From Acidobacteriota bacterium (lineage in GTDB: Bacteria > Acidobacteriota > Thermoanaerobaculia > UBA5066): a stretch of 63,376 nt of DNA. Position 1 is the first letter of the stretch. Each line of letters opens with the position of its first letter. Location: positions 1-63,376 of the forward strand of contig JBDTML010000163.1 in assembly GCA_039934255.1 (NCBI GenBank), written 5' to 3'. The position numbers and the translations under genes are program-made. Of this stretch, positions 1 through 63,376 are shown piece by piece. The notes under the pieces were generated by a model. That model worked only from the letters and a program-made list of their open reading frames with translations. It had not been told where the DNA came from and did no database searches.

Positions 1-392
1 TCATCGACAGCTTCCCCGCCGAGGAGCAGGAGCAGGTCCGCACCGTTCTGGCCGAAGTTCTGAAGGCCGTCGTCGCGCAGGTGCTGCTCAAGAAGAAGGG
101 CGGGGGGCGCGCGCCCGCGTTCGAGGTCCTCCGCGGCTCGTCCGCGCTCTCGAACAGCATCCGCGAAGGCAAGACGGGCATGATCTCGACGCTCATCCAG
201 ACCGGTCGGAACGCCGGGATGATCGGGATGGACCAGTACCTCGCGGATCTCGTCGCGGCGGCCACCGTCGAACCGGACGAGGCGCTCGAGAAGGCGCTCG
301 ACAAGGAGCAGTTCAAGAGCCTCGTCGAGAAGCGAAAGGCCGCGGCGACCCGCCCGGCGGGGCCCGTGGCGGGCGCTGCTCTCGAGCCCTGA
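1..392 (+). CDS. pilT: Type IV pilus retraction ATPase PilT/PilU family, C-terminal fragment (5' end lies outside the window)
   Basis: The frame is open from base 3. The translation IDSFPAEEQEQVRTVLAEVLKAVVAQVLLKKKGGGRAPAFEVL...NSIREGKTGMISTLIQTGRNAGMIGMDQYLADLV matches the conserved PilT C-terminal region (..NLIREgK..Qi.s.iQtG...GM.t.Dq.L). The stop is at 390-392. Confidence 0.85.
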   Translation, partial: IDSFPAEEQEQVRTVLAEVLKAVVAQVLLKKKGGGRAPAFEVLRGSSALSNSIREGKTGMISTLIQTGRNAGMIGMDQYLADLVAAATVEPDEALEKALDKEQFKSLVEKRKAAATRPAGPVAGAALEP

Positions 393-422
393 CGGCGCGC
401 CTCACGATCGAGACGGACGCCC

Positions 423-2195
423 TCACGGGGCAGCGGGCAGCGTGAGGACGAACCGCGCGCCCGACAGTTCGGGCGACCGTTCGACCGTCACGGCGCCGCC
501 GTGGAGGAGCGCGATCTTGGCGACGAGCGCCAGGCCGAGCCCCGTCCCCGTGTCCTTCGTGGAATAGAACGGGACGAAGAGCTTGCCGGCGGCCTCCGCG
601 GACACTCCGGGGCCGTCGTCCTCGACCGCGATTCGCGCGAATCCTCCCGTCGCACCCTCGCCGCGGACGACGACGCGGCCCGCCCGGCCTCCCGCGGCGG
701 CGGCCTCGCACGCGTTTTTCACCAGGTTCACGAGCGCGCGGCGCACGAGCGCCGGGTCGGCAATCGCGGGCGCGAACGTCCCCGTCGCTTCCACGCGGAC
801 GCCCGGCGTCAACACGCGCTGCTCCTCGGCGATCTCGAACGCGAGGGCGCGGAGATCGCACGGGCCGGCCTCGAGCTGCTCCGGTCTCGCGAAGAAGAGA
901 AAATCACCGGTCACGCGTGCCACGTGCTCGGCCTCGGCCTGGATCGCGTCGAGCTGGCGCCCGCGCGCGACCGGGTCTCCCGTCTTCGCGGCAAGGCGCG
1001 CCCAGCCGAGAATCGTGCCGGTCGCGTTGCGGAACTCGTGGGCGATGCCCGCCGACATCTCGCCGAGCGCCGCGAGCTCGCGGCGGGACGAGAGCTCCCT
1101 CTCCAGACGCCGCGTGCTCGTGCGGTCCTCGAGAAACAGGAGGACGCCCAGGATGGATTTTCCGGAGTCGAGGATCGGCACGGCCGTCAGCTCGACGAGT
1201 CGCGCGTCCGCGCCCTTTCCGATCGTCAGCTCGAGGGAGAGCGTCGGCGAGCCCGTTCGCGCCGCCTCCACCGCCGCGCGGAGAGCGGGCACCTTTTCGA
1301 TGGCCGCCTCCGCTCCCGCGGCGAGGCTCCCTTCGCCCAGGCTCAAGAGGTCGCGGGCGGGCGCGTTCGCCCGCGTCAGGCGGCCCGCGGCATCCACGAC
1401 GACGAGCCCGCCGGGGTGTGAACGCACGAGCGTCTCGGCGGTCACAGCGAGATCGTCCGCGCGCCGCTGCTCGGAGCGGCGAAGCCCCTCCAGCTCGCCC
1501 GTGCGCTTCTTGAGCTCCTCGACCGTGCGCTGGAAGGTGGCGATCGCCGTCTCGGCTTCGTCCCCGCCGGCCCGCGCCGCCGGCACGAGGCCCCCCGCTC
1601 CCTTTGCGGTCTCCGTGAGGGCGTCGATCGGCTCGGCGAGCCGCCGGAGGAACGGCACCACGAGAAGGACGAGGACGCCCGCGGCCGCGGGGACCGCGAC
1701 AGAAAGGATGCGGGCGTTGCGGCGGGCCTCCACGCTCGGCGTTCCGTCCCAGGCGACCCTCAGGATTCGCGTCGCCCCCGGGAGAGCGATGGTGATCGAC
1801 GGAGTTCCGCCGTCGGCCCCCGCCACGACAGGGTCGGGGGCGGGCCGCTCGCCCGGCGGCAACGCGCCGGGCGCGAGCCCCGCGTCCGGGAGAAACGAAG
1901 CCTCTGCGAGGCGATCTCCTCGCGCGTCGTAGAGCGCCGCGCCCCGGGCGTTCAGCTCGCGGAGAAGACGCGTGACGGGCGCATCCGAGACGAACGCGAG
2001 CGCGGGATCCGGCGACCCACCGAGGCGATCCGCGACGGCGCGCGTCTCGGCGGTCAGGCGCCTGAGATTCTCGCCCCCGCCCCACGCCGCGGTGTTGCGC
2101 AGCACCACGACGGCCGTCCCGGCAAGGAAGAGCAGCGTCGCGAGACCGCCCACGATCACGATGCGCACCTCACGCTCGAACGCGCGTTCCGTCAC
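423..2195 (-). CDS. Membrane-bound PAS-type sensor histidine kinase (possibly PilS-like, given its position)
   Basis: C-terminal half of ORF 423..2651. It has the H-box AHEFRNATGTILGW, the N-box LVNLVKNACEA, and the G-boxes DDGPGV and GTGLGLALV. One N-terminal TM is present (IVIVGGLATLLFLAGTAVVVL). I place the start at GTG 2195-2193, which overlaps the pilD stop as GTGA. The upstream 152 aa of the tracked ORF are Arg-rich and overlap pilD in another frame. Confidence 0.85.
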   Translation of the reverse strand: MTERAFEREVRIVIVGGLATLLFLAGTAVVVLRNTAAWGGGENLRRLTAETRAVADRLGGSPDPALAFVSDAPVTRLLRELNARGAALYDARGDRLAEASFLPDAGLAPGALPPGERPAPDPVVAGADGGTPSITIALPGATRILRVAWDGTPSVEARRNARILSVAVPAAAGVLVLLVVPFLRRLAEPIDALTETAKGAGGLVPAARAGGDEAETAIATFQRTVEELKKRTGELEGLRRSEQRRADDLAVTAETLVRSHPGGLVVVDAAGRLTRANAPARDLLSLGEGSLAAGAEAAIEKVPALRAAVEAARTGSPTLSLELTIGKGADARLVELTAVPILDSGKSILGVLLFLEDRTSTRRLERELSSRRELAALGEMSAGIAHEFRNATGTILGWARLAAKTGDPVARGRQLDAIQAEAEHVARVTGDFLFFARPEQLEAGPCDLRALAFEIAEEQRVLTPGVRVEATGTFAPAIADPALVRRALVNLVKNACEAAAAGGRAGRVVVRGEGATGGFARIAVEDDGPGVSAEAAGKLFVPFYSTKDTGTGLGLALVAKIALLHGGAVTVERSPELSGARFVLTLPAAP

Positions 2196-3370
2196 GGCAG
2201 AAGCCTCGGAACCCAGGGCAGCCCGCCGGCGATCGCGTCCCACGCCGAGCGCCCCGCCACGAAAGCCACGAGCGCGCCACAGGCAAGAAAGACGCCGAAC
2301 GGCACGTCGACTCGCGCGAGAAGCACGAGGAGCCCGGCCGGCGTCGCCTCGGCGCGCGCCGCGAGAACCCGGAAGAAGTCGGCGCCGTCGTCGAGCGCGA
2401 GGCGCCCGTGCGCGGCGGGCTCTCCGCGGCGGGCCCGCGTCCCGGCGAGCCGGACGAATGCGAGGAGACGGCCGGCGGTCGGAACGTCCGCGGTCAGGCG
2501 CATTCCGTCCGCCGCGGCCCCCGGAATCTCGCGGAAACGCGGCGAAGCCGAAAGGACGCGGCCGTCGTCCGCGACGAGGAGCCCGGCGCGGGCCGCCACG
2601 GCGAGCGCGGCAGAGGACGACGCACGAGCGCGCCGCGCCTCGAGGGACCAACGCAGAGCGCGGATCAGCGTCGCGCCGCCCGCGACCACCGTGCCCGCGA
2701 GGGAGGCGAAGAAGAGCGTGAGGAACACGCCCGCGGGTCCCGTGAACGCGCCCGCCATCGCGAGCATCTTCACGTCACCTTCCCCCATGCCTTCCTGTCC
2801 GCGCAGCCTTTTGTACACCCGGCGCACCCCTTCGAGAAAGAGCGCGCCGGCGAGCGCGCCCGCGAACGCCTCGAAGAGGTGGCTCCCGGCGAAGAACCTC
2901 ACGAGGCCGTGGTCCGAGACCGCGGCAGCCCGGTCGCGGAGCGCCGCGAGGACGAGACCGAGCACGAGAGTCCCGAGCGTCACCTCGTCGGGCAGGGTGC
3001 GCGCCTCGAGGTCCGTCGCCGCGAGGATCACCGAGGCCGCCGCGAGAAAAGCGGCCGAGGCCGCGACGAACGTCGGCCCGTAAAGAAATCCGGCGCCGAG
3101 AAAGAGAAACGCCACGAGTAATTCGACGAGCACGTAGCGTACGGGGATGGGCGCGCCGCAGCGGCGGCAACGGCCGCGGAGGAGGAGCCAGGACAAGACG
3201 GGCACGTTGTCGAAGAACGCGATCGGCGCACCGCAGGAGGGGCAGCTGGAGCGCGGGCGGACGACGGAGAGCCCGCGTGGCAAGCGGTGGATGCACACGT
3301 TTGCGAAGGAGCCCACGATCGCGCCCGTCGCGAAGAAGAGGCCCAGGAGGACGCCCTCCATGGCATTCAT
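2192..3370 (-). CDS. pilD: Prepilin peptidase / N-methyltransferase (A24 family, PilD) with a roughly 115-aa insertion before the last TM
   Basis: Zn-finger pairs CPSCGAPI and CRRCGAPI are present. The first catalytic Asp region is ATDLEARTLPDEV and the second is GMGEGDVKMLAMAG. The terminal PFG helix is VPFGVFLACGALVAF. The product is 392 aa, versus about 250-290 aa for typical PilD. Confidence 0.9.
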   Translation of the reverse strand: MNAMEGVLLGLFFATGAIVGSFANVCIHRLPRGLSVVRPRSSCPSCGAPIAFFDNVPVLSWLLLRGRCRRCGAPIPVRYVLVELLVAFLFLGAGFLYGPTFVAASAAFLAAASVILAATDLEARTLPDEVTLGTLVLGLVLAALRDRAAAVSDHGLVRFFAGSHLFEAFAGALAGALFLEGVRRVYKRLRGQEGMGEGDVKMLAMAGAFTGPAGVFLTLFFASLAGTVVAGGATLIRALRWSLEARRARASSSAALAVAARAGLLVADDGRVLSASPRFREIPGAAADGMRLTADVPTAGRLLAFVRLAGTRARRGEPAAHGRLALDDGADFFRVLAARAEATPAGLLVLLARVDVPFGVFLACGALVAFVAGRSAWDAIAGGLPWVPRLLP

Positions 3371-5655
3371 GGGCGCCTCTCCCCCGCGAGAGCGAGGCCG
3401 GCGAGCACGACCAGCGACGCCAGCGAAACCGCCGCGCCGGCGCGAAACGCGAGCGGACGGTAGACGAGCTCGAGATGGTGGGGGCCCGCCGGCAGGAGAA
3501 CCGCGGAAAGCGCGAGATCCGCGCGGCGCAGCGGGACCTCCGTGCCATCGAGGCGGGCCTCCCAGCCGCGAGCGTACGCGCGCGTGAGGACGAGGAAACC
3601 CGCCTCCGAAGCCTCCGTGTCGACCGTCAGGCGCTCCGGCGCGTCCACCACGACACGCGCGACGGAGAAGCTCCTCCCCGCGCGCGCCGGCGGAAGCGGT
3701 CCCGCGGGTGGAGCGAGGAGCACGACGGCCTCGGGATCGAAGTCCCGCGCGGAAAGAGCGCGGAACGCGGCGGCGTCGTCCGCTTCCCGCGACGCGCGCG
3801 CGAAGAAGACGCGCCCCGCCGAACGCGAGAGGCGGTAAAGGAAGACGCCGGCTCCCTGCCGCTCGAGCCGGACCCCGGGAATCGTCGTCGGAAACGGCGA
3901 CACGACGTGCCGCACGTCCGCCAGCGAGAAAATCGTCTCAGGGTTTCCTCCCGAAAGCGCGGCCCCGAGGAGGCGCCTCATCCAGGGGTTCCCGATGGGC
4001 GAGGGCGACGCCGCTGAGGAGAGGCCGAGGGGAAGGTTCGTGTAGCCCGAGAGCAACGCCCGCGCCCGCGCCGCGGCCATGCCTCCCCACTCGCCGCCCG
4101 TTTCGCGCGCGAGAATTCCTCCGTCCGACACGACGGGAAAAAACCGGCCGGGCTCTCCGGCGAATGCCGCCATGCCCGGCGCCGGATCCGCGAGGTTCGC
4201 CGTCGAGAAGAGGCCGGCCGTCGCGCCCAGGAGGGGAATTATCACGAGCGCGCCCAGGGCGGCGCCCGACCACTCGGGGCCCGGCCGCCCGGACATACGG
4301 AAGGATGCAAGCAGGATCCCGCCGGCCGCCGCCGCAAGAAGCGTGGCCCAGGCCGCAGCTCCCGTCGCGCGGCCGGCGAAGAGTCCCAGGCCCAGAAGCG
4401 CGAGCGTGGTCGCCCCGAGAACGAAGAGGGGGGCGAGCCGGGACAGGGCGGGCGCCGACATCCGGTCGCCGTCTTCCGGTTCGCGACCCTTCGGCCACGC
4501 AAACAGCCTACCGTGTCGCCACCCATCGAGTCCCGCGCCGGCGAGACCCGCGAGCGCGAACTGCGTGAGAACGAACCATCGCGCAGGGAACCGGAGGCCC
4601 CTCGCGATGCCAAGGTCCCAGAGGATCGGGAGAAGTCCGCCTCGCGCCCCCAGTGCGAGGATGAGCCCAAGCAGCGCCAGGACGGCGAGCCCGAGAAGCA
4701 GCCGTGGCCGCGCGGCGAGCCCCGCGCCAGCTCCCGCCGCGAGAACAAAGACGAGCGGAGACAGCGCGAGGGTCGCGAGGTAGCCGCCGCGCCCCGGCGC
4801 CGCATGGCGCGTCGACGCGTCGGTCGGCGGCAGGACGAGATCGAGAAGATCCGACGCGCCGACGGGACGCGCAAGCGCTTCGGCGCGCGTGGCTCCGGCG
4901 AGCCGGCCCGAGGAGGCGGCGTACTCGAAGAAAGGAAACGCGACGGCGGCGGTGAGCGCGGCTCCGAGGAGCAACCCGCCCGCGAGCCGCGCGAGCGGCC
5001 GGCCCCTGTCGATCCCCCCGGCCGGCTCCTCGTGCCGCGTGAACAGCGCGAGGAGGACGGCAGACGTCGCCCCCACGACCGCGAGCGCGGGTTCCCCCGC
5101 GAGGAACGAAAGGGCGACCGCAACTGCGAGCCCCGCGGGGGAGCCGCCGATCGCAACGAGACGGGCCGCGGCGAAAAGCCAGGGGAGAAACGCCGCGGTT
5201 TCGAAGTTGTTGTACACGAGCGCGAGCGACAAGAACGCTCCGCTCCCCGCATAAGCCGCCGCTCCAAGAAGCGCCCCGCCGCGCGAGGTGCCGAGGCCGA
5301 AGAGCCAGGCCGCAACTCCGGACGCGGCGATCGCGAGATGGAGAGCGATGCCGAGAAGGGGCCCGAGGGAGCCGGGGAGCAGGAACGGGAGGTCCCCCGG
5401 GTAGAAGACGCCGGTCTGGAGCTGGGCGAGCCACGGCTCCCCGCACCCGGACAGCGGATTCCACAGGGGCAGGCCCGTCGCCCAACGGAAAGCCGTGTAC
5501 GACTTCATCGGCCAGAAGAAATCGGCTAGGTCACCGCGCGCGGGCACGCCCCCGGAGAGCAGGCTCGGAGCCAGGAACACCGCCGCGAACGCAAGCCCAA
5601 GGGCGCCACCGAGGAGCGCCGTCCGTCCCGTCGTTCCGCGACCTTGCACCTTCAC
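3367..5655 (-). CDS. YfhO-like polytopic membrane protein (putative GT-C glycosyltransferase), copy 1
   Basis: The motif DLADFFWPMKSYTAFRWATGLPLWNPLSGCGEPWLAQLQTGVFYPGDLPFLLP is typical of the YfhO family. There are many TM helices. The C-terminal module reads ..YARGWEARLDGTEVPLRRADLALSAVLLPAGPHHLELVYRP. I chose the start at GTG 5655 (or 5649) because the upstream part of ORF 3367..5976 overlaps the pilin gene and is Ser/Thr/Arg junk. The gene has an ATGA overlap with pilD. Confidence 0.75.
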   Translation of the reverse strand: MKVQGRGTTGRTALLGGALGLAFAAVFLAPSLLSGGVPARGDLADFFWPMKSYTAFRWATGLPLWNPLSGCGEPWLAQLQTGVFYPGDLPFLLPGSLGPLLGIALHLAIAASGVAAWLFGLGTSRGGALLGAAAYAGSGAFLSLALVYNNFETAAFLPWLFAAARLVAIGGSPAGLAVAVALSFLAGEPALAVVGATSAVLLALFTRHEEPAGGIDRGRPLARLAGGLLLGAALTAAVAFPFFEYAASSGRLAGATRAEALARPVGASDLLDLVLPPTDASTRHAAPGRGGYLATLALSPLVFVLAAGAGAGLAARPRLLLGLAVLALLGLILALGARGGLLPILWDLGIARGLRFPARWFVLTQFALAGLAGAGLDGWRHGRLFAWPKGREPEDGDRMSAPALSRLAPLFVLGATTLALLGLGLFAGRATGAAAWATLLAAAAGGILLASFRMSGRPGPEWSGAALGALVIIPLLGATAGLFSTANLADPAPGMAAFAGEPGRFFPVVSDGGILARETGGEWGGMAAARARALLSGYTNLPLGLSSAASPSPIGNPWMRRLLGAALSGGNPETIFSLADVRHVVSPFPTTIPGVRLERQGAGVFLYRLSRSAGRVFFARASREADDAAAFRALSARDFDPEAVVLLAPPAGPLPPARAGRSFSVARVVVDAPERLTVDTEASEAGFLVLTRAYARGWEARLDGTEVPLRRADLALSAVLLPAGPHHLELVYRPLAFRAGAAVSLASLVVLAGLALAGERRP

Positions 5656-5677
5656 GATTCTAGGCCCGGAAAAGAAA

Positions 5678-5699
5678 AGAGCCCCCGTGAGGGGGCTCT
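5678..5699 (-). terminator. Intrinsic terminator downstream of pilin gene 1
   Basis: On the minus strand the sequence reads AGAGCCCCC-UCAC-GGGGGCUCU followed by UUUCUUUUCC. This is a 9-bp GC stem, a 4-nt loop and a U-rich tail, 26 nt after the pilin stop. Confidence 0.8.
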
Positions 5700-5725
5700 C
5701 GGATCGGGTCGGAGCGGGAGGACGA

Positions 5726-6229
5726 TTACCGCTGCGAGCCCGCGGGGTACTGGAGGAACTGGCCGTCGACGAAGACGATGTCCTCGTTGAAGTCCGTGGT
5801 CTCTCCGCCGGCTTTCGAGGTGGAGATTCCGTCTTTGCCGTAAGACACCATGCCGTAGTTCTGGTTGTTGGCGTCGACGGAGTACGTGAAGTACGACTGC
5901 CAACCGTCCACGATGGGCAGGAGGCGGATGTAAGTCGGCGCGACCTGCTTGTTGAAGCCGGATCCTGCCGCGCCAAATGTCGTGCTGCCGAGGGTCAGGG
6001 TCGAGGGGAGCACGATTCCAGCCGCCGCCGGATAGTGGTTGAAGTCCACGGCGTACGCCTCGGCGGCCGTGCCCGCGGAGCGAACGTCGGCCATCGTCCT
6101 CTTCTGCTTGGCGCGCTGAATGGCGTTGAGCAGGTTGGGGATGGCGATCGCGACGATGATGCCGATGATCGCGACGACGATCAGAAGCTCGATCAACGTA
6201 AAGCCCTTGTTGTTGTTCCTCTTCTTCAT
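5726..6229 (-). CDS. Type IV pilin / GspG-like pseudopilin with a prepilin N-terminal cleavage-methylation motif
   Basis: The N-terminus is MKKRNNNKG/FTLIELLIVVAIIGIIVAIAIPNLLNAIQRAKQKRTMADVRS.., with the class III signal peptide motif G-FTLIEL. An AGGAGG Shine-Dalgarno sits 8 nt upstream of the ATG. Confidence 0.92.
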   Translation of the reverse strand: MKKRNNNKGFTLIELLIVVAIIGIIVAIAIPNLLNAIQRAKQKRTMADVRSAGTAAEAYAVDFNHYPAAAGIVLPSTLTLGSTTFGAAGSGFNKQVAPTYIRLLPIVDGWQSYFTYSVDANNQNYGMVSYGKDGISTSKAGGETTDFNEDIVFVDGQFLQYPAGSQR

Positions 6230-6259
6230 GAGATGAACCTCCTAATCCCTGATCTGCTT

Positions 6260-6275
6260 TCAAGACCCGTGCCGT
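6260..6275 (-). promoter_or_regulatory. Possible sigma54 (-24/-12) type promoter for pilin gene 1
   Basis: The minus strand reads cGGCACGGGTCTTGAAAGC. GG and TTG are spaced as in TGGCACG-N4-TTGC, but the -12 dinucleotide is GA rather than GC. It lies about 30-45 nt upstream of the ATG. Confidence 0.35.
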
Positions 6276-6402
6276 GGGCTTCCGACGCTGAATCAGGCTC
6301 GTTCGGGCAAAAATTAGGCCGCGAGCACGGCGCCGTTACGAATTTTTGTCGGGGGTAGCGGGGACCGCCGGACACCGTTTGTCGGTGCCACACCGGCCGC
6401 GA

Positions 6403-6888
6403 TCAATGCTGCGCGCCGTCCGGAAACTGAACGAACGTCCCGTCCACGAGGATGATGTCGGCGTTGAAATTCGTGGTCGCGCCGCCCAGGGGACTCGCCT
6501 CCGGGGCGCCGTCCGCTCCCGCCGAGCGAAGGGCGAAATCGCCCCTCGACGAGCTCCCCCCATAGAGGAAAAAAGAGTTCCACCCGTCCACGAGCGGCAC
6601 CATCCGGATGTAGGTCGGGCCCAGAGTGCCGGAAATGACACCGACCGTGCTGGTGGGCAGCGAAAGCCCCGAGGGCAGGGAGATCGCCGCCGCCGCCGGA
6701 TAGAAGTTATGGTCCGTGGCGTAGGCGTCGAGGGCGGTCGCAATCGTCTTCATGTCGCCCATCGAACGCTTCTGCTTCGCGCGCTGGATCGCATTGATCA
6801 TGTTCACGATCGCGATCGCGGCGATGAGGCCGATGATCGTCACGACGATCAGAAGCTCGATGAGCGTGAATCCCCGGCGTCTCGGCAT
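6403..6888 (-). CDS. Type IV pilin / GspG-like pseudopilin, tandem paralogue
   Basis: The N-terminus is MPRRRG/FTLIELLIVVTIIGLIAAIAIVNMINAIQRAKQKRSMGDMKT.., and the fold-level pattern matches pilin 1 (..YA.D.N.YPAAA..). I prefer the ATG at 6888 over the tracked start at 6924. The leader is then a normal length, and the 6924 codon falls inside the putative promoter. Confidence 0.88.
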   Translation of the reverse strand: MPRRRGFTLIELLIVVTIIGLIAAIAIVNMINAIQRAKQKRSMGDMKTIATALDAYATDHNFYPAAAAISLPSGLSLPTSTVGVISGTLGPTYIRMVPLVDGWNSFFLYGGSSSRGDFALRSAGADGAPEASPLGGATTNFNADIILVDGTFVQFPDGAQH

Positions 6889-6920
6889 GCTCCCTCGTAA
6901 CCCGAATCCCCCCGTGCTAC

Positions 6921-6936
6921 TCAAGAAACGTGCCTC
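6921..6936 (-). promoter_or_regulatory. Possible sigma54 (-24/-12) type promoter for pilin gene 2
   Basis: The minus strand reads aGGCACGTTTCTTGAGTAG. This is the same GGCACG-N4-TTGA architecture seen upstream of pilin 1. Confidence 0.35.
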
Positions 6937-6976
6937 GAATCGGGGCCCCGGGGCCCGCCTTTAGAATGGATCCAAC

Positions 6977-8512
6977 GTGATCCCCCGCCCACCGTTCGCT
7001 TCCGGTCTGACGCTCGAGCAGGAGCTGGCTGAATTCGAGATCCTGAAACCGCGCCTGGCCGAGGTCTGGGATTCGATTTCCGGGCGGGACGATCAGCCGC
7101 ACACCTCGGTCGTAGTGCCGTCGCTGACGCTCGACCAGGCGGAGATGAGGAAGCTCGACGGTGCGAGCTTCTACGAGGAAAGGCTTCTCTTCCTCCTCAT
7201 TCGGCTACGCAACCCGCGGGCGCGCGTCGTCTTCGTGACCTCGCAGCCCGTTCACCCCCTCGTCCTCGAGTATTACTTCCAACTCCTCGTCGGAATTCCT
7301 GCGAGTCACGCCCGCGGCCGGCTGACGCTGCTCTGCGCCCACGACGCCTCACCCCGCTCGCTCACGGAGAAGATCCTGGAGCGGCCGCGCCTCATCGAGC
7401 GCATCCGGCAGGGGATTCCCGACCGCTCGCGCGCGTACCTGACCGTCTTCAACTCGACGCCTCTCGAGCGCAAGCTCGCCGTTCTCCTCGGCGTGCCGCT
7501 GAACGGCGTCGACCCCGCCCTGAACGCGTACGGAACGAAATCCGGCAGCCGAAAGGTCTTCCGGGAGGCCGGTGTGTCCGTGCCCGCCGGTTTCGAGGAC
7601 CTGAGGGACGCTGCCGACATCGAGGGAGCTCTCGTGGCGCTCAAGGAGCGGAATCCCGCCCTCCGCCGGGCGGTGGTGAAGCTGAACGACAGCTTCTCCG
7701 GTGAAGGCAATGCGGTCCTTCGTTACCCGGATTCAGGGCGTCTCACGGAGGCCGTACACGCGGCACTTCCAAACGTGGAGTTCTCGGTCCCCTGGGAGAC
7801 CTGGGAGGAGTACCACGGCAAGTTTCAGCGGATGGGCGGCATCGTCGAGGAGTTCGTCGAGGCCCCCTGCAAGATGTCACCGAGCGTGCAGCTTCGAAGC
7901 GACCCGCACGGCAGCGTGATCCCGATCTCGACCCACGATCAGATCCTCGGTGGTCCGAGCGGACAGGTCTTCCTCGGCTGCCTGTTCCCGGCCGCGGACG
8001 ACTACCGGATGCTCATCCACGACGAAGCCCTGCGGATCGGCAGGGTTCTCGCCGCGAAGGGCGTCGTGAGCCGGTTCGCCGTCGACTTCCTCGTGACCCG
8101 CGAGGACGACGCCGCGCCCTGGAAGGCCTGGGCTCTCGAGATCAACCTCCGCATGGGAGGGACGACGCACCCTTACCTCGCGCTCCAGTTCCTGACGGGC
8201 GGGCAGCTCGACGGAGAGACGGGCCTCTTCCATTCGCCACGAGGCTCGCCGAAGTTCTACCGCGCGACGGACAACCTCCGCTCGGACACGTTCCGCGGCC
8301 TCCTTCCCGAGGATCTCATCGAGATCGTCACGATCAACTCCCTCCACTACAGCCACAACTCCGAGTCCGGGGTGCTGTTTCACCTCGTCGGCGCGCTCTC
8401 GGAATACGGCAAACTCGGAATGACGGCCATCGGGAACTCGCGCGAAGAGGTCGAGGCGATCTACGGCAAGACCCTCCGGATTCTCGACCACGAAGCCGGC
8501 ATGGGCCGGTGA
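6977..8512 (+). CDS. ATP-grasp family protein, PGM1-like peptide/carboxylate-amine ligase type
   Basis: GTG start. The N-terminal pre-ATP-grasp pattern is present (..SVVVPSLTLDQAEMRKLDGASFYEERLLFLLIRLRNPRARVVFVTSQPV..), followed by an ATP-grasp core (..GTKSGSRKVFREAGVSVPAG...VVKLNDSFSGEGN...FAVDFLV...WKAWALEINLRMGGTTHP). Confidence 0.65.
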   Translation: MIPRPPFASGLTLEQELAEFEILKPRLAEVWDSISGRDDQPHTSVVVPSLTLDQAEMRKLDGASFYEERLLFLLIRLRNPRARVVFVTSQPVHPLVLEYYFQLLVGIPASHARGRLTLLCAHDASPRSLTEKILERPRLIERIRQGIPDRSRAYLTVFNSTPLERKLAVLLGVPLNGVDPALNAYGTKSGSRKVFREAGVSVPAGFEDLRDAADIEGALVALKERNPALRRAVVKLNDSFSGEGNAVLRYPDSGRLTEAVHAALPNVEFSVPWETWEEYHGKFQRMGGIVEEFVEAPCKMSPSVQLRSDPHGSVIPISTHDQILGGPSGQVFLGCLFPAADDYRMLIHDEALRIGRVLAAKGVVSRFAVDFLVTREDDAAPWKAWALEINLRMGGTTHPYLALQFLTGGQLDGETGLFHSPRGSPKFYRATDNLRSDTFRGLLPEDLIEIVTINSLHYSHNSESGVLFHLVGALSEYGKLGMTAIGNSREEVEAIYGKTLRILDHEAGMGR

Positions 8513-8558
8513 AATCGCGGACGCGCACGTGACCCATGGGGCGAGATAGCATCCGTCC

Positions 8559-10061
8559 ATGGTCCGCCTCACGCGCCAGGCCGGAGTCCTCCTGCACCCG
8601 ACATCCCTGCCGTCGCGCTTCGGCATGGGGGATCTGGGGCCGGCTGCCGACGCGTTCCTCGACTGGGCGTCCGAGGCGGGGCTGAAGCTCTGGCAGGTAC
8701 TGCCTCCGGGACCGACCGGTCCTCACCATTCCCCCTATGACGGCCTCTCGGCCTTCGCCGGCGATCCGCTTCTCGTCTCCCCCGAATGGCTCGTCGAGGA
8801 AGGTCTCCTGCCGGCCGGCGCCCTAGAGGGTGCCCCGGATTTCCCCGCGGGCCGCATCGACTGGGAGCGCGTCGTCCCGTTCCGCCGGCGCCTCCTCGAG
8901 GAGTCGTTTCGCCACGCGCGCTCCCTCGGCGGAAAGATCGAAGAAGAGATCGCGCGCTTCACGAGCGCCTCGTCGCAATCCGCATGGCTGGCCGATTGGG
9001 CGCTCTTCGCCGCTCTTCGCGAAAGGAACGAGGCGCGGCCCTGGACCGAATGGGATCCGGCCCTCCAGCACCGCGAAGAGGCCGCTCTCGCCGCGGCGCG
9101 TGCCGAGCTCGCCGCGGAAATCGGTTTCCACACCTACGCGCAATTCCTTTTCTTCCGGCAATGGCAACGGGTCAAGGCCGCCGCGAACGCGCGCGGCATC
9201 TCGATCCTCGGGGACATACCCATCTACGTCGCGGGGGACAGCGCCGACGTCTGGGCGCACCGCAGGCTTTTCGCCCTCGGAGACGACGGGCGGCCCGCCG
9301 CCGTGGCCGGCGTTCCTCCGGACGATTTCAGCGCGGACGGCCAGCTCTGGGGCCATCCCCTCTACCGGTGGAACGTCCTCGCCGACGAGGGGTACGACTG
9401 GTGGATCGAGCGGATTCGCCTGAATCTCCGGCTCGCTGATGCGGTGCGGCTCGACCACTTCCGGGGGTTCTCGGCCTACTGGGAAGTGCCCGCCGGCGCC
9501 GCGACCGCGCGCGAGGGACGCTGGGTGAACGGACCCGGCCTCATGCTCTTCATGGCCATCCAGCACGCGCTCGGTGACGTCGCTCTCGTGGCGGAAGACC
9601 TCGGCGTTCTCACGGACGAGGTGAGGCGGCTTCTCGAGGTCCTCGGCCTGCCGGGCATGAAGGTGCTCCAGTTCGCCTTCGGCGAGCTCGACAGCGAGCA
9701 CCTGCCGCACCATCACGTTTCCAACGGCGTCGTGTACACGGGCACGCACGACAACGACACGACGCGCGCCTGGTACGCGGCGCTCGACGACGACACGAAG
9801 ACGCGATTCCGCGACTACCTCGGCACGGACGGGAAGGACGCGGCCTGGGACCTCATCCGTGCCGCGTACGCTTCCGTCGCGGAGCGGGCGATCGTGCCCC
9901 TGCAGGACATCCTCGACCTCGGAGCGGAGGGCCGCATGAACGTTCCCGGGCGCACGGGCGAGAACTGGGACTGGCGGGCCGCGAAGGATGCGTTCTCGCC
10001 CGAGCGCGCCCGGCGCCTTCGTCGCCTCGCGGAGCTGACGGGGCGCGCCGGAGCCCTCTAG
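8559..10061 (+). CDS. malQ: 4-alpha-glucanotransferase (amylomaltase, GH77)
   Basis: The N-terminus RQAGVLLHPTSLPSRFGMGDLGPAADAFLDWASEAGLKLWQVLPPGPTG..SPYDGLSAFAGDPLLVSPE and the later motifs GDIPIYV and VVYTGTHDNDT are canonical MalQ motifs. Confidence 0.95.
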   Translation: MVRLTRQAGVLLHPTSLPSRFGMGDLGPAADAFLDWASEAGLKLWQVLPPGPTGPHHSPYDGLSAFAGDPLLVSPEWLVEEGLLPAGALEGAPDFPAGRIDWERVVPFRRRLLEESFRHARSLGGKIEEEIARFTSASSQSAWLADWALFAALRERNEARPWTEWDPALQHREEAALAAARAELAAEIGFHTYAQFLFFRQWQRVKAAANARGISILGDIPIYVAGDSADVWAHRRLFALGDDGRPAAVAGVPPDDFSADGQLWGHPLYRWNVLADEGYDWWIERIRLNLRLADAVRLDHFRGFSAYWEVPAGAATAREGRWVNGPGLMLFMAIQHALGDVALVAEDLGVLTDEVRRLLEVLGLPGMKVLQFAFGELDSEHLPHHHVSNGVVYTGTHDNDTTRAWYAALDDDTKTRFRDYLGTDGKDAAWDLIRAAYASVAERAIVPLQDILDLGAEGRMNVPGRTGENWDWRAAKDAFSPERARRLRRLAELTGRAGAL

Positions 10062-11374
10062 GTCCTCTCGCTTCCCGGAAAGCGGTCGGACGGGAGGAGG
10101 ATGACCGACTCCCCCAGCCCGCCCGCCGCGTTGCCCCCGCGATACGCCTCTTCCCCGTGCACCTGGCGGTCGAGGCCCTCCAGCTCGGCGCGAAGCTCGA
10201 CCCGCAGAGGCGTGACGGACTTGACGAGAAGGAGGACGGCGGCCGTGGCCACGGCCGTGTAGAGAAAGACGATCGCGACGGCGGCGATCTGGACACCGAG
10301 CAGCGCCGCGCCTCCCGCGAGGAGCCCGTTGCCGCCGTCCGGGTTCGCCGCCTTCGAGGCGAAGACGCCGGTCAGGATCGATCCCGTGATCCCGCCGATG
10401 CCGTGGCACGCGAAGACGTCGAGCGTGTCGTCGAGGGACGTGCGCCCCCGTAAGCGAAGGGCCGTGAAGCTCGCGAGCGCCGTGAGCGCCCCGATCGCGA
10501 TCGCCGAGAGCGGCGACACGAATCCGGCCCCCGGCGTGATGCCGACGAGCCCGACGACCGCGCCCGTCGCCGCGCCGACCGCCGTCGCATGGCCGCCGAA
10601 ATGGTTCTCGAGGAGGAGCCAGGTGAGAAGGGCTGCCGCCGCCCCGGCGTTCGTCGTGACGAACGCGAGCGACGCGACGCCGTTTGCCCCCAGCGCCGAT
10701 CCGGCGTTGAAACCGAACCACCCGAACCACAGCAGGCCCGAGCCGAGGAGCACGTACGGGACGTTGTGCGGGATCAGCGCGACACGCTTGTGGTCCTGGC
10801 GCGCGCCGAGCATGCGCGCGGCGACGAGCGCGGCCGTTCCGGCCGTCACGTGAACGACCGTGCCCCCGGCGAAGTCCAGCGCGCCCCACCCGCGCAGGAA
10901 TCCTCCCGTGCCCCAGACCCAGTGTGCGACGGGGGCGTACACGGCGAGACTCCAGAGACCGATGAAGAGAATGTACGCGCGAAAGCTCATCCGCTCGACG
11001 ATCGCGCCCGAGATCAGAGCGGGGGTGATCGTCGCGAACATGCCCTGGAAGACGAAAAATGCGAGGTGCGGAACCGTCGCGGCGTAGGCCGGCTCGGGGG
11101 CCGCGCCGACGCCGCCGAGTCCAAGCCACTTCAGCCCCCCGAGGAACGCCGAGCCCGGCGCGAACGCGAGCGAGTACCCGGCCAGCATCCAGAGGATTCC
11201 TCCGATGCCCATGGCCACGTACGTCATCATGAGCGTGTTGAGCGTGTTCTTCCGCCGCACGAGGCCGCTGTAGAAGAAGGCCAGCCCCGGGTTCATGACG
11301 AAAACGAGCGCGGCCGAGCCGAGAAGCCAGGCGGTATCGCCGGCGTTTATCGCGGGCAGAGCGGCGCCGTTCAC
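10058..11374 (-). CDS. amt: Ammonium transporter (Amt family)
   Basis: The sequence reads INAGDTAWLLGSAALVFVMNPGLAFFYSGLVRRKNTLNTLMM...FAGGTVVHVTAGTAALV...VFACHGIGGITGSILTGVF. GTG start with a GTGA overlap with glnK. Confidence 0.95.
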   Translation of the reverse strand: MNGAALPAINAGDTAWLLGSAALVFVMNPGLAFFYSGLVRRKNTLNTLMMTYVAMGIGGILWMLAGYSLAFAPGSAFLGGLKWLGLGGVGAAPEPAYAATVPHLAFFVFQGMFATITPALISGAIVERMSFRAYILFIGLWSLAVYAPVAHWVWGTGGFLRGWGALDFAGGTVVHVTAGTAALVAARMLGARQDHKRVALIPHNVPYVLLGSGLLWFGWFGFNAGSALGANGVASLAFVTTNAGAAAALLTWLLLENHFGGHATAVGAATGAVVGLVGITPGAGFVSPLSAIAIGALTALASFTALRLRGRTSLDDTLDVFACHGIGGITGSILTGVFASKAANPDGGNGLLAGGAALLGVQIAAVAIVFLYTAVATAAVLLLVKSVTPLRVELRAELEGLDRQVHGEEAYRGGNAAGGLGESVILLPSDRFPGSERT

Positions 11375-11772
11375 GAGGGGTCGCCCTTCGCGACACGGAT
11401 CGCGCGCGCCTGGACTTCGCCGGCCGAGACCGGCGTCAGCGCCTGGACGTCCTGCTCGCCGGTCCGGATCCGGATCACGCGGTCGAGCGGCTGGACGAAG
11501 ATCTTGCCGTCGCCGACCTCTCCCGTGCGGGCGCCCGCGATGATGGCCGCGATCGTGGCTTCGACAAAAGGCTCGGAGACGGCGATGTCGATGCGCACCT
11601 TCTCGACGAATTCGAAGACGATCGTCGTTCCGCGGTACTGCTCGACCGTTTCGTGCTCGCCGCCGTGCCCTTGCACGCGCGACAGGGAAATCCCCGTGAC
11701 ACCCATGCGGAACAGCTCAGCCTTCACGTCCGCGAGCTTTTCGGGGCGGATGATCGTCGTGATGAGTTTCAT
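11371..11772 (-). CDS. glnK: P-II nitrogen regulatory protein (GlnK/GlnB) with an extended C-terminus
   Basis: The sequence reads MKLITTIIRPEKLADVKAELFRMGVTGISLSRVQGHGGE..YRGTT...ARTGEVGDGKIFVQPLDRVIRIRTGE. It sits immediately upstream of amt. The product is 133 aa, versus about 112 aa typically. Confidence 0.92.
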   Translation of the reverse strand: MKLITTIIRPEKLADVKAELFRMGVTGISLSRVQGHGGEHETVEQYRGTTIVFEFVEKVRIDIAVSEPFVEATIAAIIAGARTGEVGDGKIFVQPLDRVIRIRTGEQDVQALTPVSAGEVQARAIRVAKGDPS

Positions 11773-11827
11773 GACGGCGCGTTGTATCGTCTTTCGAAGT
11801 CGAAGAGAAGGCTTGGTTGGAGGCTCG

Positions 11828-12409
11828 GTGGTTCGAACGATCCGGGTAGAACCGGGGGGCGGGATCGGCTCGATCGGGGCCTACCCGGCCGGGGACGAAG
11901 AGGACGTGGCCCTGAAGGACGGCACGGCGGTGCACCTGCGGCCGATCAGGGACACCGACGAGGCGGGTCTCCTCTCTCTCTACGACCGCCTCTCGCCCGA
12001 AAGCCTCTATTTCCGCTTCTTCGCGGTACCCGACAAGGACCTGGGGAAGATCGCGTACCTCACGCACGTCGACTACGATCGGCGCTACGCGATCGTCGCC
12101 GAGACGGCGGGCGATGTCGTGGGCATCGCGCGCTGGGAGAGCCTCGCCGACCGGCCGGGCCACGTGGAAGTCGCGTTCACCGTGGCCGACGCCTTTCAGG
12201 GTCGCGGACTGGGCAGCATCCTCTTCCGGCGTCTCGCCGAGCTGGCGCGGGCGCGGGGAATCGCGGTCTTCGAGGCCGAGGTTCTGAAGAACAACGAGCG
12301 CATGCTGCGCGTCTTCGAGCGCACGGATCTCCCGACGGCGACGCGCGACCAGGGGAGCATCCTGACGATCCTCATGGCGCTCGACCCGCTGGCGCCCCCG
12401 CCCGCCTGA
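11828..12409 (+). CDS. GNAT family N-acetyltransferase
   Basis: The last 193 aa of shadow ORF 10589..12409 read ..YFRFF..IVAETAGDVVGIARWE...VEVAFTVADAFQGRGLGSILFRRLAELARARGIAVFEAEVLKNNERMLRVFER (acetyl-CoA motif Q/RxxGxG). GTG at 11828 is preceded by GGAGG at 11819-11823. Confidence 0.8.
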   Translation: MVRTIRVEPGGGIGSIGAYPAGDEEDVALKDGTAVHLRPIRDTDEAGLLSLYDRLSPESLYFRFFAVPDKDLGKIAYLTHVDYDRRYAIVAETAGDVVGIARWESLADRPGHVEVAFTVADAFQGRGLGSILFRRLAELARARGIAVFEAEVLKNNERMLRVFERTDLPTATRDQGSILTILMALDPLAPPPA

Positions 12410-12440
12410 TCCGGCGCCGTATCCCTATACTTGCCGCGCG

Positions 12441-13583
12441 GTGGCCGCGGAACCACTTCCCAAGAGCATCGGCCGGTACGAGATTGTCCGTCTGCTCGGC
12501 CGGGGCGGCATGGGCGAGGTCTACCTCGCGACGGATTCCGCGCTGGGCCGCCAGGTCGCCATCAAGATTCTCCCGGCCGCCCTTCAGAGCGACGCGAAGA
12601 TGCGCGGGCGTTTCATGAATGAAGCACGCGCCGTCGCGGCACTGAACCATCCCAACGTGATCACGATCCACGACCTCGCGACGACGGACGCGCGCGACAC
12701 AGGAGTGCCTCCCGGAGCCCTCTATCTCGTCCTCGAGTACCTCGAAGGCGAGGGACTGGACGAGATCATGGACAGGAGGCGCCTCTCGGTCTCGGAGTGC
12801 CTCGACATCGCGATTCAGGCGCTCGAGGGCCTCAAGGTGGCGCATCAGAGCCGCATCCTGCATCGGGACGTCACCCCCTCGAACCTCATGCTCGCGCCCA
12901 ACGGCCACGTTAAGGTGCTCGACTTCGGGCTGAGCAAGATCCTCTCCGAGGGCGCCCGCGACGCGTCGCGGACTCACCTTCACACGGGAGAAGGGATGAT
13001 CGTCGGCACCCTCGACTACCTGTCGCCGGAACAGGCCCTCGGCAACCCCCTGGACGAGAGGTCCGACCTCTTCTCCCTGGGCATCGTCTTCTACCAGATG
13101 CTGTCCGGCGTGCACCCGTTCTCGGGCGCGAGCGTGACGCAGATGGTGGCCAAGATGATGACGAAGGAAGCCGATCCCTGGCCGGAGCCCGACCTCGTGC
13201 CCGAAAGCCTCAAGCAGATCGTCGCGCGCGCCCTCCGCAAAGACCCGGCCGAACGTTACGGCAGCGCGGGCCAGATGATTCTCGACCTCGTGGTTGCGCG
13301 GCGCGATCTGCACGCCCGGCCCGCGAGGGGAGCCGTCACGCGCGAAGTTCCCGCCCTCGCCCCCGTCTCCGCCTCCGTCGCCGACTCCACGGCGCCCCTC
13401 CGGAGGCCCCGCTCCACGGCCGCGGCCGTGACCAGCGAAATGCCCGTACCGCGGAAGGGGCCTCTGCTCCTCCTCCTCGGAGCGAGTCTCGTGTTGATCG
13501 CCGGGACCGCCGTTTTCGCGGCCCGGGGCTGCGGCCGATTCCGGACGCTCGCGCCCCGCGCCGGAGCTTCGATCTTGAGATAG
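12441..13583 (+). CDS. Serine/threonine protein kinase (Hanks type) with a C-terminal TM anchor
   Basis: Motifs present: GRGGMGEVYLA (P-loop), VAIKIL, HRDVTPSNLM (catalytic loop), DFGLSK, and GTLDYLSPEQ. The C-terminal hydrophobic segment is LLLLLGASLVLIAGTAVFAA. GTG start. Confidence 0.92.
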   Translation: MAAEPLPKSIGRYEIVRLLGRGGMGEVYLATDSALGRQVAIKILPAALQSDAKMRGRFMNEARAVAALNHPNVITIHDLATTDARDTGVPPGALYLVLEYLEGEGLDEIMDRRRLSVSECLDIAIQALEGLKVAHQSRILHRDVTPSNLMLAPNGHVKVLDFGLSKILSEGARDASRTHLHTGEGMIVGTLDYLSPEQALGNPLDERSDLFSLGIVFYQMLSGVHPFSGASVTQMVAKMMTKEADPWPEPDLVPESLKQIVARALRKDPAERYGSAGQMILDLVVARRDLHARPARGAVTREVPALAPVSASVADSTAPLRRPRSTAAAVTSEMPVPRKGPLLLLLGASLVLIAGTAVFAARGCGRFRTLAPRAGASILR

Positions 13584-13656
13584 GCTTCACGCCAGCTTCA
13601 CACATCCACTGCACCGAGTGGTGACGATCATGCCGTTGTTCGAAGGAGGGATTTCG

Positions 13657-16611
13657 ATGTCTCGAGTGATTCGTTCTATCGCCGTATTCACGGTTGCCCT
13701 GGCGCTCGCTCTCGTGTGGCCCCCCGCACCGCTCTTTGCGCAGAGCAGCGCGGGATCCATCTCGGGCACCGTGGCCGACGCCTCCGGCGGGCCCCTCCCG
13801 GGCGCGAGCGTGACCGCGAAGAACACGAAGACGGGGTCCACGCGGACGACCGTCTCCAACGCCGCGGGAGCGTTCAACTTTCCGCTTCTCTCCGTGGGCG
13901 TCTATGGCGTGACCGCGGACCTCTCCGGCTTCGGCTCGGCGACGAAAACCGGAATCGAAGTAAACGTCGGCGGCGACGTCACGCTCAAGTTCGTGCTCGC
14001 TCTCTCGAGCGTGAAGACGGCGGTGACCGTCACCGAGGAGGCGCCGCTCATCGAGACGACGCGCACGCAGCAAAGCGCCGTCGTGAACGAGAATTACATC
14101 GCGAACCTCCCGACGAACGGGCGTAACTTCATCGATTTCGTCCTCACGACGCCGGGCGTCACGAAGGACCCGCGCCTCGGCGACATCAGCTTCGCCGGCC
14201 AGCGCGGCACGCTGAACAGCCTCGTGATCGACGGCGCCGACAACAACAACACGTTCTTCGGCCAGGCCCTCGGCCGCACCGGCTCGGGCCGCGCGCCCTA
14301 CCAGTTCAGCCAGGACGCCGTGAAGGAGTTCCAGGTCAACCGGAACGCGTACACGGCCGAGTACGGACGGGCAGGCGGCGCGGTCATCAACGTCGTGACG
14401 AAGTCGGGCACGAACGAGTTCCACGGAAGCGCGTTCGAGTTCTTCCGCGACAAGGGCATGAACGCGAACGACTACGTCAACGTGATCAACGGCCGCGACA
14501 AGAGCAACTACCACTACAACCAGTTCGGTGCGAGCTTCGGCGGGCCGATCCTCAAGGACAGGCTCTTCTTCTTCGCGAACTACGACGGGCAGCGCAACAC
14601 GAACGGGCAGCCCGTCATCCTTTCCACCGGCGCCCTCCCAACGGACGCGAACACCACGGCCGGTCTCGCGAAGCTCACCGCCGTCGCGGGCCCGTACGAC
14701 CGCGGCCAGAACCAGGACGTCTATCTCGCGAAGGCCGACTACGACGCGGGCTCCTCGACGCACGTCTCCGTGCGTTACAACCGCCAGGAGTTCACGGGCG
14801 TGAACAACGAGAACGGCGGCACGACACAGTCCGTCACGCACTCGGGCAACTCGCTCGTCAAGACGGATACCGTCACCGCCTCCCTCACGAATTCCTTCGG
14901 GGCATCGCTTTTCAACGAACTGCGCGGCCAGTACGCGAGGGACTCCGAGCCCGGCCTCGCGAACAGCGCGGACCCCGAGGCGCTGATTCAGGACGTCGGA
15001 AACTTCGCCTTCACGATCGGGCGGAACAACTTCAGCCCACGCGAGACGACGATCACCCGCTATCAGGTCGCCGACGCCGTGACGCTCCTGTTCGGAAACC
15101 ACGCCGTGAAGGGCGGTTTCGACTTCAATCGCGACCTGATCCTGAACTGGTTCCCCGGAAACTTCTCCGGCAGCTATACCTTCAACTCGATCGCCTCTTA
15201 CAACCTCGGACAACCCATCCGGTTCGTCCAGGCGTTCGGGGGCCCCGGAACGAGCGGCCCCTTCACGAACCCCGATCTCTCGGAGATCGGACTCTTCCTG
15301 CAGGACGAGTGGCGGCCGACCCCGAGCCTCACCCTCAACCTCGGCCTCAGGTACGACAAGCAGGGCATCGCGCAACCCACGGTGAGGAACCCGGACGCGC
15401 AGCTCCTCGCGGCGGGCATCGACACGAGCGTCATCAAGGAGGACACGAACAACGTCGCCGTCCGCCTCGGGTTCGCGTGGTCGCCGAAGGGCCAGGACGC
15501 CACGGTCGTGCGGGGCGGATACGGCATGTTCTACGGCCGGACGCCCTCGATCATGATCGGCACCGCGATGTCGAATAACGGAGTCAACGTGCAGACGCTG
15601 ACGTTCACGGGCGCCCAGATGCCGACGTACCCGAACATCTTCCCCTCGATCCCGACGGGCGTCGCCCTGCCGAAGCCGACGATCTTCGTCTTCGACCCGA
15701 ACTTCGAGAACCCGCTCGTCCACCAGGCGAGCCTCGGCATCGAGCATGCGATGTCGAACGACTACTCGGTCGGCCTGTCCTATCTCTACGTGAAGGGCAC
15801 CAAGCTCCAGCGCTCGACGGACATCAACGTCGGATCCCCATCCGTCGTCAACTTCACGGACGCCGCCGGGAACGTCTATCCCATCACGCGCTACGGCGCC
15901 GACCGTCCCTTCACGAACTTCGCGCGCGTCGTCCAGTTCCAGAGCACGGCGGAATCCAACTACAACGGCGTCACGCTCGAGCTCAACAAGCGCTTCTCGA
16001 ACAACTGGCAGGCGCGCGTCGCGTACACGTTCGGCAAGGTGCTCGACACGAAGCCCGACGCGACCTCGGTCGTCCCGGGCGGCGGCGACGACGCCAAACA
16101 GGCCTCCGACCCGAAGAACTTCCAGGCGGACTACGCCCCGGGAGACGCCGACCAGCGCCATCGCATCGTTTTCTCGGCCTACTGGAGCCTTCCGTACTAC
16201 CGCAGCGCGGGCGGTCTCGGGCAGGCCCTGTTCGGAGGATGGTCGCTCTCGGGGATCGTCACGCTCGCGAGCGGCCAGCCGTATTCGCCGATCCTCTCGC
16301 CGCTCAACGACATCAACAACGACGGAAACAACCGCAACGACCGCGCCCCGGGCTTCTCGCGCAATTCGTTCAACTACCCGACGTTCTTCTCGATCGACCC
16401 GCGCATCACGAAGGACGTCCCGCTCGGAGGGGTGACGCTCCAGGTGATTCTCGAGGCCTTCAACGTGTTGAATCGGTCGAACATCGTGAGCGTGAACCAG
16501 GGCTACTACGGTGCGAACGGAACGGTGCTCACGCCGCTCGCGAGCTTCGGCGCGCCGACCGCTTCGTTCGGCCCCCGCATCCTCCAGCTCGCCGCAAAAT
16601 TGATCTTCTGA
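13657..16611 (+). CDS. TonB-dependent-receptor-like outer-membrane protein with an N-terminal carboxypeptidase-regulatory-like domain
   Basis: The ATG at 13657 is preceded by GAAGGAGGG. The signal peptide is MSRVIRSIAVFTVALALALVWPPAPLFA/QS, followed by ISGTVADASGGPLPGASVTAKNTKTGSTRTTVSNAAGAFNF (CarboxypepD_reg). A plug-like segment (LPTNGRNFIDF) and a long beta-rich region follow, ending in a terminal Phe (..AAKLIF). Confidence 0.85.
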   Translation: MSRVIRSIAVFTVALALALVWPPAPLFAQSSAGSISGTVADASGGPLPGASVTAKNTKTGSTRTTVSNAAGAFNFPLLSVGVYGVTADLSGFGSATKTGIEVNVGGDVTLKFVLALSSVKTAVTVTEEAPLIETTRTQQSAVVNENYIANLPTNGRNFIDFVLTTPGVTKDPRLGDISFAGQRGTLNSLVIDGADNNNTFFGQALGRTGSGRAPYQFSQDAVKEFQVNRNAYTAEYGRAGGAVINVVTKSGTNEFHGSAFEFFRDKGMNANDYVNVINGRDKSNYHYNQFGASFGGPILKDRLFFFANYDGQRNTNGQPVILSTGALPTDANTTAGLAKLTAVAGPYDRGQNQDVYLAKADYDAGSSTHVSVRYNRQEFTGVNNENGGTTQSVTHSGNSLVKTDTVTASLTNSFGASLFNELRGQYARDSEPGLANSADPEALIQDVGNFAFTIGRNNFSPRETTITRYQVADAVTLLFGNHAVKGGFDFNRDLILNWFPGNFSGSYTFNSIASYNLGQPIRFVQAFGGPGTSGPFTNPDLSEIGLFLQDEWRPTPSLTLNLGLRYDKQGIAQPTVRNPDAQLLAAGIDTSVIKEDTNNVAVRLGFAWSPKGQDATVVRGGYGMFYGRTPSIMIGTAMSNNGVNVQTLTFTGAQMPTYPNIFPSIPTGVALPKPTIFVFDPNFENPLVHQASLGIEHAMSNDYSVGLSYLYVKGTKLQRSTDINVGSPSVVNFTDAAGNVYPITRYGADRPFTNFARVVQFQSTAESNYNGVTLELNKRFSNNWQARVAYTFGKVLDTKPDATSVVPGGGDDAKQASDPKNFQADYAPGDADQRHRIVFSAYWSLPYYRSAGGLGQALFGGWSLSGIVTLASGQPYSPILSPLNDINNDGNNRNDRAPGFSRNSFNYPTFFSIDPRITKDVPLGGVTLQVILEAFNVLNRSNIVSVNQGYYGANGTVLTPLASFGAPTASFGPRILQLAAKLIF

Positions 16612-16636
16612 ATCGGACGTCTCGAATGGCCTGAAC

Positions 16637-16706
16637 GTGTTTTCCTGCTTAGAAGGGTGTGTGAGCCCATCGCTCATTCATCCTTCTAGGCAATCGAGAA
16701 TTCCCT
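16637..16706. repeat. Inverted pair of the AT-rich 'CTTAGAAGG' repeat family (arms F1 and F2)
   Basis: tgCTTAGAAGG (16646-16656) and CCTTCTAGGca (16682-16692) can pair over 11 bp including one G-U, with a 25-nt loop. The left arm resembles the copies at 29426-29448 and 42231-42262. The pair lies between convergent genes, and the right arm encodes the last residues of the RluA-like protein. Confidence 0.55.
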
Positions 16707-17367
16707 CGTAATCCGCCGGCAGAGGCGCCGTGACGTCGATTCCCAATTCCGCGACCTCGATCCGCCAGGCGTGGAGCAGCGGATGTGTGAGCCGCGAGAG
16801 CGCCTCGCGCAGGGCGCGGTCCCTCACGCCATGCCAGCGGCTGGCGCCCCCGTAGAAGTCGTCGCCCACGATCGGGTGGCCATTCGCGGAAAGATGGACG
16901 CGGATCTGGTGCGTGCGTCCGGTTTCGGGGTGGAGCTCGAGATCGGCGAGCGACGGGAATCTCCCGAGCGTTGCGTAGAGCGTGACGGACGGCTTCCCGT
17001 CGGCCCAGACGCGCATCTTGCGCCCGTCCTTCGGGTCGCGCGCGAGCGCGAGGTCGATCGTCCCCTTCGCGGGCACCGGGTGGCCCCAGACGAGCGCACG
17101 GTACGTCTTCCGGGCGCGGCGCTCCTGAAGCGAGAGGCTGAGCGCGCGATGCGCGGCGGGGGTTTTCGCGAAGAGGACGACGCCCGACGTTCCCGCGTCG
17201 AGGCGGTGCACGAGAAGCGGGAGAGGGTCCGGCAGAGCGACCCCGCAGGCCGCCAGCAGACGCCGGACCGCATCTTCCGCGGACTTGCCCTCCTTCGAAG
17301 ACGTCGCCATCGAGACGCCAGGAGGCTTGTCGAGAGCCAGGACGTCTTCGTTCGCGAAGAGGATCAC
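16678..17367 (-). CDS. RluA family pseudouridine synthase
   Basis: The sequence reads ..ILFANEDVLALDKPPGVSM...LLVHRLDAGTSGVVLFAKT...TYRALVWG...GRTHQIRVHL.. (HRLD catalytic motif). GTG at 17367 overlaps the upstream stop as GTGA. The longer tracked ORF (to 17787) is Arg-rich and overlaps the upstream gene. Confidence 0.88.
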   Translation of the reverse strand: MILFANEDVLALDKPPGVSMATSSKEGKSAEDAVRRLLAACGVALPDPLPLLVHRLDAGTSGVVLFAKTPAAHRALSLSLQERRARKTYRALVWGHPVPAKGTIDLALARDPKDGRKMRVWADGKPSVTLYATLGRFPSLADLELHPETGRTHQIRVHLSANGHPIVGDDFYGGASRWHGVRDRALREALSRLTHPLLHAWRIEVAELGIDVTAPLPADYEGILDCLEG

Positions 17368-17852
17368 CGCGCCGGAAGCTCGTCCACGTTCGTCATGACG
17401 ACGCGGGATTCCGCGTAGATGACGCGCGACGCGTAGCGGCGCTTCTTCACGACTTTCGTCTCGACGAGAACCATCCGTCCCGACGCCAGGTCTTCGGGAA
17501 CGGACGCGTCCCTCGCGAGGGGGTATTTCACGAGCTGTCCCGCGGGTGACGTCACCGTGATCGATCTTCCCGGCACGTATCCCGTCACGGTCGACGCGGC
17601 CGAGCGCCCGAGCATGACGGGCTTGCCCGGGGCGAGGCCCGACTTCAGCCGGACGCGGCCGGCCGCCGGGAACGCGACGAGCGGCGGCGCGGAAACGGTC
17701 GGTCCGCCCTCGGGCGTCGGGGCGGAAGCGGGTGCCGTCGTTTCCGGGACGGGTGTCGGGGCGGCCTCCTGCGCGGAGAGCCGCCAACCGGTTAGCGCCA
17801 TCAGTGAACCGAAAGCGACGCGGAAAATGGACGGGAACGCGCCGGCTTTCAA
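17364..17852 (-). CDS. Secreted hypothetical protein (signal peptide, Pro/Thr-rich linker, small beta-rich domain)
   Basis: The N-terminus is MKAGAFPSIFRVAFGSLMALTGWRLSAQEA, followed by a PT-rich linker. The C-terminal domain is related to the upstream paralogue (GRSITVTSP..LA.D..VPEDLASGRMVLVE). Confidence 0.6.
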   Translation of the reverse strand: MKAGAFPSIFRVAFGSLMALTGWRLSAQEAAPTPVPETTAPASAPTPEGGPTVSAPPLVAFPAAGRVRLKSGLAPGKPVMLGRSAASTVTGYVPGRSITVTSPAGQLVKYPLARDASVPEDLASGRMVLVETKVVKKRRYASRVIYAESRVVMTNVDELPAR

Positions 17853-18466
17853 CGGACCGGCGACTGCGCGGCGGAGAACTTGGACTTCGGCGGCGCCTTG
17901 GGCGGCGTCTGCCGCGACACGAGGTCTGCGGTCTTCCCGCTGCCGGGGCCCTCGAACGGAACGCGGACGACGACGCGGTCTCCGGTCGCGAGACCTTCGT
18001 ACACGCGCGCGCCCGGCGCGAGAGCCACGGTGCGCGTGCGCCCGTTCTTCTCGACGATCGTGATCGAGACGCCCTTCGCGTAGGCCTTGACGCGTCCCCG
18101 GAGCGATAGGAACGCCGCCTTGACCTCCGCCGGGCCGGTCGGGCCGGGAGGCGGAGCCGGAGCGGCGGCCGGCAGGGTGGTTCCCCCGCCCGTGACGCCG
18201 ACGACGCCCGTCGAGGGGGCCGGCGTCGCGGACGGATCCACCGCGCCGCGATTCGTCCGAACGTATCCCTCGGAGTCCGTCGGCATCGAGCCGCTCGGCC
18301 GCGCGACGCCTTCCTTGTTCGGCTGATCCGGGAGAGACGGCGCCACGACGTGCTGTTCGGCGGGCGTCGACGCCGGCGCCGGCGGGATGGGCGTCGGCGC
18401 TTGCGCGCGTGCCGAGCCGCCGGCGGCGGACGCGAGGGCGAGGACTGCGGCGAGGGCGACCTTCAT
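17849..18466 (-). CDS. Secreted hypothetical protein, paralogue of 17364..17852
   Basis: The signal peptide is MKVALAAVLALASAAGGSARA/QA, followed by a long Pro-rich linker. The C-terminal module is GVSITIVEKNGRTRTVALAPGARVYEGLATGDRVVVRV. ATGA overlap with the downstream gene. Confidence 0.6.
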   Translation of the reverse strand: MKVALAAVLALASAAGGSARAQAPTPIPPAPASTPAEQHVVAPSLPDQPNKEGVARPSGSMPTDSEGYVRTNRGAVDPSATPAPSTGVVGVTGGGTTLPAAAPAPPPGPTGPAEVKAAFLSLRGRVKAYAKGVSITIVEKNGRTRTVALAPGARVYEGLATGDRVVVRVPFEGPGSGKTADLVSRQTPPKAPPKSKFSAAQSPVR

Positions 18467-18508
18467 ATGCGAATTGTAGTCTTTGGGGTCACGGGTTCCG
18501 CAGCGTCC

Positions 18509-19984
18509 TCAGGCGGACTCCGGCGTGCGCGGTCGGACCCCTCGGTCGGGAAACCTCGAGGAAACGACGAGGTTGACGAGGGCGAGAGCGAGGAGCACGG
18601 CGAAAACCGGCAGGAGCGACTGCTCGAGCGCGAGACGCATCTCGCGGGGGACGTGCCCCTCCGTCAGGAGAGATCCGGCCGAATCGGCAGCCGCACCCAT
18701 CCGGCGCGTCAGGCCGGCCGCGAGAATCCCTCCCAGCGCCCCCACGCCCAGCGAGCCGCCCACCGTTCGGAAGAAAGGCACGAGGCTCGTCGCGACGCCC
18801 CGCCGATGCTCTGGGGCCACGTTCTGGATCGCGAGCACCTGGGCAAGAGACGAGGGGCCGAGCCCGGCTCCGATCAAGCCGCACGCCGCGCTGATCGCGG
18901 CCACCGGGGCGTCGAATCGAGCCGCCATGAGGAGCCCAACGAAACCGATCAGGATGAGAATCGCGCCGGCTTGCGCGGTCTTCCGAAATCCGAATCGGAC
19001 GATCACGCGCGCCGCAGCCGCCGCCGAGATCGCCCAGAAGAGGACGAGCGGCGTGATGACCGCGCCCGCCGCCCCCGCGGTGCCGCCGCGCGCTCCCTGC
19101 ACGAAGAGCGGCACGAACGTATCCACCCCGTAAATCGTTGTCCCGAGGAGGATGCCTCCCATGTAGGGGGCTGCCGTCTCCGCGTGCCGAAAGAGCTCCG
19201 GTGGGATGAGTGGGTGCCTGCGCCCGGCCTGGAGCCGCGCGAAAAGGACGAGCAGGGCGAGACCCAGGAACCCGAGAAAAAGGCGCACCCCCGTCCCGAG
19301 GGCCCCCGCTCCCGCTCTCTGAAGGACGGCGAAGAGTAGCGCCGCGATCCCGAGAGCCAGCGTGAGCGCGCCCGCGACGTCGAGCGGGTCGGACCCGGGT
19401 TTGCGCGACTCGATCATCTTCGTCGCGACGAGAAACAGGGCGACGAGCCCGAGCGGCACGTTGATCGTGAAGATGGACCGCCAACCGAACGTCAGCGTCA
19501 GGAAGGCGCCGAGAAGCGGGCCCACGAGGCTCGCGAATCCCCAGACGCCGCTGAAGAACGCCTGCACCCGCGCGCGTTCCTCGAGCGAATAAAGGTCGCC
19601 CGAGACCGTGAGCGCGATCGGGACGAGGCCGCCCGCGCCGAGGCCCTGGAGGCCGCGCGCGACGATGAGCTGCGGCATCGACCGGGCCAGCGCGCACGCC
19701 ACCGCCCCCGCCAGGAACACGAGAGTCGCGCTCATGAGGACGCGCCGCCTCCCGTAGACGTCGGCGAGCCGGCCGTAGATCGGCATCGTGATCGTGGAGG
19801 CGAGAAGGTAGATCGAGAAGACCCAGGAGTAGAGCGGCAGCCCGTGGAGCTCGCCGATGATCGTCGGCATCGCCGTCGACACGACCGTCGACTCGAACGA
19901 CGACAGGGCCGTCACGAGAAGCAGTGCGATCGTCACGGCCCGGCGCCGCGCGGGATCGAAGCGGGGCGCGACGGAGGCCGACAT
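18509..19984 (-). CDS. MFS transporter, DHA2 (EmrB/QacA-like, 14-TMS) family
   Basis: The sequence reads FESTVVSTAMPTIIGELHG...GRLADVYGRRRVL...ARGLQGLGAGGL. About 14 hydrophobic segments are visible by eye. Confidence 0.88.
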   Translation of the reverse strand: MSASVAPRFDPARRRAVTIALLLVTALSSFESTVVSTAMPTIIGELHGLPLYSWVFSIYLLASTITMPIYGRLADVYGRRRVLMSATLVFLAGAVACALARSMPQLIVARGLQGLGAGGLVPIALTVSGDLYSLEERARVQAFFSGVWGFASLVGPLLGAFLTLTFGWRSIFTINVPLGLVALFLVATKMIESRKPGSDPLDVAGALTLALGIAALLFAVLQRAGAGALGTGVRLFLGFLGLALLVLFARLQAGRRHPLIPPELFRHAETAAPYMGGILLGTTIYGVDTFVPLFVQGARGGTAGAAGAVITPLVLFWAISAAAAARVIVRFGFRKTAQAGAILILIGFVGLLMAARFDAPVAAISAACGLIGAGLGPSSLAQVLAIQNVAPEHRRGVATSLVPFFRTVGGSLGVGALGGILAAGLTRRMGAAADSAGSLLTEGHVPREMRLALEQSLLPVFAVLLALALVNLVVSSRFPDRGVRPRTPESA

Positions 19985-20040
19985 CGGCGGCAGAGAGTAG
20001 CAGGCGCAACCGCACTAGAATCCCGATCCGGAGGCGCGCG

Positions 20041-20751
20041 ATGAAGCTCGAGGGCCGGGTCGTTCTCATCACGGGCGCCGGGCGCGGGATCGGCCGCGCG
20101 CTGGCGCACGCCTTCGCGGCGGCGGGGGCGAAGGTGGCTCTTCTCGGAAAGACGAAGAAGAACCTGCTCGAGGTCCAGAAGGAGCTGAAGGACTCCGGCG
20201 CCGCGACCGTCGTCCTCGCGGCGGACGTCTCGGACGAGGGGGCGGTCTCGCGCGCCGTCGCCGCCGCCGAGCAGCAGCTCGGGCCGGTGGACGTCCTCGT
20301 GAACAACGCGGGCGTCTTCGCGCTGGCGCCCATCGAGAAGATGGACACGGTGGCCTTCGACCGCATGCTCGCCATCAACCTCCGCGGTCCCTTCCTGATG
20401 TCCCGCGCCGTGCTGCCGGGTATGAAATCCCGCAAGCGCGGGCACATCGTGAACATCTCGTCGACGGCGGGCCGACGGGGGTTCGCGGGAGGCGGCGCGT
20501 ACTGCGCGTCGAAATTCGGGCTCGCGGGCCTCACCGAGGCGATGCGTTACGAAGCCCGCGCCTCGAACGTGCGCGTGACGTGCGTCTTCCCGTCCACGGT
20601 GAACACCGACCTCGTCAAAAAGGCAGGAATGGACTTCGTGCCCGAACGCGCGATCCAGCCGGAGGACGTCGCGAACGCGATCGTGTCGCTCGTGGCGATG
20701 GACGACCGCGCGATGACGACGGCCCTCGAGATCTGGCAGACGAACCCGTGA
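20041..20751 (+). CDS. SDR family oxidoreductase
   Basis: The sequence reads MKLEGRVVLITGAGRGIGRALA (TGxxxGxG), NNAG, and SSTAG..YCASK (catalytic YxxxK). GGAGG lies 6 nt upstream of the ATG at 20041. Confidence 0.9.
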   Translation: MKLEGRVVLITGAGRGIGRALAHAFAAAGAKVALLGKTKKNLLEVQKELKDSGAATVVLAADVSDEGAVSRAVAAAEQQLGPVDVLVNNAGVFALAPIEKMDTVAFDRMLAINLRGPFLMSRAVLPGMKSRKRGHIVNISSTAGRRGFAGGGAYCASKFGLAGLTEAMRYEARASNVRVTCVFPSTVNTDLVKKAGMDFVPERAIQPEDVANAIVSLVAMDDRAMTTALEIWQTNP

Positions 20752-21521
20752 CGTCGAAACATGGAGTCCCCAAGCCCCACACGCCCGCGGCGCCCCCCCA
20801 CGCGAAGGGCACCTCCCGGCCCCTCCCCCGCCATCACCACGTGGAGGCCCACTTCTCGGGCTCGGAGACCGTGCGCGACGTCGTGCTCGGGATGTCCGAC
20901 GGCCTCACGGTCCCGTTCGCCCTCGCGGCCGGACTTTCCGGCGCGGTCGCGAGCTCGCGGGTCATCCTCGTGGCGGGCGTCGCCGAGCTGGCCGCGGGCG
21001 CGATCGCCATGGGCCTCGGCGGTTATCTGGCCGCGAAGAGCGAGGCCGACACGTGGCATAGCGAGCTGAAGCGCGAGTACGAGGAGGTGAAGGACGTTCC
21101 CGCGGAAGAGCAGGAAGAGGTCCGCAAGGTCTTCCGCGGCTGGGGCCTCGTGGGCGAAACGCTCGAGGCGGCCACGCACGCCGTTTGCTCGGATCACGAT
21201 CGCTGGGTGGACTTCATGATGCGCGAGGAGCTCAACCTCTCGGAGCCCGACCCGAAGCGGGCCCGCGTCTCGGCGCTCACGATCGGCGGCTCGTACGTGG
21301 CGGGCGGGGCGATTCCGCTGTCCCCCTATCTCCTCGGGGTCCCCGTGACCACGGCGCTCGCCACGTCGGTCGTCGTCACCCTTCTCGCGCTGGCCGTGTT
21401 CGGGGCGTTCAAGGGCAAGCTCACGGGCCGCCCGATCCTCAGCGAGGCGCTGCGCACCGTCTTCGTCGGGGCGCTCGCATCCGGAGCGGCGTATACGTTG
21501 GCCCGACTGATTTCCGGTTGA
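20748..21521 (+). CDS. VIT1/CCC1 family iron/manganese transporter
   Basis: The sequence reads ..VRDVVLGMSDGLTVPFALAAGLSGA...AGAIAMGLGGYLAAKSE...five TM pattern.. The in-frame GTG at 20748 overlaps the SDR stop as GTGA. Confidence 0.82.
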   Translation: MTSKHGVPKPHTPAAPPHAKGTSRPLPRHHHVEAHFSGSETVRDVVLGMSDGLTVPFALAAGLSGAVASSRVILVAGVAELAAGAIAMGLGGYLAAKSEADTWHSELKREYEEVKDVPAEEQEEVRKVFRGWGLVGETLEAATHAVCSDHDRWVDFMMREELNLSEPDPKRARVSALTIGGSYVAGGAIPLSPYLLGVPVTTALATSVVVTLLALAVFGAFKGKLTGRPILSEALRTVFVGALASGAAYTLARLISG

Positions 21522-21660
21522 CATGCCGGGGCGGAAGCCGGGGCTTGAGACGGGGACTCAACGGAGTGATCCGTTTGCACCATTGAGGAAGACCGGGTCC
21601 GCCCGCACTCTGACGCGCACCCGAAGGGTCCATTCCGGGAACCTTTCCTGATCATTTTCC

Positions 21661-23454
21661 ATGGGAGAAGGCGAGGCCGCTGTGCAAAACCGAACTATCA
21701 CGATCGCCATGGTCGGCGCAGGGGGCGACGGAATCGTCACGATGGCCGACGTCCTCTCGCAGGCCGCCGCGCGCGACGGCCTCAACGTCCTCAAGACAGA
21801 GGCTTACGGCCCGCAGATCCGGGGCGGCGAGTCCTCCAGCGTGGTCCGTCTCAGCGGGGACCCGATCTACGAATCCGGCGACGCCGCGGACGTCCTCGTC
21901 GTCTTCAGCTGGGCCGACTTCAGCCGTTTCAAGGGCGAGTGCACGCCCGCAAGGAACGCCGTCGTCCTCTCGGACGAAGCCGATCCCGTCGCCCGCACCC
22001 CCGAGGACCTTGGGCTCTCGGCGGACGCCGTCTGGATCAAGCTGCCGTTTGGAAAGCTGTCCACGGACTCGGGGGCGAAGGGATCGAAGAACCTCGTGGG
22101 CCTGGGCGTTCTCACGGCTCTCTTCGGCCTGCCCGAAGGCACGCTTCGCCGCGCGATCGTCTCCCGCTTCGGGCGGAAGAAAGCGGCCGTCGGCGAAATG
22201 GCCTTGAAGGCGTTCGAGGCCGGCCTCCTCCTCGGTGGGACGCTCCCCCCGATGCCGGAGCGCCGGCTCGCCTTCACGCCGGGACCCGCCAAGCTCATCA
22301 TGTCGGGCAACGAGGCGACGGCGATCGGCGCCCTGCACGCGGGCTGCCGCTACTTCGCGGGCTACCCCATCACGCCCTCCACGGAGATCCTCATGTTCCT
22401 CGACGAGTGGCTTCCGAAGATGGGCGGCTCGCTCGTCCAGACGGAAGACGAGCTCTCCGCGATCGGCGCCGTCCTCGGCGCCTCCTTCGCGGGCGAGAAG
22501 GCGATGACGGCGACCTCGGGCCCGGGCCTCTCGCTCATGACCGAAATGCTCGGGCTCGCGTCGATGGCCGAGCTCCCCTGTGTCGTCGTGAACGTGCAGC
22601 GCGGGGGTCCCTCGACCGGTCTCCCCACGAAGAGCGAGCAGTCGGACCTCTTCCAGGCGGTCTTCGCCGGGCACGGCGACATGCCGCGCGTCGTCCTCGC
22701 CTGCTCGGACGTGGAGGACTCTTTTCACACGACGGTCGATGCGTTCAACATCGCGGAGGAGTACCAGATTCCCGTCATCGTCCTCTCCGACCAGCTCGTC
22801 GCCGGACGGCGGGAGACGTTCGACCCGGCGTCCCTCGTCCACGAGGTCCGCGAGCGGCGGCTCCCCTCCGCCGACGAGCTGACCGACTACCACCGCTACC
22901 GGGAGACCGCCGACGGCGTTTCGCCGATGGCGCGTCCGGGCGTCAAAGGCGGGATCTACCAGACGAACGGCCTCGAGCACGACGCGGAAGGCAGCCCCGG
23001 CTCCGGGTTTCTCCTTCACGAGAGCATGAACGCCAAGCGCTACCGCAAGCTCGGCCCCATCCGGGACGCCTACACATTTCACCGGCGCTACGGCCCGGAG
23101 GCCGCGGACGTCGGGATCGTCTGCTGGGGCTCGTCGAAGGGAGCCGTGCGCGAGGCCGTCCGGCGCGCGAACGAGCGGGGTGAGAAAGTGGCCGCCTTCG
23201 TGCCACAGATGATCTACCCGTTCCCGACGAAGGAATTCGAAGCCTTCCAGAAAAGCGTCAAGAGTCTTCTCGTCGTCGAGCTCTCCTACGCGGCGCAGTT
23301 CTACAAGTACCTCCGCACATTCCTCGATCTTCCCCTCGATCGAACACGCGTCTACAAGAGGTCGGGCGGCAAGAACCTGACCGTCGCCGAGGTGGACGCG
23401 GAGATCGTCGCGCTCGTCGCGTCCCAGCGCGCCCAGGAAAAGGTGTCCGCATGA
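21661..23454 (+). CDS. korA: 2-oxoacid:ferredoxin oxidoreductase, fused gamma/alpha subunit (KorA-like)
   Basis: The N-terminal gamma-like segment is MVGAGGDGIVTMADVLSQAAARDGLNVLKTEAYGPQIRGGES. The alpha domain follows (GNEATAIGALHAGCRYFAGYPITPSTEI...TEDELSAIGAVLGASFAG.KAMTATSGPGLSLM). Confidence 0.92.
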   Translation: MGEGEAAVQNRTITIAMVGAGGDGIVTMADVLSQAAARDGLNVLKTEAYGPQIRGGESSSVVRLSGDPIYESGDAADVLVVFSWADFSRFKGECTPARNAVVLSDEADPVARTPEDLGLSADAVWIKLPFGKLSTDSGAKGSKNLVGLGVLTALFGLPEGTLRRAIVSRFGRKKAAVGEMALKAFEAGLLLGGTLPPMPERRLAFTPGPAKLIMSGNEATAIGALHAGCRYFAGYPITPSTEILMFLDEWLPKMGGSLVQTEDELSAIGAVLGASFAGEKAMTATSGPGLSLMTEMLGLASMAELPCVVVNVQRGGPSTGLPTKSEQSDLFQAVFAGHGDMPRVVLACSDVEDSFHTTVDAFNIAEEYQIPVIVLSDQLVAGRRETFDPASLVHEVRERRLPSADELTDYHRYRETADGVSPMARPGVKGGIYQTNGLEHDAEGSPGSGFLLHESMNAKRYRKLGPIRDAYTFHRRYGPEAADVGIVCWGSSKGAVREAVRRANERGEKVAAFVPQMIYPFPTKEFEAFQKSVKSLLVVELSYAAQFYKYLRTFLDLPLDRTRVYKRSGGKNLTVAEVDAEIVALVASQRAQEKVSA

Positions 23455-24344
23455 GCGAAGCCGTCGCGCTCCCTCCCGAGTCTCCCGCTCCGTTCAAGCC
23501 GGCCGATTACAAAACCGACCTGAAGCCCGTCTGGTGCGCCGGCTGCGGCGACTTCGGCGTCCTGACCGGCCTCTACCGCGCGCTCACCGAGCTGCAGGTG
23601 AAGCCCTGGGAGACGGTCGTCGTCTCGGGCATCGGCTGCTCGTCGCGCCTCCCCGGCTACGTCGACACGTTCGGCGTGAACAGCCTCCACGGCCGCGCCC
23701 TCCCGCTCGCGGCGGGAGTCAAGGTTGCGCGCCCGGACCTCACCGTCATCGCGGTGGGAGGCGACGGCGACGGCCTCGCGATCGGCGGCAACCACTTCCT
23801 GCACGCCGCGCGGCGGAACCTGGACGTCACCTACCTCATCATGGACAATGAGATCTACGGCCTCACGAAGGGCCAGGCCGCGCCCACGACTCCCGCCGGT
23901 GACAAAACGAAGTCCACTCACTACGGCAACCCCGAGCCCGCGGTCGATCCCTGCGAGCTCGCGATCTCGGTCGGCGCGACGTGGGTCGGGCGGGCCTTTT
24001 CGGGCGACCTCAAGGGCACCGTCGAGCTCATGGTCAAGGCCCTTCGCCACAAGGGCTTTGCGTTCCTGAACGTCATGTCTCCCTGTGTCACCTGGCGCGG
24101 CGACGACCAGTTCAAGACGCTCAAGGCGAAGCAGAGGCAGCTCCCCGAGAACCACGACGCCTCGTCGCGCGCGGCGGCGCTCCTTTACACGCGCGAGACC
24201 GAATTCGTGACGACCGGGGTCCTCTTCGACGTCTCGGAGCCCACGCTCCTCGACCGCCTCGCAACCGTCAAGGTGAACGCCCTCGCCGGCAAGCCGCAGT
24301 CGACCGTGCAGGACATCATCAAGAGCTTCCAGCCGTCGTTCTGA
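23451..24344 (+). CDS. korB: 2-oxoacid:ferredoxin oxidoreductase beta subunit (TPP-binding, KorB-like)
   Basis: The sequence reads WCAGCGDFGVL...GIGCSSRLPGY...GGDGDGLAIGGNHFLHAARRNLDVTYLIMDNEIYGLTKGQ. ATGA overlap with korA. Confidence 0.92.
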   Translation: MSEAVALPPESPAPFKPADYKTDLKPVWCAGCGDFGVLTGLYRALTELQVKPWETVVVSGIGCSSRLPGYVDTFGVNSLHGRALPLAAGVKVARPDLTVIAVGGDGDGLAIGGNHFLHAARRNLDVTYLIMDNEIYGLTKGQAAPTTPAGDKTKSTHYGNPEPAVDPCELAISVGATWVGRAFSGDLKGTVELMVKALRHKGFAFLNVMSPCVTWRGDDQFKTLKAKQRQLPENHDASSRAAALLYTRETEFVTTGVLFDVSEPTLLDRLATVKVNALAGKPQSTVQDIIKSFQPSF

Positions 24345-24366
24345 CGGCGCTTCGCCCCCGGGCTTC

Positions 24367-24395
24367 GGGCCGCGCTCGCGCGGCCCTTTTCTTTC
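24367..24395 (+). terminator. Intrinsic terminator after korB
   Basis: GGGCCGCG-CTCG-CGCGGCCC (8-bp stem, 4-nt loop) is followed by TTTTCTTTC. Confidence 0.8.
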
Positions 24396-24399
24396 GCCC

Positions 24400-25983
24400 T
24401 CAGCGCCCCCGCATCTCGTAGACGAAGCCCATGCCGGGCGTCTTCTTCTCCTCGAGCGTGGCGCGGTAGGCGCGGGCGGCGTCCACGTCCGGGAATTCGC
24501 CCACGACGACGCGATACCAGACGCCCTTGTCCCCGAGATCGACCTCGACGGCGCGCGCGGGCGACCCGAGCGCCGCGCCGAGCTTCGCGGCTTCCTTCGC
24601 CGCGCTCGCGCGGTCCTTCGTCGAGGAGAAGTGGATGACGTAAACGGCGGGCTTCCCGGTCCAGTCGGGCGTCACAAGAAGCGCGGCCTTGCCCCTCGGC
24701 AGCGCGGGCGCGGGTTTCGCAGCAGGGGCCGAGGGCTTCGCGGCCGCCGCCGGAGCGGCTGTCGGCGCCACGGCGGGCACGGAAACGGCGACGGGAGCGG
24801 CTGGCAATTCATCAGGCTTCTTGCGCACGAGCGGCGCGACCGGTTTCACGATCTCGTTCCTGAAAACGTATTCGCGCACGGCCCACGCGAGCCCCGCCCC
24901 GACCGCGAGAACGAGCGCGACGGCCACGATCCAGCCCCGCCGACCGGAACGTGGCGGTGCCGGCGGACGAGAATCAGGCGACTTGAAGTGGAATTCCTCC
25001 ATCGCCGGCTGTGTGTTGTCCTCCAGCAGGTCGTCGCTGATCGGGGGCACCTCGGACATGGACATGGCCCTGGCCGGCGGCTCGAGCGGCACGTAAGGCT
25101 CATCCGCCTCCCGGATCGCGGGCATGGCTGGGATCGACGGCGCGGTCGGCGCCCTGAGGAAGCGTTCGAACCCCGCCGCAGAACGGGCCGCCGGGAGCGG
25201 CTCGACGGGCAGCGACGGGGGCTCCGGCCCCCTGGGATGCTCGAGCGGAATCGACGGGGCGGCTACGACGGCCGGCCTCGACAGGGGTCTGGGCTTCGCC
25301 GGAGCCTCCGTGGGCAGCTCGCCGAAGAGATCGCCCATGGCAGAAGGCTGCAGCTCGCGCGGCGGCAGAGGCTCGCGCGGCGGCAGAGGCTCGCGCGGCG
25401 GCGACGGCTCGGTCTCCGCGGGCGCGGCCGCTTCGGGAGCGAACGTGATGGGCTCCGGTGCCGGCCTGGAGTCGCGCACAGGCTCGCTGGGCGCGGAGAT
25501 CCCGACCGGACCTCGCGACCTGTGCGGGATCGGCAGGATCGCCGACCGAAACGGCGCGTCCTCGGCCTGAATCGGCAGATCCTTCTCCCAGTTCAGATCC
25601 GAACGCGACGCCAGATCCTGGAAGGGATCGTCGGCCTGCACAGGCTTCGCCGGCGGCGGCGACGCCGGCGGCTCGCGCGCGGGCGCCGGCCGGGCGGGAA
25701 AAACGGGCATGGGCGGAGACGCAGGCTCCGCAACGGGCATTACCGACCCGTCCCGCTCGAGCTGGAGGCGCGCCCGCCTCACGAGGACGTCCAGCGGCGC
25801 GGCTTCGAATCCCTGCTTCACCTTCGCCAGCTCCTCGGCAACCACGCTGCGCGCCGCCTTGAACAGCACCGCCGGATCCGCCGAAACGGTCTTGGCGAGA
25901 TCGCGCACGACGTCCGTCACGGCCGGCAGCATCCTCTTCCGGGGCTCCGAATCTCGCGGGAATCCGGTGTCGAGCGGGCTCAT
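24400..25983 (-). CDS. Bitopic protein: long Pro-rich cytoplasmic region, one TM, periplasmic SPOR (septal peptidoglycan-binding) domain
   Basis: The ATG at 25983 overlaps the MamK-like stop as ATGA. The TM is GWIVAVALVLAVGAGLAWAV at about aa 365-385. The C-terminal SPOR-like fold reads AVYVIHFSSTKDRASAAKEAAKLGA...GVWYRVVVGEFPDVDAARAYRATLE. The portion of the tracked ORF upstream of 25983 overlaps the actin gene. Confidence 0.8.
   Translation of the reverse strand: MSPLDTGFPRDSEPRKRMLPAVTDVVRDLAKTVSADPAVLFKAARSVVAEELAKVKQGFEAAPLDVLVRRARLQLERDGSVMPVAEPASPPMPVFPARPAPAREPPASPPPAKPVQADDPFQDLASRSDLNWEKDLPIQAEDAPFRSAILPIPHRSRGPVGISAPSEPVRDSRPAPEPITFAPEAAAPAETEPSPPREPLPPREPLPPRELQPSAMGDLFGELPTEAPAKPRPLSRPAVVAAPSIPLEHPRGPEPPSLPVEPLPAARSAAGFERFLRAPTAPSIPAMPAIREADEPYVPLEPPARAMSMSEVPPISDDLLEDNTQPAMEEFHFKSPDSRPPAPPRSGRRGWIVAVALVLAVGAGLAWAVREYVFRNEIVKPVAPLVRKKPDELPAAPVAVSVPAVAPTAAPAAAAKPSAPAAKPAPALPRGKAALLVTPDWTGKPAVYVIHFSSTKDRASAAKEAAKLGAALGSPARAVEVDLGDKGVWYRVVVGEFPDVDAARAYRATLEEKKTPGMGFVYEMRGR
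25354..25407. repeat. Tandem 18-nt repeat (about 3 copies) encoding PPREPL repeats in the SPOR protein
   Basis: The plus strand reads ctcgcgcggcggcagagg twice, followed by a degenerate third copy ctcgcgcggcggcgacgg. The translated minus strand reads PPREPLPPREPLPPRE. Confidence 0.8.
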
Positions 25984-26999
25984 GCCGAGAGCGGCTCCCA
26001 GTCTCCTTCGGGCGCGTCGAGTGCGATGGCGAGGCCGCCATTCGAGCCCGCGAAAACCGGATCGTCCACGGCGCGCACGCGGCCGCCGCCGATCTCGGCG
26101 AGCGCCTTCTCGAGCGCCGCCTGGAGACCGGGCAGCTGCGAGCCGCCGCCCGCGAGAACGATGTTGCGCTGCACCTTTTCCTGGTATTCCGGCTCGACCT
26201 TCGAGAGGAGGTCGAGCATCGTCTCGGTGATGGGCCCGACGATGCTTTCGCAGGCCTTCTTCATCTCGGCCGTGATGTCGACGTCGGCCGGCTTCCCCTT
26301 CACGGGGAACCGCACGACGACCGGACCCGGCGGGCTCCCGACGAAGCTGTGCTTCTCTTTCCATTCGCGCACCATGTGAATCGAGAAACGGCCGTCCGGG
26401 TTCTTCGCCTTCACGAGCGTCATGAGCTGCTCGTCGATGGAGTCGCCCGCGTGTGTCAGCGTGCGCTGATCGTCTTCGGTCGGGTAGCGGCCGTTCATGA
26501 CACAGAAATCCGTCGTTCCCGCGCCGATGTCGATGACCATCGTGTGGAGCAGCGCGTCCATCCCGTACGCCACGGCGAACGGCTCGGACACGATGAGGAG
26601 GGCGTCCGCGACCCCCTTAACCGCCGTGCGCAGGTGCTGGCGGGAGACGCGCAGGGCCTCGGCGGGCACGCCGACGACGGCCTGTATCGACTGGCCCTCC
26701 TTTCGGCCGGCCAGACCGATGAGGTGCTTGAGGAGCTCGTGCACGGCCTCCTCGTCCTTCGTGGAACCCTGCTTGATGAGACCGCGCTCCAGAGGGCGAT
26801 GCAGGTCGAGCATGGGCCGGTTCTCGAGCGCCTCGGCGCCGAAGAGAATCGGCTTCTTCACGACCTTGCGGGCCACCATGTCCAGGGGCCAGCCCACGTA
26901 GCTCTCCACGACGTGGTGCGCGCCGTTCGAGGCCGTAATGGCGCTCCGCGACGTGCCGAGGTCGATCCCGACGTGGAGAACGTCCTTCTTCCCGCTCAT
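25980..26999 (-). CDS. Actin-like ATPase of the MreB/MamK superfamily, closest by motif pattern to MamK
   Basis: Motifs present: GIDLGTSRSAI (phosphate 1), VVGVPAEA, VSEPFAVAYG, VIDIGAGTTDFCV (phosphate 2), WKEKHSFVG, FPVKGKPADVDITAEMKKACE, EYQEKVQRNIVLAGGGSQLPGL (adenosine). These blocks parallel MamK as I recall it (IVDIGAGTTDICA, VKEQFSFVG, FRAAGKPVRADVTE, PEYQATVLQNIVFAGGGSRIRGL). The start at ATG 26999 (MSGKKDVLHVGIDLG) is preferred. Confidence 0.85.
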   Translation of the reverse strand: MSGKKDVLHVGIDLGTSRSAITASNGAHHVVESYVGWPLDMVARKVVKKPILFGAEALENRPMLDLHRPLERGLIKQGSTKDEEAVHELLKHLIGLAGRKEGQSIQAVVGVPAEALRVSRQHLRTAVKGVADALLIVSEPFAVAYGMDALLHTMVIDIGAGTTDFCVMNGRYPTEDDQRTLTHAGDSIDEQLMTLVKAKNPDGRFSIHMVREWKEKHSFVGSPPGPVVVRFPVKGKPADVDITAEMKKACESIVGPITETMLDLLSKVEPEYQEKVQRNIVLAGGGSQLPGLQAALEKALAEIGGGRVRAVDDPVFAGSNGGLAIALDAPEGDWEPLSA

Positions 27000-27000
27000 G

Positions 27001-27993
27001 TCAACTCCGTCTGGAGGGCGGATGGTTCCGCGCCTCCGCATACGCGAGGATTCCGTTCGAAAGGGCCTGTGCGATCTGCTGACGATAACCGGGATCCCTG
27101 AGATGCCGCGCCTCTTCGTCGTTCGAGACGGTCGCGACCTCCGCGAGGATGCCCGGCATCTCCGTGGCGATGAGGACGACGAACGGCGCGCTCCTCACGC
27201 CGCGATCCTGGAGCCGGGGAACGACGGGCCGGAGCGAGGTCACGAGGCCGCCCTGCACGGACTCGGCGAACTTCCGGGACTCGCCCTGGCGGGAGTCCGC
27301 GAGGACCCCTTCGAGAAGGCGCCGGAAGTCGGCCATCGTGTACCCCGAGGAGCGGTTCTCGTCCCCGGCCAGCTGCTGGACGTGCGGGTCGGTCGTGGTC
27401 CCGAGAAAGTACGTCTCGACGCCGCGCTTGTCCTTCACCGAGGGAAGAGAGTTCACGTGAATCGAGACGAAAAGATCGGACTTCCTCGCGTTCGCGAAGA
27501 CCACGCGGTCCTTCAGGGACAGGGTCGAGTCCGCCTCGCGTGTGAGGGACACGGTGATCTTCTGGGCGACGAGCAGGTCGCGAAGGCGGCGCGCCACGTC
27601 GAGCGTCACGTCCTTTTCCGCGATACCGGAAGCCGTCGCGCCCGGGTCCGTCCCGCCGTGCCCCGGGTCGATGACGACGGAGCGCACCTCGAGCCGGAAG
27701 AGCGAAGGCTCGAGGCCGTTCGGCGCGTTGACGACCGTCGCGGGCACGGCGGGCACCGCGGGCGGCGCCGAAACGACGAGGAAGTCCGTTCGCTCGCCCT
27801 TCCCCGTCGTCAGCGCGTTGATCGAGAGGAACAGCGCGAGCGGGACGACTACGAACACGGACGCGCGGAAGAGGCGCCGACGCACGCGGTCCGCGCGTCT
27901 GAGCCCGCGGGGCAGACGGCCCTCGATGACGTCCACGTTCTCGCGGATCGCGTCCTTGAGGATTGATTGCCGGAGTCGCTTCACGTCGGCCAT
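27001..27993 (-). CDS. N-acetylmuramoyl-L-alanine amidase (Amidase_3, AmiA/B/C type) with an N-terminal TM anchor
   Basis: The sequence reads VVIDPGHGGTDPGA...EKDVTLDVARRL...SLKDRVVFANARKSDLFVSIHVNS...GVETYF...VLIATEMPGILAEV. Confidence 0.9.
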   Translation of the reverse strand: MADVKRLRQSILKDAIRENVDVIEGRLPRGLRRADRVRRRLFRASVFVVVPLALFLSINALTTGKGERTDFLVVSAPPAVPAVPATVVNAPNGLEPSLFRLEVRSVVIDPGHGGTDPGATASGIAEKDVTLDVARRLRDLLVAQKITVSLTREADSTLSLKDRVVFANARKSDLFVSIHVNSLPSVKDKRGVETYFLGTTTDPHVQQLAGDENRSSGYTMADFRRLLEGVLADSRQGESRKFAESVQGGLVTSLRPVVPRLQDRGVRSAPFVVLIATEMPGILAEVATVSNDEEARHLRDPGYRQQIAQALSNGILAYAEARNHPPSRRS

Positions 27994-27995
27994 CG

Positions 27996-28769
27996 TTAAC
28001 CCAAAAAGGGTAACACCTGCGCGCCTTTCGACTGCAGGAGCCAGCGCGTCGCGGCGTGGCTCGGGTTCCCCAGAACCATCGCCGGCTCGCCCTCCTCGAC
28101 GACGACACCGTCCGCGAGAATCACGACGCGCGTGGCGAAATCGCGCACGAGATCGTCGTCGTGCGTCGCGACGACGAGCGTCCGGCCGTCCTCCTTCACG
28201 AGTCGGGCGAGGGCGCGCCCCAGCTCGTTGCGGCGCGCGGGATCGAGCGAGGCCGTCGGCTCGTCCATCAGGAGGAGCGGGGGCTCCATCGCGAGAGCCC
28301 GCGCAATGGCGACGCGCTGCGCCTCGCCGCCCGACAGCTCGCGGGGCAGCGCTTTCTCGAGGTGCCCGACGCCGAGCGTGCCGAAGAGCGCGCGGGCACG
28401 CGCCTCCGCGGTCTCTCGCCGCACCCTCGCGACGTGGACGGGCGCCAGCGTCACGTTATCGAGGACCGGGAGGTGCTCGAAGAGCCCGTGGTGCTGAAAG
28501 ACCATTCCGACGCGCGCGCGGAGGGCGCGGAGCGTCCCGCCCGCGGGCGGCGGGCCGGGCTCGAGCGCGACTCCGTCCAACGTGATCCTTCCGGCGTCGA
28601 AGCCCTCGAGGCCGGCGACGGCCCGGAGGACCGTCGTCTTCCCTCCTCCCGAGAGCCCCATGAGGGCCACGAACTCGCCGCGCGCGACGGAAAGCGTCAC
28701 GCCGTTCAGGACACCCGTGGATCCGCGCGAAAGCCTCAGGTCGTCGATCGCGAGGAAGGGAGCGCTCAC
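27996..28769 (-). CDS. Polar amino-acid ABC transporter ATP-binding protein
   Basis: Motifs present: Walker A GLSGGGKTT, Q-loop VFQHHGLF, signature LSGGEAQRVAIARAL, and Walker B LLLMDEPTASLD. GTG at 28769 overlaps the upstream stop as GTGA. Confidence 0.9.
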   Translation of the reverse strand: MSAPFLAIDDLRLSRGSTGVLNGVTLSVARGEFVALMGLSGGGKTTVLRAVAGLEGFDAGRITLDGVALEPGPPPAGGTLRALRARVGMVFQHHGLFEHLPVLDNVTLAPVHVARVRRETAEARARALFGTLGVGHLEKALPRELSGGEAQRVAIARALAMEPPLLLMDEPTASLDPARRNELGRALARLVKEDGRTLVVATHDDDLVRDFATRVVILADGVVVEEGEPAMVLGNPSHAATRWLLQSKGAQVLPFLG

Positions 28770-30367
28770 GCGGAGGCCGCCTTCCAGCGCCCCTCGAGCC
28801 GCCGCGCGAGACGCGAAAGCGGCAGGGACATGGCGAGGTAGAGCGCCGCGCAAAGAGCGCCCGGAATCGCCCAGCTCGCGATGTTCGTCGCGAAAATGGC
28901 CGTCTGCTTCGTGAGCTCGACGACCGTCACGACGGATACGAGCGAAGAATCCTTGAGGAGGGCGACGAAGTCGTTCGTCATCGGCGCGAGCGCGAGCCGG
29001 AAGGCCTGGGGGCCGCGTACGAGGCGGAGGACCTGCCCCTCGGTGAGCCCGAGCGTGCGCGCGGCCTCGAGCTGTCCCTTCGGCACTGCCTCGAGCGCGC
29101 CCCGGTAGATCTCGCTTTCGTACGCGGCGTAGTTGAGGCCGAGCCCGAGGAGCGCCGCGACGAATGCGGGCAGGCGCACGACGGACGAGAGCCCGTAGTA
29201 GAGGACGAAGAGCTGGAGGAGTACCGGCGTCCCGCGCGTGATCTCGACGTACGCCGTCAGCAAGAAGCGCACGGGCGTGTTCCCGTACACCCGGCCGCTC
29301 GCGATGGCCACGCCGAGCACGACGGCGAGCGCCATCGAAAGGCACGAAAGCACGATGGTGACAAGGGATGCTCTCAGGAGAGAGGGGAGATAAGAGATCA
29401 CGAGAGAAAGAGAGGAGGAAGAGAAGATTTTCTTAGAAGGTGAAGAGGAAGAGGGAGAAGAGGCGGGCTGCGCCAGGGCGCCCGCTCGCAGCGCTTCGGC
29501 GCCGCCCGGCGCCTCTTTGCCATTCGAGGAAATCCTCGTCCCCGTCCCCTCCGAAATCCGAAGCAAAGAATTTTCTATTTCCTTCTCCTGGAATTTCTCC
29601 TGTTCTCCATCCCACACGTTCCACTTCTCGAAGATCTTTCGCAGCGTCCCGTCCCGCATCTTTTCCCTCAGGATCGAGTCGATCCGGTCCCTGAGCCCCG
29701 CGTTCTCCTTCGCGAGAACGCCGACGTAGCGCCCCGTCGCGATCGTCGCGGGCTGGATGGCGAGGCCCGCGACGCGCCGCACCGAGCGCGCCGCCAGGAC
29801 GTGATCGAGGAGCACCGCGTCCAGCCTGCCCTTCGCGAGGTCCTCGTAGGGATGCACGTCGTCGTCGTAGGAGACGGGGACGATGCCGTCCGTCTTCTCC
29901 GAGGCGGCGAGAAGGTCCCACGCGATCGTGCCCGCGAGCGTCCCGACCCTTCGGCCGCGGAGGTCGGCAACCGAGCGGAAGCGGCCGGTGTCGGCGGCCC
30001 GGACCGCGAGCACTTCCCGGAACTCGAAGTACGGGATCGTCAAAGCGAGCGCCTCCCGGCGCTGGGGCGTGTCTTCGACGCCCGACATGCCGATCTCGAA
30101 ATCGCCCCGCGCGACGGACTGGTCGATCGTCTGGTACGCCACCTGCACGAACTGCGATCTCCGGCCGAGGCCTTCCGCGAGCGAGGACGCGATCTCGACG
30201 TCGAATCCGCGCAACTTCCCCGGATCCGCCGGGTCGGCCTCGACGAACGGCGCGCCCCCCTCCGCGTCGCCGCCCCACCGCAGGACGAGCGAATCGGGCC
30301 CCGCCGCGCGCGCCGCGCCCGCGGCGCCCGCGGACAGCAGGGCCGCGACGAGGACGGCCCGGATCAC
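28766..30367 (-). CDS. Fused periplasmic substrate-binding domain and permease of a polar amino-acid ABC transporter
   Basis: The signal peptide is VIRAVLVAALLSAGAAGAARA. The SBP_bac_3-like part reads GFDVEIASSLAEGLGR...VAYQTIDQSVARGDFEIGMSGV...YF. A low-GC Ser-rich linker follows. The permease carries the EAA-type loop (..YESEIYRGALEAVPKGQLEAARTLGL..). GTG at 30367 overlaps the psd stop as GTGA. Confidence 0.82.
   Translation of the reverse strand: MIRAVLVAALLSAGAAGAARAAGPDSLVLRWGGDAEGGAPFVEADPADPGKLRGFDVEIASSLAEGLGRRSQFVQVAYQTIDQSVARGDFEIGMSGVEDTPQRREALALTIPYFEFREVLAVRAADTGRFRSVADLRGRRVGTLAGTIAWDLLAASEKTDGIVPVSYDDDVHPYEDLAKGRLDAVLLDHVLAARSVRRVAGLAIQPATIATGRYVGVLAKENAGLRDRIDSILREKMRDGTLRKIFEKWNVWDGEQEKFQEKEIENSLLRISEGTGTRISSNGKEAPGGAEALRAGALAQPASSPSSSSPSKKIFSSSSLSLVISYLPSLLRASLVTIVLSCLSMALAVVLGVAIASGRVYGNTPVRFLLTAYVEITRGTPVLLQLFVLYYGLSSVVRLPAFVAALLGLGLNYAAYESEIYRGALEAVPKGQLEAARTLGLTEGQVLRLVRGPQAFRLALAPMTNDFVALLKDSSLVSVVTVVELTKQTAIFATNIASWAIPGALCAALYLAMSLPLSRLARRLEGRWKAASA
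29411..29610. repeat. AT-rich repeat pair (arms A1 29411-29463 and A2 29556-29610) inside the SBP-permease linker
   Basis: A1 contains gattttcttagaaggtgaagagg (29426-29448), which is 21/23 identical to 56982-57004. A2 (aagaattttctatttccttctcctggaatttctcctgttctcc) carries the same motif family in the opposite orientation. GC content here is far below the surrounding sequence, and rare codons (TCT, AAA, ATT, AGA) are used. Confidence 0.6.
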
Positions 30368-31206
30368 GTCTCGAAGCTCCCGAGCCGCTCTCCCACTTTC
30401 ACGGGCCCGAGTCCGCGGGCGGGAAGCCACTCCGCGGCCCTCGGCCCGCCGACGAGGAGGACGACCGTCGAGCCGAGCTCGAAGGCCCCGAGATCGTCGC
30501 CGGAGGAGCACGGAAGATTCGACACCTCGAGACGGCCGCGGCGCGGCAGGAATCGCCCCGCGAGCCAGCGCGGGTCCACCACGACCCCCCCCACGTGCGT
30601 CGCCGCGACCATGACAGCGGCGACGACGAGTCCCTCGTCCTCCCGCGCGCCCCGTGCGATCCAGTAGGCGCGCCGGTTTCTCACGTAGAGCCGCGGCGTC
30701 GCGGCCGTGGAGGCGGCGTTGACGGGCCAGAGCTCCCCTTCCACGCGCCCGACCGCGACGCACGCTCCCGAGAGCGGGACGTGAATGCGGTGATAGTCCT
30801 TCGGCGCGAGGTAAAGCGTGACGTAGTGCGCGCCCGACAACTCGGAGGCGACGGCGTCCCCGTCGAGAAGCTCGTCGAGGCGGTACGGCAGACCCTTGGC
30901 CTGGATGAGCGTGCCCTCCTCCACCCGCCCCGCGGCGATCACGACCCCGTCGACCGGCGAATTGACTCCGCCCGCCACCGCCGGCGCCTGCGGCCTCGAA
31001 CCAGGCTTCAGCCTTCGTGTGAAGAAGTCGAGAAATGACACATACGCGCCGATCTCCTTCTCCGCTTCGTCGAGATTCGCCCCGAATGCCGATGCGAAGC
31101 GCAAGAGAAGCGGGCGGCGCAGGCCTTCGAGGAGACGCAGCCGGGCGAGCGCTCCGACCGCGAGAGAGCCCGCCTTCTTGGGATAGAAACGCAGAAGGCG
31201 ATGCAT
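30364..31206 (-). CDS. psd: Phosphatidylserine decarboxylase proenzyme
   Basis: The sequence reads ..FFTRRLKPGSRP...SPVDGVV...YVTLYLAPKDYHRIHVPLSG...FELGSTVVLL (LGST self-cleavage motif). Confidence 0.9.
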   Translation of the reverse strand: MHRLLRFYPKKAGSLAVGALARLRLLEGLRRPLLLRFASAFGANLDEAEKEIGAYVSFLDFFTRRLKPGSRPQAPAVAGGVNSPVDGVVIAAGRVEEGTLIQAKGLPYRLDELLDGDAVASELSGAHYVTLYLAPKDYHRIHVPLSGACVAVGRVEGELWPVNAASTAATPRLYVRNRRAYWIARGAREDEGLVVAAVMVAATHVGGVVVDPRWLAGRFLPRRGRLEVSNLPCSSGDDLGAFELGSTVVLLVGGPRAAEWLPARGLGPVKVGERLGSFET

Positions 31207-31217
31207 GGCCCGCGCTC

Positions 31218-31595
31218 TTACCGTACCGCCGCGATCGCCTGGATCTCGACCTGCCAGCCGCCGCGGAATTCGTTGACGGGCACGATGGCGCGCGCGGGGC
31301 GATGCGCGCCCATGACGCGCGCGTAAACCTCGTTGACGCGGCTCCAGAACGCGGCGTCCGAGACGTAGACCGTCATCTGCAGGACGTGGCTGAGGTCGCT
31401 GCCCGCCGCCTCGACGACGGCCTTCACGTTCAGGAGCGCGCGCTCGGTCTGCTCTTCCAGGGTTCCAGGAGGCGCGTCCGGCCGGGCGGCGTCCTTGCCG
31501 AGCTGGCCCGCGACGTACACGAGGCCCCCGTAGATGATTCCTTGTGAATAATGCCCTGCGGGCGGGGGCGCATCCTTCGTGAAGACGGCCTCCAC
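31218..31595 (-). CDS. ridA: RidA/YjgF family reactive-intermediate deaminase
   Basis: The sequence reads APPPAGHYSQGIIYGGLVYVAGQLG...ALLNVKAVVEAAGSDLSHVLQMTVYV...PARAIVPV..LRGGWQVEIQAIA. GTG start 1 nt after the pip stop. Confidence 0.9.
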   Translation of the reverse strand: MEAVFTKDAPPPAGHYSQGIIYGGLVYVAGQLGKDAARPDAPPGTLEEQTERALLNVKAVVEAAGSDLSHVLQMTVYVSDAAFWSRVNEVYARVMGAHRPARAIVPVNEFRGGWQVEIQAIAAVR

Positions 31596-31596
31596 G

Positions 31597-32544
31597 TCAG
31601 ACCTTCTTCTTGAACTCTTCCGTCGCCTCGACGAGCGCGCTCGAGATCCCCGGCTCGTCCGCCGCGTGGCCGGCCGCGGGCACGACGACGAGCCGCGCCT
31701 CGGGCCAGGCCGCCGAGAGGTCCCAGGCCGACTGCATGGGGCAGACGAGGTCGTAACGGCCCTGCACGATGGTGCCCGGCAGCGTGCGGAGACGCCATGC
31801 GTCGCTCAGGAGCTGGCTGTCGCTTTCGAGGAACGTGCCGTTGATGAAATAGTGCGCTTCGATTCGCGCGAGCGCGATCTCGCGCTCGAGGTCCTCCGGA
31901 TCGGGAGATTTCGTGTCGGGTACGAGATGGCTGGCGGCCCCTTCGAACGCGTTCCACGCAAGAGCGGCCTCGCGGCGGAGCACGGCATCCTCGGACGTGA
32001 GCCGCCGGTGGTACGCGCGCACGATCGACCCGCGCTCGCGCGTCGACAGGGGCGCCAGGAATTCCTCCCAGGCGTCGGGCACGATGCGGCGCATGCCGTC
32101 CGTGAAGCTCCACTCGATCTCCCACTTCCGCGCGAGGAAGATTCCGCGGAGGATGAGACCGGTGACACGCTCCGGGTGCTTCTCGGCATAGGCGAGGCCC
32201 AGCGTCGACCCCCACGAACCTCCGAAGACGAGCCACTTCTCGATCCCGAGATGCTCACGGATCTTCTCGGTGTCCGCCACCAGATCCCACGTCGTGTTCT
32301 CGCGCAGCTCGCCGAGCGGCGTCGACTTCCCCGCGCCGCGCTGGTCGAAGAGGATGATCCGCCAGAACGTGGGGTCGAAGAACCGGCGGTGGATCGGGGA
32401 CAAGCCGGCGCCCGGGCCGCCGTGAAAGAAGACGACCGGACGGCCGGACGGATTGCCCGCTTCCTCGACGTGCAGCTCGTGAATGTCCGAAACACGCAGC
32501 CGGAGCGTGCGGGTCGGCTCGAGATCGGGAAAAAGGGACGGCAT
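31597..32544 (-). CDS. pip: Prolyl aminopeptidase (proline iminopeptidase, S33)
   Basis: The last 315 aa of ORF 31597..35205 read VVFFHGGPGAG..FDQRGAGKSTP...NTTWDLVADTEKIREHLGIEKWLVFGGSWGSTLGLAYA (GGSWG nucleophile elbow). The ATG is at 32544. Confidence 0.92.
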   Translation of the reverse strand: MPSLFPDLEPTRTLRLRVSDIHELHVEEAGNPSGRPVVFFHGGPGAGLSPIHRRFFDPTFWRIILFDQRGAGKSTPLGELRENTTWDLVADTEKIREHLGIEKWLVFGGSWGSTLGLAYAEKHPERVTGLILRGIFLARKWEIEWSFTDGMRRIVPDAWEEFLAPLSTRERGSIVRAYHRRLTSEDAVLRREAALAWNAFEGAASHLVPDTKSPDPEDLEREIALARIEAHYFINGTFLESDSQLLSDAWRLRTLPGTIVQGRYDLVCPMQSAWDLSAAWPEARLVVVPAAGHAADEPGISSALVEATEEFKKKV

Positions 32545-32585
32545 GAACGGATTATGAGCGAGGCGCGCCTCCGGGACGCCCCTCT

Positions 32586-35500
32586 TCAGAAGGCTCCGGC
32601 GATCGCGTCCCAGAAGTCGCAACGGGACGTTCGCACCCCGGCCCCCGGCGCAATCACGTTGTCGAACCCGAGAAATGTGTCGAGAGCCGCGTCGTAGCGG
32701 GGCCAGGGCGATGCGCCGGGAGCGTTCGGGTCTCCCTTCGCGGCGAACCGGGACCAGTACCCGTTCATCGCGTCCGAAAGCGCCCGCTCTCGCTCGGAGG
32801 GCGTGAAGCCCGGGAACTTGTCGAGGGTCCCGAAGACGAACGGGAGCTCCAGCGAGTGGTACGCGCCGTACGAAGCGGCAGACAACGAATCCAGAGCCTT
32901 GGTGAAGAAGTAACGAAACACGGGCTCGGTCTGGCTGGGCGCCGCCGCGCGCGCGATTCGCCGCGCCGGACACACGTAGATCTCGTCGGTCGTCGCCGCG
33001 ATCCAGGCCTTCTGCGGCGTCGCGAAGGCGCTCGAGGGGTACTCCGCGAGAACGCGCGAGCCGAGGAGGCCTCCGTAGAAAGAAAAGATCGCCGACCGAA
33101 AGGCCGCGTCCGTGGGGAGAGAAGGGGCGTCGAGAGAGGTCTCGTCGGCATTCGCGCCGACGAGAAGCGGGACATGGTGATGTCTGCCGGCCGAGAGCGC
33201 GTCCAGCGGCGACTCGGGGAGAACGAAGCCATCCACGTTGGGGCCGTACGCGACGGCATCGGGGCGTCCCGCCGACACGAGCGTCTCCGCGCTCACGGTT
33301 CTGAGACACGCGGCCACGTCGGACGCTCCGCGGCAACCCGCCGCCTCGACGATCGTCTCGCCGGCCGCCTCCGCCTCGCGGAGCGTCGGCTGGCTGCAAT
33401 GTCCGCTTTCGATGAGCGCGCGCGCGAAGAGCCCCTTCGCGAGCGGAGAGGCGAGAAGGGAGCAGACGTCCGCCCCTCCCGCCGACTCGCCGCCGACGAG
33501 CACCCCGTCCGGGTCGCCGCCGAATGCCGCGATGTTGCGCCGCACCCACTGTAGAGCGGCGATCTGGTCGAGAAGACCGCCGTTCCCCGAAACGCCCTCC
33601 GCGCTCTCGGAGTCGAGCGCGGGGTGTGCGAGAAAGCCAAGAGTGGAGAGCCGGTAGTTGATCGTCACGACGACGACTCCGCCCTTTTCCACGAAGGCCT
33701 CGCCGTCGTAAACCGGAAAACTCCCCGCGCCCTGCACGTTCCCGCCGCCGTGAATCCAGAACACGACCGGCGCGCGCAGGAGAGAAGGCGTGGCCGGCGC
33801 CCACACGTTGAGCACGAGGCAGTCCTCCGACCCGACGACCTGGCCCGAGCCCGTCGCCTGCGCGCAGATACTTCCGAACCCGGACGTATCGCGGACGGTC
33901 GTCCATGGGTCGGGAGGCACCGGAGGACGAAATCGGAGCGCCCCGAGCGGAGGCGCCGCGTAGGGAATTCCGCGGTAGACCAGCGCCTGGCCCATCCGAA
34001 AGCCCCGCACCGTTCCGCCGGACGTCGGCACGACGGCGGGAACGGAAGCGACGTCGAGGGTCAGCGCGGCGGTTCCCGTGCCGCAGGAGTTCGTCGAAGA
34101 CAGCCGATAGGTCGTCAGGGCCGCGGGAGTCAGCGTCAGCGTGTTGCCGGGCGTCGACGTGATCCCGCCCGGGTCGGTGCGCACGGCTGGCCCCCCCGCG
34201 AAAACGGAGACCGTCACCGGAGTTCCAGGCGCCGCCCGAAGGGGCACGACCGAGAGAATGTCGATCGAGGGCACCGCGCACGCGGAAGGCTTCGGCATCG
34301 CAGGCGCCACCACGGCGTCCCCCGTGACGTTGTCGACGACGCTCGCGTACGCATCGGCGGATCCCGTCGTCAACGTGACGTCGACGCGAGCTCCGAACGG
34401 CGCGCCTGCTGCCGCCCCGAACCATCCCTCGAGCCCCTGCTGCCGCCATTCGGTCGGCCCGAGGAGGAATGCCTTTCTCGCGGTCTCGGCGCCGGCGAGG
34501 TCCCGAAGCGTGAGAAAGCCGCTCGCACCCCCGGGTCCGCCCAGAACGGCGATGTTCGTGCGGAAGCCAGGCGATGCGCCGGAGTTGACGAGCCCGGGCA
34601 GTGTGGCCTCGCGCCCGGCGGCGGTCAGGCCAGCCGTCCAGGTAATGGCGCGAAGGCCCGCGCTGAACCCCCCGGGACGCGCACCGGCTGGATCCGCGTT
34701 GCGTGTGCGCCCAGCCGCGAGAAACGGACCCGACGCCCGGAGGAGGATCGCGCCGGCCACGCCCTCGCCCAGACCGAAGCCGCCCGGCCCGAGGACGTCG
34801 GCGATCTCGACGAGCGCGCGCGGCGCGAGCGTGCGTGTGAAGGACGCCGCGGAGGGGAAGCCAACCGGCGCCCCCGTCACGACGAGCGGGGCCAGGCCGG
34901 GATTGAAGATCCGAAGATCGGTCGTCCAGTGGGTTCCGTTCAGACCCCCGGCACGTGCCGCGCCGTCCAGGAGAACATCGCCATTCTCGAAAGGCACGCG
35001 CTCGGCGACGACCGCGATGCCGTCCCCCGTGACATTGTCGACGACGGCCGTGAATCCGATCGCCCGCCCGCGCGTGACCTCTATCGTGACCCGGCCCGTC
35101 ACCAGGCTCGGGAGGGCCGCGAGATCGCCGGTTGACGCCTGCCACGTGACCGGCGCCGCCGACGCGACCCGCGCCGAGCCGCGTGCGAAGCCCGATTCGT
35201 CCCACACCGTCACGATCGCCTCGCTATCGGGATCGAGGAGCGCGAGATTCACGTTCGTGCGGTAACCGCGGACGTAATCGGCGGAGCTCGAGAGCCAGAT
35301 CGCGTGGCCCGTCTCTCCCGGCAAGAGCGTTCCCTCGTCGCCCACTGCCGTGAGAGAGACGCCGTACGTAGCCGCGGGATCGGCCACGTTCACCGTCGAG
35401 CCGCGCACGATGAGGGGAACGTCACTCGAAATCGTGAGCGTGCCGAACGTGCCTTCGAGGCCGAAGAGATCCGAAAGAGCATTCGAGAAGGCCAGGGACG

Positions 35501-35762
35501 CGCCCGCCGGCAGGACCTTCGTGACAGCAGCCGGAGCGGAAAAACCTCCCGCAGGGACGAGCCCGATCGCCACCGTCGCCTCGAGCGGCCCCGGATTCAC
35601 GACGAACACGTTCGAATGGAAGACCGTCCCGTTCAGCCCGCGTGTATTCGCGACGCCCGGGAGAAAGAGCGTGGCGGCCGGCGCCTGGGAAGCGAGACCG
35701 AGGAGGCATGCCGCGCTCACGAGGCGGCTGACGATGGTGGGGGTGTCTCCCGGACGGATCAA
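32586..35762 (-). CDS. Secreted multidomain protein: two tandem unknown modules of about 230 aa, an Ig-like spacer, and a C-terminal type-B carboxylesterase
   Basis: The C-terminal part reads YRGIPYAAPPLGALRF...LVLNVWAP...VFWIHGGGN...GNGGLLDQIAALQWV..NIAAFGGDPDGVLVGGESAGG (GESAG). In the N-terminal part, both modules start ..GLNGT(V/H).. ..NPG.. and end ..VVDNVTGD... The TTG start at 35762 is uncertain. Confidence 0.8.
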   Translation of the reverse strand: MIRPGDTPTIVSRLVSAACLLGLASQAPAATLFLPGVANTRGLNGTVFHSNVFVVNPGPLEATVAIGLVPAGGFSAPAAVTKVLPAGASLAFSNALSDLFGLEGTFGTLTISSDVPLIVRGSTVNVADPAATYGVSLTAVGDEGTLLPGETGHAIWLSSSADYVRGYRTNVNLALLDPDSEAIVTVWDESGFARGSARVASAAPVTWQASTGDLAALPSLVTGRVTIEVTRGRAIGFTAVVDNVTGDGIAVVAERVPFENGDVLLDGAARAGGLNGTHWTTDLRIFNPGLAPLVVTGAPVGFPSAASFTRTLAPRALVEIADVLGPGGFGLGEGVAGAILLRASGPFLAAGRTRNADPAGARPGGFSAGLRAITWTAGLTAAGREATLPGLVNSGASPGFRTNIAVLGGPGGASGFLTLRDLAGAETARKAFLLGPTEWRQQGLEGWFGAAAGAPFGARVDVTLTTGSADAYASVVDNVTGDAVVAPAMPKPSACAVPSIDILSVVPLRAAPGTPVTVSVFAGGPAVRTDPGGITSTPGNTLTLTPAALTTYRLSSTNSCGTGTAALTLDVASVPAVVPTSGGTVRGFRMGQALVYRGIPYAAPPLGALRFRPPVPPDPWTTVRDTSGFGSICAQATGSGQVVGSEDCLVLNVWAPATPSLLRAPVVFWIHGGGNVQGAGSFPVYDGEAFVEKGGVVVVTINYRLSTLGFLAHPALDSESAEGVSGNGGLLDQIAALQWVRRNIAAFGGDPDGVLVGGESAGGADVCSLLASPLAKGLFARALIESGHCSQPTLREAEAAGETIVEAAGCRGASDVAACLRTVSAETLVSAGRPDAVAYGPNVDGFVLPESPLDALSAGRHHHVPLLVGANADETSLDAPSLPTDAAFRSAIFSFYGGLLGSRVLAEYPSSAFATPQKAWIAATTDEIYVCPARRIARAAAPSQTEPVFRYFFTKALDSLSAASYGAYHSLELPFVFGTLDKFPGFTPSERERALSDAMNGYWSRFAAKGDPNAPGASPWPRYDAALDTFLGFDNVIAPGAGVRTSRCDFWDAIAGAF

Positions 35763-35771
35763 GGGGAGAGC

Positions 35772-37290
35772 TTATTCGATCCCGAAGAACGCGCGAATCG
35801 CCGCGAGCGTGAGTGGCTGCGAGCGTTCGGCCCGCTGGCGCTGGGCCTCGGCGTTGAGCCCCTCGCGCACGGCCGCGAGCGCCGCGTCGCGCTCGGCCGC
35901 GAGCTTGGCGATCGCCTCGGCGACCGCGGGCCGCCTCTCGAGGATCTCCCTGAAGTGACCCTTTTCGACGCGCCACGCCTCGGCGTCCGTCAGGGCGACA
36001 ACCGACGCCTTGCGCGGCTGCCCCGTCAGGAGGCCCATCTCGCCGAAGAAATCGGGCGCCGAGAGAGTGGCGACGGGGCGCGGCGCGGAGCCGTCCACCG
36101 AGACACGCACCTCGACGCGCCCCTCCGTGAGGACGTAGAGGTGATGTCCTTCGGCCCCCTGGACCACGAGCGACTCCCCCGCGGCGAACGGTGTGAAGGC
36201 GACCGTCTCCGCCAGGAGAGCGCGCTCGTCCGGAGTGAGCGGCGCGAAAATGGACACGCGCTCGAGCAGTGCGCGCCGCGCGCCCTGCTCGGTCTCGAGC
36301 GCGCGGCCGCGGCTCTCCGCGTCGTCCGGCCTGACGACGACGTGGCGGACCGGGACGGAAAGAGCGAGAGAGGCCCGGCGCAGCGCAAACCAGACGCGCG
36401 CCCTCACGACGGAATCCGTCGCGTCCGCGCGGAACATGTCCGTGAGCCAGTAGCGCACCGCGAAGCGCGAGGAGTTCTCGGCGAAGTCGACGAAAATGCA
36501 CTCGGGCGCCGGCTCGCGCTCGACGTCCGGGATCGCGTCGCGCCGGAGGGCTTCCTCGACGCGCGCGATCACCTCGGTCGGCGCGGCGTCCGCGTCCACG
36601 TTGAACCACACCCAGCGGCGCTCCGTGTCGACGGCGCCCATCCCGCGGCCGCGCAGGACGACCGCATTCTTCATGAAGAGGGAGTTCGGCACGACGGCGA
36701 GATCGCGGTTGCGCGTCTCGATCGACGTCTGCCTCCAGCCGACCTCCCGCACGAGTCCGGTGAACTCGCCGTACGTGACCCAGTCGCCGGCCTTCACGGA
36801 CCCGTCGAGCTGGAGCGCGAGGCCGCCCATGACGTTGCCGAGCGTGTCCTGCAGGGCCCAGCCGACGACGGCCGTGAGGACGGCGGACGTCGCGACGATG
36901 CCGACGACCTCGACGCGCCCGGACGAAAGCACGGCGAGCGTGGCCGCGATGCTGCCTGCGGCGATCGCGAGGTCCCGGAGAATTCGCGGCGGACGCATCT
37001 TCGCGAGCGGCAAGAGGACGTCGAAGAGCAGCGTCCCGAAGAGCGCGACCGCGGCGACCGCGGCGATCGCGCGCCCCGTGAGGTCCAGCGCCGGGGCCGC
37101 CGCGGAGATGCCGATCTCGGGGGCGAGGTGGCCGGCCGCATGGACGGCGAAGCCGAGCACGCCGAGGAGTACGACCCGAAGGACGCGGCGCCGCTCGCGG
37201 CGGTCGGCGAGCGCGACGAAAAACGCGGCCGCGGCGAACGCGAGTGCGTCCCGGAGGACCGAGTGCGTCAGGAAAGGCTCGGACGGCAAG
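35772..37290 (-). CDS. Mechanosensitive (MscS-family) channel fused to a cyclic-nucleotide-binding domain
   Basis: The MscS core reads LQDTLGNVMGGLALQLDGSVKAGDWVTYGEFTGLVREVGWRQTSIETRNRDLAVVPNS. The C-terminal cNMP-binding part reads FFGEMGLLTGQPRKASVVA. The start is uncertain; I chose TTG at 37290. The upstream part of the tracked ORF is Arg/Ser-rich and overlaps the divergent sigma gene. Confidence 0.8.
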
Positions 37291-37347
37291 AGAGCCCGAT
37301 TATGCCCGGAGCGGTCACGAAACCGCCGCAGCCGACATATCCTCCGT

Positions 37348-37875
37348 GTGGCGAACGAAGTGAAAGCGCCCCAGGAGGCCATTGACGACGCGCTCCTCGT
37401 CGCGCGCAAACTCGAGGGCTTTTTTCGGCGAAGGGGCCACGGCGAGGACGCCCGAGACCTCGTCCAGGACCTCTTCGTCGTCTTGCTGTCCCGCCGGGAC
37501 CCGGTCAGCGTCGATCCCCCCGGGCGCTTCCGTTCTTTCCTGTACGCCATCGCGTATCGGCTCGGCGCAAATGCGAAGCGGCGTCGCCGACGAAATTCGG
37601 GCGAATCCCTCGACCGGCTCGAGACCGAACGGGCCACGTCTGCCCCGTCCCCCGAGCAGCTGACGCTTCTCAGGGGGAACGTCCATCGCGCTGCGGCGGC
37701 CCTCGAAGCGCTACCCGCGGAGGTTCGGCGCACCCTCCTCCTCGTCGCCGACGAAGGCCATTCGACCCGGAATGTCGCGGCCCTCATGAACGTCTCGGAA
37801 GAGGTGGTTCGCGCGCGGCTCAGCCGTGGACGGAAGCGTCTCGCCGCGGTCCTCGAAGGAAAGGAAGAACAATGA
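37348..37875 (+). CDS. ECF (group IV) sigma-70 family factor
   Basis: The last 175 aa of ORF 36496..37875 carry a region-2-like segment (DLVQDLFVVLL...FRSFLYAIAYRL) and a region-4 segment (ALEALPAEVRRTLLLVADEGHSTRNVAALMNVSEEVVRARLSRGRKRL). The proposed start is GTG at 37348. Confidence 0.8.
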   Translation: MANEVKAPQEAIDDALLVARKLEGFFRRRGHGEDARDLVQDLFVVLLSRRDPVSVDPPGRFRSFLYAIAYRLGANAKRRRRRNSGESLDRLETERATSAPSPEQLTLLRGNVHRAAAALEALPAEVRRTLLLVADEGHSTRNVAALMNVSEEVVRARLSRGRKRLAAVLEGKEEQ

Positions 37876-38153
37876 ACCCGAATGCCGAAGAGACCCGTCT
37901 CGCCGACGCGCTCGTCGTCGCGGCCATGAGCGCGGGCCGATTCGAGAGGCTGAGCCGCCTCGCCGGTCGCGCGCTCGTCGCCGGCTCCTTGCTCATGGCC
38001 GCCGTCTTCGGTCTGCGGTCCGCCACGCGGCCCGCGACGGTCTACGTGATTCAGGGCGATTCCACCGGCGTCGTCCTCACCGGGCCGGGCGTCGCGCGGC
38101 GTAGCGAGAGGGCATCGGTCCCGGTCGCCCCGAGAAAAGGAGATCGCACATGA
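37872..38153 (+). CDS. Putative single-pass anti-sigma factor
   Basis: 93 aa with an ATGA overlap with the sigma gene. There is one hydrophobic helix (ALVAGSLLMAAVFGL). The call rests on position only. Confidence 0.45.
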   Translation: MNPNAEETRLADALVVAAMSAGRFERLSRLAGRALVAGSLLMAAVFGLRSATRPATVYVIQGDSTGVVLTGPGVARRSERASVPVAPRKGDRT

Positions 38154-39313
38154 TCCCGTCGCTCGCCCTCGCTCTGACCCTCGCGCTCGCGTCGCCCGCC
38201 GCCGAACCGGAAGCCTCCGGCGCTCCCCCCGCGGCGTCGGGGGCTCGCGCGCACCTCGACGAGAGGGTCACTCTGAATCTGCACGAGGCCGACCTCGGTC
38301 AGGTGCTCGAGCGCCTCGCGACCCTCCTCGGCAGGACGCTGATCCTCCAGCCGGGAATCGAGGGGACCGTCACACTCGAAGCCCGGGAAAGTCGCGTGTC
38401 GGACGTGATCGCTGGGCTCGAGACGTCTCATGCACTTTCGATTCGTCTCGATGGAGCGCGCATGTACGTCACGAAGGCCGGCGAGAAAACACGAACAGCA
38501 CCGGGAAAGCCCGACGAAGAGGCTCTCGATCGCGCTTTTCTCTCCGATGGTTCGCTCTCCCGGCGGCCCGCGGCCGAGAAACCGAATCTCTTCGACGGTT
38601 CGTTCGAGTTCCGCGAGGAGGGATCGGGCACCTCGGCGGTGTGGGAGATCGGCGGGTCGCTCGCAACCGTGACCCTCCCCGGATGCTCCGTGCCTCTGCC
38701 GGTCATCCTTCTCCCGGGCGACACGTACGACCGCGTTCCGCGAGTCGTCTTCGGGCCCCCTCGCGGCACGGCCGCGCTTGCGAGGATCGTCGCTCCCGGT
38801 GCTCGTTTTCGGCTGCCCGAATGCTCCGCGCCTCTCACTCTCCAGGCACTCGGCTCGAGGGACGGCGCGTCGAAGGCGGTGCCCGCTTCGCAGACGGGAC
38901 AGTTCCTGCTCACCGTGCAGATCCTCGACGCCGGCGCGGGCGGCGACGAAGTGCTTTTCGCCCCCCGCATCCAGCTCGTTGCCGGGGCAGCAGGCACGCT
39001 TCAGTCCGGGTCGCACGAGACGGCGGCTGCCGGAGTGCTTCTGGATCGAAGCTTCTACACGAGCGTCGCCGTCCTCGACGCCGGAGACACAGACGCACTC
39101 GTGGTCTGCTCGATTTCCGTCACACGTGACGTAGAGCCCGGGCCCCGCCAGCCTCCGGTCACCATCCGGATCGCGCGAGCGGACGAATCGCTGCGGCTGT
39201 CTTACGGAAAGCCGGAGCGCATCACCGTGTCACCCACCTTCGGTCGGGGGCGCTCCGCCCTCGTCCTCGAGCTCACCCTCGAGCGCCCGGCGGAAAAGCG
39301 CAGAGGTCGCTAG
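38150..39313 (+). CDS. Secreted hypothetical protein with an N-terminal STN/secretin-N0-like module
   Basis: The signal peptide is MIPSLALALTLALASPAA. The next segment, VTLNLHEADLGQVLERLATLLGRTLILQPGIEGTVTLEARESRVSDVIAGL, resembles the short secretin/TonB N-terminal domain. I do not recognise the remainder. ATGA overlap with the upstream gene. Confidence 0.55.
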   Translation: MIPSLALALTLALASPAAEPEASGAPPAASGARAHLDERVTLNLHEADLGQVLERLATLLGRTLILQPGIEGTVTLEARESRVSDVIAGLETSHALSIRLDGARMYVTKAGEKTRTAPGKPDEEALDRAFLSDGSLSRRPAAEKPNLFDGSFEFREEGSGTSAVWEIGGSLATVTLPGCSVPLPVILLPGDTYDRVPRVVFGPPRGTAALARIVAPGARFRLPECSAPLTLQALGSRDGASKAVPASQTGQFLLTVQILDAGAGGDEVLFAPRIQLVAGAAGTLQSGSHETAAAGVLLDRSFYTSVAVLDAGDTDALVVCSISVTRDVEPGPRQPPVTIRIARADESLRLSYGKPERITVSPTFGRGRSALVLELTLERPAEKRRGR

Positions 39314-40461
39314 GCGCCCTCGCGCGCAAGGCTCACGACCGGCCGGCCGGAGAGGTCGATGGCCGGCAGGAGCGAGGAAGCGACGGCGACGAGGAGGGAG
39401 AGGCCGGCGACGGACGCGACCATCGTGGCGTCGGTGTTCAGCATCGCGCCGATCCCCGCCCACTGCGTCTCGATGAGCGCGTTTTCGATGAGCCGGGCGA
39501 ACAGGGCCATGAAGCCGACGGCGAGGACGGCGCCTCCCCCCCCGAAAAACGCGCTCTCGAGAACGAGCAGCCGGAGGACCGTCCCGCGCGAGAACCCGAG
39601 GATGAGAAGCAGCGCGGCCTCTCCCCGCCTCTCCCGCGCGGACATCGCGAGCGTGTTGCTCGTGATGAGAAAGAGCGTGAAGGCCGTCGCGAGGCCGATC
39701 CCGCCGAGGAGCAGCTGCACGTTCCCGATCATGTCCATGAACATGAGCTGCCACTGTTTCTCGCTCATCGCCCTGATCGGAACGGGCGCGCTGTCGAACC
39801 GGCGTTCGATCTCGGCCGTCACGCGCGCCACGTCGGAGCGCGACTTCGCGAGGATCCAGAACATCCCGACCCGGCCCGCGTCTCCCGTCGCGTTCTCGAA
39901 GTACTTGCGGTGGACGTAGAGCCCGTTGTCGAGCTTGTACGTCATGACGCCTCGGATCGTGGTTTCGATGACGCCACCCTGCACGGGCGCCTTGAGGACG
40001 ATCCGGTCGCCGATCTTCCAGCCGTGCTGCTTCGCGAGGATCGGGCCGATGACCGACCCTGTGGGGTCGGCCTTCCACGCGGCGATCTGGTCGGCCGGGA
40101 TCTTCGCCTCCTTGTAGACCTCGAGGAACGCGTCCGCGGGGGCCGACGAGAGCGGAACCTGGTTCTCGGGCCGGTCGTTCTGCCAGAAGGCCATCAGGAA
40201 ATCGAAAGGACAAACGCGCTGGATGCCGGACACGTCCTCGAGCTTCGCGAGATACGCCATCGGGAGCTTTTCGAACATCGACGTCTTCGCCATGACCATC
40301 GCGCGGCTGCCCATGTTCTCGGACCAATCGTTCTTGAGTGCCCCGTTCACGAGGTAGAGGAACCCCACGAGCCCGGCGGAGAGACCGATCGCGACGACCG
40401 TGAGCGCACTCCGGAGCGGCCGGCTCGTGACGTGGCGGACGGCCAGGCGGACCGGAGTCAT
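39310..40461 (-). CDS. FtsX/MacB-type ABC transporter permease (no cognate ATPase adjacent)
   Basis: The sequence reads MTPVRLAVRHVTSRPLRSALTVVAIGLSAGLV, then a large periplasmic region, then three C-terminal TMs with ..SARERRGEAALLLILGFSRGTVLRLLVLES.. (FtsX motif). ATGA overlap with the upstream gene. Confidence 0.82.
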   Translation of the reverse strand: MTPVRLAVRHVTSRPLRSALTVVAIGLSAGLVGFLYLVNGALKNDWSENMGSRAMVMAKTSMFEKLPMAYLAKLEDVSGIQRVCPFDFLMAFWQNDRPENQVPLSSAPADAFLEVYKEAKIPADQIAAWKADPTGSVIGPILAKQHGWKIGDRIVLKAPVQGGVIETTIRGVMTYKLDNGLYVHRKYFENATGDAGRVGMFWILAKSRSDVARVTAEIERRFDSAPVPIRAMSEKQWQLMFMDMIGNVQLLLGGIGLATAFTLFLITSNTLAMSARERRGEAALLLILGFSRGTVLRLLVLESAFFGGGGAVLAVGFMALFARLIENALIETQWAGIGAMLNTDATMVASVAGLSLLVAVASSLLPAIDLSGRPVVSLAREGA

Positions 40462-41504
40462 GCAGGCACGACGAGCCTGGTTCCCCGGATCGACTCGATG
40501 AAGCGCGCGCCGAACGCCTCCGAGGGCGTGTGGACGCCGGGAGCGACCTCGCCGGCGAGGACCCTTTTCGCGATCGCGATCGACGTCTCGGCCGTTAGCG
40601 CATAACCCTCCACCGTTTCGAGCGTGCCCGTCACGGAGCGTCCGTCCTTCGTGACGCGCCCCCAGAGGAACGAGCGCTCCCGCGCGCGCTCCTCCGCCGT
40701 GGGACCCTTCACGCTCCTGTCGATGCGCCTCATGAGAAAGCGCTGTACGAACGGCAGACCGAGGACCGGTGCGAGCCGGCGCATGCGCCGTGCATTGGCG
40801 ACGGCGGACGGGGGGACCGCCATGTAAACCTCGATGTTCGGTATCCCCGTCGAGCGCCATGCGGTCGCGAGGTCACCCCACGGAATCGTCATCGCGAGGC
40901 GCGGCTCGGGAAGCGGAGCCTCCATCGTCTTCCATGCCGACGGGACACCGACGAGCTTTCCGTCGACGCGCACGAGCCCGCCCTTGTGGGCGCCTTCGAC
41001 CATCGTCTTCATCGTTCCCGCGCTCGGCTTGAAGCCCCGGAAGGCGAGCGTGAGCGTCTCCGCCCCCGGCAGGGCTTCCGAGAGCGCTTTCGCGAGGCAG
41101 TCCGAAGGCACGACATCGAACCCCGTGCCCGGAAGGACGGGGATTCCCGCGTTCTTCGCGTCAGAGTCGCGCGCGAACGCGGCCTCGAATACCGCGACCT
41201 CGCCCGTGATGTCGAGATAGGCGGTCTTCGCAACGAGGCAGCCTTCGAGCACGGGGGCGCTCGTCTTCGAGAAAGGTCCTGCCGCGAGAAGCACCGCGGA
41301 GAAGGGCTCGAGGAGTCGCCCCACGGTCCCGGAATCCTCGAGTCCGAAGCAGAGGCTCTTGAGGCCGTGCGCCTTCGCGATCGACTCGACAGCCTCCGCG
41401 CGGCGGCCCGCGAGGGTGGGCCGGAGGCCCTCGCGAAGCGCCACCTCGAGGATGAGCTTCCCGGTATACCCGTTGGCGCCGTAGAGGAGCAGGCCCGACT
41501 TCAT
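40458..41504 (-). CDS. Saccharopine dehydrogenase-like NAD(P)-binding protein
   Basis: The sequence reads MKSGLLLYGANGYTGKLILEVALREGLRPTLAGRR (Rossmann GxxGxxG) ...YLDITGE... RBS GGAAGGAG. ATGA overlap with the upstream gene. Confidence 0.8.
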   Translation of the reverse strand: MKSGLLLYGANGYTGKLILEVALREGLRPTLAGRRAEAVESIAKAHGLKSLCFGLEDSGTVGRLLEPFSAVLLAAGPFSKTSAPVLEGCLVAKTAYLDITGEVAVFEAAFARDSDAKNAGIPVLPGTGFDVVPSDCLAKALSEALPGAETLTLAFRGFKPSAGTMKTMVEGAHKGGLVRVDGKLVGVPSAWKTMEAPLPEPRLAMTIPWGDLATAWRSTGIPNIEVYMAVPPSAVANARRMRRLAPVLGLPFVQRFLMRRIDRSVKGPTAEERARERSFLWGRVTKDGRSVTGTLETVEGYALTAETSIAIAKRVLAGEVAPGVHTPSEAFGARFIESIRGTRLVVPA

Positions 41505-42904
41505 GAAGGAACTCCTTCCGCCGCGCCGGGCGCATCTCCCAGACGGACGCCGCAGACGTTCGAGAGATCGCGGCACGCGTCGACTTCGTCCTCCGCGCCG
41601 CGTGCCGCCTCGTCGGACAGGACGTAACGAAACGCGCCGTCGCCGGGGAAGACGACGCCGTTCTCGAGGACGCGGCGCGGCCCGCCGACGCCGAAGAGGC
41701 CGGAGTCCATCACGATCCACATCCAGTCGGCCTCGCGGGCGAGGCCGGCATGGGCGAAAACGTCGCCTAGGCGGAAGGCGGGCGAGGCTTCGCAAGAAGA
41801 AGAAGGAGAAATTTGCTTAGAAAGGAAGACGGAGAGAGCTTCGAAGCCTCTTGGATCGAATGAGCGCATCGCGCCCTTCCCGTCTTCGAGCGTCAGGAGC
41901 GGGGCGCCCTCCGGAATAAGCGCGTCCGCCAGCACTTTCTCCCATTCAAAGAAATCTCCCTGTCCCTCTCCCCCCCCCGTGTCCGGGTCCTTCAAGATGA
42001 CGTCCACCCGGCTGTCGCGCCGCCAGGACGTCGGCTCGGTCGAGAGCCGGCCCCCCGCGATCTCGTGGACCCGCCAGCCCGCTGTCGTGTGAAAGAGGCC
42101 CTTCGCGCGCGCGACGCGGCCGCGTGTGATATTTCCGGACCGCAGCGCCTGGAGGGCGGTGAGAAGGCGGTCTGCGTCGAAGACTCTCTCCGGCGGGTAC
42201 GCAACGCCCTTCCCGACATGTCCTTCGGAGGAATTCGGATTTCCATGAAGGTGGTGTGACGCCCGCGCCTCGAGAAGGGTCGCGGCGGCAGCGGTCGCGG
42301 GGCGCTCGAGATCCCAGACCTCGTCGGGGAGGACGCCGTGCTTCGCCCGCACGATCAGCAGCTTCGGCGGCGCCAATGTGCGGAGGAACTCTTCACTTCT
42401 AAGAATCTCTTCTTCTCCGGCGACATCGCACCGATTTACGACGATCACGTCGGCGACGTCGATCTGGTCCCGGAACAGCCCGCTCCGCGCGTACTCGCCC
42501 GCCACGTCCTGCTGCGGATCCAGCAGCGTGATGACGGGGCGCACGTCGAAGCGCTGCGCCCAGCGCGGGCCGCGCAGGAGGTCGACGAGCTCGGACGGCC
42601 GCGCGAGCCCCGTGGGCTCGAGGACGAAGCGCGTCGGGGCCACGAGGTCCGAGACCTCTTCGAGCGACGCCTCGAGATCGGCCATCGCCGTACAGCACAC
42701 GCAGCCGCCCGGCACCTCCTTGAGAACGCAGCTCGCGCAGTCCGAGAGAAGCGCTCCGTCGACGCCGAGCGTGCCGAATTCGTTCACGATGACCGCGATC
42801 CGTTCGCGATCGGCCCGGCGCGCGAGAAGGTCCTTCACGGCGGTCGTCTTCCCGGCGCCCAGAAAACCCGAGAGGACGTGAAAGGGGACTCTCACGGACC
42901 TCAT
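41501..42904 (-). CDS. CobW/G3E-family GTPase (metallochaperone-like) with an extra C-terminal region of about 170 aa of unknown function
   Basis: Motifs present: P-loop LSGFLGAGKTT, the CxCC metal motif GGCVCCT, NRCD, and the His-rich linker HHLHGNPNSSEGH, followed by a CobW_C-like segment. I cannot assign the remainder (..FEWEKVLADA...DWMWIVMDSGLFGV..). The start at ATG 42904 is tentative. Confidence 0.8.
   Translation of the reverse strand: MRSVRVPFHVLSGFLGAGKTTAVKDLLARRADRERIAVIVNEFGTLGVDGALLSDCASCVLKEVPGGCVCCTAMADLEASLEEVSDLVAPTRFVLEPTGLARPSELVDLLRGPRWAQRFDVRPVITLLDPQQDVAGEYARSGLFRDQIDVADVIVVNRCDVAGEEEILRSEEFLRTLAPPKLLIVRAKHGVLPDEVWDLERPATAAAATLLEARASHHLHGNPNSSEGHVGKGVAYPPERVFDADRLLTALQALRSGNITRGRVARAKGLFHTTAGWRVHEIAGGRLSTEPTSWRRDSRVDVILKDPDTGGGEGQGDFFEWEKVLADALIPEGAPLLTLEDGKGAMRSFDPRGFEALSVFLSKQISPSSSCEASPAFRLGDVFAHAGLAREADWMWIVMDSGLFGVGGPRRVLENGVVFPGDGAFRYVLSDEAARGAEDEVDACRDLSNVCGVRLGDAPGAAEGVPS
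41794..41975. repeat. AT-rich repeat pair (arms 41794-41840 and 41932-41975) inside the CobW-like gene, at the CobW_C / extra-domain junction
   Basis: The left arm is aagaagaagaaggagaaatttgcttagaaaggaagacggagagag. Its reverse complement is 15/16 identical to 57123-57138 over cctttct[a/c]agcaaat. The right arm is ctttctcccattcaaagaaatctccctgtccctctcc, in the opposite orientation. A 9-nt inverted repeat (gaggcttcg / cgaagcctc) flanks the left arm. Confidence 0.55.
42228..42420. repeat. AT-rich repeat pair (arms 42228-42262 and 42383-42420) inside the CobW-like gene
   Basis: The left arm ggatttccatgaaggtggtgtgacgcc resembles 16640-16667 (ttttcctgcttagaagggtgtgtgagcc). The right arm ctcttcacttctaagaatctcttcttctcc is the reverse orientation of the 29426-29448 core. 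Confidence 0.5.
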
Positions 42905-42958
42905 CCTACCGCCGATATTTTCGACACGAACCCGCCCTGCGTGCGTAAGATTCGCGCG

Positions 42959-44914
42959 ATGTCCAGCAGCGCGGCCGCTTCCCGGAAAACCAAGACCCCG
43001 AAACCGTCCCGCGTCCGGGTCCCCGAAAAATTCGCGGACGCCGAGAAGCTCTACGGCATCGAGAACTGGGGCAAGGGTTTCTTCTCCGTCTCGGACGACG
43101 GAAACCTCCTCGTTCACCCCACCCGAGAGAGTCACCGCTTCGTGGACCTCAAGGGAGTCATCGACGACGTCGCCCTGCGCGGCATCTCGACGCCGGTCGT
43201 CGTGCGGTTTCCGCAGATCCTCGACGCCACCGTCAAGGAGCTCAACGAGGCCTTCCTGCGCGCGATCAAGGAGTACGAGTACGAGGGGGTCTTCCGGGGC
43301 GTGTTCCCGATCAAGGTGAACCAGAAGAAGGTCGTCGTGCGCGAAATCATCCAGTCGGGCCGCAAGTACGGCTACGGGCTGGAGGCCGGGAGCAAGCCCG
43401 AGCTCCTCGCGGCCCTCTCACAGGACCTCGGCCCGGACTGCCTCATCACGACGAACGGTTACAAGGACGAGGCGTTCATCAAGCTCGCGCTGAACGGGCT
43501 CCGGATGGGCAAGACGGTCGTTCTCATCCTCGAGAAGGTTTCCGAGCTCGAGCGGATTCTCGACGTCGCGAAGAAGCGCGGCGTGAGGCCCCTGATCGGC
43601 ATGCGCAGCAAGCTCTACGCGCGCGGCTCGGGCAAGTGGGCGAAGTCGGGCGGGGAGGCCGCGAAGTTCGGCCTTACGACGACCGAGATGCTCGACGCCG
43701 TCGAGATCCTCCGCCGGCGGAAGATGCTCGACTGCCTCGTCATGATCCACTTCCACATCGGCTCGCAGATCACGGACATCCGCAAGGTCAAGAACGCGAT
43801 CAAGGAAGCGGGCCGCGTCTACGCGAAGCTCTACCGCTCGGGCGTCGAGGTGCAGTTCCTGAACCTGGGCGGGGGGCTCGGCGTCGACTACGACGGCTCG
43901 AAGACGGCGTTCGACTCGTCGATGAACTACACGGTCCAGGAGTACGCGAACGACATCGTGTACACGATCAAGTCGATCTGCGACGAGGAGAAAGTGCCCG
44001 TCCCGACGCTCGTCACCGAGTCGGGCCGCGCGATCACGGCGTACCACTCGGTCCTCGTGACGAACGTCCTCGACGTGGCGGACCGCATCGAGCAGGGCCG
44101 CACCGTGAAGCTCGACGGCGACGAGAACCACGTCGTGCGCGAGCTCTACGACGTGTGGCAAGGGGTCACGGCGAAAACCATGCGCGAGAGCTACCACGAC
44201 GCGCTGCAATACAAGGAAGAGCTTTTCACGCTCTTCAACCTCGGCTACGTCTCGCTCGAAGACCGCAGCAAGGGCGAGATCCTCTACTGGAACATCTGCG
44301 AGCGCATCCGCCGGCACCTCCACACGCTCAAGGACATCCCCGAGGAGTTCGAGCAGCTCGAAGTGATGCTCGCCGACAAGTACGTCATGAACTTCTCCGT
44401 CTTCCAGTCGCTGCCCGACGTGTGGGCGATCGACCAGCTGTTCCCCATACTCCCGATCCACCGCCTGCGCGAGCGCCCCACCGAGCACGGCACGCTCGCG
44501 GACATCACGTGCGATTCGGACGGCAAGATCGAGAAGTTCATCGACCTCCGTGACATCAAGGAGGCGCTTCCTCTCCATCCGTTCCACAAGGGGACGCCGT
44601 ACTACATCGGCTTCTGCCTCGTCGGGGCGTACCAGGACGTCCTCGGCGACCTCCACAACCTCTTCGGCGAGGCGCACGAGGTGCTCGCGAGCGTGGACGA
44701 CGACGGCCGCACGCGCATCCAGGACGTCCTGCCCGGCGAGTCCTGCGAGCGGGTCCTCTCGTATATGAACTACGACCGCGACGAGATCCTCGACGGCATC
44801 TGGCGCCAGCTCCGCCGCGCCACCGAGCGCAAGAAGGTCAAGGAGCCCGAGGCGAAGGCCATCGCGAAGGATTTCGAGCAGGTCCTGTCGCAGTACACCT
44901 ACCTCGAGGACTAA
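42959..44914 (+). CDS. speA: Biosynthetic arginine decarboxylase
   Basis: The sequence reads ..YGIENWGKGFFSVSDDGNLLVHP...VVVRFPQIL...FPIKVNQ...GLEAGSKPEL...HFHIGSQI...LGGGLGVDYDGS... The ATG is at 42959. The upstream part of the tracked ORF is antisense shadow. Confidence 0.93.
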   Translation: MSSSAAASRKTKTPKPSRVRVPEKFADAEKLYGIENWGKGFFSVSDDGNLLVHPTRESHRFVDLKGVIDDVALRGISTPVVVRFPQILDATVKELNEAFLRAIKEYEYEGVFRGVFPIKVNQKKVVVREIIQSGRKYGYGLEAGSKPELLAALSQDLGPDCLITTNGYKDEAFIKLALNGLRMGKTVVLILEKVSELERILDVAKKRGVRPLIGMRSKLYARGSGKWAKSGGEAAKFGLTTTEMLDAVEILRRRKMLDCLVMIHFHIGSQITDIRKVKNAIKEAGRVYAKLYRSGVEVQFLNLGGGLGVDYDGSKTAFDSSMNYTVQEYANDIVYTIKSICDEEKVPVPTLVTESGRAITAYHSVLVTNVLDVADRIEQGRTVKLDGDENHVVRELYDVWQGVTAKTMRESYHDALQYKEELFTLFNLGYVSLEDRSKGEILYWNICERIRRHLHTLKDIPEEFEQLEVMLADKYVMNFSVFQSLPDVWAIDQLFPILPIHRLRERPTEHGTLADITCDSDGKIEKFIDLRDIKEALPLHPFHKGTPYYIGFCLVGAYQDVLGDLHNLFGEAHEVLASVDDDGRTRIQDVLPGESCERVLSYMNYDRDEILDGIWRQLRRATERKKVKEPEAKAIAKDFEQVLSQYTYLED

Positions 44915-44937
44915 GCTTCGAGGGGCCGGTCGTTCGC

Positions 44938-44978
44938 TTGTTCTTCTACCTTCTAGGAAAATCTTCCTCTTAGGAGGT
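44938..44978. repeat. Single copy of the AT-rich repeat in the speA / beta-lactamase spacer
   Basis: The reverse complement of 44944-44967 is ggaagattttcctagaaggtagaa, which is 18/19 identical to 29424-29442 over gaagattttc[c/t]tagaaggt. Its 3' end runs into the AGGAGG RBS of the beta-lactamase gene. Confidence 0.6.
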
Positions 44979-44983
44979 TCCCG

Positions 44984-45883
44984 TTGAACGTCGTTCTCCC
45001 CATCGCTCTCGCCGCCCTCGCGGCCGTTCCGTCGGCGGCCGCCCCGGACCCCGCGGCCGCCTCCATCGTCCGCGCCGGTGCGGACGCCGAAAAGGCCTCC
45101 GGCGCGGTGATCGGTTTTTCCGTTCTCCACATCGAGTCCGGCCGGCACGTTGCTCACCGCGGCGGCGACACATTTCAGATGGCGAGCGTCTTCAAGGTGC
45201 CCGTCGCAATCGCGATCCTCGACGCCGTCGAGAAAGGAAAGCTGCGGCTCGATCAGGAGGCCGAGATTCGGGAGTCGGACCGGATGGAGATCGGTCCGAT
45301 CTACGACGAGTGGAAACCCGGGATGCGCGTGACGGTCGAGCGAATGGTCGACGTCATGCTCGTCGACAGCGACAACACCTCCGCGGACGTCCTCATCGGC
45401 CTCCTCGGCGGGCCGCACGCCGTCGAGAAGGCGCTGACGGCGAAAGGCGTCTCCGGCATCCGGATCTCGCTCGACGAAAAGGGCCTCGGCGCCGCGATGA
45501 AGAAGGATCTCGCCGCGCTCGAGAGGGGCTCCGAGAACGGCGCGAGCCCCGACGCGATGGCGGGGCTGCTCGTGCGCCTCTTCAAGGGCGAGCTCCTTTC
45601 GCGTCCGTCCACGGACCGCATCCTCGACGCGATGCGCCGGTGCGCGACGGGCGGCCGCCGGCTCCGCGCGGGTCTTCCGAAAGGCACGGAGGTCTTCGAC
45701 AAGACAGGCACACTGCGCTCGTGCGCGAACGACTCCGGAATCGTGACTCTCAAGGACGGTTCGCACATCGTCCTCGCCGTCTTCGCCCGCGGCGGAAAGG
45801 ACGCCGCCGCACGCGAGAGCGCGATTGCCTCGGTCGCGAAGGCCGCGTGGGAGACGTTCGCGCCGGCTACGTCGGCTCGGTGA
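44984..45883 (+). CDS. Class A (serine) beta-lactamase family protein
   Basis: The signal peptide is present, along with the SxxK motif MASVFK, the SDN motif VDSDNTSAD, and the KTG motif FDKTGT. TTG start 6 nt after AGGAGG. Confidence 0.85.
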   Translation: MNVVLPIALAALAAVPSAAAPDPAAASIVRAGADAEKASGAVIGFSVLHIESGRHVAHRGGDTFQMASVFKVPVAIAILDAVEKGKLRLDQEAEIRESDRMEIGPIYDEWKPGMRVTVERMVDVMLVDSDNTSADVLIGLLGGPHAVEKALTAKGVSGIRISLDEKGLGAAMKKDLAALERGSENGASPDAMAGLLVRLFKGELLSRPSTDRILDAMRRCATGGRRLRAGLPKGTEVFDKTGTLRSCANDSGIVTLKDGSHIVLAVFARGGKDAAARESAIASVAKAAWETFAPATSAR

Positions 45884-46532
45884 AGCGAAGGTTGGGGAGA
45901 ACTTCCAGCATCGCCTTCGTCCCGGCTTCCGTGACCTTCGACTTGCCGACGAGGAGTACCTCGAGGCTCTTCATCTCCATGAGGTTCCGCATCCCGGCGT
46001 CGCCGACCTGAGTATCGAAGACACTGAGTTTGCGGAGGTGCGTGAGCCCCTTCACGCTGCGAAGTCCCTCGTCCGTCACCTTCGTCCCGCCGATCAAAAG
46101 GGTCTCGAGCTCGGAGAGGCCCCTCAGGGAGGCGAGACCGGCGTCGCCGATCCGGGTCCGGAAGAGATTCAGGAAGCGGAGATTCGTGAGCTCCTTCAGG
46201 TGCGGGGCACCCGCGTCGGAGATCTTCGTGAGGCGAAGGTCGAGCGTGCGGAGGTCTTTCAGGGACCCGAGGCTCACGAGGTCCTCGTCGGTCACCGCAG
46301 AGCCGTGGAGGTCGATATTCACAACGGGACGGTCGGGCCGCTCCGCGTCGCGTTCGAAGGTTCCTCCGAGCCTTTCGACGGCGGCCAGCGCCCGTTCGTC
46401 CCCGGCGGCTTGAACGGGACGCGCGCACGCGCCGAGAACGGACGCCGCAACGAGCAAGCGGAAGAACGGTTTCATGAGTTCCCTCCGACGCCTCATACGA
46501 GACGCCGTCGCGACGGGTTTCCGCGGCGTCAC
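45867..46532 (-). CDS. Secreted leucine-rich-repeat protein
   Basis: About 24-aa LRR units are present (LKDLRTLDLRLTKISDAGAPHLKELTNLRFLNLFRTRIGDAGLASLRGLSELETLLIGGTKVTDEGL..). The signal peptide MKPFFRLLVAASVLGACA begins at the alternative ATG 46475. The 46532 ATG would form an ATGA overlap with the upstream small ORF. The start is unresolved. Confidence 0.8.
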   Translation of the reverse strand: MTPRKPVATASRMRRRRELMKPFFRLLVAASVLGACARPVQAAGDERALAAVERLGGTFERDAERPDRPVVNIDLHGSAVTDEDLVSLGSLKDLRTLDLRLTKISDAGAPHLKELTNLRFLNLFRTRIGDAGLASLRGLSELETLLIGGTKVTDEGLRSVKGLTHLRKLSVFDTQVGDAGMRNLMEMKSLEVLLVGKSKVTEAGTKAMLEVLPNLRFTEPT

Positions 46533-46792
46533 GGGCGCCGCGGTCCGCCCGCCTCGTCGTGCTCGGTCTCGGCGCTCTCGTCCCGTTGCAGCTCGACGAG
46601 CGTCTCGACCCGCCGGTCCGCCTGCAGGTGCTTCTGGAGCTCGAGCATTCCGACGCCCTGGAGGTTCGGCCGGCCCGAGGGTTTCCCGTAGATGCGCCGC
46701 TGGCGCCAGCCCTCGAGGACAATCACGAGGACGACGGCGGCCGCGACGCCGAAGAGCACGAGGCCGTCGCCCGAAACGTTCATCACCATCAT
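46529..46792 (-). CDS. Small hypothetical membrane protein
   Basis: 87 aa with one N-terminal TM (LVLFGVAAAVVLVIVL) and an acidic C-terminus. No recognisable motif. The coding call rests on ORF context only. Confidence 0.4.
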   Translation of the reverse strand: MMVMNVSGDGLVLFGVAAAVVLVIVLEGWRQRRIYGKPSGRPNLQGVGMLELQKHLQADRRVETLVELQRDESAETEHDEAGGPRRP

Positions 46793-46833
46793 CCTACTCG
46801 GGCAGCGGGCCTGTGTTGCGATAGATTCCAGCC

Positions 46834-47394
46834 ATGGTCGAGTCCCTGACGACGCCCTATCTGCTCCTGGCCGCGCCCGTGATGCTCGACCCGAACTTCT
46901 CGAAGACCGTCGTGGTCATGGGCCATCACACGCGCGAGGGCGCGCTGGGCTGGATCGTGAACCGCCTGCTCGGCGAGCCGGCCATCAAGCTCCTCGCGCC
47001 GCCGCTCGACACGGCCGTTCACCCGGAGACCCCGCTCCGGGTCGGCGGGCCCGTCCTGACGAACGGGCTCGTTGCGCTGTTTCCCGACGAGGTGCAGGAC
47101 GTCGATTCGATCGAGATGGCGCCGGGGCTCCGCGTGTCGGCCGCCGCCGAAATTCTCCCCAGGCTCTTCACGGCTCCCCCGTCCGCGGGCACGCCCGGGC
47201 TCCTCGTCATGGGGTATTCCGGCTGGGCGGCCGACCAGCTCGAGAGCGAGATGGAGGAGGGCGCCTGGCTCGTCCTTCCGTGGAACCCCGGGCTTGTCTT
47301 CACGAACGACGTCGACCGGCTCTGGGAGCGCGCGCTCGCGCGCCTCGGCGTCGATCCGGCGTCCGTGTCCTCGTCCTCCACCGGCGTGAGCTGA
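46834..47394 (+). CDS. yqgE: YqgE/AlgH family protein (UPF0301)
   Basis: The sequence reads LLLAAPVMLDPNFSKTVVVMGHHTREGALGWIVNR...GGPV...GYSGWAADQLESEMEEGAWLV. Confidence 0.88.
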   Translation: MVESLTTPYLLLAAPVMLDPNFSKTVVVMGHHTREGALGWIVNRLLGEPAIKLLAPPLDTAVHPETPLRVGGPVLTNGLVALFPDEVQDVDSIEMAPGLRVSAAAEILPRLFTAPPSAGTPGLLVMGYSGWAADQLESEMEEGAWLVLPWNPGLVFTNDVDRLWERALARLGVDPASVSSSSTGVS

Positions 47395-47395
47395 C

Positions 47396-48376
47396 GTGAA
47401 CGAGCTTTCCGCTCTCGTGCTCCGGAACGGCGTTGGTTTCGTCTTTCTGAACGTCCTCCTCCAGCAGCTCGGCGTTCCGGTCCCCGCGGTCCCGACCCTT
47501 CTCGTCGCGGGCGCTCTCGCGGCCGACGGAAGGCTGCCTTTCGGAAGCCTGCTTGCCGCCGCATTCCTCGCTACGGTCGCGGCCGACACGGCCTGGTTCC
47601 TGCTCGGCCGGCGCTACGGGCAGAGGGTCCTCAAGGCGCTCTGCAAGCTGTCGCTCTCTCCCGATTCCTGCGTCAGGCAAACCGAGGGCCTCTTCGATTC
47701 GTATGGCCTCCGGTCGCTGCTCTTCGCGAAATTCGTTCCCGGTTACTCCACCGTGGCGCCGCCCCTCGCCGGCGCGGCGGGCGCGACGCTGCCCCGCTTC
47801 CTCGTATTCACGTCGGGTGGAACTCTGCTCTGGGCGGGAACCGCGCTCGGTCTCGGCCTCGTCTTCCATGGCGCGATCGACCGGGTTCTGGCCTTTCTCT
47901 CGAGTCTCGGCAGCGGCGCGTTCGCTCTGCTGGCGGGAGGCCTCGTTCTCTACGTCGCCGTCAAATGGACCCAGCGGCGCCGCTTCTACAGGTTTCTCCG
48001 AATGGCCCGCATCGGCGTCCACGACCTTCGGCGGCTCATGGACGACGGACAGACGCCCTTGATCGTCGACGTCCGCTCCAACAACGCCCGAAACCGCGAT
48101 CCCCGAAGGATTCCCGGAGCGATCGTCGTCAACATCCTCGAGCTGGACGAGAAGATCGGCCACCTGCCGACGGACCGGGAGATCGTTCTCTACTGCACGT
48201 GACCCAACGAAGCCTCGGCGGCCCGTGTGGCACGCCTCCTCATGGACCGCGGGTTCGCCCTCGTCCGCCCGCTCGAAGGCGGGCTCGACGCGTGGGAAGA
48301 GGCCGGTTACCAGGTCGAGATCGAGGCCGAGCGGATTCCCATGAGCCCGACGGGCTCATTCTCGCCAGCGCCCTGA
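47396..48376 (+). CDS. DedA (SNARE-associated) membrane domain fused to a rhodanese domain, interrupted by in-frame TGA at 48200-48202 (candidate selenocysteine; alternatively a nonsense-disrupted gene)
   Basis: The DedA part reads LQQLGVPVPAVPTLLVAGALA...FAKFVPGYSTVAPPLAG. The rhodanese part reads LIVDVRS...IPGAI...REIVLYCT-TGA-PNEASAARVARLLMDRGFALVRPLEGGLDAWEEAGYQVE. The same frame continues for 58 codons past the TGA, to the stop at 48374-48376. Confidence 0.7.
48217..48236 (+). promoter_or_regulatory. SECIS-like hairpin 15 nt downstream of the in-frame UGA
   Basis: GGCGGCC-CGUGU-GGC(A)CGCC forms 7 GC-rich base pairs with one bulged A. The 5-nt apical loop contains G/U. Confidence 0.4.
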
Positions 48377-48380
48377 ACCT

Positions 48381-48791
48381 TCACGCCCGCTCCCAGGTTT
48401 CCTCCACCACGACGTCCGGGTGGAGCGAAAGCCTCACGGGACAGGTCTTGCCCGCGTGGACCAGCTTCTGGAAGTCCGCCTCGTCGCAGGGCGACGAAAC
48501 GCGGTAGCGCGCCACGAGCTTCGCGATGCGCCGCGGGGGCGCGGGCGTCATGTGCTTCTCGATGTCGAACGTCACGCCCGTCAGGGGAATCCCGTTCCGC
48601 GTGGCGTACAGACTCAGCGTCGTCGTCGCGCATACCGCGAGGGACGCCGCACAGAGATCCGTCGGCGAAAAGCGACTCCCGTCGCCGCCGTTGTCCTTCG
48701 GCGCCGTCGTTTCGAGAACCGCTCCGGAAGGGCCGTGTCGGAGCTCGGTGCCGGTGGGAGAGGTGAGCCTGCCTGAAATCGAAACGCTCAT
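48381..48791 (-). CDS. OsmC/Ohr family peroxiredoxin-like protein
   Basis: The sequence reads ..GGDGSRFSPTDLCAASLAVCATTTL... and ..HAGKTCPVRLSL.. (two conserved Cys regions of OsmC). Confidence 0.85.
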   Translation of the reverse strand: MSVSISGRLTSPTGTELRHGPSGAVLETTAPKDNGGDGSRFSPTDLCAASLAVCATTTLSLYATRNGIPLTGVTFDIEKHMTPAPPRRIAKLVARYRVSSPCDEADFQKLVHAGKTCPVRLSLHPDVVVEETWERA

Positions 48792-48806
48792 GGAGGCGAG
48801 TCTAGT

Positions 48807-49649
48807 TCAGGGTGTGTCGTGCGTGCCGGACAGAGGCCAGACCGGGAGCAGGAGGAATGCCTCGGGATTCACGCGGGCGCCATTCAACCTCGCGGCCCAG
48901 TGCAGGTGAGGGCCCGTCACGCGTCCGGTGGCGCCGACGAGGCCGAGGATCGCTCCTTTGGCGACGATGTCCCCGTCCTTCACGTCCACGCGCGAGAGGT
49001 GCATGTATTGCGTGAAGAGCCCCCCGCCGTGATCGAGGAGAACGGTGCCGCCCGAGAAGTAGAGGTCGCCGGCGAGGGCCACCCGGCCCGCCGCGGCGGC
49101 GGCGACCGGCGTGCCTTTCGGCGCGGGCATGTCGAGGCCCCCGTGGAAGCTCTGCGTCTTTCCGTTGTAAACGCGCCGCGCGCCGAAGTTCGCGCCTTCG
49201 AACGCGACCGGCCGCGCAAAGGACGACCAGCGGCGCGACGCCTCCGCGCTCCGGTAAGCGGCGTTCACCCGCGCGCCGTCCGCCTTTACCCGCTCCTGCT
49301 CCGCCGGAGGGACTTCGACGTACTTCGGGTCCACCGACAGCTTCTGGATGCGGAAGGCGCCGCGGATAACCTTGAGCGGGAGAGCGAGACGCGCCGCGCC
49401 GTCCGGCGACTCGACGACCACCTCCCGCGTCCCGACCTTCGCGTCGAGGTCGAGGCCGAAGAGGCCGCGGAAGCTCCGGCCGGAAGGGTCCCGCTCGAGG
49501 GGAATGCGCCGCTCGCCGTCCACGAGGACGAGGCCCGTGAGCGCCGCGTCGCTCGTGACGCGGATCCCGGCGACACCGCCCTGCGGCAGCGTCCTCGGAG
49601 CCGCCGTCGCCGTGAGGACGGCCGCGAGAAGAATGGAAGAAGCGCTCAC
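48807..49649 (-). CDS. M23 family metallopeptidase (LytM/lysostaphin-like)
   Basis: The sequence reads FHGGLDMPAPKGTPVAAAAAGRV...LLDHGGGLFTQYMHLS...GATGRVTGPHLHW. GTG at 49649 overlaps the acylase stop as GTGA. Confidence 0.9.
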   Translation of the reverse strand: MSASSILLAAVLTATAAPRTLPQGGVAGIRVTSDAALTGLVLVDGERRIPLERDPSGRSFRGLFGLDLDAKVGTREVVVESPDGAARLALPLKVIRGAFRIQKLSVDPKYVEVPPAEQERVKADGARVNAAYRSAEASRRWSSFARPVAFEGANFGARRVYNGKTQSFHGGLDMPAPKGTPVAAAAAGRVALAGDLYFSGGTVLLDHGGGLFTQYMHLSRVDVKDGDIVAKGAILGLVGATGRVTGPHLHWAARLNGARVNPEAFLLLPVWPLSGTHDTP

Positions 49650-51934
49650 GGGACGAACCCCGCCTCTTCCCGCGCGGGCCTCGCGAGACGGGTCGCCCCG
49701 CCCGACGGATCCCCGTCCCGCCAGAACGGAAGCTGATCGAGGCGATGCCGCGAGCCCGTGTGCCCGGAGACGCCGAATGGGACGACGAGCGTGGTCTCGT
49801 CCGGCGCGCCCCAGTCCACGATGAGACGCATGGACTGTCCGAACGCCCCCGACGCGACGCGCACGACGCCCGTCGCTCCCTGTTGCGGAAAGGAGGGCGG
49901 ATTGAAGAGCCAGGAAAGGCCGGGTACCCGTCCGAGCGGATGGCGAACGGCGAGCCGGTTCGCTTCGCCCCAGGTCCAGCGAGACGCGTTCTTCCCATTC
50001 CTCGCCTCCAGATCGGCGCGCGCGTCCTCCCACGCGCCTTTCACGAAGGCGGCCTTCGCGCCGAGACCGGCGCCCCTGAACGCCGCGTCGTCCGCGCGCG
50101 CGAGATCCAGGACGCGGTACTCGGCGAGGCCGAAGTCCGGAGCGACGCGCCACGCCTTCAAGGCCCGCTCCGCGAACCTCCGGCGAAAAACGCGCGCGAC
50201 GAGAAAGCGCGAGGACGCCGCTTCGGCGCGCCCGTCCCAGCTGGTGAAGCGCTCGCGAAAATCCGGCGGCAGAAGCGGCGCGACCGCCTCCATCGTGGCG
50301 GCGAGAACGGCCGACACCGTGTCGAGCTGGATGGCCTCGACGGCGGCACGATCGAGCTTCTGTCCTGCGCGCCCCGCCCCTTCGAGGAGGGTCGCGATCC
50401 GCCGCGCGCGGGCGGGCGAGGGCCAGTCGGTCCCGAGAACCCCGGGCCAGCTCGTGCCCGCGACGCGCTGGTTCGCAGTCGCGAGAAAGCCTTCCTTCGG
50501 ATTCAAGACCCGCGGCATCTCGGACTGGGGAACGAACCCGCGCCAGTCGTTTCGGGCGTCCGAGCCGTCATAGGGAATGCTGCCGTCCGTTCCCGGGCGC
50601 CGGACCGGCACGAGGCCCGTCGCCCGCCAGCCGATGTTCCCTGCCGCATCCGCCCACACGACGTTCTGCCCGGGCGCGAGGAACCCGCTGAGAGCTGTCT
50701 CGACGCTCTCCGCGTCCCCCGCCCGCATCACGCTCGACGAAGGGAGCCTCAGATTCGCGGGGTCGAGAGCGACCCACTTCAGCGCGAGATTTCCCGTGAC
50801 GAGGGGACCGTGCGACGTCGAACGGACGACGAGCCGTTCGGCGGCGCCGCCTCGGACCGAAATCGTCTCCTCGCGCCCGGCGACTTTCTCCCACTCCGTG
50901 CCGCGCCTGGCCCGTCCGCCGACGATCGACTCGCGGTACAGATCCTCGACGTCGGAACACAGGTTCGTGAAACCCCACGCGACACGCTCGTTCCGCCCGA
51001 GCGTCACGCCGGGCAGGCCGGGCAGAGTGACACCCTCGACGAGATGCCCGCTGATGACGAATCGCATCGGCAGCCAGATTCCCGGCGCGCCGAGTCCGAG
51101 GTGAGGATCGTTCGCGAGGATCGGCTTGCCGCTCTTGGTGAGCGCGCCGGAAACGGCCCAGCTGTTCGACCCCGGGACTTCGTCAGGATCTCCCCGCTCT
51201 CTGAAGCCGAGGGCCGAAAGAGCCGGACGCGACGCCGCGTCGCCCGCGAGAGGTAGCGGCGGTAACTCGGGCTTCCCGGCGTCCGGAACGAGCACGAGAT
51301 CGTCGGAAGTGAAGCCGGAGGTGAGGAAGCGTCGCACCGAGGCCGGCCGCGAGAGGAGGCGCTCCACGGCGATCTCCTTCCTCCACGTGGAGGACAGCTC
51401 CTCGCACATCATGAGGAGGACGCGCAGCGCATCTGCAGGCGTGTACCGTCGCGGCGTCAGGCGCAGGAGGGTGAACTCGAGACCCCATCGCCGCAGGTGC
51501 GAATCCACGAAAGCATTGATGCCGTCGGTCAGCGCGACGACGTCCGCGCTCTCGTCCGCCGGCAGAAGCGGGACGGCCGCTTCTGCCACTCTCGAGAAGC
51601 CGTAGATGCGATGCAGCCGGTCGGACGGGAGCGCGACGGGGCCGAAAATCTCGGCGAGCTCGCCGCCCGCCAGCCGGCGCTGCAGCTCCATCTGGAAGAG
51701 TCTCTCGCGTGCCGTCAGGTAACCCTGGGCGCGATACGCGTCCCCGGCATCGGAGGCCGTCACGGTGGCGACGCCCCGGTCGTCGAACGCGACGCTCACG
51801 TTCGCGCGCAGTCCGGGGATCTTCGGAAACGAGAGGTCCGGAAGGTTCCGAGTGACGAGAATACCGAGGGTGGCCCCGGCGAGCACGGCCGCGGCGCCGG
51901 CCGCCGCCGCGATCCCCGCGAGCACGCGCTTCAT
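49646..51934 (-). CDS. Penicillin acylase family (S45 Ntn-hydrolase; penicillin/AHL acylase-like)
   Basis: The sequence reads ..DAYRAQGYLTARERLFQMEL...GSNSWAVSGALTKSGKPILANDPHLGL.. (self-processing SNS nucleophile region). The signal/TM is at the N-terminus. Confidence 0.9.
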   Translation of the reverse strand: MKRVLAGIAAAAGAAAVLAGATLGILVTRNLPDLSFPKIPGLRANVSVAFDDRGVATVTASDAGDAYRAQGYLTARERLFQMELQRRLAGGELAEIFGPVALPSDRLHRIYGFSRVAEAAVPLLPADESADVVALTDGINAFVDSHLRRWGLEFTLLRLTPRRYTPADALRVLLMMCEELSSTWRKEIAVERLLSRPASVRRFLTSGFTSDDLVLVPDAGKPELPPLPLAGDAASRPALSALGFRERGDPDEVPGSNSWAVSGALTKSGKPILANDPHLGLGAPGIWLPMRFVISGHLVEGVTLPGLPGVTLGRNERVAWGFTNLCSDVEDLYRESIVGGRARRGTEWEKVAGREETISVRGGAAERLVVRSTSHGPLVTGNLALKWVALDPANLRLPSSSVMRAGDAESVETALSGFLAPGQNVVWADAAGNIGWRATGLVPVRRPGTDGSIPYDGSDARNDWRGFVPQSEMPRVLNPKEGFLATANQRVAGTSWPGVLGTDWPSPARARRIATLLEGAGRAGQKLDRAAVEAIQLDTVSAVLAATMEAVAPLLPPDFRERFTSWDGRAEAASSRFLVARVFRRRFAERALKAWRVAPDFGLAEYRVLDLARADDAAFRGAGLGAKAAFVKGAWEDARADLEARNGKNASRWTWGEANRLAVRHPLGRVPGLSWLFNPPSFPQQGATGVVRVASGAFGQSMRLIVDWGAPDETTLVVPFGVSGHTGSRHRLDQLPFWRDGDPSGGATRLARPAREEAGFVP

Positions 51935-51946
51935 GGACCCCCGAAC

Positions 51947-52519
51947 TCAGCCCTTCTTCTTCGTGGGCGCCAGCTTCGCGAGAGGCTCGACCCACATCTC
52001 CTCCACGCGGCGCTGCTTGTCGGACATGCCCATCCGATAGCGCAGGCGCACCCGGCACTCCGGGACCGCCCAGGACGACACACCCGGGTCGGAGGCGACG
52101 GGCGTTCCCTTGCCGTAGCGCTCGAGGATTCCTTCGTAAAGTCCGGAAGGCGGGTCGAGGAGGTAGTGCAGTGCCACGACGGTCGCGTCGGCCGCGTCGG
52201 ACGAATAGGTCACGTCCACGATCCATGGCCGCTTCTCTGGGGTGTGCAGGACCTTCACGTCCCGAACGACCGTCTTCTTCGCCGGCTCGTGCAGGGCCAT
52301 CCGCTCGAAAGAAAACGCGCGGGTCTGCCCGATTTCGAGGCCTGCCATTCCGGGGCAGGGGGGCGGCGTCGGGTGGGCCACGGGGGTGCCCGTCGACGGG
52401 GCCGCCGAGCCCGTCTGGGGACCCGTCTGCTGCGTTTGGACCTGAATCTGCGCGTTCGCGGGAAGGGTGGCGAGACCCGCCAGAAAAAGGGCCGTGCAAA
52501 GGAAAAGGAAAGGTTTCAT
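51947..52519 (-). CDS. Secreted hypothetical protein
   Basis: The signal peptide is MKPFLFLCTALFLAGLATLPANA/QI. RBS CAGGAG. No recognisable domain. Confidence 0.6.
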   Translation of the reverse strand: MKPFLFLCTALFLAGLATLPANAQIQVQTQQTGPQTGSAAPSTGTPVAHPTPPPCPGMAGLEIGQTRAFSFERMALHEPAKKTVVRDVKVLHTPEKRPWIVDVTYSSDAADATVVALHYLLDPPSGLYEGILERYGKGTPVASDPGVSSWAVPECRVRLRYRMGMSDKQRRVEEMWVEPLAKLAPTKKKG

Positions 52520-52572
52520 CCAAACTCCTGAATGGGATGCCCGGCCGCGCCGGCACGAGGTCTTTCCTTAAC

Positions 52573-52587
52573 GCGAGGAGCGTGCCA
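52573..52587 (-). promoter_or_regulatory. Possible sigma54 promoter upstream of the 51947..52519 gene
   Basis: The minus strand reads TGGCACGCTCCTCGC. GG and GC are spaced exactly as in TGGCACG-N4-TTGC (the -12 element is TCGC). It lies 54 nt upstream of the ATG. Confidence 0.35.
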
Positions 52588-52619
52588 GACCCGGCCTTCG
52601 AAGTGTAACAGCCGCTTCA

Positions 52620-54050
52620 TCAGGGCGCGGTCGCGAACTCGAGGAGAACCCGCCTCGTCCGCCCGATCCCATCGATGAAAAGTGGAAGCGAAATGCGTTC
52701 GTTCGGGTGATGGATCGTCGCCGCATCGTAGATGTTCACGGCGAAGGGGGACACGCCGTAAACGCGGAGGCCGCGGGCGCGAATGGCGGCCGCCGACGTG
52801 GCCTGCCCGCTCAGGATATAGGGCCCGACGGGTGCCTTCTCCGGGTCCAGACCGTAAACGTTCTCGATTGCGCGCCAGGCGTTCCCCTCGGTGGGGCTCG
52901 ATACGGAGTCACGGGTCTCGAAAAAGCGGCGGAGGCCGAAGCCCCGGCTCCGAACCCAGCTCTCGAGCTCGGCGCGCGCGGACGCGACCGGGCTTCCCGG
53001 CAGCAGCGTTCTGACGACGCGCATGGAAAAGCCGTCGGATTCCTTTTCGACCCTGCCCGTATAGATGCTGTCCTTGAGAAGTGAACGGTAGACTTCCGGA
53101 ACGTCCTTCCAGAGCTCCGCCTCCGGAACGAGCTTCTCGGCTCCATCCATCATGTAGCGGCCCCAGACATCCGATCGCGAGGGCGCGATGAACCGCAGGA
53201 ACTCCCTCACGGCGGGGACTACGCGGACGGGTTGCTGCTGATCCCGGGCCTTCAGGAATTCGCGGAAATCCTCGAGCGGCTTCGCGGCAGACGACAGGGC
53301 GGCCACGGAGAGAACCGCCTTCTCCATCGTCTCGATGCCGAAGCGCTCGACCTGCTGGGTCTTGACCTCGTTGACTCCTCCCTCGTTGAAGACGTCCGTC
53401 ACGCCCGCGAGGAGGTCCGGCCGGTTGTCGAAGAGCCAGCCCATGCCGAGGTCTTCGCGAAATGTCTCTTCTCCGGACTCGACGACGAAGACGATGTCGC
53501 GGAGCGGCACGAGGCCCGCGCGCGTGAGCGAAACCACGGCGAGGAGGTTTGCGATCGTCTGCCCCTTCATGTCGAGCGTCCCGCGCCCGTAGAGGCGATC
53601 GCGCTCGAGCCCGGCGCCTCGCGCGGCCGCGAACGGCGGACTGACCCACGCGCCGAGATCCCCCGCGGGCACCACGTCCGCATGGTTGAGAAGGGCGAGC
53701 GCGCCCTCCTGGCTTCGGCCCTTGATGCGTGCGACGAGGATCGGGCGCTCCGGATCGGCGCCGGTGATCGCCGACGGAATCCCATCGCACGCGAGAACCC
53801 GGGCGAGAAAGTCGATCGCGGGGCGGGTGATTCCGGGCGGATTCGTCGTGTCGATGCGCACGTATTCCACGAGGAGCTTCACGGCCTCGGTCTCCATGGC
53901 CGCGTCCGCCTCGACGTACACCTGGCGAATCGCGATGGGCGCCGCGAGCCGCGACACAATCGCCGGAACAGCCCAGAGAGCGAGCACGGCGAAAGCGGCA
54001 GCGCCCCCGTACAAGGCGAGGCGCCGCTTCGCGCGAGGCCCCAGCGTCAT
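52620..54050 (-). CDS. M20 family metallopeptidase/deacylase with an N-terminal TM anchor
   Basis: The sequence reads ..LLNHADVVPAGDLGAWVSPPFAA...LYGRGTLDMKGQ...FVVESGEE.. The ATG at 54050 overlaps the upstream stop as ATGA. Confidence 0.85.
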   Translation of the reverse strand: MTLGPRAKRRLALYGGAAAFAVLALWAVPAIVSRLAAPIAIRQVYVEADAAMETEAVKLLVEYVRIDTTNPPGITRPAIDFLARVLACDGIPSAITGADPERPILVARIKGRSQEGALALLNHADVVPAGDLGAWVSPPFAAARGAGLERDRLYGRGTLDMKGQTIANLLAVVSLTRAGLVPLRDIVFVVESGEETFREDLGMGWLFDNRPDLLAGVTDVFNEGGVNEVKTQQVERFGIETMEKAVLSVAALSSAAKPLEDFREFLKARDQQQPVRVVPAVREFLRFIAPSRSDVWGRYMMDGAEKLVPEAELWKDVPEVYRSLLKDSIYTGRVEKESDGFSMRVVRTLLPGSPVASARAELESWVRSRGFGLRRFFETRDSVSSPTEGNAWRAIENVYGLDPEKAPVGPYILSGQATSAAAIRARGLRVYGVSPFAVNIYDAATIHHPNERISLPLFIDGIGRTRRVLLEFATAP

Positions 54051-56170
54051 GTTTTTCCAAACGCGGAGGGGCGCAGCGAAACGAGCAGGCTGACGGCGAG
54101 CGCCAGCGCGGTGACCACGGAAATCATGAACCCGATCTTCACCCACCGCGTGTCCGGCCGCAAACGCAGGTGATGACGTCCTTCCGGAACCGCCAGGCCC
54201 GCGAACCCGAACGCGACGCGCGAGACGCGGGCAGGGCTGCCGTCGAGCGTGGCCTCTTCCGCGGCATCCCACAACCGGTACAGCATGAGAAAGCCCGGGC
54301 CCGGCCCCGCAACCTCGACGTCGAGAAAGAGCCCGGAAGGCCGATCGTCGACGGCCAGGATGCGGCCAGCCGCCGGAGCGGGAGAAACTCCCGGGACCGC
54401 TTCGTCGACGTACGCGGTGTCGACGCCGAAGCCGTCCTCGAGAAGTCGCCCGAAGACGGCGCGAGCGTCGGGGGAGGCCGCGAGCTTCGCCGCGAACCGG
54501 TAAGGCGGAACCGGGTCGCGAATCGGCTCGAGACGCGGCCGGTAGCGCCCGTCCTCTTCTCGCTCGCTCCGGACGATCGCCGAGACGCCCGTGCCACGCA
54601 CGATGCGGATGGCGAGCGCCGGCGTTTCCCGGACGGCGCGATTGAGGAGGCGCGTCCACTCGAACGTTTCCGCCGGAAGCGACAGGTCGTAGTCAACCTC
54701 GAATTGATAGGCGACGCCGAAGAGCGACCCGTAGGCCGGGAGCAGCGATTCCCGACCGACGCGGCCCGAGGCCCTGAGGTCGCGCGAGTCGTACACCGGA
54801 ACGGGGGCGTAGAGGTCCCGGAAGAAGAGGCGCGGCGGTGGGGCGGCGCCTGGGGGCGCGGGAAATCCGGCCAGAAGCGTGGGAGCGCGCGTGATGACCG
54901 ACGCATCCTCGAGAGGCATGAGGCGCCGCGCGATTCCCTCCCGATCGATGAAGATCGCGAAAGCGAGGAGTGGCAAGGCGATGCGAAGAGCCCGGGGCGA
55001 CAGGGCGCCCGCGAGGCTCGACAGCCCCAGCGCGGCGAGCCAGGCGAGCCCGAATCCGAGGAGAACCATGTACTTCTCCGGGTACCGGATCCAGCCGAGA
55101 GGCGGCAGCAGCCGCGCGGCGAGCCCGAAGACCGGCGTGGCGCCGCCGAGGGCGAGGAGGAAGCCTGTGGCCGCGAGGAGCACAGCCGCGACCCGTCCCG
55201 GCCCTTTCCGGACGAGTCCGACGACGACGAGAATCCACGCGACTCGCCCCGGCGTCACGGAGGGAAGGTAGGGATAGTCCGGAATTCCGGGAGCCGACGC
55301 GACGACCGCCCAGTCCGCGACCAGCCCGTCCGTGAAGAGGTCTTTGAGGCGCGACAGCACGAATGGGTTCAACGCGGCGGCAGCCGGGCCCATGCCTCCT
55401 CCCGGCGACCGGATACTGCGTGCGGCTGTGGCCGCCCCCGGCAGGATCGCGATCGCGCCGAGCCCGGCGGCGAGAAACGCGCTCGCCACGAGGAGAGCCA
55501 GCGGACGCGCCTCCTGTCGCCACGTCCCGCCTTCACCGCGTGCCGCGAAGAGAACCGCGACGGCGACACACAACGCGAAAATCACGAATTCGGGCGCCGT
55601 CGCGAGAAGAATAAGGGCCGCCGCGATTCCCACCTTCGCCACCTTCGCCACCTCCGCTACCTCGCGCGTACGCGACGCTTTCACGAGGTCGTAGACGAAT
55701 GCGGCAAACCACGGAAGGATCGAGAGCGCGGACATCGTGGGCGGAAACGTGGCGACGGACACCGCCGCCGCGCCGAGCGCGAAGGCGAGTCCCGCGAGGG
55801 CCGCCGGCCCGCGCAAAAGGCCGAGGCGCCTTCCGAAAGCGGCGAATCCGGCGACGGCCACTCCGAGATGCAGAACGATCCACGCCTTCATCGCGGCCCC
55901 GAGGGGCAGCACGAGGAAGAGGATGTTCGCGGGGTCGAACGGCGCCGCCGAGGGAGCGCCGAGAAGCGGCGCCCCTCCCCATCGAAAGCGATCCACCCAG
56001 GGCAGTTCTCCACGAAGGACCGCTTCGACGAGATGAGCCTTCAGCGGAAAGAAATAAAACAGGAGGTCCCGCCCCACCGGAACGCCGGATCCGAAAAGCC
56101 CGCGAAACGGCAGGAGCACGAGAAGGATCGCCCCGACGAGAGGAAGCGATTCGCGCAGACGTGCCTTCAC
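54047..56170 (-). CDS. YfhO-like polytopic membrane protein (putative GT-C glycosyltransferase), copy 2
   Basis: The sequence reads VPVGRDLLFYFFPLKAHLVEAVLRGELPWVDRFRWGGAPLLGAPSAAPFDPANILFLVLP. It has many TMs and a C-terminal module ..VSRVAFGFAGLAVPEGRHHLRLRP.. GTG at 56170 overlaps the upstream stop as GTGA. Confidence 0.72.
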   Translation of the reverse strand: MKARLRESLPLVGAILLVLLPFRGLFGSGVPVGRDLLFYFFPLKAHLVEAVLRGELPWVDRFRWGGAPLLGAPSAAPFDPANILFLVLPLGAAMKAWIVLHLGVAVAGFAAFGRRLGLLRGPAALAGLAFALGAAAVSVATFPPTMSALSILPWFAAFVYDLVKASRTREVAEVAKVAKVGIAAALILLATAPEFVIFALCVAVAVLFAARGEGGTWRQEARPLALLVASAFLAAGLGAIAILPGAATAARSIRSPGGGMGPAAAALNPFVLSRLKDLFTDGLVADWAVVASAPGIPDYPYLPSVTPGRVAWILVVVGLVRKGPGRVAAVLLAATGFLLALGGATPVFGLAARLLPPLGWIRYPEKYMVLLGFGLAWLAALGLSSLAGALSPRALRIALPLLAFAIFIDREGIARRLMPLEDASVITRAPTLLAGFPAPPGAAPPPRLFFRDLYAPVPVYDSRDLRASGRVGRESLLPAYGSLFGVAYQFEVDYDLSLPAETFEWTRLLNRAVRETPALAIRIVRGTGVSAIVRSEREEDGRYRPRLEPIRDPVPPYRFAAKLAASPDARAVFGRLLEDGFGVDTAYVDEAVPGVSPAPAAGRILAVDDRPSGLFLDVEVAGPGPGFLMLYRLWDAAEEATLDGSPARVSRVAFGFAGLAVPEGRHHLRLRPDTRWVKIGFMISVVTALALAVSLLVSLRPSAFGKT

Positions 56171-58398
56171 GGGCGCGCCCCTCGCCGGGCGACAAGAGCG
56201 ACGGCCAGAAGCGACGCGACGGAGAGCGCCCCCCCGGCGAAGAAGGCGGGGTTCTCGTATGCGAGCGCGATCTCGTGGTCTCCGCCCGGAACGTCCACGG
56301 CCATCATGTATCCGTCCGAGGGGCGGATCGCGAGATCCGCCCCGTCCACCCGAGCATGCCAGTTCGGGTCGAACGTCCGCGCGACGAAAAGCACCGCCAC
56401 AGGAAGGCCCACCCGTACCCGGAGGCGGGCCCGGCCCGGCCGGCTCTCCTCCACCGAAACCGTCCCGCCGCCCGCCGGGAGAAAGCAGAACTCCGCGCGC
56501 GCGCCTTCGACGCGCAGGATCCGGTCCTCTCCGAAGCGGCCGATCTCGACGACTCCGGGCGGATCGGGCGGCACCGCCGCCGTCCTCACGAGAGTCACGC
56601 CGAGAGTGCGCAGGCGCGCGACCTTTTCCGCTCCCCATTGGAGTCCCGCGAGTGCGCGGGCGAAGCGCGCCGAGGGAGCTGCCGTCATGCGGTCCACGTC
56701 GTTCTCCCCGGCGTATCGGATCCCGAAGGCGACACCCGCCGCGGGGAGCAGCGGGTCGAATCCGCCGGCCTCGCGCGTCCGGCGCGCGACCGTCGACGCG
56801 GCGCCGGCGCCGTCGTCGTAGAAGCGCCCGGCCCCGATCCGCGCGCGCACGAGCGCGACCTCGGGTGTCTCGCGGCGGTAAAGATCCGGCGGCCCCGCGG
56901 GGCACGTCCCCGCCACGCGCCGCGCCGCGTCGGCCAGAAACAACACGGCAATGATGCTGGCGAGAAGCATCGTGTCACGGCGCTTTTCTTTGAAGGTGAA
57001 GAGGGAGAACGCGACCGCGCACAGGAGAAGGGTCGCGGTGGCCATGAGAAGCGGCGCTCGAAGGACTCCCGCGACGGCGGCACCAGAGGTATCGCCCACA
57101 CCAAGCCCCATCGCCCATATTCCCTTTCTCAGCAAATCTTCCGCGCCGACCGCCAAAGCGAGGAGCGCGCCGCAAACGAGAGCGAGCCCGGTCGCTCCCC
57201 TCCGAAGCAAATCGACGGCTTTTCTTCTCGTCTCCCCCACCTCATCGGAAAACACAGCATCGACGCCGACCGCCGCCGCCCCCGCGAGCGCGAACGTCAC
57301 GAGGAGCCACCATTTCTCCGGATAGCGAAGGACTGAAACGGCCGCCGCGAGGAACGAGGCCCCGGGCAGGAACCGCCCGAACGAGAGCACGGCTCCGCCG
57401 AGCGCGAGAAGAAGCGCGGCTCGTCCCCGCCTGTCGCGCCACGCGGCCGCGGCGAAAAGGAGCGGAACAAGCCCGAGCGCGAGATCCTCGAAGTAGGGGC
57501 TGCCCGCGTCGAACGTGCCCCTGCCCCAATCGAGGGACGTGTCGCCTTGGGGATCGCCCGTGAGCCGCGGTTCGAGAAGCGTGAGGACGCGCGACGGCCT
57601 CACGGACCGGAAGAGGGCTCCGTGTTCGGGCCGCATCTCGATACCCCGCGCGGAGCGGGAAAGCTCGAGGACCGCCGGACAGATCTGGACCGCCGCAAGA
57701 CCCGCGCCGAGACCCAGCGCGAGAAGCGCGCCGGCAATGGCGCGCCCGCGCGCCTGCCCCGCGCCGAACGCCGCAACCGCGAAGAATGCCGCCGCGCCCA
57801 TCAGCGTCACGGCCGGTTCGCCGCCGAGCGCCGCGAGGCCGACGGCGAGCGCCGCGACGGCGCGGGCGCGACCGCGGGCAGCCGCGTCTCCCGAGGCGAG
57901 GCGGGGCGCCTCGGCGAGCGCGAAGGCAAGCGGCAGGACGGCCGCGCACGTCGTCGCGTAGACCGGAAGCGACTGTGCGACGCCCGAAAAGAGGAGAACG
58001 AGCGTCCCCGCGGCACAGGCCTGAGGCGAGAGGCCGATGCGCCGCAGGGAAAAAAAGAAGACCGCGAGGACGAGAAAGATGGCGACGAAAGCGAGAGCCG
58101 TCGGCGAGAGAACGAGGAGGAGCGGCGAGAGCGGCCAGAACGCGGCGGCATTCGGGTCCGCGGCGAAGGGTCTTCCCGCGGACATCCACTCGTTCCAGAC
58201 GGGCATCTCGCCCGCCCCGAAGAGCCGCCCGAGGGCGAGCCTCCAGGGGACGAAGAAGAAGCCCGCGTCGCGCCGATACAGCGTGCCGCCGACCAGGAAA
58301 GGAGCAAACCGGATCGCGGCGGCAGTGAGAACGGCGGCGAGCGCCCATGCAGTGAAACGGGCGCGGAGGCGAGGGGACTCCTCCGGTGCGCGCGTCAC
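56167..58398 (-). CDS. YfhO-like polytopic membrane protein (putative GT-C glycosyltransferase), copy 3
   Basis: The sequence reads GGTLYRRDAGFFFVPWRLALGRLFGAGEMPVWNEWMSAGRPFAADPNAAAFWPLSPLLLVL. It has many TMs and a C-terminal module ..FDPNWHARVDGADLAIRPSDGYMMAVDVPGGDHEIALAYENP. GTG at 58398 lies 5 nt after the upstream stop. Confidence 0.72.
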   Translation of the reverse strand: MTRAPEESPRLRARFTAWALAAVLTAAAIRFAPFLVGGTLYRRDAGFFFVPWRLALGRLFGAGEMPVWNEWMSAGRPFAADPNAAAFWPLSPLLLVLSPTALAFVAIFLVLAVFFFSLRRIGLSPQACAAGTLVLLFSGVAQSLPVYATTCAAVLPLAFALAEAPRLASGDAAARGRARAVAALAVGLAALGGEPAVTLMGAAAFFAVAAFGAGQARGRAIAGALLALGLGAGLAAVQICPAVLELSRSARGIEMRPEHGALFRSVRPSRVLTLLEPRLTGDPQGDTSLDWGRGTFDAGSPYFEDLALGLVPLLFAAAAWRDRRGRAALLLALGGAVLSFGRFLPGASFLAAAVSVLRYPEKWWLLVTFALAGAAAVGVDAVFSDEVGETRRKAVDLLRRGATGLALVCGALLALAVGAEDLLRKGIWAMGLGVGDTSGAAVAGVLRAPLLMATATLLLCAVAFSLFTFKEKRRDTMLLASIIAVLFLADAARRVAGTCPAGPPDLYRRETPEVALVRARIGAGRFYDDGAGAASTVARRTREAGGFDPLLPAAGVAFGIRYAGENDVDRMTAAPSARFARALAGLQWGAEKVARLRTLGVTLVRTAAVPPDPPGVVEIGRFGEDRILRVEGARAEFCFLPAGGGTVSVEESRPGRARLRVRVGLPVAVLFVARTFDPNWHARVDGADLAIRPSDGYMMAVDVPGGDHEIALAYENPAFFAGGALSVASLLAVALVARRGARP
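56981..57145. repeat. AT-rich repeat pair (arms 56981-57010 and 57115-57145) inside YfhO-like copy 3
   Basis: 56982-57004 (gcttttctttgaaggtgaagagg) is 21/23 identical to 29426-29448. 57123-57138 (cctttctcagcaaatc) matches the reverse complement of 41811-41826. A weaker third piece lies at about 57200-57240 (ccgaagcaaatcgacggcttttcttctcgtctccc). Confidence 0.6.
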
Positions 58399-58403
58399 GT
58401 GCC

Positions 58404-59807
58404 TCAGGGCTTCCGCGCGAGAACCAGAAGCGACATCCCGAACGACGGCTCCGTCTTCTCCTCCGCCCGGAGGAGGGGCATCAGCCACTTGAAGGCGCCG
58501 AGCTGCCTCTTCGGCAGGACGCGGCGCTTCAAAAGGCGGGAATTGACCCACCAGCCGAGGACGCCGGGCCGATTCAGGTATCGGACGGATTCCACGGCGA
58601 AGCCCGCGCGCGCGACGAGCGTCGCGAGGGCGCCCTTTTCGTAGCGACGGTAGTGGCGGAGATTCTCGTCGAGCGTGCCGTAAAGCGCCGGCAGGGCGGG
58701 CACGAGAAGCGCGAGGTGCCCTCCGGGTTGTAGAACGCGCAGGAAGTCGGCGAGCGTTCCGGCGTCGTCCTCGATGTGCTCGAGCACGTTCAGGCAGACG
58801 ATCGAGTCGATGCGCTCGCGGCCGAGGTCGGCGCGATCTCCCTCCGTGAGCGGAAACCGGAACGAGGCGACGCGCACGTTGCCCTGCTTCTCGAACCGGT
58901 TGAGGAGCTCGCGCACGTAGTGCGGTTCGATGTCCGACGCGACGACGCGCTCGCGGTCCGCGAAAAACCGCGTCTGGTTGCCCACGCCCGATCCGACCTC
59001 GAGAACGCGCGACCCGAGCCACGCCTCGAACCGCTCGTGAATCCAGCGGTTGTAGACCGACAGCTCGCTCATACGGCGGAGCGTGATCGCGCCCACGTCG
59101 CTTTCGGGCGCTTCCCACCGGAAGTACTTGAGGATCGTCCAGACCGCCTGAAACGCGTCCTTGAGGCCGATCTTCTTGCCTTCCTCGTAGGTCCGCCCGT
59201 TGTACGAGATGGGGACTTCGTAGATCCGGACGCGCATGCGCGCCACCTTGCACGTGATCTCGGGCTCGACGCCGAACCGCTGCGACCTGAGATCCAGCCG
59301 GTCCACGACTCCGCGGGTCATGACCTTGTAGCAGGTCTCCATGTCCGACAGGTTCAGGTCCGTGAACACGTTCGACATGAGCGTGAGGAGGCGGTTGCCG
59401 ACCGTGTGCCAGAAGTAGAGGACACGGTGCCCGTGCGGACTGCCCAGAAAGCGGGATCCGTACACGACCTCGGCCTTGCCCGCGAGGATGGGGCCGAGAA
59501 GAACCGGATATTCCTCGGGGTCGTACTCGAGATCGGCGTCCTGGATCACGACGAGGTCGCCCGTGGAGGCGCGCATGCCGGCCCACACGGCGGCGCCCTT
59601 CCCCATGTTGCGCGTCTGGAGGATCACGCGCACGCCGTTCTTGCCGTCGAGCTCACGGAGAATGTCGCGGGTTCCGTCCGTCGAGCCGTCGTCGACGATC
59701 ACGATCTCGCGTTCGAGATCCCCGAGGTCCACCGCCAGAACCTGCGCGAGAATCTCGCGGATCGTCTGGCGCTCGTTGTACGCCGGCATCACGATCGACA
59801 ACTTCAT
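58404..59807 (-). CDS. Fusion of a GT2 polyprenyl-phosphate-sugar-synthase-like glycosyltransferase and a class I SAM-dependent methyltransferase
   Basis: The GT2 part reads LSIVMPAYNE...VIVDDGSTDGT...GKGAAV...VIQDADLEYDP (DxD)...SDMETCYK. The methyltransferase part reads VLEVGSGVGNQT...CLNVLEHIED...LQPGGHLALLVP. ATGA overlap with the upstream gene. Confidence 0.88.
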   Translation of the reverse strand: MKLSIVMPAYNERQTIREILAQVLAVDLGDLEREIVIVDDGSTDGTRDILRELDGKNGVRVILQTRNMGKGAAVWAGMRASTGDLVVIQDADLEYDPEEYPVLLGPILAGKAEVVYGSRFLGSPHGHRVLYFWHTVGNRLLTLMSNVFTDLNLSDMETCYKVMTRGVVDRLDLRSQRFGVEPEITCKVARMRVRIYEVPISYNGRTYEEGKKIGLKDAFQAVWTILKYFRWEAPESDVGAITLRRMSELSVYNRWIHERFEAWLGSRVLEVGSGVGNQTRFFADRERVVASDIEPHYVRELLNRFEKQGNVRVASFRFPLTEGDRADLGRERIDSIVCLNVLEHIEDDAGTLADFLRVLQPGGHLALLVPALPALYGTLDENLRHYRRYEKGALATLVARAGFAVESVRYLNRPGVLGWWVNSRLLKRRVLPKRQLGAFKWLMPLLRAEEKTEPSFGMSLLVLARKP

Positions 59808-61534
59808 GGGCTCTGCTCTTTCACGTCGTAAAGAACGATGGAGTATCCCACGCGATCGACCGGAGTTCCCCGCGCCGAGACCGTCTGGCGGAGCCGGCCG
59901 AAGCCCGCGGCGCCCACGGGATCACCGTGAAAGGCGGTCGCCTCCGGACCGCAGCACATCAGGAACGAGGAGACCGCCCAGAGGCCCGGACGGACCGGCG
60001 TCACGGCGGGAGCGAACACGGTCGCCCGCGGCGCGTAATACGGCACGTCGCCGCCGCCGAAGTACGCGATCGTCGCGCGCGCCTCGTCCCCCCGCTCCCG
60101 GAGCCGGCGCGCGAGACGCCCGAGGTCCTGCCCCCAGTCGAGATTCGAGTCGTTGAGCCAGGCCGCGCCGTTCGCCGGGCCTCCGGCCGCCTCGTTGAAG
60201 AACGAAAGCTCGTGCGGATGGATTCGAAGGGTCTCGCCGAGCTGCACCACGGCCCCGGCGAGGAGCACCGCCGCCGCCGAGCGCGCGGGAAGGGCCCGGA
60301 AGAGGACGAGGACCGCCGCCGCGAGGAGGAGCGGATACACCGGCAGCATGTGCCGGATGCCGATGTTGTAGGACGTCGCCATGCCGGTGACGAACAAATA
60401 GGCCGGCGGGAGAACGAGCGTGAGGAGCACGAGGTCGGGCAGCACGCGCCGCGCCACCCCCACGACACAGGCGGCGATCAGGATCGCGAGAAAACCGAGT
60501 GAACTCTTCACCGCGAACGCGACGAAGAAGTACTCCCAGAATCCGTCCACGGAGAGCCTGCCGTGCAGGTAATTCACGCCGCCTCCCGTCCGGTTCTGGA
60601 CGGCGATCCCGGCGAGCCCGGCGGCGTAGTGACCCGCCTCCTTCGACAGACGTGAGACCGCGAGAATCCGGTCGATCGTCTCCTGCGGGGCCTGCCGCGA
60701 GACGAGGAAGATCCGCACGGCTTTTCCGGCCTCGGACCCGCTCATGTGGCGCATCGCGACCGCGTAGCTTCCGAGCAGCACGGCCGCCGACGCCACGCCC
60801 GCGAGGAGAAGGCCGCCGAGCGGGAGGAGATCGGGGGGACGGCCCGCGCGCGCGGCGTCGCGGCGCTCCCGGAGGAGGCCCACGAGGGCGAGAATCGCGA
60901 CCATCGGAACGAGAAGCACGCACGAGAACTTCGCGGCGAGGCTCGCGCCCAGCGCCGCGCCCGTGGCGGTCCAGAGCCAGAGAGACCGGCGCTCGAGCGC
61001 GCGCGTGGCGAGGACGAGCGTGGCGAAGAAACCGAGGGCGGCCGCGAGATCGGTGTGGACGACGCCCGCGTGCGCCAGAAGGTTCGGCTCGAAGGCCAGG
61101 ACCGCGGCCGTGAGGACTCCGGCGAGATCGCCCGCCCACGCCCTTACGGCCGAGGCGGCCACGACGACGAGAAGAAAGAAGAGCACGGCGACCGGCGCGC
61201 GCGCGACGCCGAAGAGCTTCTCCGGTGGGAGCGGCGAGTGAAAGCTGAAGGGCCGGGGTTGCTCGGCCGATCCCATGGAAAAAGGGACGTCCATCTTCGG
61301 CGCGCGCCCGCCCGCCGCACGCAGCGCGAAGCCGGACAGGAGCTTCACGAGCGGCGGATGCTCGAGGTTCGCGTAGTACGTCCCCGAGATCGCGTACTCC
61401 GCCCCCGCCAGCGTGTGAAAGGGCTCGTCCATCGTCGGGCTGTCGAGGCGCGTGTGGTCGAAGACCAGTGCGACGCCGCACGTGGCCAGGACGAGCACGG
61501 CAACACGGAACCTCACGCGGGGAGCGTCGGACAC
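59804..61534 (-). CDS. ArnT/PMT-like (GT39/GT83-type) polyprenyl-phosphate-dependent glycosyltransferase
   Basis: The sequence reads SPTMDEPFHTLAGAEYAISGTYYANLEHPPLVKLL (DE..H and HPPL motifs). It has about 10-12 TMs and a C-terminal soluble region. Confidence 0.8.
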   Translation of the reverse strand: MSDAPRVRFRVAVLVLATCGVALVFDHTRLDSPTMDEPFHTLAGAEYAISGTYYANLEHPPLVKLLSGFALRAAGGRAPKMDVPFSMGSAEQPRPFSFHSPLPPEKLFGVARAPVAVLFFLLVVVAASAVRAWAGDLAGVLTAAVLAFEPNLLAHAGVVHTDLAAALGFFATLVLATRALERRSLWLWTATGAALGASLAAKFSCVLLVPMVAILALVGLLRERRDAARAGRPPDLLPLGGLLLAGVASAAVLLGSYAVAMRHMSGSEAGKAVRIFLVSRQAPQETIDRILAVSRLSKEAGHYAAGLAGIAVQNRTGGGVNYLHGRLSVDGFWEYFFVAFAVKSSLGFLAILIAACVVGVARRVLPDLVLLTLVLPPAYLFVTGMATSYNIGIRHMLPVYPLLLAAAVLVLFRALPARSAAAVLLAGAVVQLGETLRIHPHELSFFNEAAGGPANGAAWLNDSNLDWGQDLGRLARRLRERGDEARATIAYFGGGDVPYYAPRATVFAPAVTPVRPGLWAVSSFLMCCGPEATAFHGDPVGAAGFGRLRQTVSARGTPVDRVGYSIVLYDVKEQSP

Positions 61535-61584
61535 CGGGGGGATTGTAGGGGGAGTGACTCCTCGCCCCTGTTACGCTCGCGCCC

Positions 61585-63376
61585 GTGAGCGCGCGCTCCT
61601 CGGGCCTCTCGCGAGACGGGCAGTTCGTCCTCCTGATCTTCCTCGCGGCCCTGGCCTTGCGCCTCGCGTCCTTCCCCGACGCCACGGCCAGAGGATGGCG
61701 GCTCCTGTCGCCGGACTGCTACGGCCACCTCCGGCGCACGGTCTCGGTCGCCCGCAATTTCCCGCGCGTTCCCGTCCGCGATGCGTACCTCAACCATCCC
61801 GACGGCGGCGTCTTCATCTGGCCGCCCGCGTTCGACCTCCTCGCGGGCGGCATTTCGCGCACCCTTTACGGGCGCGCGGCGACGACGGAGCAGGTCCTGA
61901 GGGTCGCGGCCCTCCTCCCCGCATTCCTCGGCGCGCTCCACGTCCTCCCTCTCTTTGCGGTTGCCCGCCGGGTCCTGGGCCGCCGTCGCGCCCGGATCGC
62001 CGTCGTTGCCTACGCCGCGATTCCGGCCGCCGTCCTCTGGGGAGGTTTCGGGCACTTCGACCATCACGTGGCCGAGGCGCTCAACCTGCTCCTCGTTCTC
62101 GCGGCGGGCGCGTGGACCGTTTCCGCGCAGGGGGAAGCTCGATTCGCGCGCGCCGCCGTTTTCGGCGCCGCGATCGCCCTCGCCGTCCTCACGTGGCAGG
62201 GGGCCGTTTTCGTGGCAGGCCTCGCATTCCTCTGGGCGGCGTTCGCGGTCGGCGAAGCCGCGGCTGTGACGGCGCTCGTCGCGACGACCCTCGTCGCCCT
62301 CGCCACGTTGTTCGTCCTTCCTGCCGCGCCCGTCCCCTTTTCGTTCGTCTCCTTCGGCTGGTTCCAGACGCTGCTCCTCGCCGGTGCAAGCGTGCCGATC
62401 CTCGCGCTCGCCGCGTGGCGGGCCGAGAAACCGCGACGCCGGCTCATTTGGGGGGTGCTCGCGGCCGCGGGCCTGGCCGTCGCCCTGCCGAACGCCCACC
62501 GTGTCCTCGCCGCCGCTTTCCACGGAGGCGCTTACGTCTTCAAGGAGGGTGCGGGGGCGAGCGGGCCCGATTTCGCGGACGGAGGTTTTCTCTCTTATCC
62601 GCAGGAGTTCCTGCGCCTCGTCGCCGAGTGCCAGCCTCTCGTCAGCAGCTGGAAATCGCTCGAACGTGCCCTCCGCGAGCTTTCGCCGGGTTTCCTCCTC
62701 GTGCCCCTCGCGGCCGTTCTCTGGGTGACGATCGCGCTCCGTCAGCCGCGCCTGCCACGCTCGCTCGGCCGGATCCTCCTCGCGCTCTTCGCCGCCGCGG
62801 TGTTCGCGATGGCCCTCTTTCAGCAGCGCAACGTGTACTACCTCGCGATCTTCAGCGCCCTCGCGCTCGCCGAGGCTTGCGCGCGCGTGGCCCCCCGCCC
62901 GCGCGGCTTTCCGAGGACGGCTTTCGTGTACCTGCTTGCCGCCGGTCTCGTGATCGTGCCGGGCTGGCCCTATCTTCAGAGAGCCCGCGCCTTCGCAAGC
63001 GGACCCGGTTATGACGTTCTCGAGCTCTTCACGAGGCTGCGCGCCCTCGACCCGCCTCCCGTGGATCCGGCGGCCGTCCCGCAACAGGCTCCGGGAACGA
63101 TTCCCGGCGTGATGCCGCCGTGGTCCGCGGGTCACTTCGTCACCGCGCTCGCGGAGCGGCCGGCCGCGGCGGACCCGTTCGTCTACGGATGGCGCCGGCA
63201 ATGCCGGCTGTTCACGGCGACCGACGATGCCGAGGCGTTCGCGATTTTGAAGGCCGCGAAGTGCCGGTATCTCGTCACGACGGAGCTCACGTCGCTCCTG
63301 GCCGCCTACGCGGCCGCCGCGGGCCGCGCGCCTGCGCCCACGAGCGCGATGTTCGCGCGGCGCGTGCACGAGTCCG
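61585..63376 (+). CDS. STT3/AglB-like oligosaccharyltransferase homologue, 3' end outside the window (ORF not listed in the track because it has no stop here)
   Basis: I translated frame 1 by hand from GTG 61585 and found no stop through 63376 (597 codons). The recognisable blocks are LLSPDCYGHLRRT (first DxD-type motif), HFDHHVAEALN, LRLVAECQPL (SVSE/TIXE-type motif) and MPPWSAGHFVTALAERPAAADPF (at the position of WWDYG). There are many TMs. Confidence 0.7.
   Translation, partial: MSARSSGLSRDGQFVLLIFLAALALRLASFPDATARGWRLLSPDCYGHLRRTVSVARNFPRVPVRDAYLNHPDGGVFIWPPAFDLLAGGISRTLYGRAATTEQVLRVAALLPAFLGALHVLPLFAVARRVLGRRRARIAVVAYAAIPAAVLWGGFGHFDHHVAEALNLLLVLAAGAWTVSAQGEARFARAAVFGAAIALAVLTWQGAVFVAGLAFLWAAFAVGEAAAVTALVATTLVALATLFVLPAAPVPFSFVSFGWFQTLLLAGASVPILALAAWRAEKPRRRLIWGVLAAAGLAVALPNAHRVLAAAFHGGAYVFKEGAGASGPDFADGGFLSYPQEFLRLVAECQPLVSSWKSLERALRELSPGFLLVPLAAVLWVTIALRQPRLPRSLGRILLALFAAAVFAMALFQQRNVYYLAIFSALALAEACARVAPRPRGFPRTAFVYLLAAGLVIVPGWPYLQRARAFASGPGYDVLELFTRLRALDPPPVDPAAVPQQAPGTIPGVMPPWSAGHFVTALAERPAAADPFVYGWRRQCRLFTATDDAEAFAILKAAKCRYLVTTELTSLLAAYAAAAGRAPAPTSAMFARRVHES

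What the first reader, a model, noticed from the sequence alone, without database searches (positions are those of the whole stretch)
61585..63376. Bacterial STT3/AglB-like oligosaccharyltransferase homologue with WSAGH in place of the WWDYG motif
This ORF is not in the supplied track because it runs off the window. Hand translation from GTG 61585 gives 597 uninterrupted codons of a polytopic membrane protein. Its ordered blocks match the STT3 family:
- SPDCYGHLRR (the archaeal-type DPDxYYHxR region)
- HFDHHVAE
- VAECQPL (the SVSE/TIXE motif)
- MPPWSAGHFV...ADPF at the position of WWDYG, followed by the usual ..A..IL....RYLV tail

In characterised OSTs the WD of WWDYG contacts the +2 Ser/Thr of the N-x-S/T sequon. 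Replacement by W-S-A suggests a different acceptor specificity or a non-canonical substrate. STT3 homologues are uncommon in bacteria outside the PglB lineages.
Basis: partly seen in the sequence, partly recalled or inferred. Interest (0 to 1): 0.72.

Follow-up and report, generated by a model that had tools for sequence, protein, structure and literature searches.

The report
Acidobacterial STT3-like glycosyltransferase lacking WWDYG
This is a real bacterial relative of the enzyme that attaches sugars to asparagine in proteins. It keeps the sugar-donor and catalytic residues but has lost the pocket that reads the usual N-X-S/T signal, and it sits in a conserved cluster of envelope-glycosylation genes, so it probably glycosylates an unknown target.

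Summary
**Observation:** confirmed. Window 61585-63376(+) is a genuine coding frame of 597 codons (GC3 0.86), cut by the window end about 41 codons before its stop.

**Identity:**
- It is an STT3/AglB homologue: Pfam STT3 and AglB_core both score above threshold.
- Family profile against A. fulgidus AglB-L gives E 1e-28.
- The AF2 model of an 88%-identical full-length relative has TM 0.65-0.70 to AglB-L, against 0.40 to ArnT.

**Conserved and replaced residues:**
- Metal-site, EL5 and phosphate-site residues are invariant in the family: D44, D159/H161, E348, R415.
- The three AglB peptide-site residues are replaced: D552 by S/A, Q571 by a variable residue, K618 by A/P/G. WWDYG becomes P-W-[S/A]-x-G.

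**Distribution and context:**
- The family is short (about 640 aa, AglB-S-like) and confined to Acidobacteriota (Thermoanaerobaculia and Holophagales).
- It always lies in a ~20 kb cluster with a PMT_2-like GT-C, three YfhO-like GT-Cs, three polyprenyl-P-sugar-type GT2s and Arn-like genes.
- No LLO-assembly genes were found within 10 kb either side.

**Most likely function:** an active, metal-dependent periplasmic GT-C that uses a polyprenyl-phosphate sugar on a non-sequon acceptor. The acceptor is unresolved.

- NCBI already names the protein "STT3 domain-containing".
- Bacterial STT3-like proteins with degenerate motifs are common in metagenomes, not rare.

**Verdict:** new variant of a known kind, uncharacterised.

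The parts
61585..63376 (+). STT3/AglB-like GT-C glycosyltransferase gene, 5' 597 of about 638 codons (3' end beyond the window)
   Evidence: Open frame. Codon-position GC 0.74/0.55/0.86. Pfam STT3 and AglB_core-like above cut-off. AglB-L E 1e-11 for the sequence and 1.4e-28 for the family profile. The AF2 model of an 88%-identical relative has TM 0.65-0.70 to AglB-L.
61708..61737 (+). SPDCYGHLRR: first acidic motif in external loop 1. D44 (61714-61716) aligns with AfAglB D47, a metal ligand and catalytic Asp.
   Evidence: Alignments. D invariant in 53 family members and in 113/113 distant representatives. Role of D47 from PMC8342417.
62053..62076 (+). HFDHHVAE: second DXD-type motif. D159 and H161 align with AfAglB D161 and H163, both metal ligands.
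   Evidence: H157, D159, H161 and E164 invariant. D kept in 112/113 distant representatives.
62620..62640 (+). VAECQPL: TIXE/SVSE-equivalent motif of the flexible loop EL5. E348 aligns with AfAglB E360.
   Evidence: E348 invariant. Kept in 102/113 distant representatives. Residues 322-334 just upstream have pLDDT below 50, as expected for a mobile EL5.
62821..62841 (+). QQRNVYY: R415 aligns with AfAglB R426, the Arg next to the phosphate of the lipid-linked donor.
   Evidence: Q413, R415, Y418 and Y419 invariant. R kept in 106/113 distant representatives. Role of R426 from PMC8342417.
63118..63135 (+). PWSAGH at the position of WWDYGH. Only the second Trp, Gly and His are kept. The Asp that hydrogen-bonds the +2 Ser/Thr is Ser here and Ser or Ala across the family.
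   Evidence: P512, W513, G516 and H517 invariant; position 514 is S or A and 515 is A, M or L.
63169..63180 (+). ADPF, equivalent to ANPF of AglB-L. The next residue, the equivalent of peptide-site Q571, is variable in the family.
   Evidence: D530 and P531 invariant.
63295..63309 (+). LLAAY on the helix that carries the DK/MI motif in OSTs. The position aligned to AfAglB K618 is A574 here and P, A or G in the family.
   Evidence: Profile alignment. Family alignment. Role of K618 from PMC3703281 and PMC8342417.
59804..61534 (-). Divergently transcribed PMT/PMT_2-type GT-C membrane glycosyltransferase (ArnT/PMT superfamily)
   Evidence: Pfam PMT 28 bits and PMT_2 26.8 bits, both above cut-off. 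Conserved next to the STT3-like gene in nearly all loci.
58404..59807 (-). GT2 (AglJ/PpgS/ArnC-like polyprenyl-phosphate sugar synthase type) fused to a SAM methyltransferase
   Evidence: Pfam Glycos_transf_2 E 3.6e-34 plus methyltransferase domains. NCBIfam best hit AglJ at 122 bits, below its cut-off. 70-96% identical across loci.
56167..58398 (-). YfhO-like GT-C candidate (about 743 aa), no Pfam-level annotation
   Evidence: tblastn mapping. Faint YfhO and PgfM1/2 hits in the orthologue. BLASTP E 8e-11 to the window's bona fide YfhO protein.
54047..56170 (-). YfhO-like GT-C candidate (about 707 aa), paralogue of the previous gene
   Evidence: Faint YfhO hit E 0.002 in the orthologue. BLASTP E 6e-8 to the window's YfhO protein.
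52620..54050 (-). M20-family peptidase or deacylase, last gene of the minus-strand operon (4-nt overlaps between genes in the relative L001)
   Evidence: Pfam Peptidase_M20 E 4e-17. Position conserved in both acidobacterial classes.

Best explanation
**What it is.** The ORF encodes a short STT3-fold GT-C glycosyltransferase of an acidobacterium (Thermoanaerobaculia-type MAG). It has about 638 aa, 13 transmembrane helices and a minimal AglB-S-like periplasmic domain.

**How it most likely works.**
- Its donor half-site is intact. D44, D159 and H161 bind a divalent metal. E348 sits on the mobile EL5 loop. R415 holds the phosphate of a polyprenyl-phosphate-linked sugar.
- It is therefore most likely an active enzyme that takes a sugar from a lipid-phosphate carrier on the periplasmic face of the inner membrane.
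- Its acceptor half-site is rebuilt. The Trp-Trp-Asp and Lys/Ile pocket that reads the +2 Ser/Thr of N-X-S/T is gone. It cannot select acceptors the way known OSTs do.
- It works within a conserved ~20 kb envelope-glycosylation cluster: one PMT_2-like GT-C, three YfhO-like GT-Cs, three polyprenyl-P-sugar-type GT2 synthases and Arn-like amino-pentose genes.
- The cluster lacks oligosaccharide-assembly genes. The donor is therefore probably a polyprenyl-monophosphate monosaccharide, the donor chemistry of its closest relatives, the euryarchaeal AglBs. That makes it the GT-C arm of a 'three-component'-type periplasmic glycosylation system.

**Shown and inferred.**
- Shown: homology, fold, residue conservation and synteny.
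- Inferred: catalytic activity (about 0.8), loss of sequon reading (about 0.8), monosaccharide donor from a cluster GT2 (about 0.5).
- Acceptor unresolved: roughly 45% a protein or peptide without the canonical sequon, and roughly 40% an envelope glycolipid or polysaccharide such as LPS.
For: **Homology and fold.**
- Pfam STT3 and AglB_core-like above threshold.
- TIGR04154 archaeal STT3 at 180 bits.
- AglB-L E 1e-11 for the sequence and 1.4e-28 for the profile.
- AF2 model: pLDDT 88, pTM 0.89.
- Foldseek: AglB-L TM 0.65-0.70, eukaryotic STT3 0.57-0.67, PglB 0.53, DPY19 0.61-0.63, ArnT 0.40. The C-terminal domain matches AglB-S2 with TMt 0.71-0.76.

**Donor site.**
- D44, D159, H161, E348 and R415 are invariant in 53 sequences at 49-89% identity. 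They are kept in 102-113 of 113 distant representatives.
- Their roles in AfAglB come from PMC8342417.

**Acceptor site.**
- D552 is replaced by S/A, Q571 by a variable residue and K618 by A/P/G. The first Trp is replaced by Pro. The roles of these residues come from PMC3703281 and PMC8342417.

**Context.**
- The same gene order occurs in about 45 loci of Thermoanaerobaculia and Holophagales, down to 48-55% identity of the STT3-like protein.
- It also occurs in a profile-only relative, P0140.
- The two small GT2s best match AglJ, PpgS and dolichyl-P-hexose transferase.
- The 774-aa operon partner models as a GT-C fold, and 19/46 of its family members hit YfhO.
- No GT1/GT4, PglC/WecA or Wzx genes lie within 10 kb either side.
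- A far-tier relative repeats the STT3, GT2, PMT_2-like triad.
- Euryarchaeal AglBs use monophosphate-linked donors (PMC8342417).
Against: - There are no biochemical data for any member.
- H81 of AfAglB, near the phosphate, has no conserved equivalent.
- In Holophagales-type loci an opposite-strand ~520-aa gene separates the STT3-like gene from the GT2. The GT2 always overlaps the YfhO-like gene instead. The GT2 may therefore serve that enzyme and not the STT3-like one.
- Synteny within one phylum can partly reflect shared descent.
- Two far-tier relatives (P0166, P0193) have no glycosylation context.
- An oligosaccharide donor could be assembled elsewhere in the genome, which I could not inspect.
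- I had no access to model coordinates. Active-site geometry was judged from sequence alignment only, and the model is of an 88%-identical relative, not the truncated window protein.
Confidence: 0.6

Rival explanations
1. It is specifically a lipid A, LPS or other envelope-glycan transferase. On this view an STT3-fold enzyme has taken over an ArnT/YfhO-type job and adds one of the cluster's polyprenyl-P sugars (Ara4N-like, hexose or methylated hexose) to a non-protein acceptor.
For: - It is embedded between Arn-like genes (ArnC-like 374 bits, ArnD-like 185 bits, formyltransferase and UDP-4-keto-pentose synthase above cut-off) and PMT_2/YfhO-type GT-Cs.
- All peptide-site residues are lost.
- Three-component GT2 / flippase / GT-C systems typically decorate glycolipids and polysaccharides (PMC11127046 and PMC8035078, listed).
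Against: - Every characterised STT3-fold enzyme (STT3, AglB, PglB, DPY19) acts on peptides (established knowledge).
- The peptide-binding C-terminal domain and the EL5 Glu are kept under strong constraint.
- A PMT_2-type protein that could be the ArnT is already present.
Confidence: 0.3
2. It is a conventional N-oligosaccharyltransferase that still glycosylates Asn in N-X-S/T or a near variant. The +2 residue would be read by other residues, and the lipid-linked oligosaccharide would be assembled by genes elsewhere in the genome.
For: - The full set of catalytic and phosphate-site residues is present, with best homology to active AglBs.
- The second Trp, Gly and His of the motif are kept.
- AglJ-like GT2s and an Agl23-like GT-C are neighbours, as in archaeal agl clusters.
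Against: - The Asp is Ser or Ala interchangeably within the family, so that side chain is not functional.
- The first Trp is an invariant Pro, the DK-motif Lys is absent and Q571 is not conserved.
- No LLO-assembly genes lie within 10 kb either side in three divergent loci. A canonical WWDYG relative, by contrast, sits beside GT4 and GT2 genes.
Confidence: 0.12
3. It is a catalytically dead relic or a scaffold subunit for the neighbouring GT-C enzymes.
For: The hallmark WWDYG motif, which is essential for activity in OSTs (PMC12229607), is lost.
Against: - The metal, phosphate and EL5 residues are invariant over 49-89% identity, and almost universally kept in far relatives.
- That pattern is the opposite of what is expected for a pseudoenzyme.
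- The frame is intact and under codon-usage constraint.
Confidence: 0.04

Closest known systems
Euryarchaeal AglB, in particular Archaeoglobus fulgidus AglB-L (PDB 3WAJ, 5GMY, 7E9S) and the short paralogues AglB-S1/S2 (3VGP, 3VU0)
   Same: - Best sequence and fold match.
- Same 13-TM GT-C core.
- Same first Asp, D-x-H, EL5 Glu and phosphate Arg.
- A minimal C-terminal domain like AglB-S: overall length about 640 aa against about 590 aa.
- The AglBs use monophosphate-linked donors (PMC8342417).
   Different: - About 21% identity.
- TIGR04154 scores 180 bits against a cut-off of 450.
- WWDYG becomes PW[S/A]xG.
- The DK-motif Lys, Q571 and H81 are not conserved.
- The host is bacterial.
- The neighbourhood has no oligosaccharide-assembly genes.
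Bacterial PglB (Campylobacter, Desulfovibrio)
   Same: - Single-subunit STT3-family enzyme in a Gram-negative inner membrane.
- Same catalytic residues.
   Different: - A much weaker match: no sequence-level hit, TM 0.53.
- PglBs keep WWDxG and the MI motif and sit in pgl LLO-assembly clusters.
- This family is a separate lineage, closer to euryarchaeal AglB.
DPY19 C-mannosyltransferase (PDB 7ZLG/H/I)
   Same: - An STT3-like GT-C fold without WWDYG (TM 0.61-0.63).
- It uses a polyprenyl-monophosphate monosaccharide (Dol-P-Man) on a non-sequon peptide acceptor.
- It is a precedent for retargeting this fold.
   Different: - No detectable sequence similarity.
- It is eukaryotic.
- It is an analogy of mechanism, not family membership.
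Three-component periplasmic glycosylation systems (GT2 polyprenyl-P-sugar synthase + flippase + GT-C: ArnC/ArnT, GtrB/GtrA/Gtr*, CsbB/GtcA/YfhO)
   Same: - The gene neighbourhood consists of exactly such parts: three GT2 synthase-type genes, plus PMT_2-like and YfhO-like GT-Cs.
   Different: - The GT-C here has the STT3 fold, which I am not aware of being reported in such systems (own knowledge, not checked in the literature searches).
- No GtrA/ArnEF-type flippase was recognised in the locus.
- Coupling of a particular GT2 to the STT3-like enzyme is not shown.

Membership tests
STT3/AglB/PglB superfamily (Pfam PF02516 + PF22627; CAZy GT66 fold) | Profile match to the STT3 N-terminal membrane domain above the curated threshold | tested here: met
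   PF02516 scores 32.2 bits against a cut-off of 24.5, E 1.1e-7.
STT3/AglB/PglB superfamily (Pfam PF02516 + PF22627; CAZy GT66 fold) | AglB-type core C-terminal domain | tested here: met
   PF22627 scores 29.7 bits against a cut-off of 27. Foldseek TMt is 0.71-0.76 to the AglB-S2 C-terminal domain.
STT3/AglB/PglB superfamily (Pfam PF02516 + PF22627; CAZy GT66 fold) | Overall 13-TM GT-C fold closest to solved OST catalytic subunits | tested here: met
   AF2 pLDDT 88. The first 17 PDB hits are AglB-L (1-4), eukaryotic STT3 (5-16) and PglB (17); DPY19 enters at rank 18. ArnT has TM 0.40. The model is of an 88%-identical full-length relative.
STT3/AglB/PglB superfamily (Pfam PF02516 + PF22627; CAZy GT66 fold) | Catalytic and metal residues: first-loop Asp, D-x-D/H motif, EL5 TIXE/SVSE Glu | tested here: met
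   D44, D159/H161 and E348 align with D47, D161/H163 and E360 of AfAglB and are invariant.
STT3/AglB/PglB superfamily (Pfam PF02516 + PF22627; CAZy GT66 fold) | Conserved Arg contacting the donor phosphate | tested here: met
   R415 aligns with R426 and is invariant.
Functional N-oligosaccharyltransferases (STT3, AglB, PglB) | WWD(Y/x)G motif forming the +2 Ser/Thr pocket | tested here: not met
   The motif is PWSAG here and P-W-[S/A]-[A/M/L]-G in 53 family members.
Functional N-oligosaccharyltransferases (STT3, AglB, PglB) | DK or MI motif: Lys or Ile completing the Ser/Thr pocket | tested here: not met
   The position aligned to AfAglB K618 is A574 here and P, A or G in the family. This rests on sequence alignment only, and a structural superposition was not possible, so the result is moderately secure.
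Functional N-oligosaccharyltransferases (STT3, AglB, PglB) | Transfer of a lipid-linked oligosaccharide to Asn of N-X-S/T | not testable with these tools
   This needs biochemistry or glycoproteomics. Indirectly, no LLO-assembly genes lie within 10 kb either side in three divergent loci.
NCBIfam TIGR04154, archaeosortase A-associated oligosaccharyltransferase | Score above the curated subfamily cut-off | tested here: not met
   180.1 bits against a cut-off of 450. The query is truncated by only about 41 aa.
ArnT / PMT_2 (GT83/GT39) and YfhO GT-C families | Profile match, or best fold match, to these families | tested here: not met
   No PMT, PMT_2 or YfhO hit at E up to 10. ArnT has TM 0.40, E 2e-6, well behind the OSTs.

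The most novel reading that the evidence does not exclude
The acidobacterial clade, and a much larger mostly bacterial radiation of 'x-W-x-x-G-H' STT3-like proteins, are enzymes in which the OST fold and donor chemistry have been retargeted. They would transfer a single sugar from a polyprenyl-monophosphate carrier to an acceptor that is not an N-X-S/T sequon. The acceptor could be a different protein determinant or a non-protein envelope molecule. That would be an unrecognised class of bacterial periplasmic glycosylation, parallel to the way DPY19 diverged from STT3 in eukaryotes.
Probability: 0.4. Interest if true: 0.8.

Novelty: new variant of a known kind. Interest (0 to 1): 0.55.

Why it matters
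- The WWDYG pocket is the textbook determinant of the N-glycosylation sequon. A large, strongly conserved family that keeps the catalytic machinery but discards that pocket is a natural experiment on how the OST fold selects its acceptor.
- If the acceptor is a protein, these enzymes could offer sequon-independent glycosylation tools.
- If the acceptor is a glycolipid, they would extend the STT3 fold beyond protein modification.
- The family also marks a conserved, unstudied ~20 kb envelope-glycosylation cluster with five GT-C enzymes in Thermoanaerobaculia and Holophagales, which are abundant soil and sediment Acidobacteriota.
- It bears on the history of AglB transfer from Euryarchaeota to Bacteria.

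Tried and rejected
- **Spurious high-GC ORF:** rejected by codon-position GC and by homology.
rejected.
- **Member of the PglB lineage:** rejected. There is no sequence hit and the fold match is weaker than to AglB and STT3.
- **Pseudoenzyme:** judged unlikely from invariant catalytic residues.
- **Published characterisation:** seven full-text searches (WWDYG, STT3, Acidobacteria, STT3-like, GT66, bacterial phyla, three-component) found no paper on this clade.
- **Reading the acceptor from context in far relatives:** contexts were inconsistent. P0188 repeats the STT3, GT2, GT-C triad, while P0166 and P0193 have no glycosylation genes.
- **Small secreted protein at 51947-52519 as a possible target:** it has a signal peptide and a P/T/G-rich linker, but nothing links it functionally.
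- **Inspecting active-site geometry in the model:** not possible, because model coordinates are not exposed.
- **Profile-to-PDB search for the 774-aa partner:** found nothing at sequence level. Only fold search placed it among GT-C enzymes.
Full report
**1.

Translating window 61585-63376(+) gives 597 codons without a stop. In 70% GC DNA long spurious ORFs are common; 57 ORFs of at least 60 aa overlap the last 11 kb. I therefore checked codon-position GC. It is 0.74/0.55/0.86, and the phase changes exactly at the start, which is the signature of a real gene. An in-frame stop at about 61558 leaves GTG 61585 as the first start. Full-length relatives begin with the same MSARSSGLSRDG... N-terminus.

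**2. It is an STT3/AglB homologue, not another GT-C family**

- Pfam STT3 (32.2 bits, cut-off 24.5) and AglB_core-like (29.7 bits, cut-off 27) both pass. No PMT, PMT_2 or YfhO hit appears even at E up to 10.
- NCBIfam's archaeal STT3 subfamily TIGR04154 scores 180 bits, far below its 450-bit cut-off.
- The only solved-structure hits are A. fulgidus AglB-L (E 1.1e-11) and the C-terminal domains of AglB-S1/S2. With a 53-sequence family profile the AglB-L hit rises to E 1.4e-28 over profile positions 14-581.
- An AlphaFold2 model of P0002, an 88%-identical full-length relative, is confident: pLDDT 88.1, pTM 0.89. The only internal low-confidence stretch is 322-334, immediately before the VAE motif, where OSTs have the mobile EL5 loop.
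- Foldseek ranks AglB-L first (E 3e-20, TM 0.65-0.70). Eukaryotic STT3 follows (TM 0.57-0.67), then PglB (0.53) and the STT3-like C-mannosyltransferase DPY19 (0.61-0.63). ArnT is well behind (0.40).

**3. Donor side conserved, acceptor side rebuilt**

Full-length family members are 638-670 aa, so only about 41 residues are missing here. The family is short, like the minimal AglB-S paralogues.

Across 53 sequences at 49-89% identity the following are invariant: D44, H157/D159/H161/E164, E348, Q413/R415/Y418/Y419, P512/W513/G516/H517 and D530/P531.

The HMMER alignments place these on AfAglB residues whose roles are established (PMC8342417; PMC3703281):

| AfAglB residue | Role in AfAglB | Equivalent in this family | State |
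|---|---|---|---|
| D47 | metal ligand | D44 | invariant |
| D161 / H163 | metal ligands | D159 / H161 | invariant |
| E360 | TIXE Glu on EL5 | E348 | invariant |
| R426 | next to donor phosphate | R415 | invariant |
| H81 | near donor phosphate | no conserved equivalent | not conserved |
| W550 | first Trp of WWDYG | P512 | replaced, invariant Pro |
| D552 | peptide site | residue 514, Ser or Ala | replaced |
| Q571 | peptide site | residue 533 | variable |
| K618 | peptide site, Lys of the DK motif | residue 574, Ala here and P/A/G elsewhere | replaced |

That Ser and Ala alternate at the former Asp position indicates the side chain no longer has a role. The pattern is the opposite of a decaying pseudoenzyme. 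The chemistry that handles the lipid-phosphate donor is under strict constraint, while the device that reads the +2 Ser/Thr of the sequon has been dismantled.

**4. Distribution**

- The exact protein is already in NCBI as 'MAG: STT3 domain-containing protein, partial [Acidobacteriota bacterium]'. JGI calls relatives 'asparagine N-glycosylation enzyme membrane subunit Stt3'. The homology itself is therefore not new.
- A scan of one genome per GTDB species returned 59 loci. Nearly all are Thermoanaerobaculia or Holophagales MAGs. A Methanocorpusculum AglB appears at 29% identity. The scan patterns favour close relatives.
- A profile search of 1.84 billion cluster representatives found 2560 relatives at E up to 1e-3.
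- Among 113 near-full-length sequences in the top 150, the first Asp is kept in 113, the second in 112, the EL5 Glu in 102, the Arg in 106, the second Trp in 108 and the Gly in 113. Only 17 have WWD, 21 have xWD and 70 have no Asp.
- In a neighbour-joining tree the short PWS[A/L]G proteins cluster together, and the canonical WWDYG sequences form two coherent clades.
- Where names exist, the canonical representative is archaeal (ANME-2, Nanoarchaeia, Bathyarchaeota). Non-canonical ones are bacterial (Elusimicrobiota, Myxococcales, Nitrospinota, Acidobacteriota).
- This sample is small and ranked by similarity to the query.
- Earlier phylogenies placed bacterial STT3 homologues inside the euryarchaeal clade (PMC4973528). 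That agrees with the affinities seen here.

**5. Gene neighbourhood**

Within the window the gene is divergent from a five-gene minus-strand operon:
- PMT/PMT_2-type GT-C, 59804-61534
- GT2 fused to a methyltransferase, 58404-59807
- two paralogous unannotated membrane proteins, 56167-58398 and 54047-56170
- M20 peptidase, 52620-54050

The two unannotated proteins are YfhO-like. They give faint YfhO and PgfM hits. They also match a third window protein (3367-5976, minus strand) that passes the YfhO threshold, with BLASTP E 8e-11 and 6e-8.

Relatives show what lies beyond the window end:
- a 247-aa GT2
- a 774-aa protein
- then, on the opposite strand, an ArnD-like deformylase, a UDP-4-keto-pentose/UDP-xylose synthase (553 bits, cut-off 294), a formyltransferase (370 bits, cut-off 316) and an ArnC-like GT2

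Both small GT2s best match AglJ, PpgS and dolichyl-P-hexose transferase, which are polyprenyl-phosphate monosaccharide synthases. The 774-aa partner models confidently (pLDDT 83). Its significant fold matches (E ≤ 0.001) are all GT-C enzymes: AftD, ArnT and yeast OST. Emb and DPY19 follow at weaker E-values. In addition, 19 of 46 family members hit YfhO.

A tblastn census shows the same order in essentially every locus long enough to judge. It holds in both acidobacterial classes, down to 48-55% identity of the STT3-like protein. It also holds in the profile-only relative P0140. No GT1/GT4 elongating transferase, PglC/WecA initiating enzyme or Wzx flippase occurs within 10 kb either side. A canonical WWDYG relative, in contrast, sits beside a GT4 and a GT2. 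A far-tier relative (P0188, 'PWGFG') repeats an STT3, overlapping GT2, PMT_2-like GT-C triad. Two others have no glycosylation context.

**6. Interpretation**

The best-supported reading is an active, divalent-metal-dependent STT3-fold transferase. It would work on the periplasmic face as one of five GT-C enzymes in an envelope-glycosylation cluster. The cluster's donors are polyprenyl-phosphate monosaccharides, including an Ara4N-type sugar. A monophosphate donor is chemically natural, because the closest relatives, the euryarchaeal AglBs, use monophosphate-linked glycans (PMC8342417).

The weakest link is which GT2 feeds it. In Holophagales-type loci a conserved ~520-aa polytopic membrane protein on the opposite strand separates the STT3-like gene from the GT2. 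The GT2 always overlaps the YfhO-like gene.

The acceptor cannot be decided with these tools.
- Fold precedent points to a peptide: STT3, AglB, PglB and DPY19 all act on peptides. So does the strong constraint on the C-terminal domain and the EL5 Glu.
- The Arn-like, YfhO-like and three-component context points to a glycolipid or polysaccharide (PMC11127046 and PMC8035078, listed). GT-C enzymes of that kind also glycosylate proteins in streptococci (PMC12041528).
- I put protein at about 45%, non-protein at about 40% and other at about 15%.

**7. Novelty and limits**

Seven full-text searches found no study of this clade. The library lacks most subscription-journal papers, so absence is not proof.

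The fold, the family assignment and the automated annotation are known. The clade-wide loss of the whole Ser/Thr pocket with full retention of the donor site, and the conserved multi-GT-C cluster, appear undescribed. I rate it a new variant of a known kind, of moderate to good interest.

Limits:
- The structure model is of a close relative.
- Residue equivalences for Q571 and K618 rest on profile alignment.
- All carriers are MAGs.
- The rest of the source genome could not be inspected.

Noticed in passing
window 3367-5976 (-), next to 423-2651 (-): A third YfhO-family GT-C (PF09586 35.9 bits, above the 28.5 cut-off) lies 50 kb from the cluster. It is adjacent to a PAS/HisKA/HATPase sensor kinase. 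It is a paralogue of the two unannotated membrane proteins beside the STT3-like gene.
   Followed up: partly
window 54047-56170 (-) and 56167-58398 (-): Two tandem polytopic proteins of about 700-740 aa have no Pfam-level annotation and appear to be divergent YfhO-like GT-C glycosyltransferases. In the relative L001 they are translationally coupled (4-nt overlaps) to an M20 peptidase/deacylase gene, which is an unusual partner for glycosyltransferases.
   Followed up: partly
window 58404-59807 (-): A GT2 domain of the AglJ/PpgS/ArnC polyprenyl-phosphate-sugar-synthase type is fused to a class I SAM methyltransferase. It is 70-96% identical across two acidobacterial classes and more conserved than any of the GT-C genes.
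   Followed up: partly
window 51947-52519 (-): A small secreted protein (191 aa) has a clear signal peptide followed by a Pro/Thr/Gly-rich linker. It is conserved at the edge of the cluster in many loci. It is a conceivable glycosylation target, but nothing links it functionally.
   Followed up: no
L001 11927-18885, L003 13470-20344, L064 11570-17935 (beyond the window's 3' end): Downstream of the STT3-like gene, relatives carry a GT2, a YfhO-like GT-C and an Arn-like set. ArnA is split into a formyltransferase and a UDP-4-keto-pentose/UDP-xylose synthase, alongside ArnD-like and ArnC-like genes. No ArnB aminotransferase lies within 10 kb. An ArnT-like PMT_2 gene follows ArnC in L003 only.
   Followed up: partly
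L003 11874-13457 (-), L064 9940-11499 (-): Holophagales-type loci have an extra conserved polytopic membrane protein of about 520 aa on the opposite strand, between the STT3-like gene and the GT2. The two copies are 34% identical (E 2e-45). It has no Pfam hit and contains an 'NKAPG' stretch; its fold and family were not tested.
   Followed up: partly
L065 8001-12773 (far-tier relative P0188): A distant STT3-like protein with 'PWGFG' in place of WWDYG overlaps a 235-aa GT2. A weak PMT_2-like protein of 602 aa follows. This repeats the STT3, GT2, GT-C arrangement outside the acidobacterial family. The taxon was not identified.
   Followed up: partly
window 32586-35762 (-) and 42338-44914 (+): In two long ORFs the recognised domain covers only the C-terminal part. 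The carboxylesterase domain starts at residue 576 of 1058, and the arginine decarboxylase domain starts at residue 303 of 858. The N-terminal parts may be over-extended ORFs in high-GC DNA or unannotated domains.
   Followed up: no
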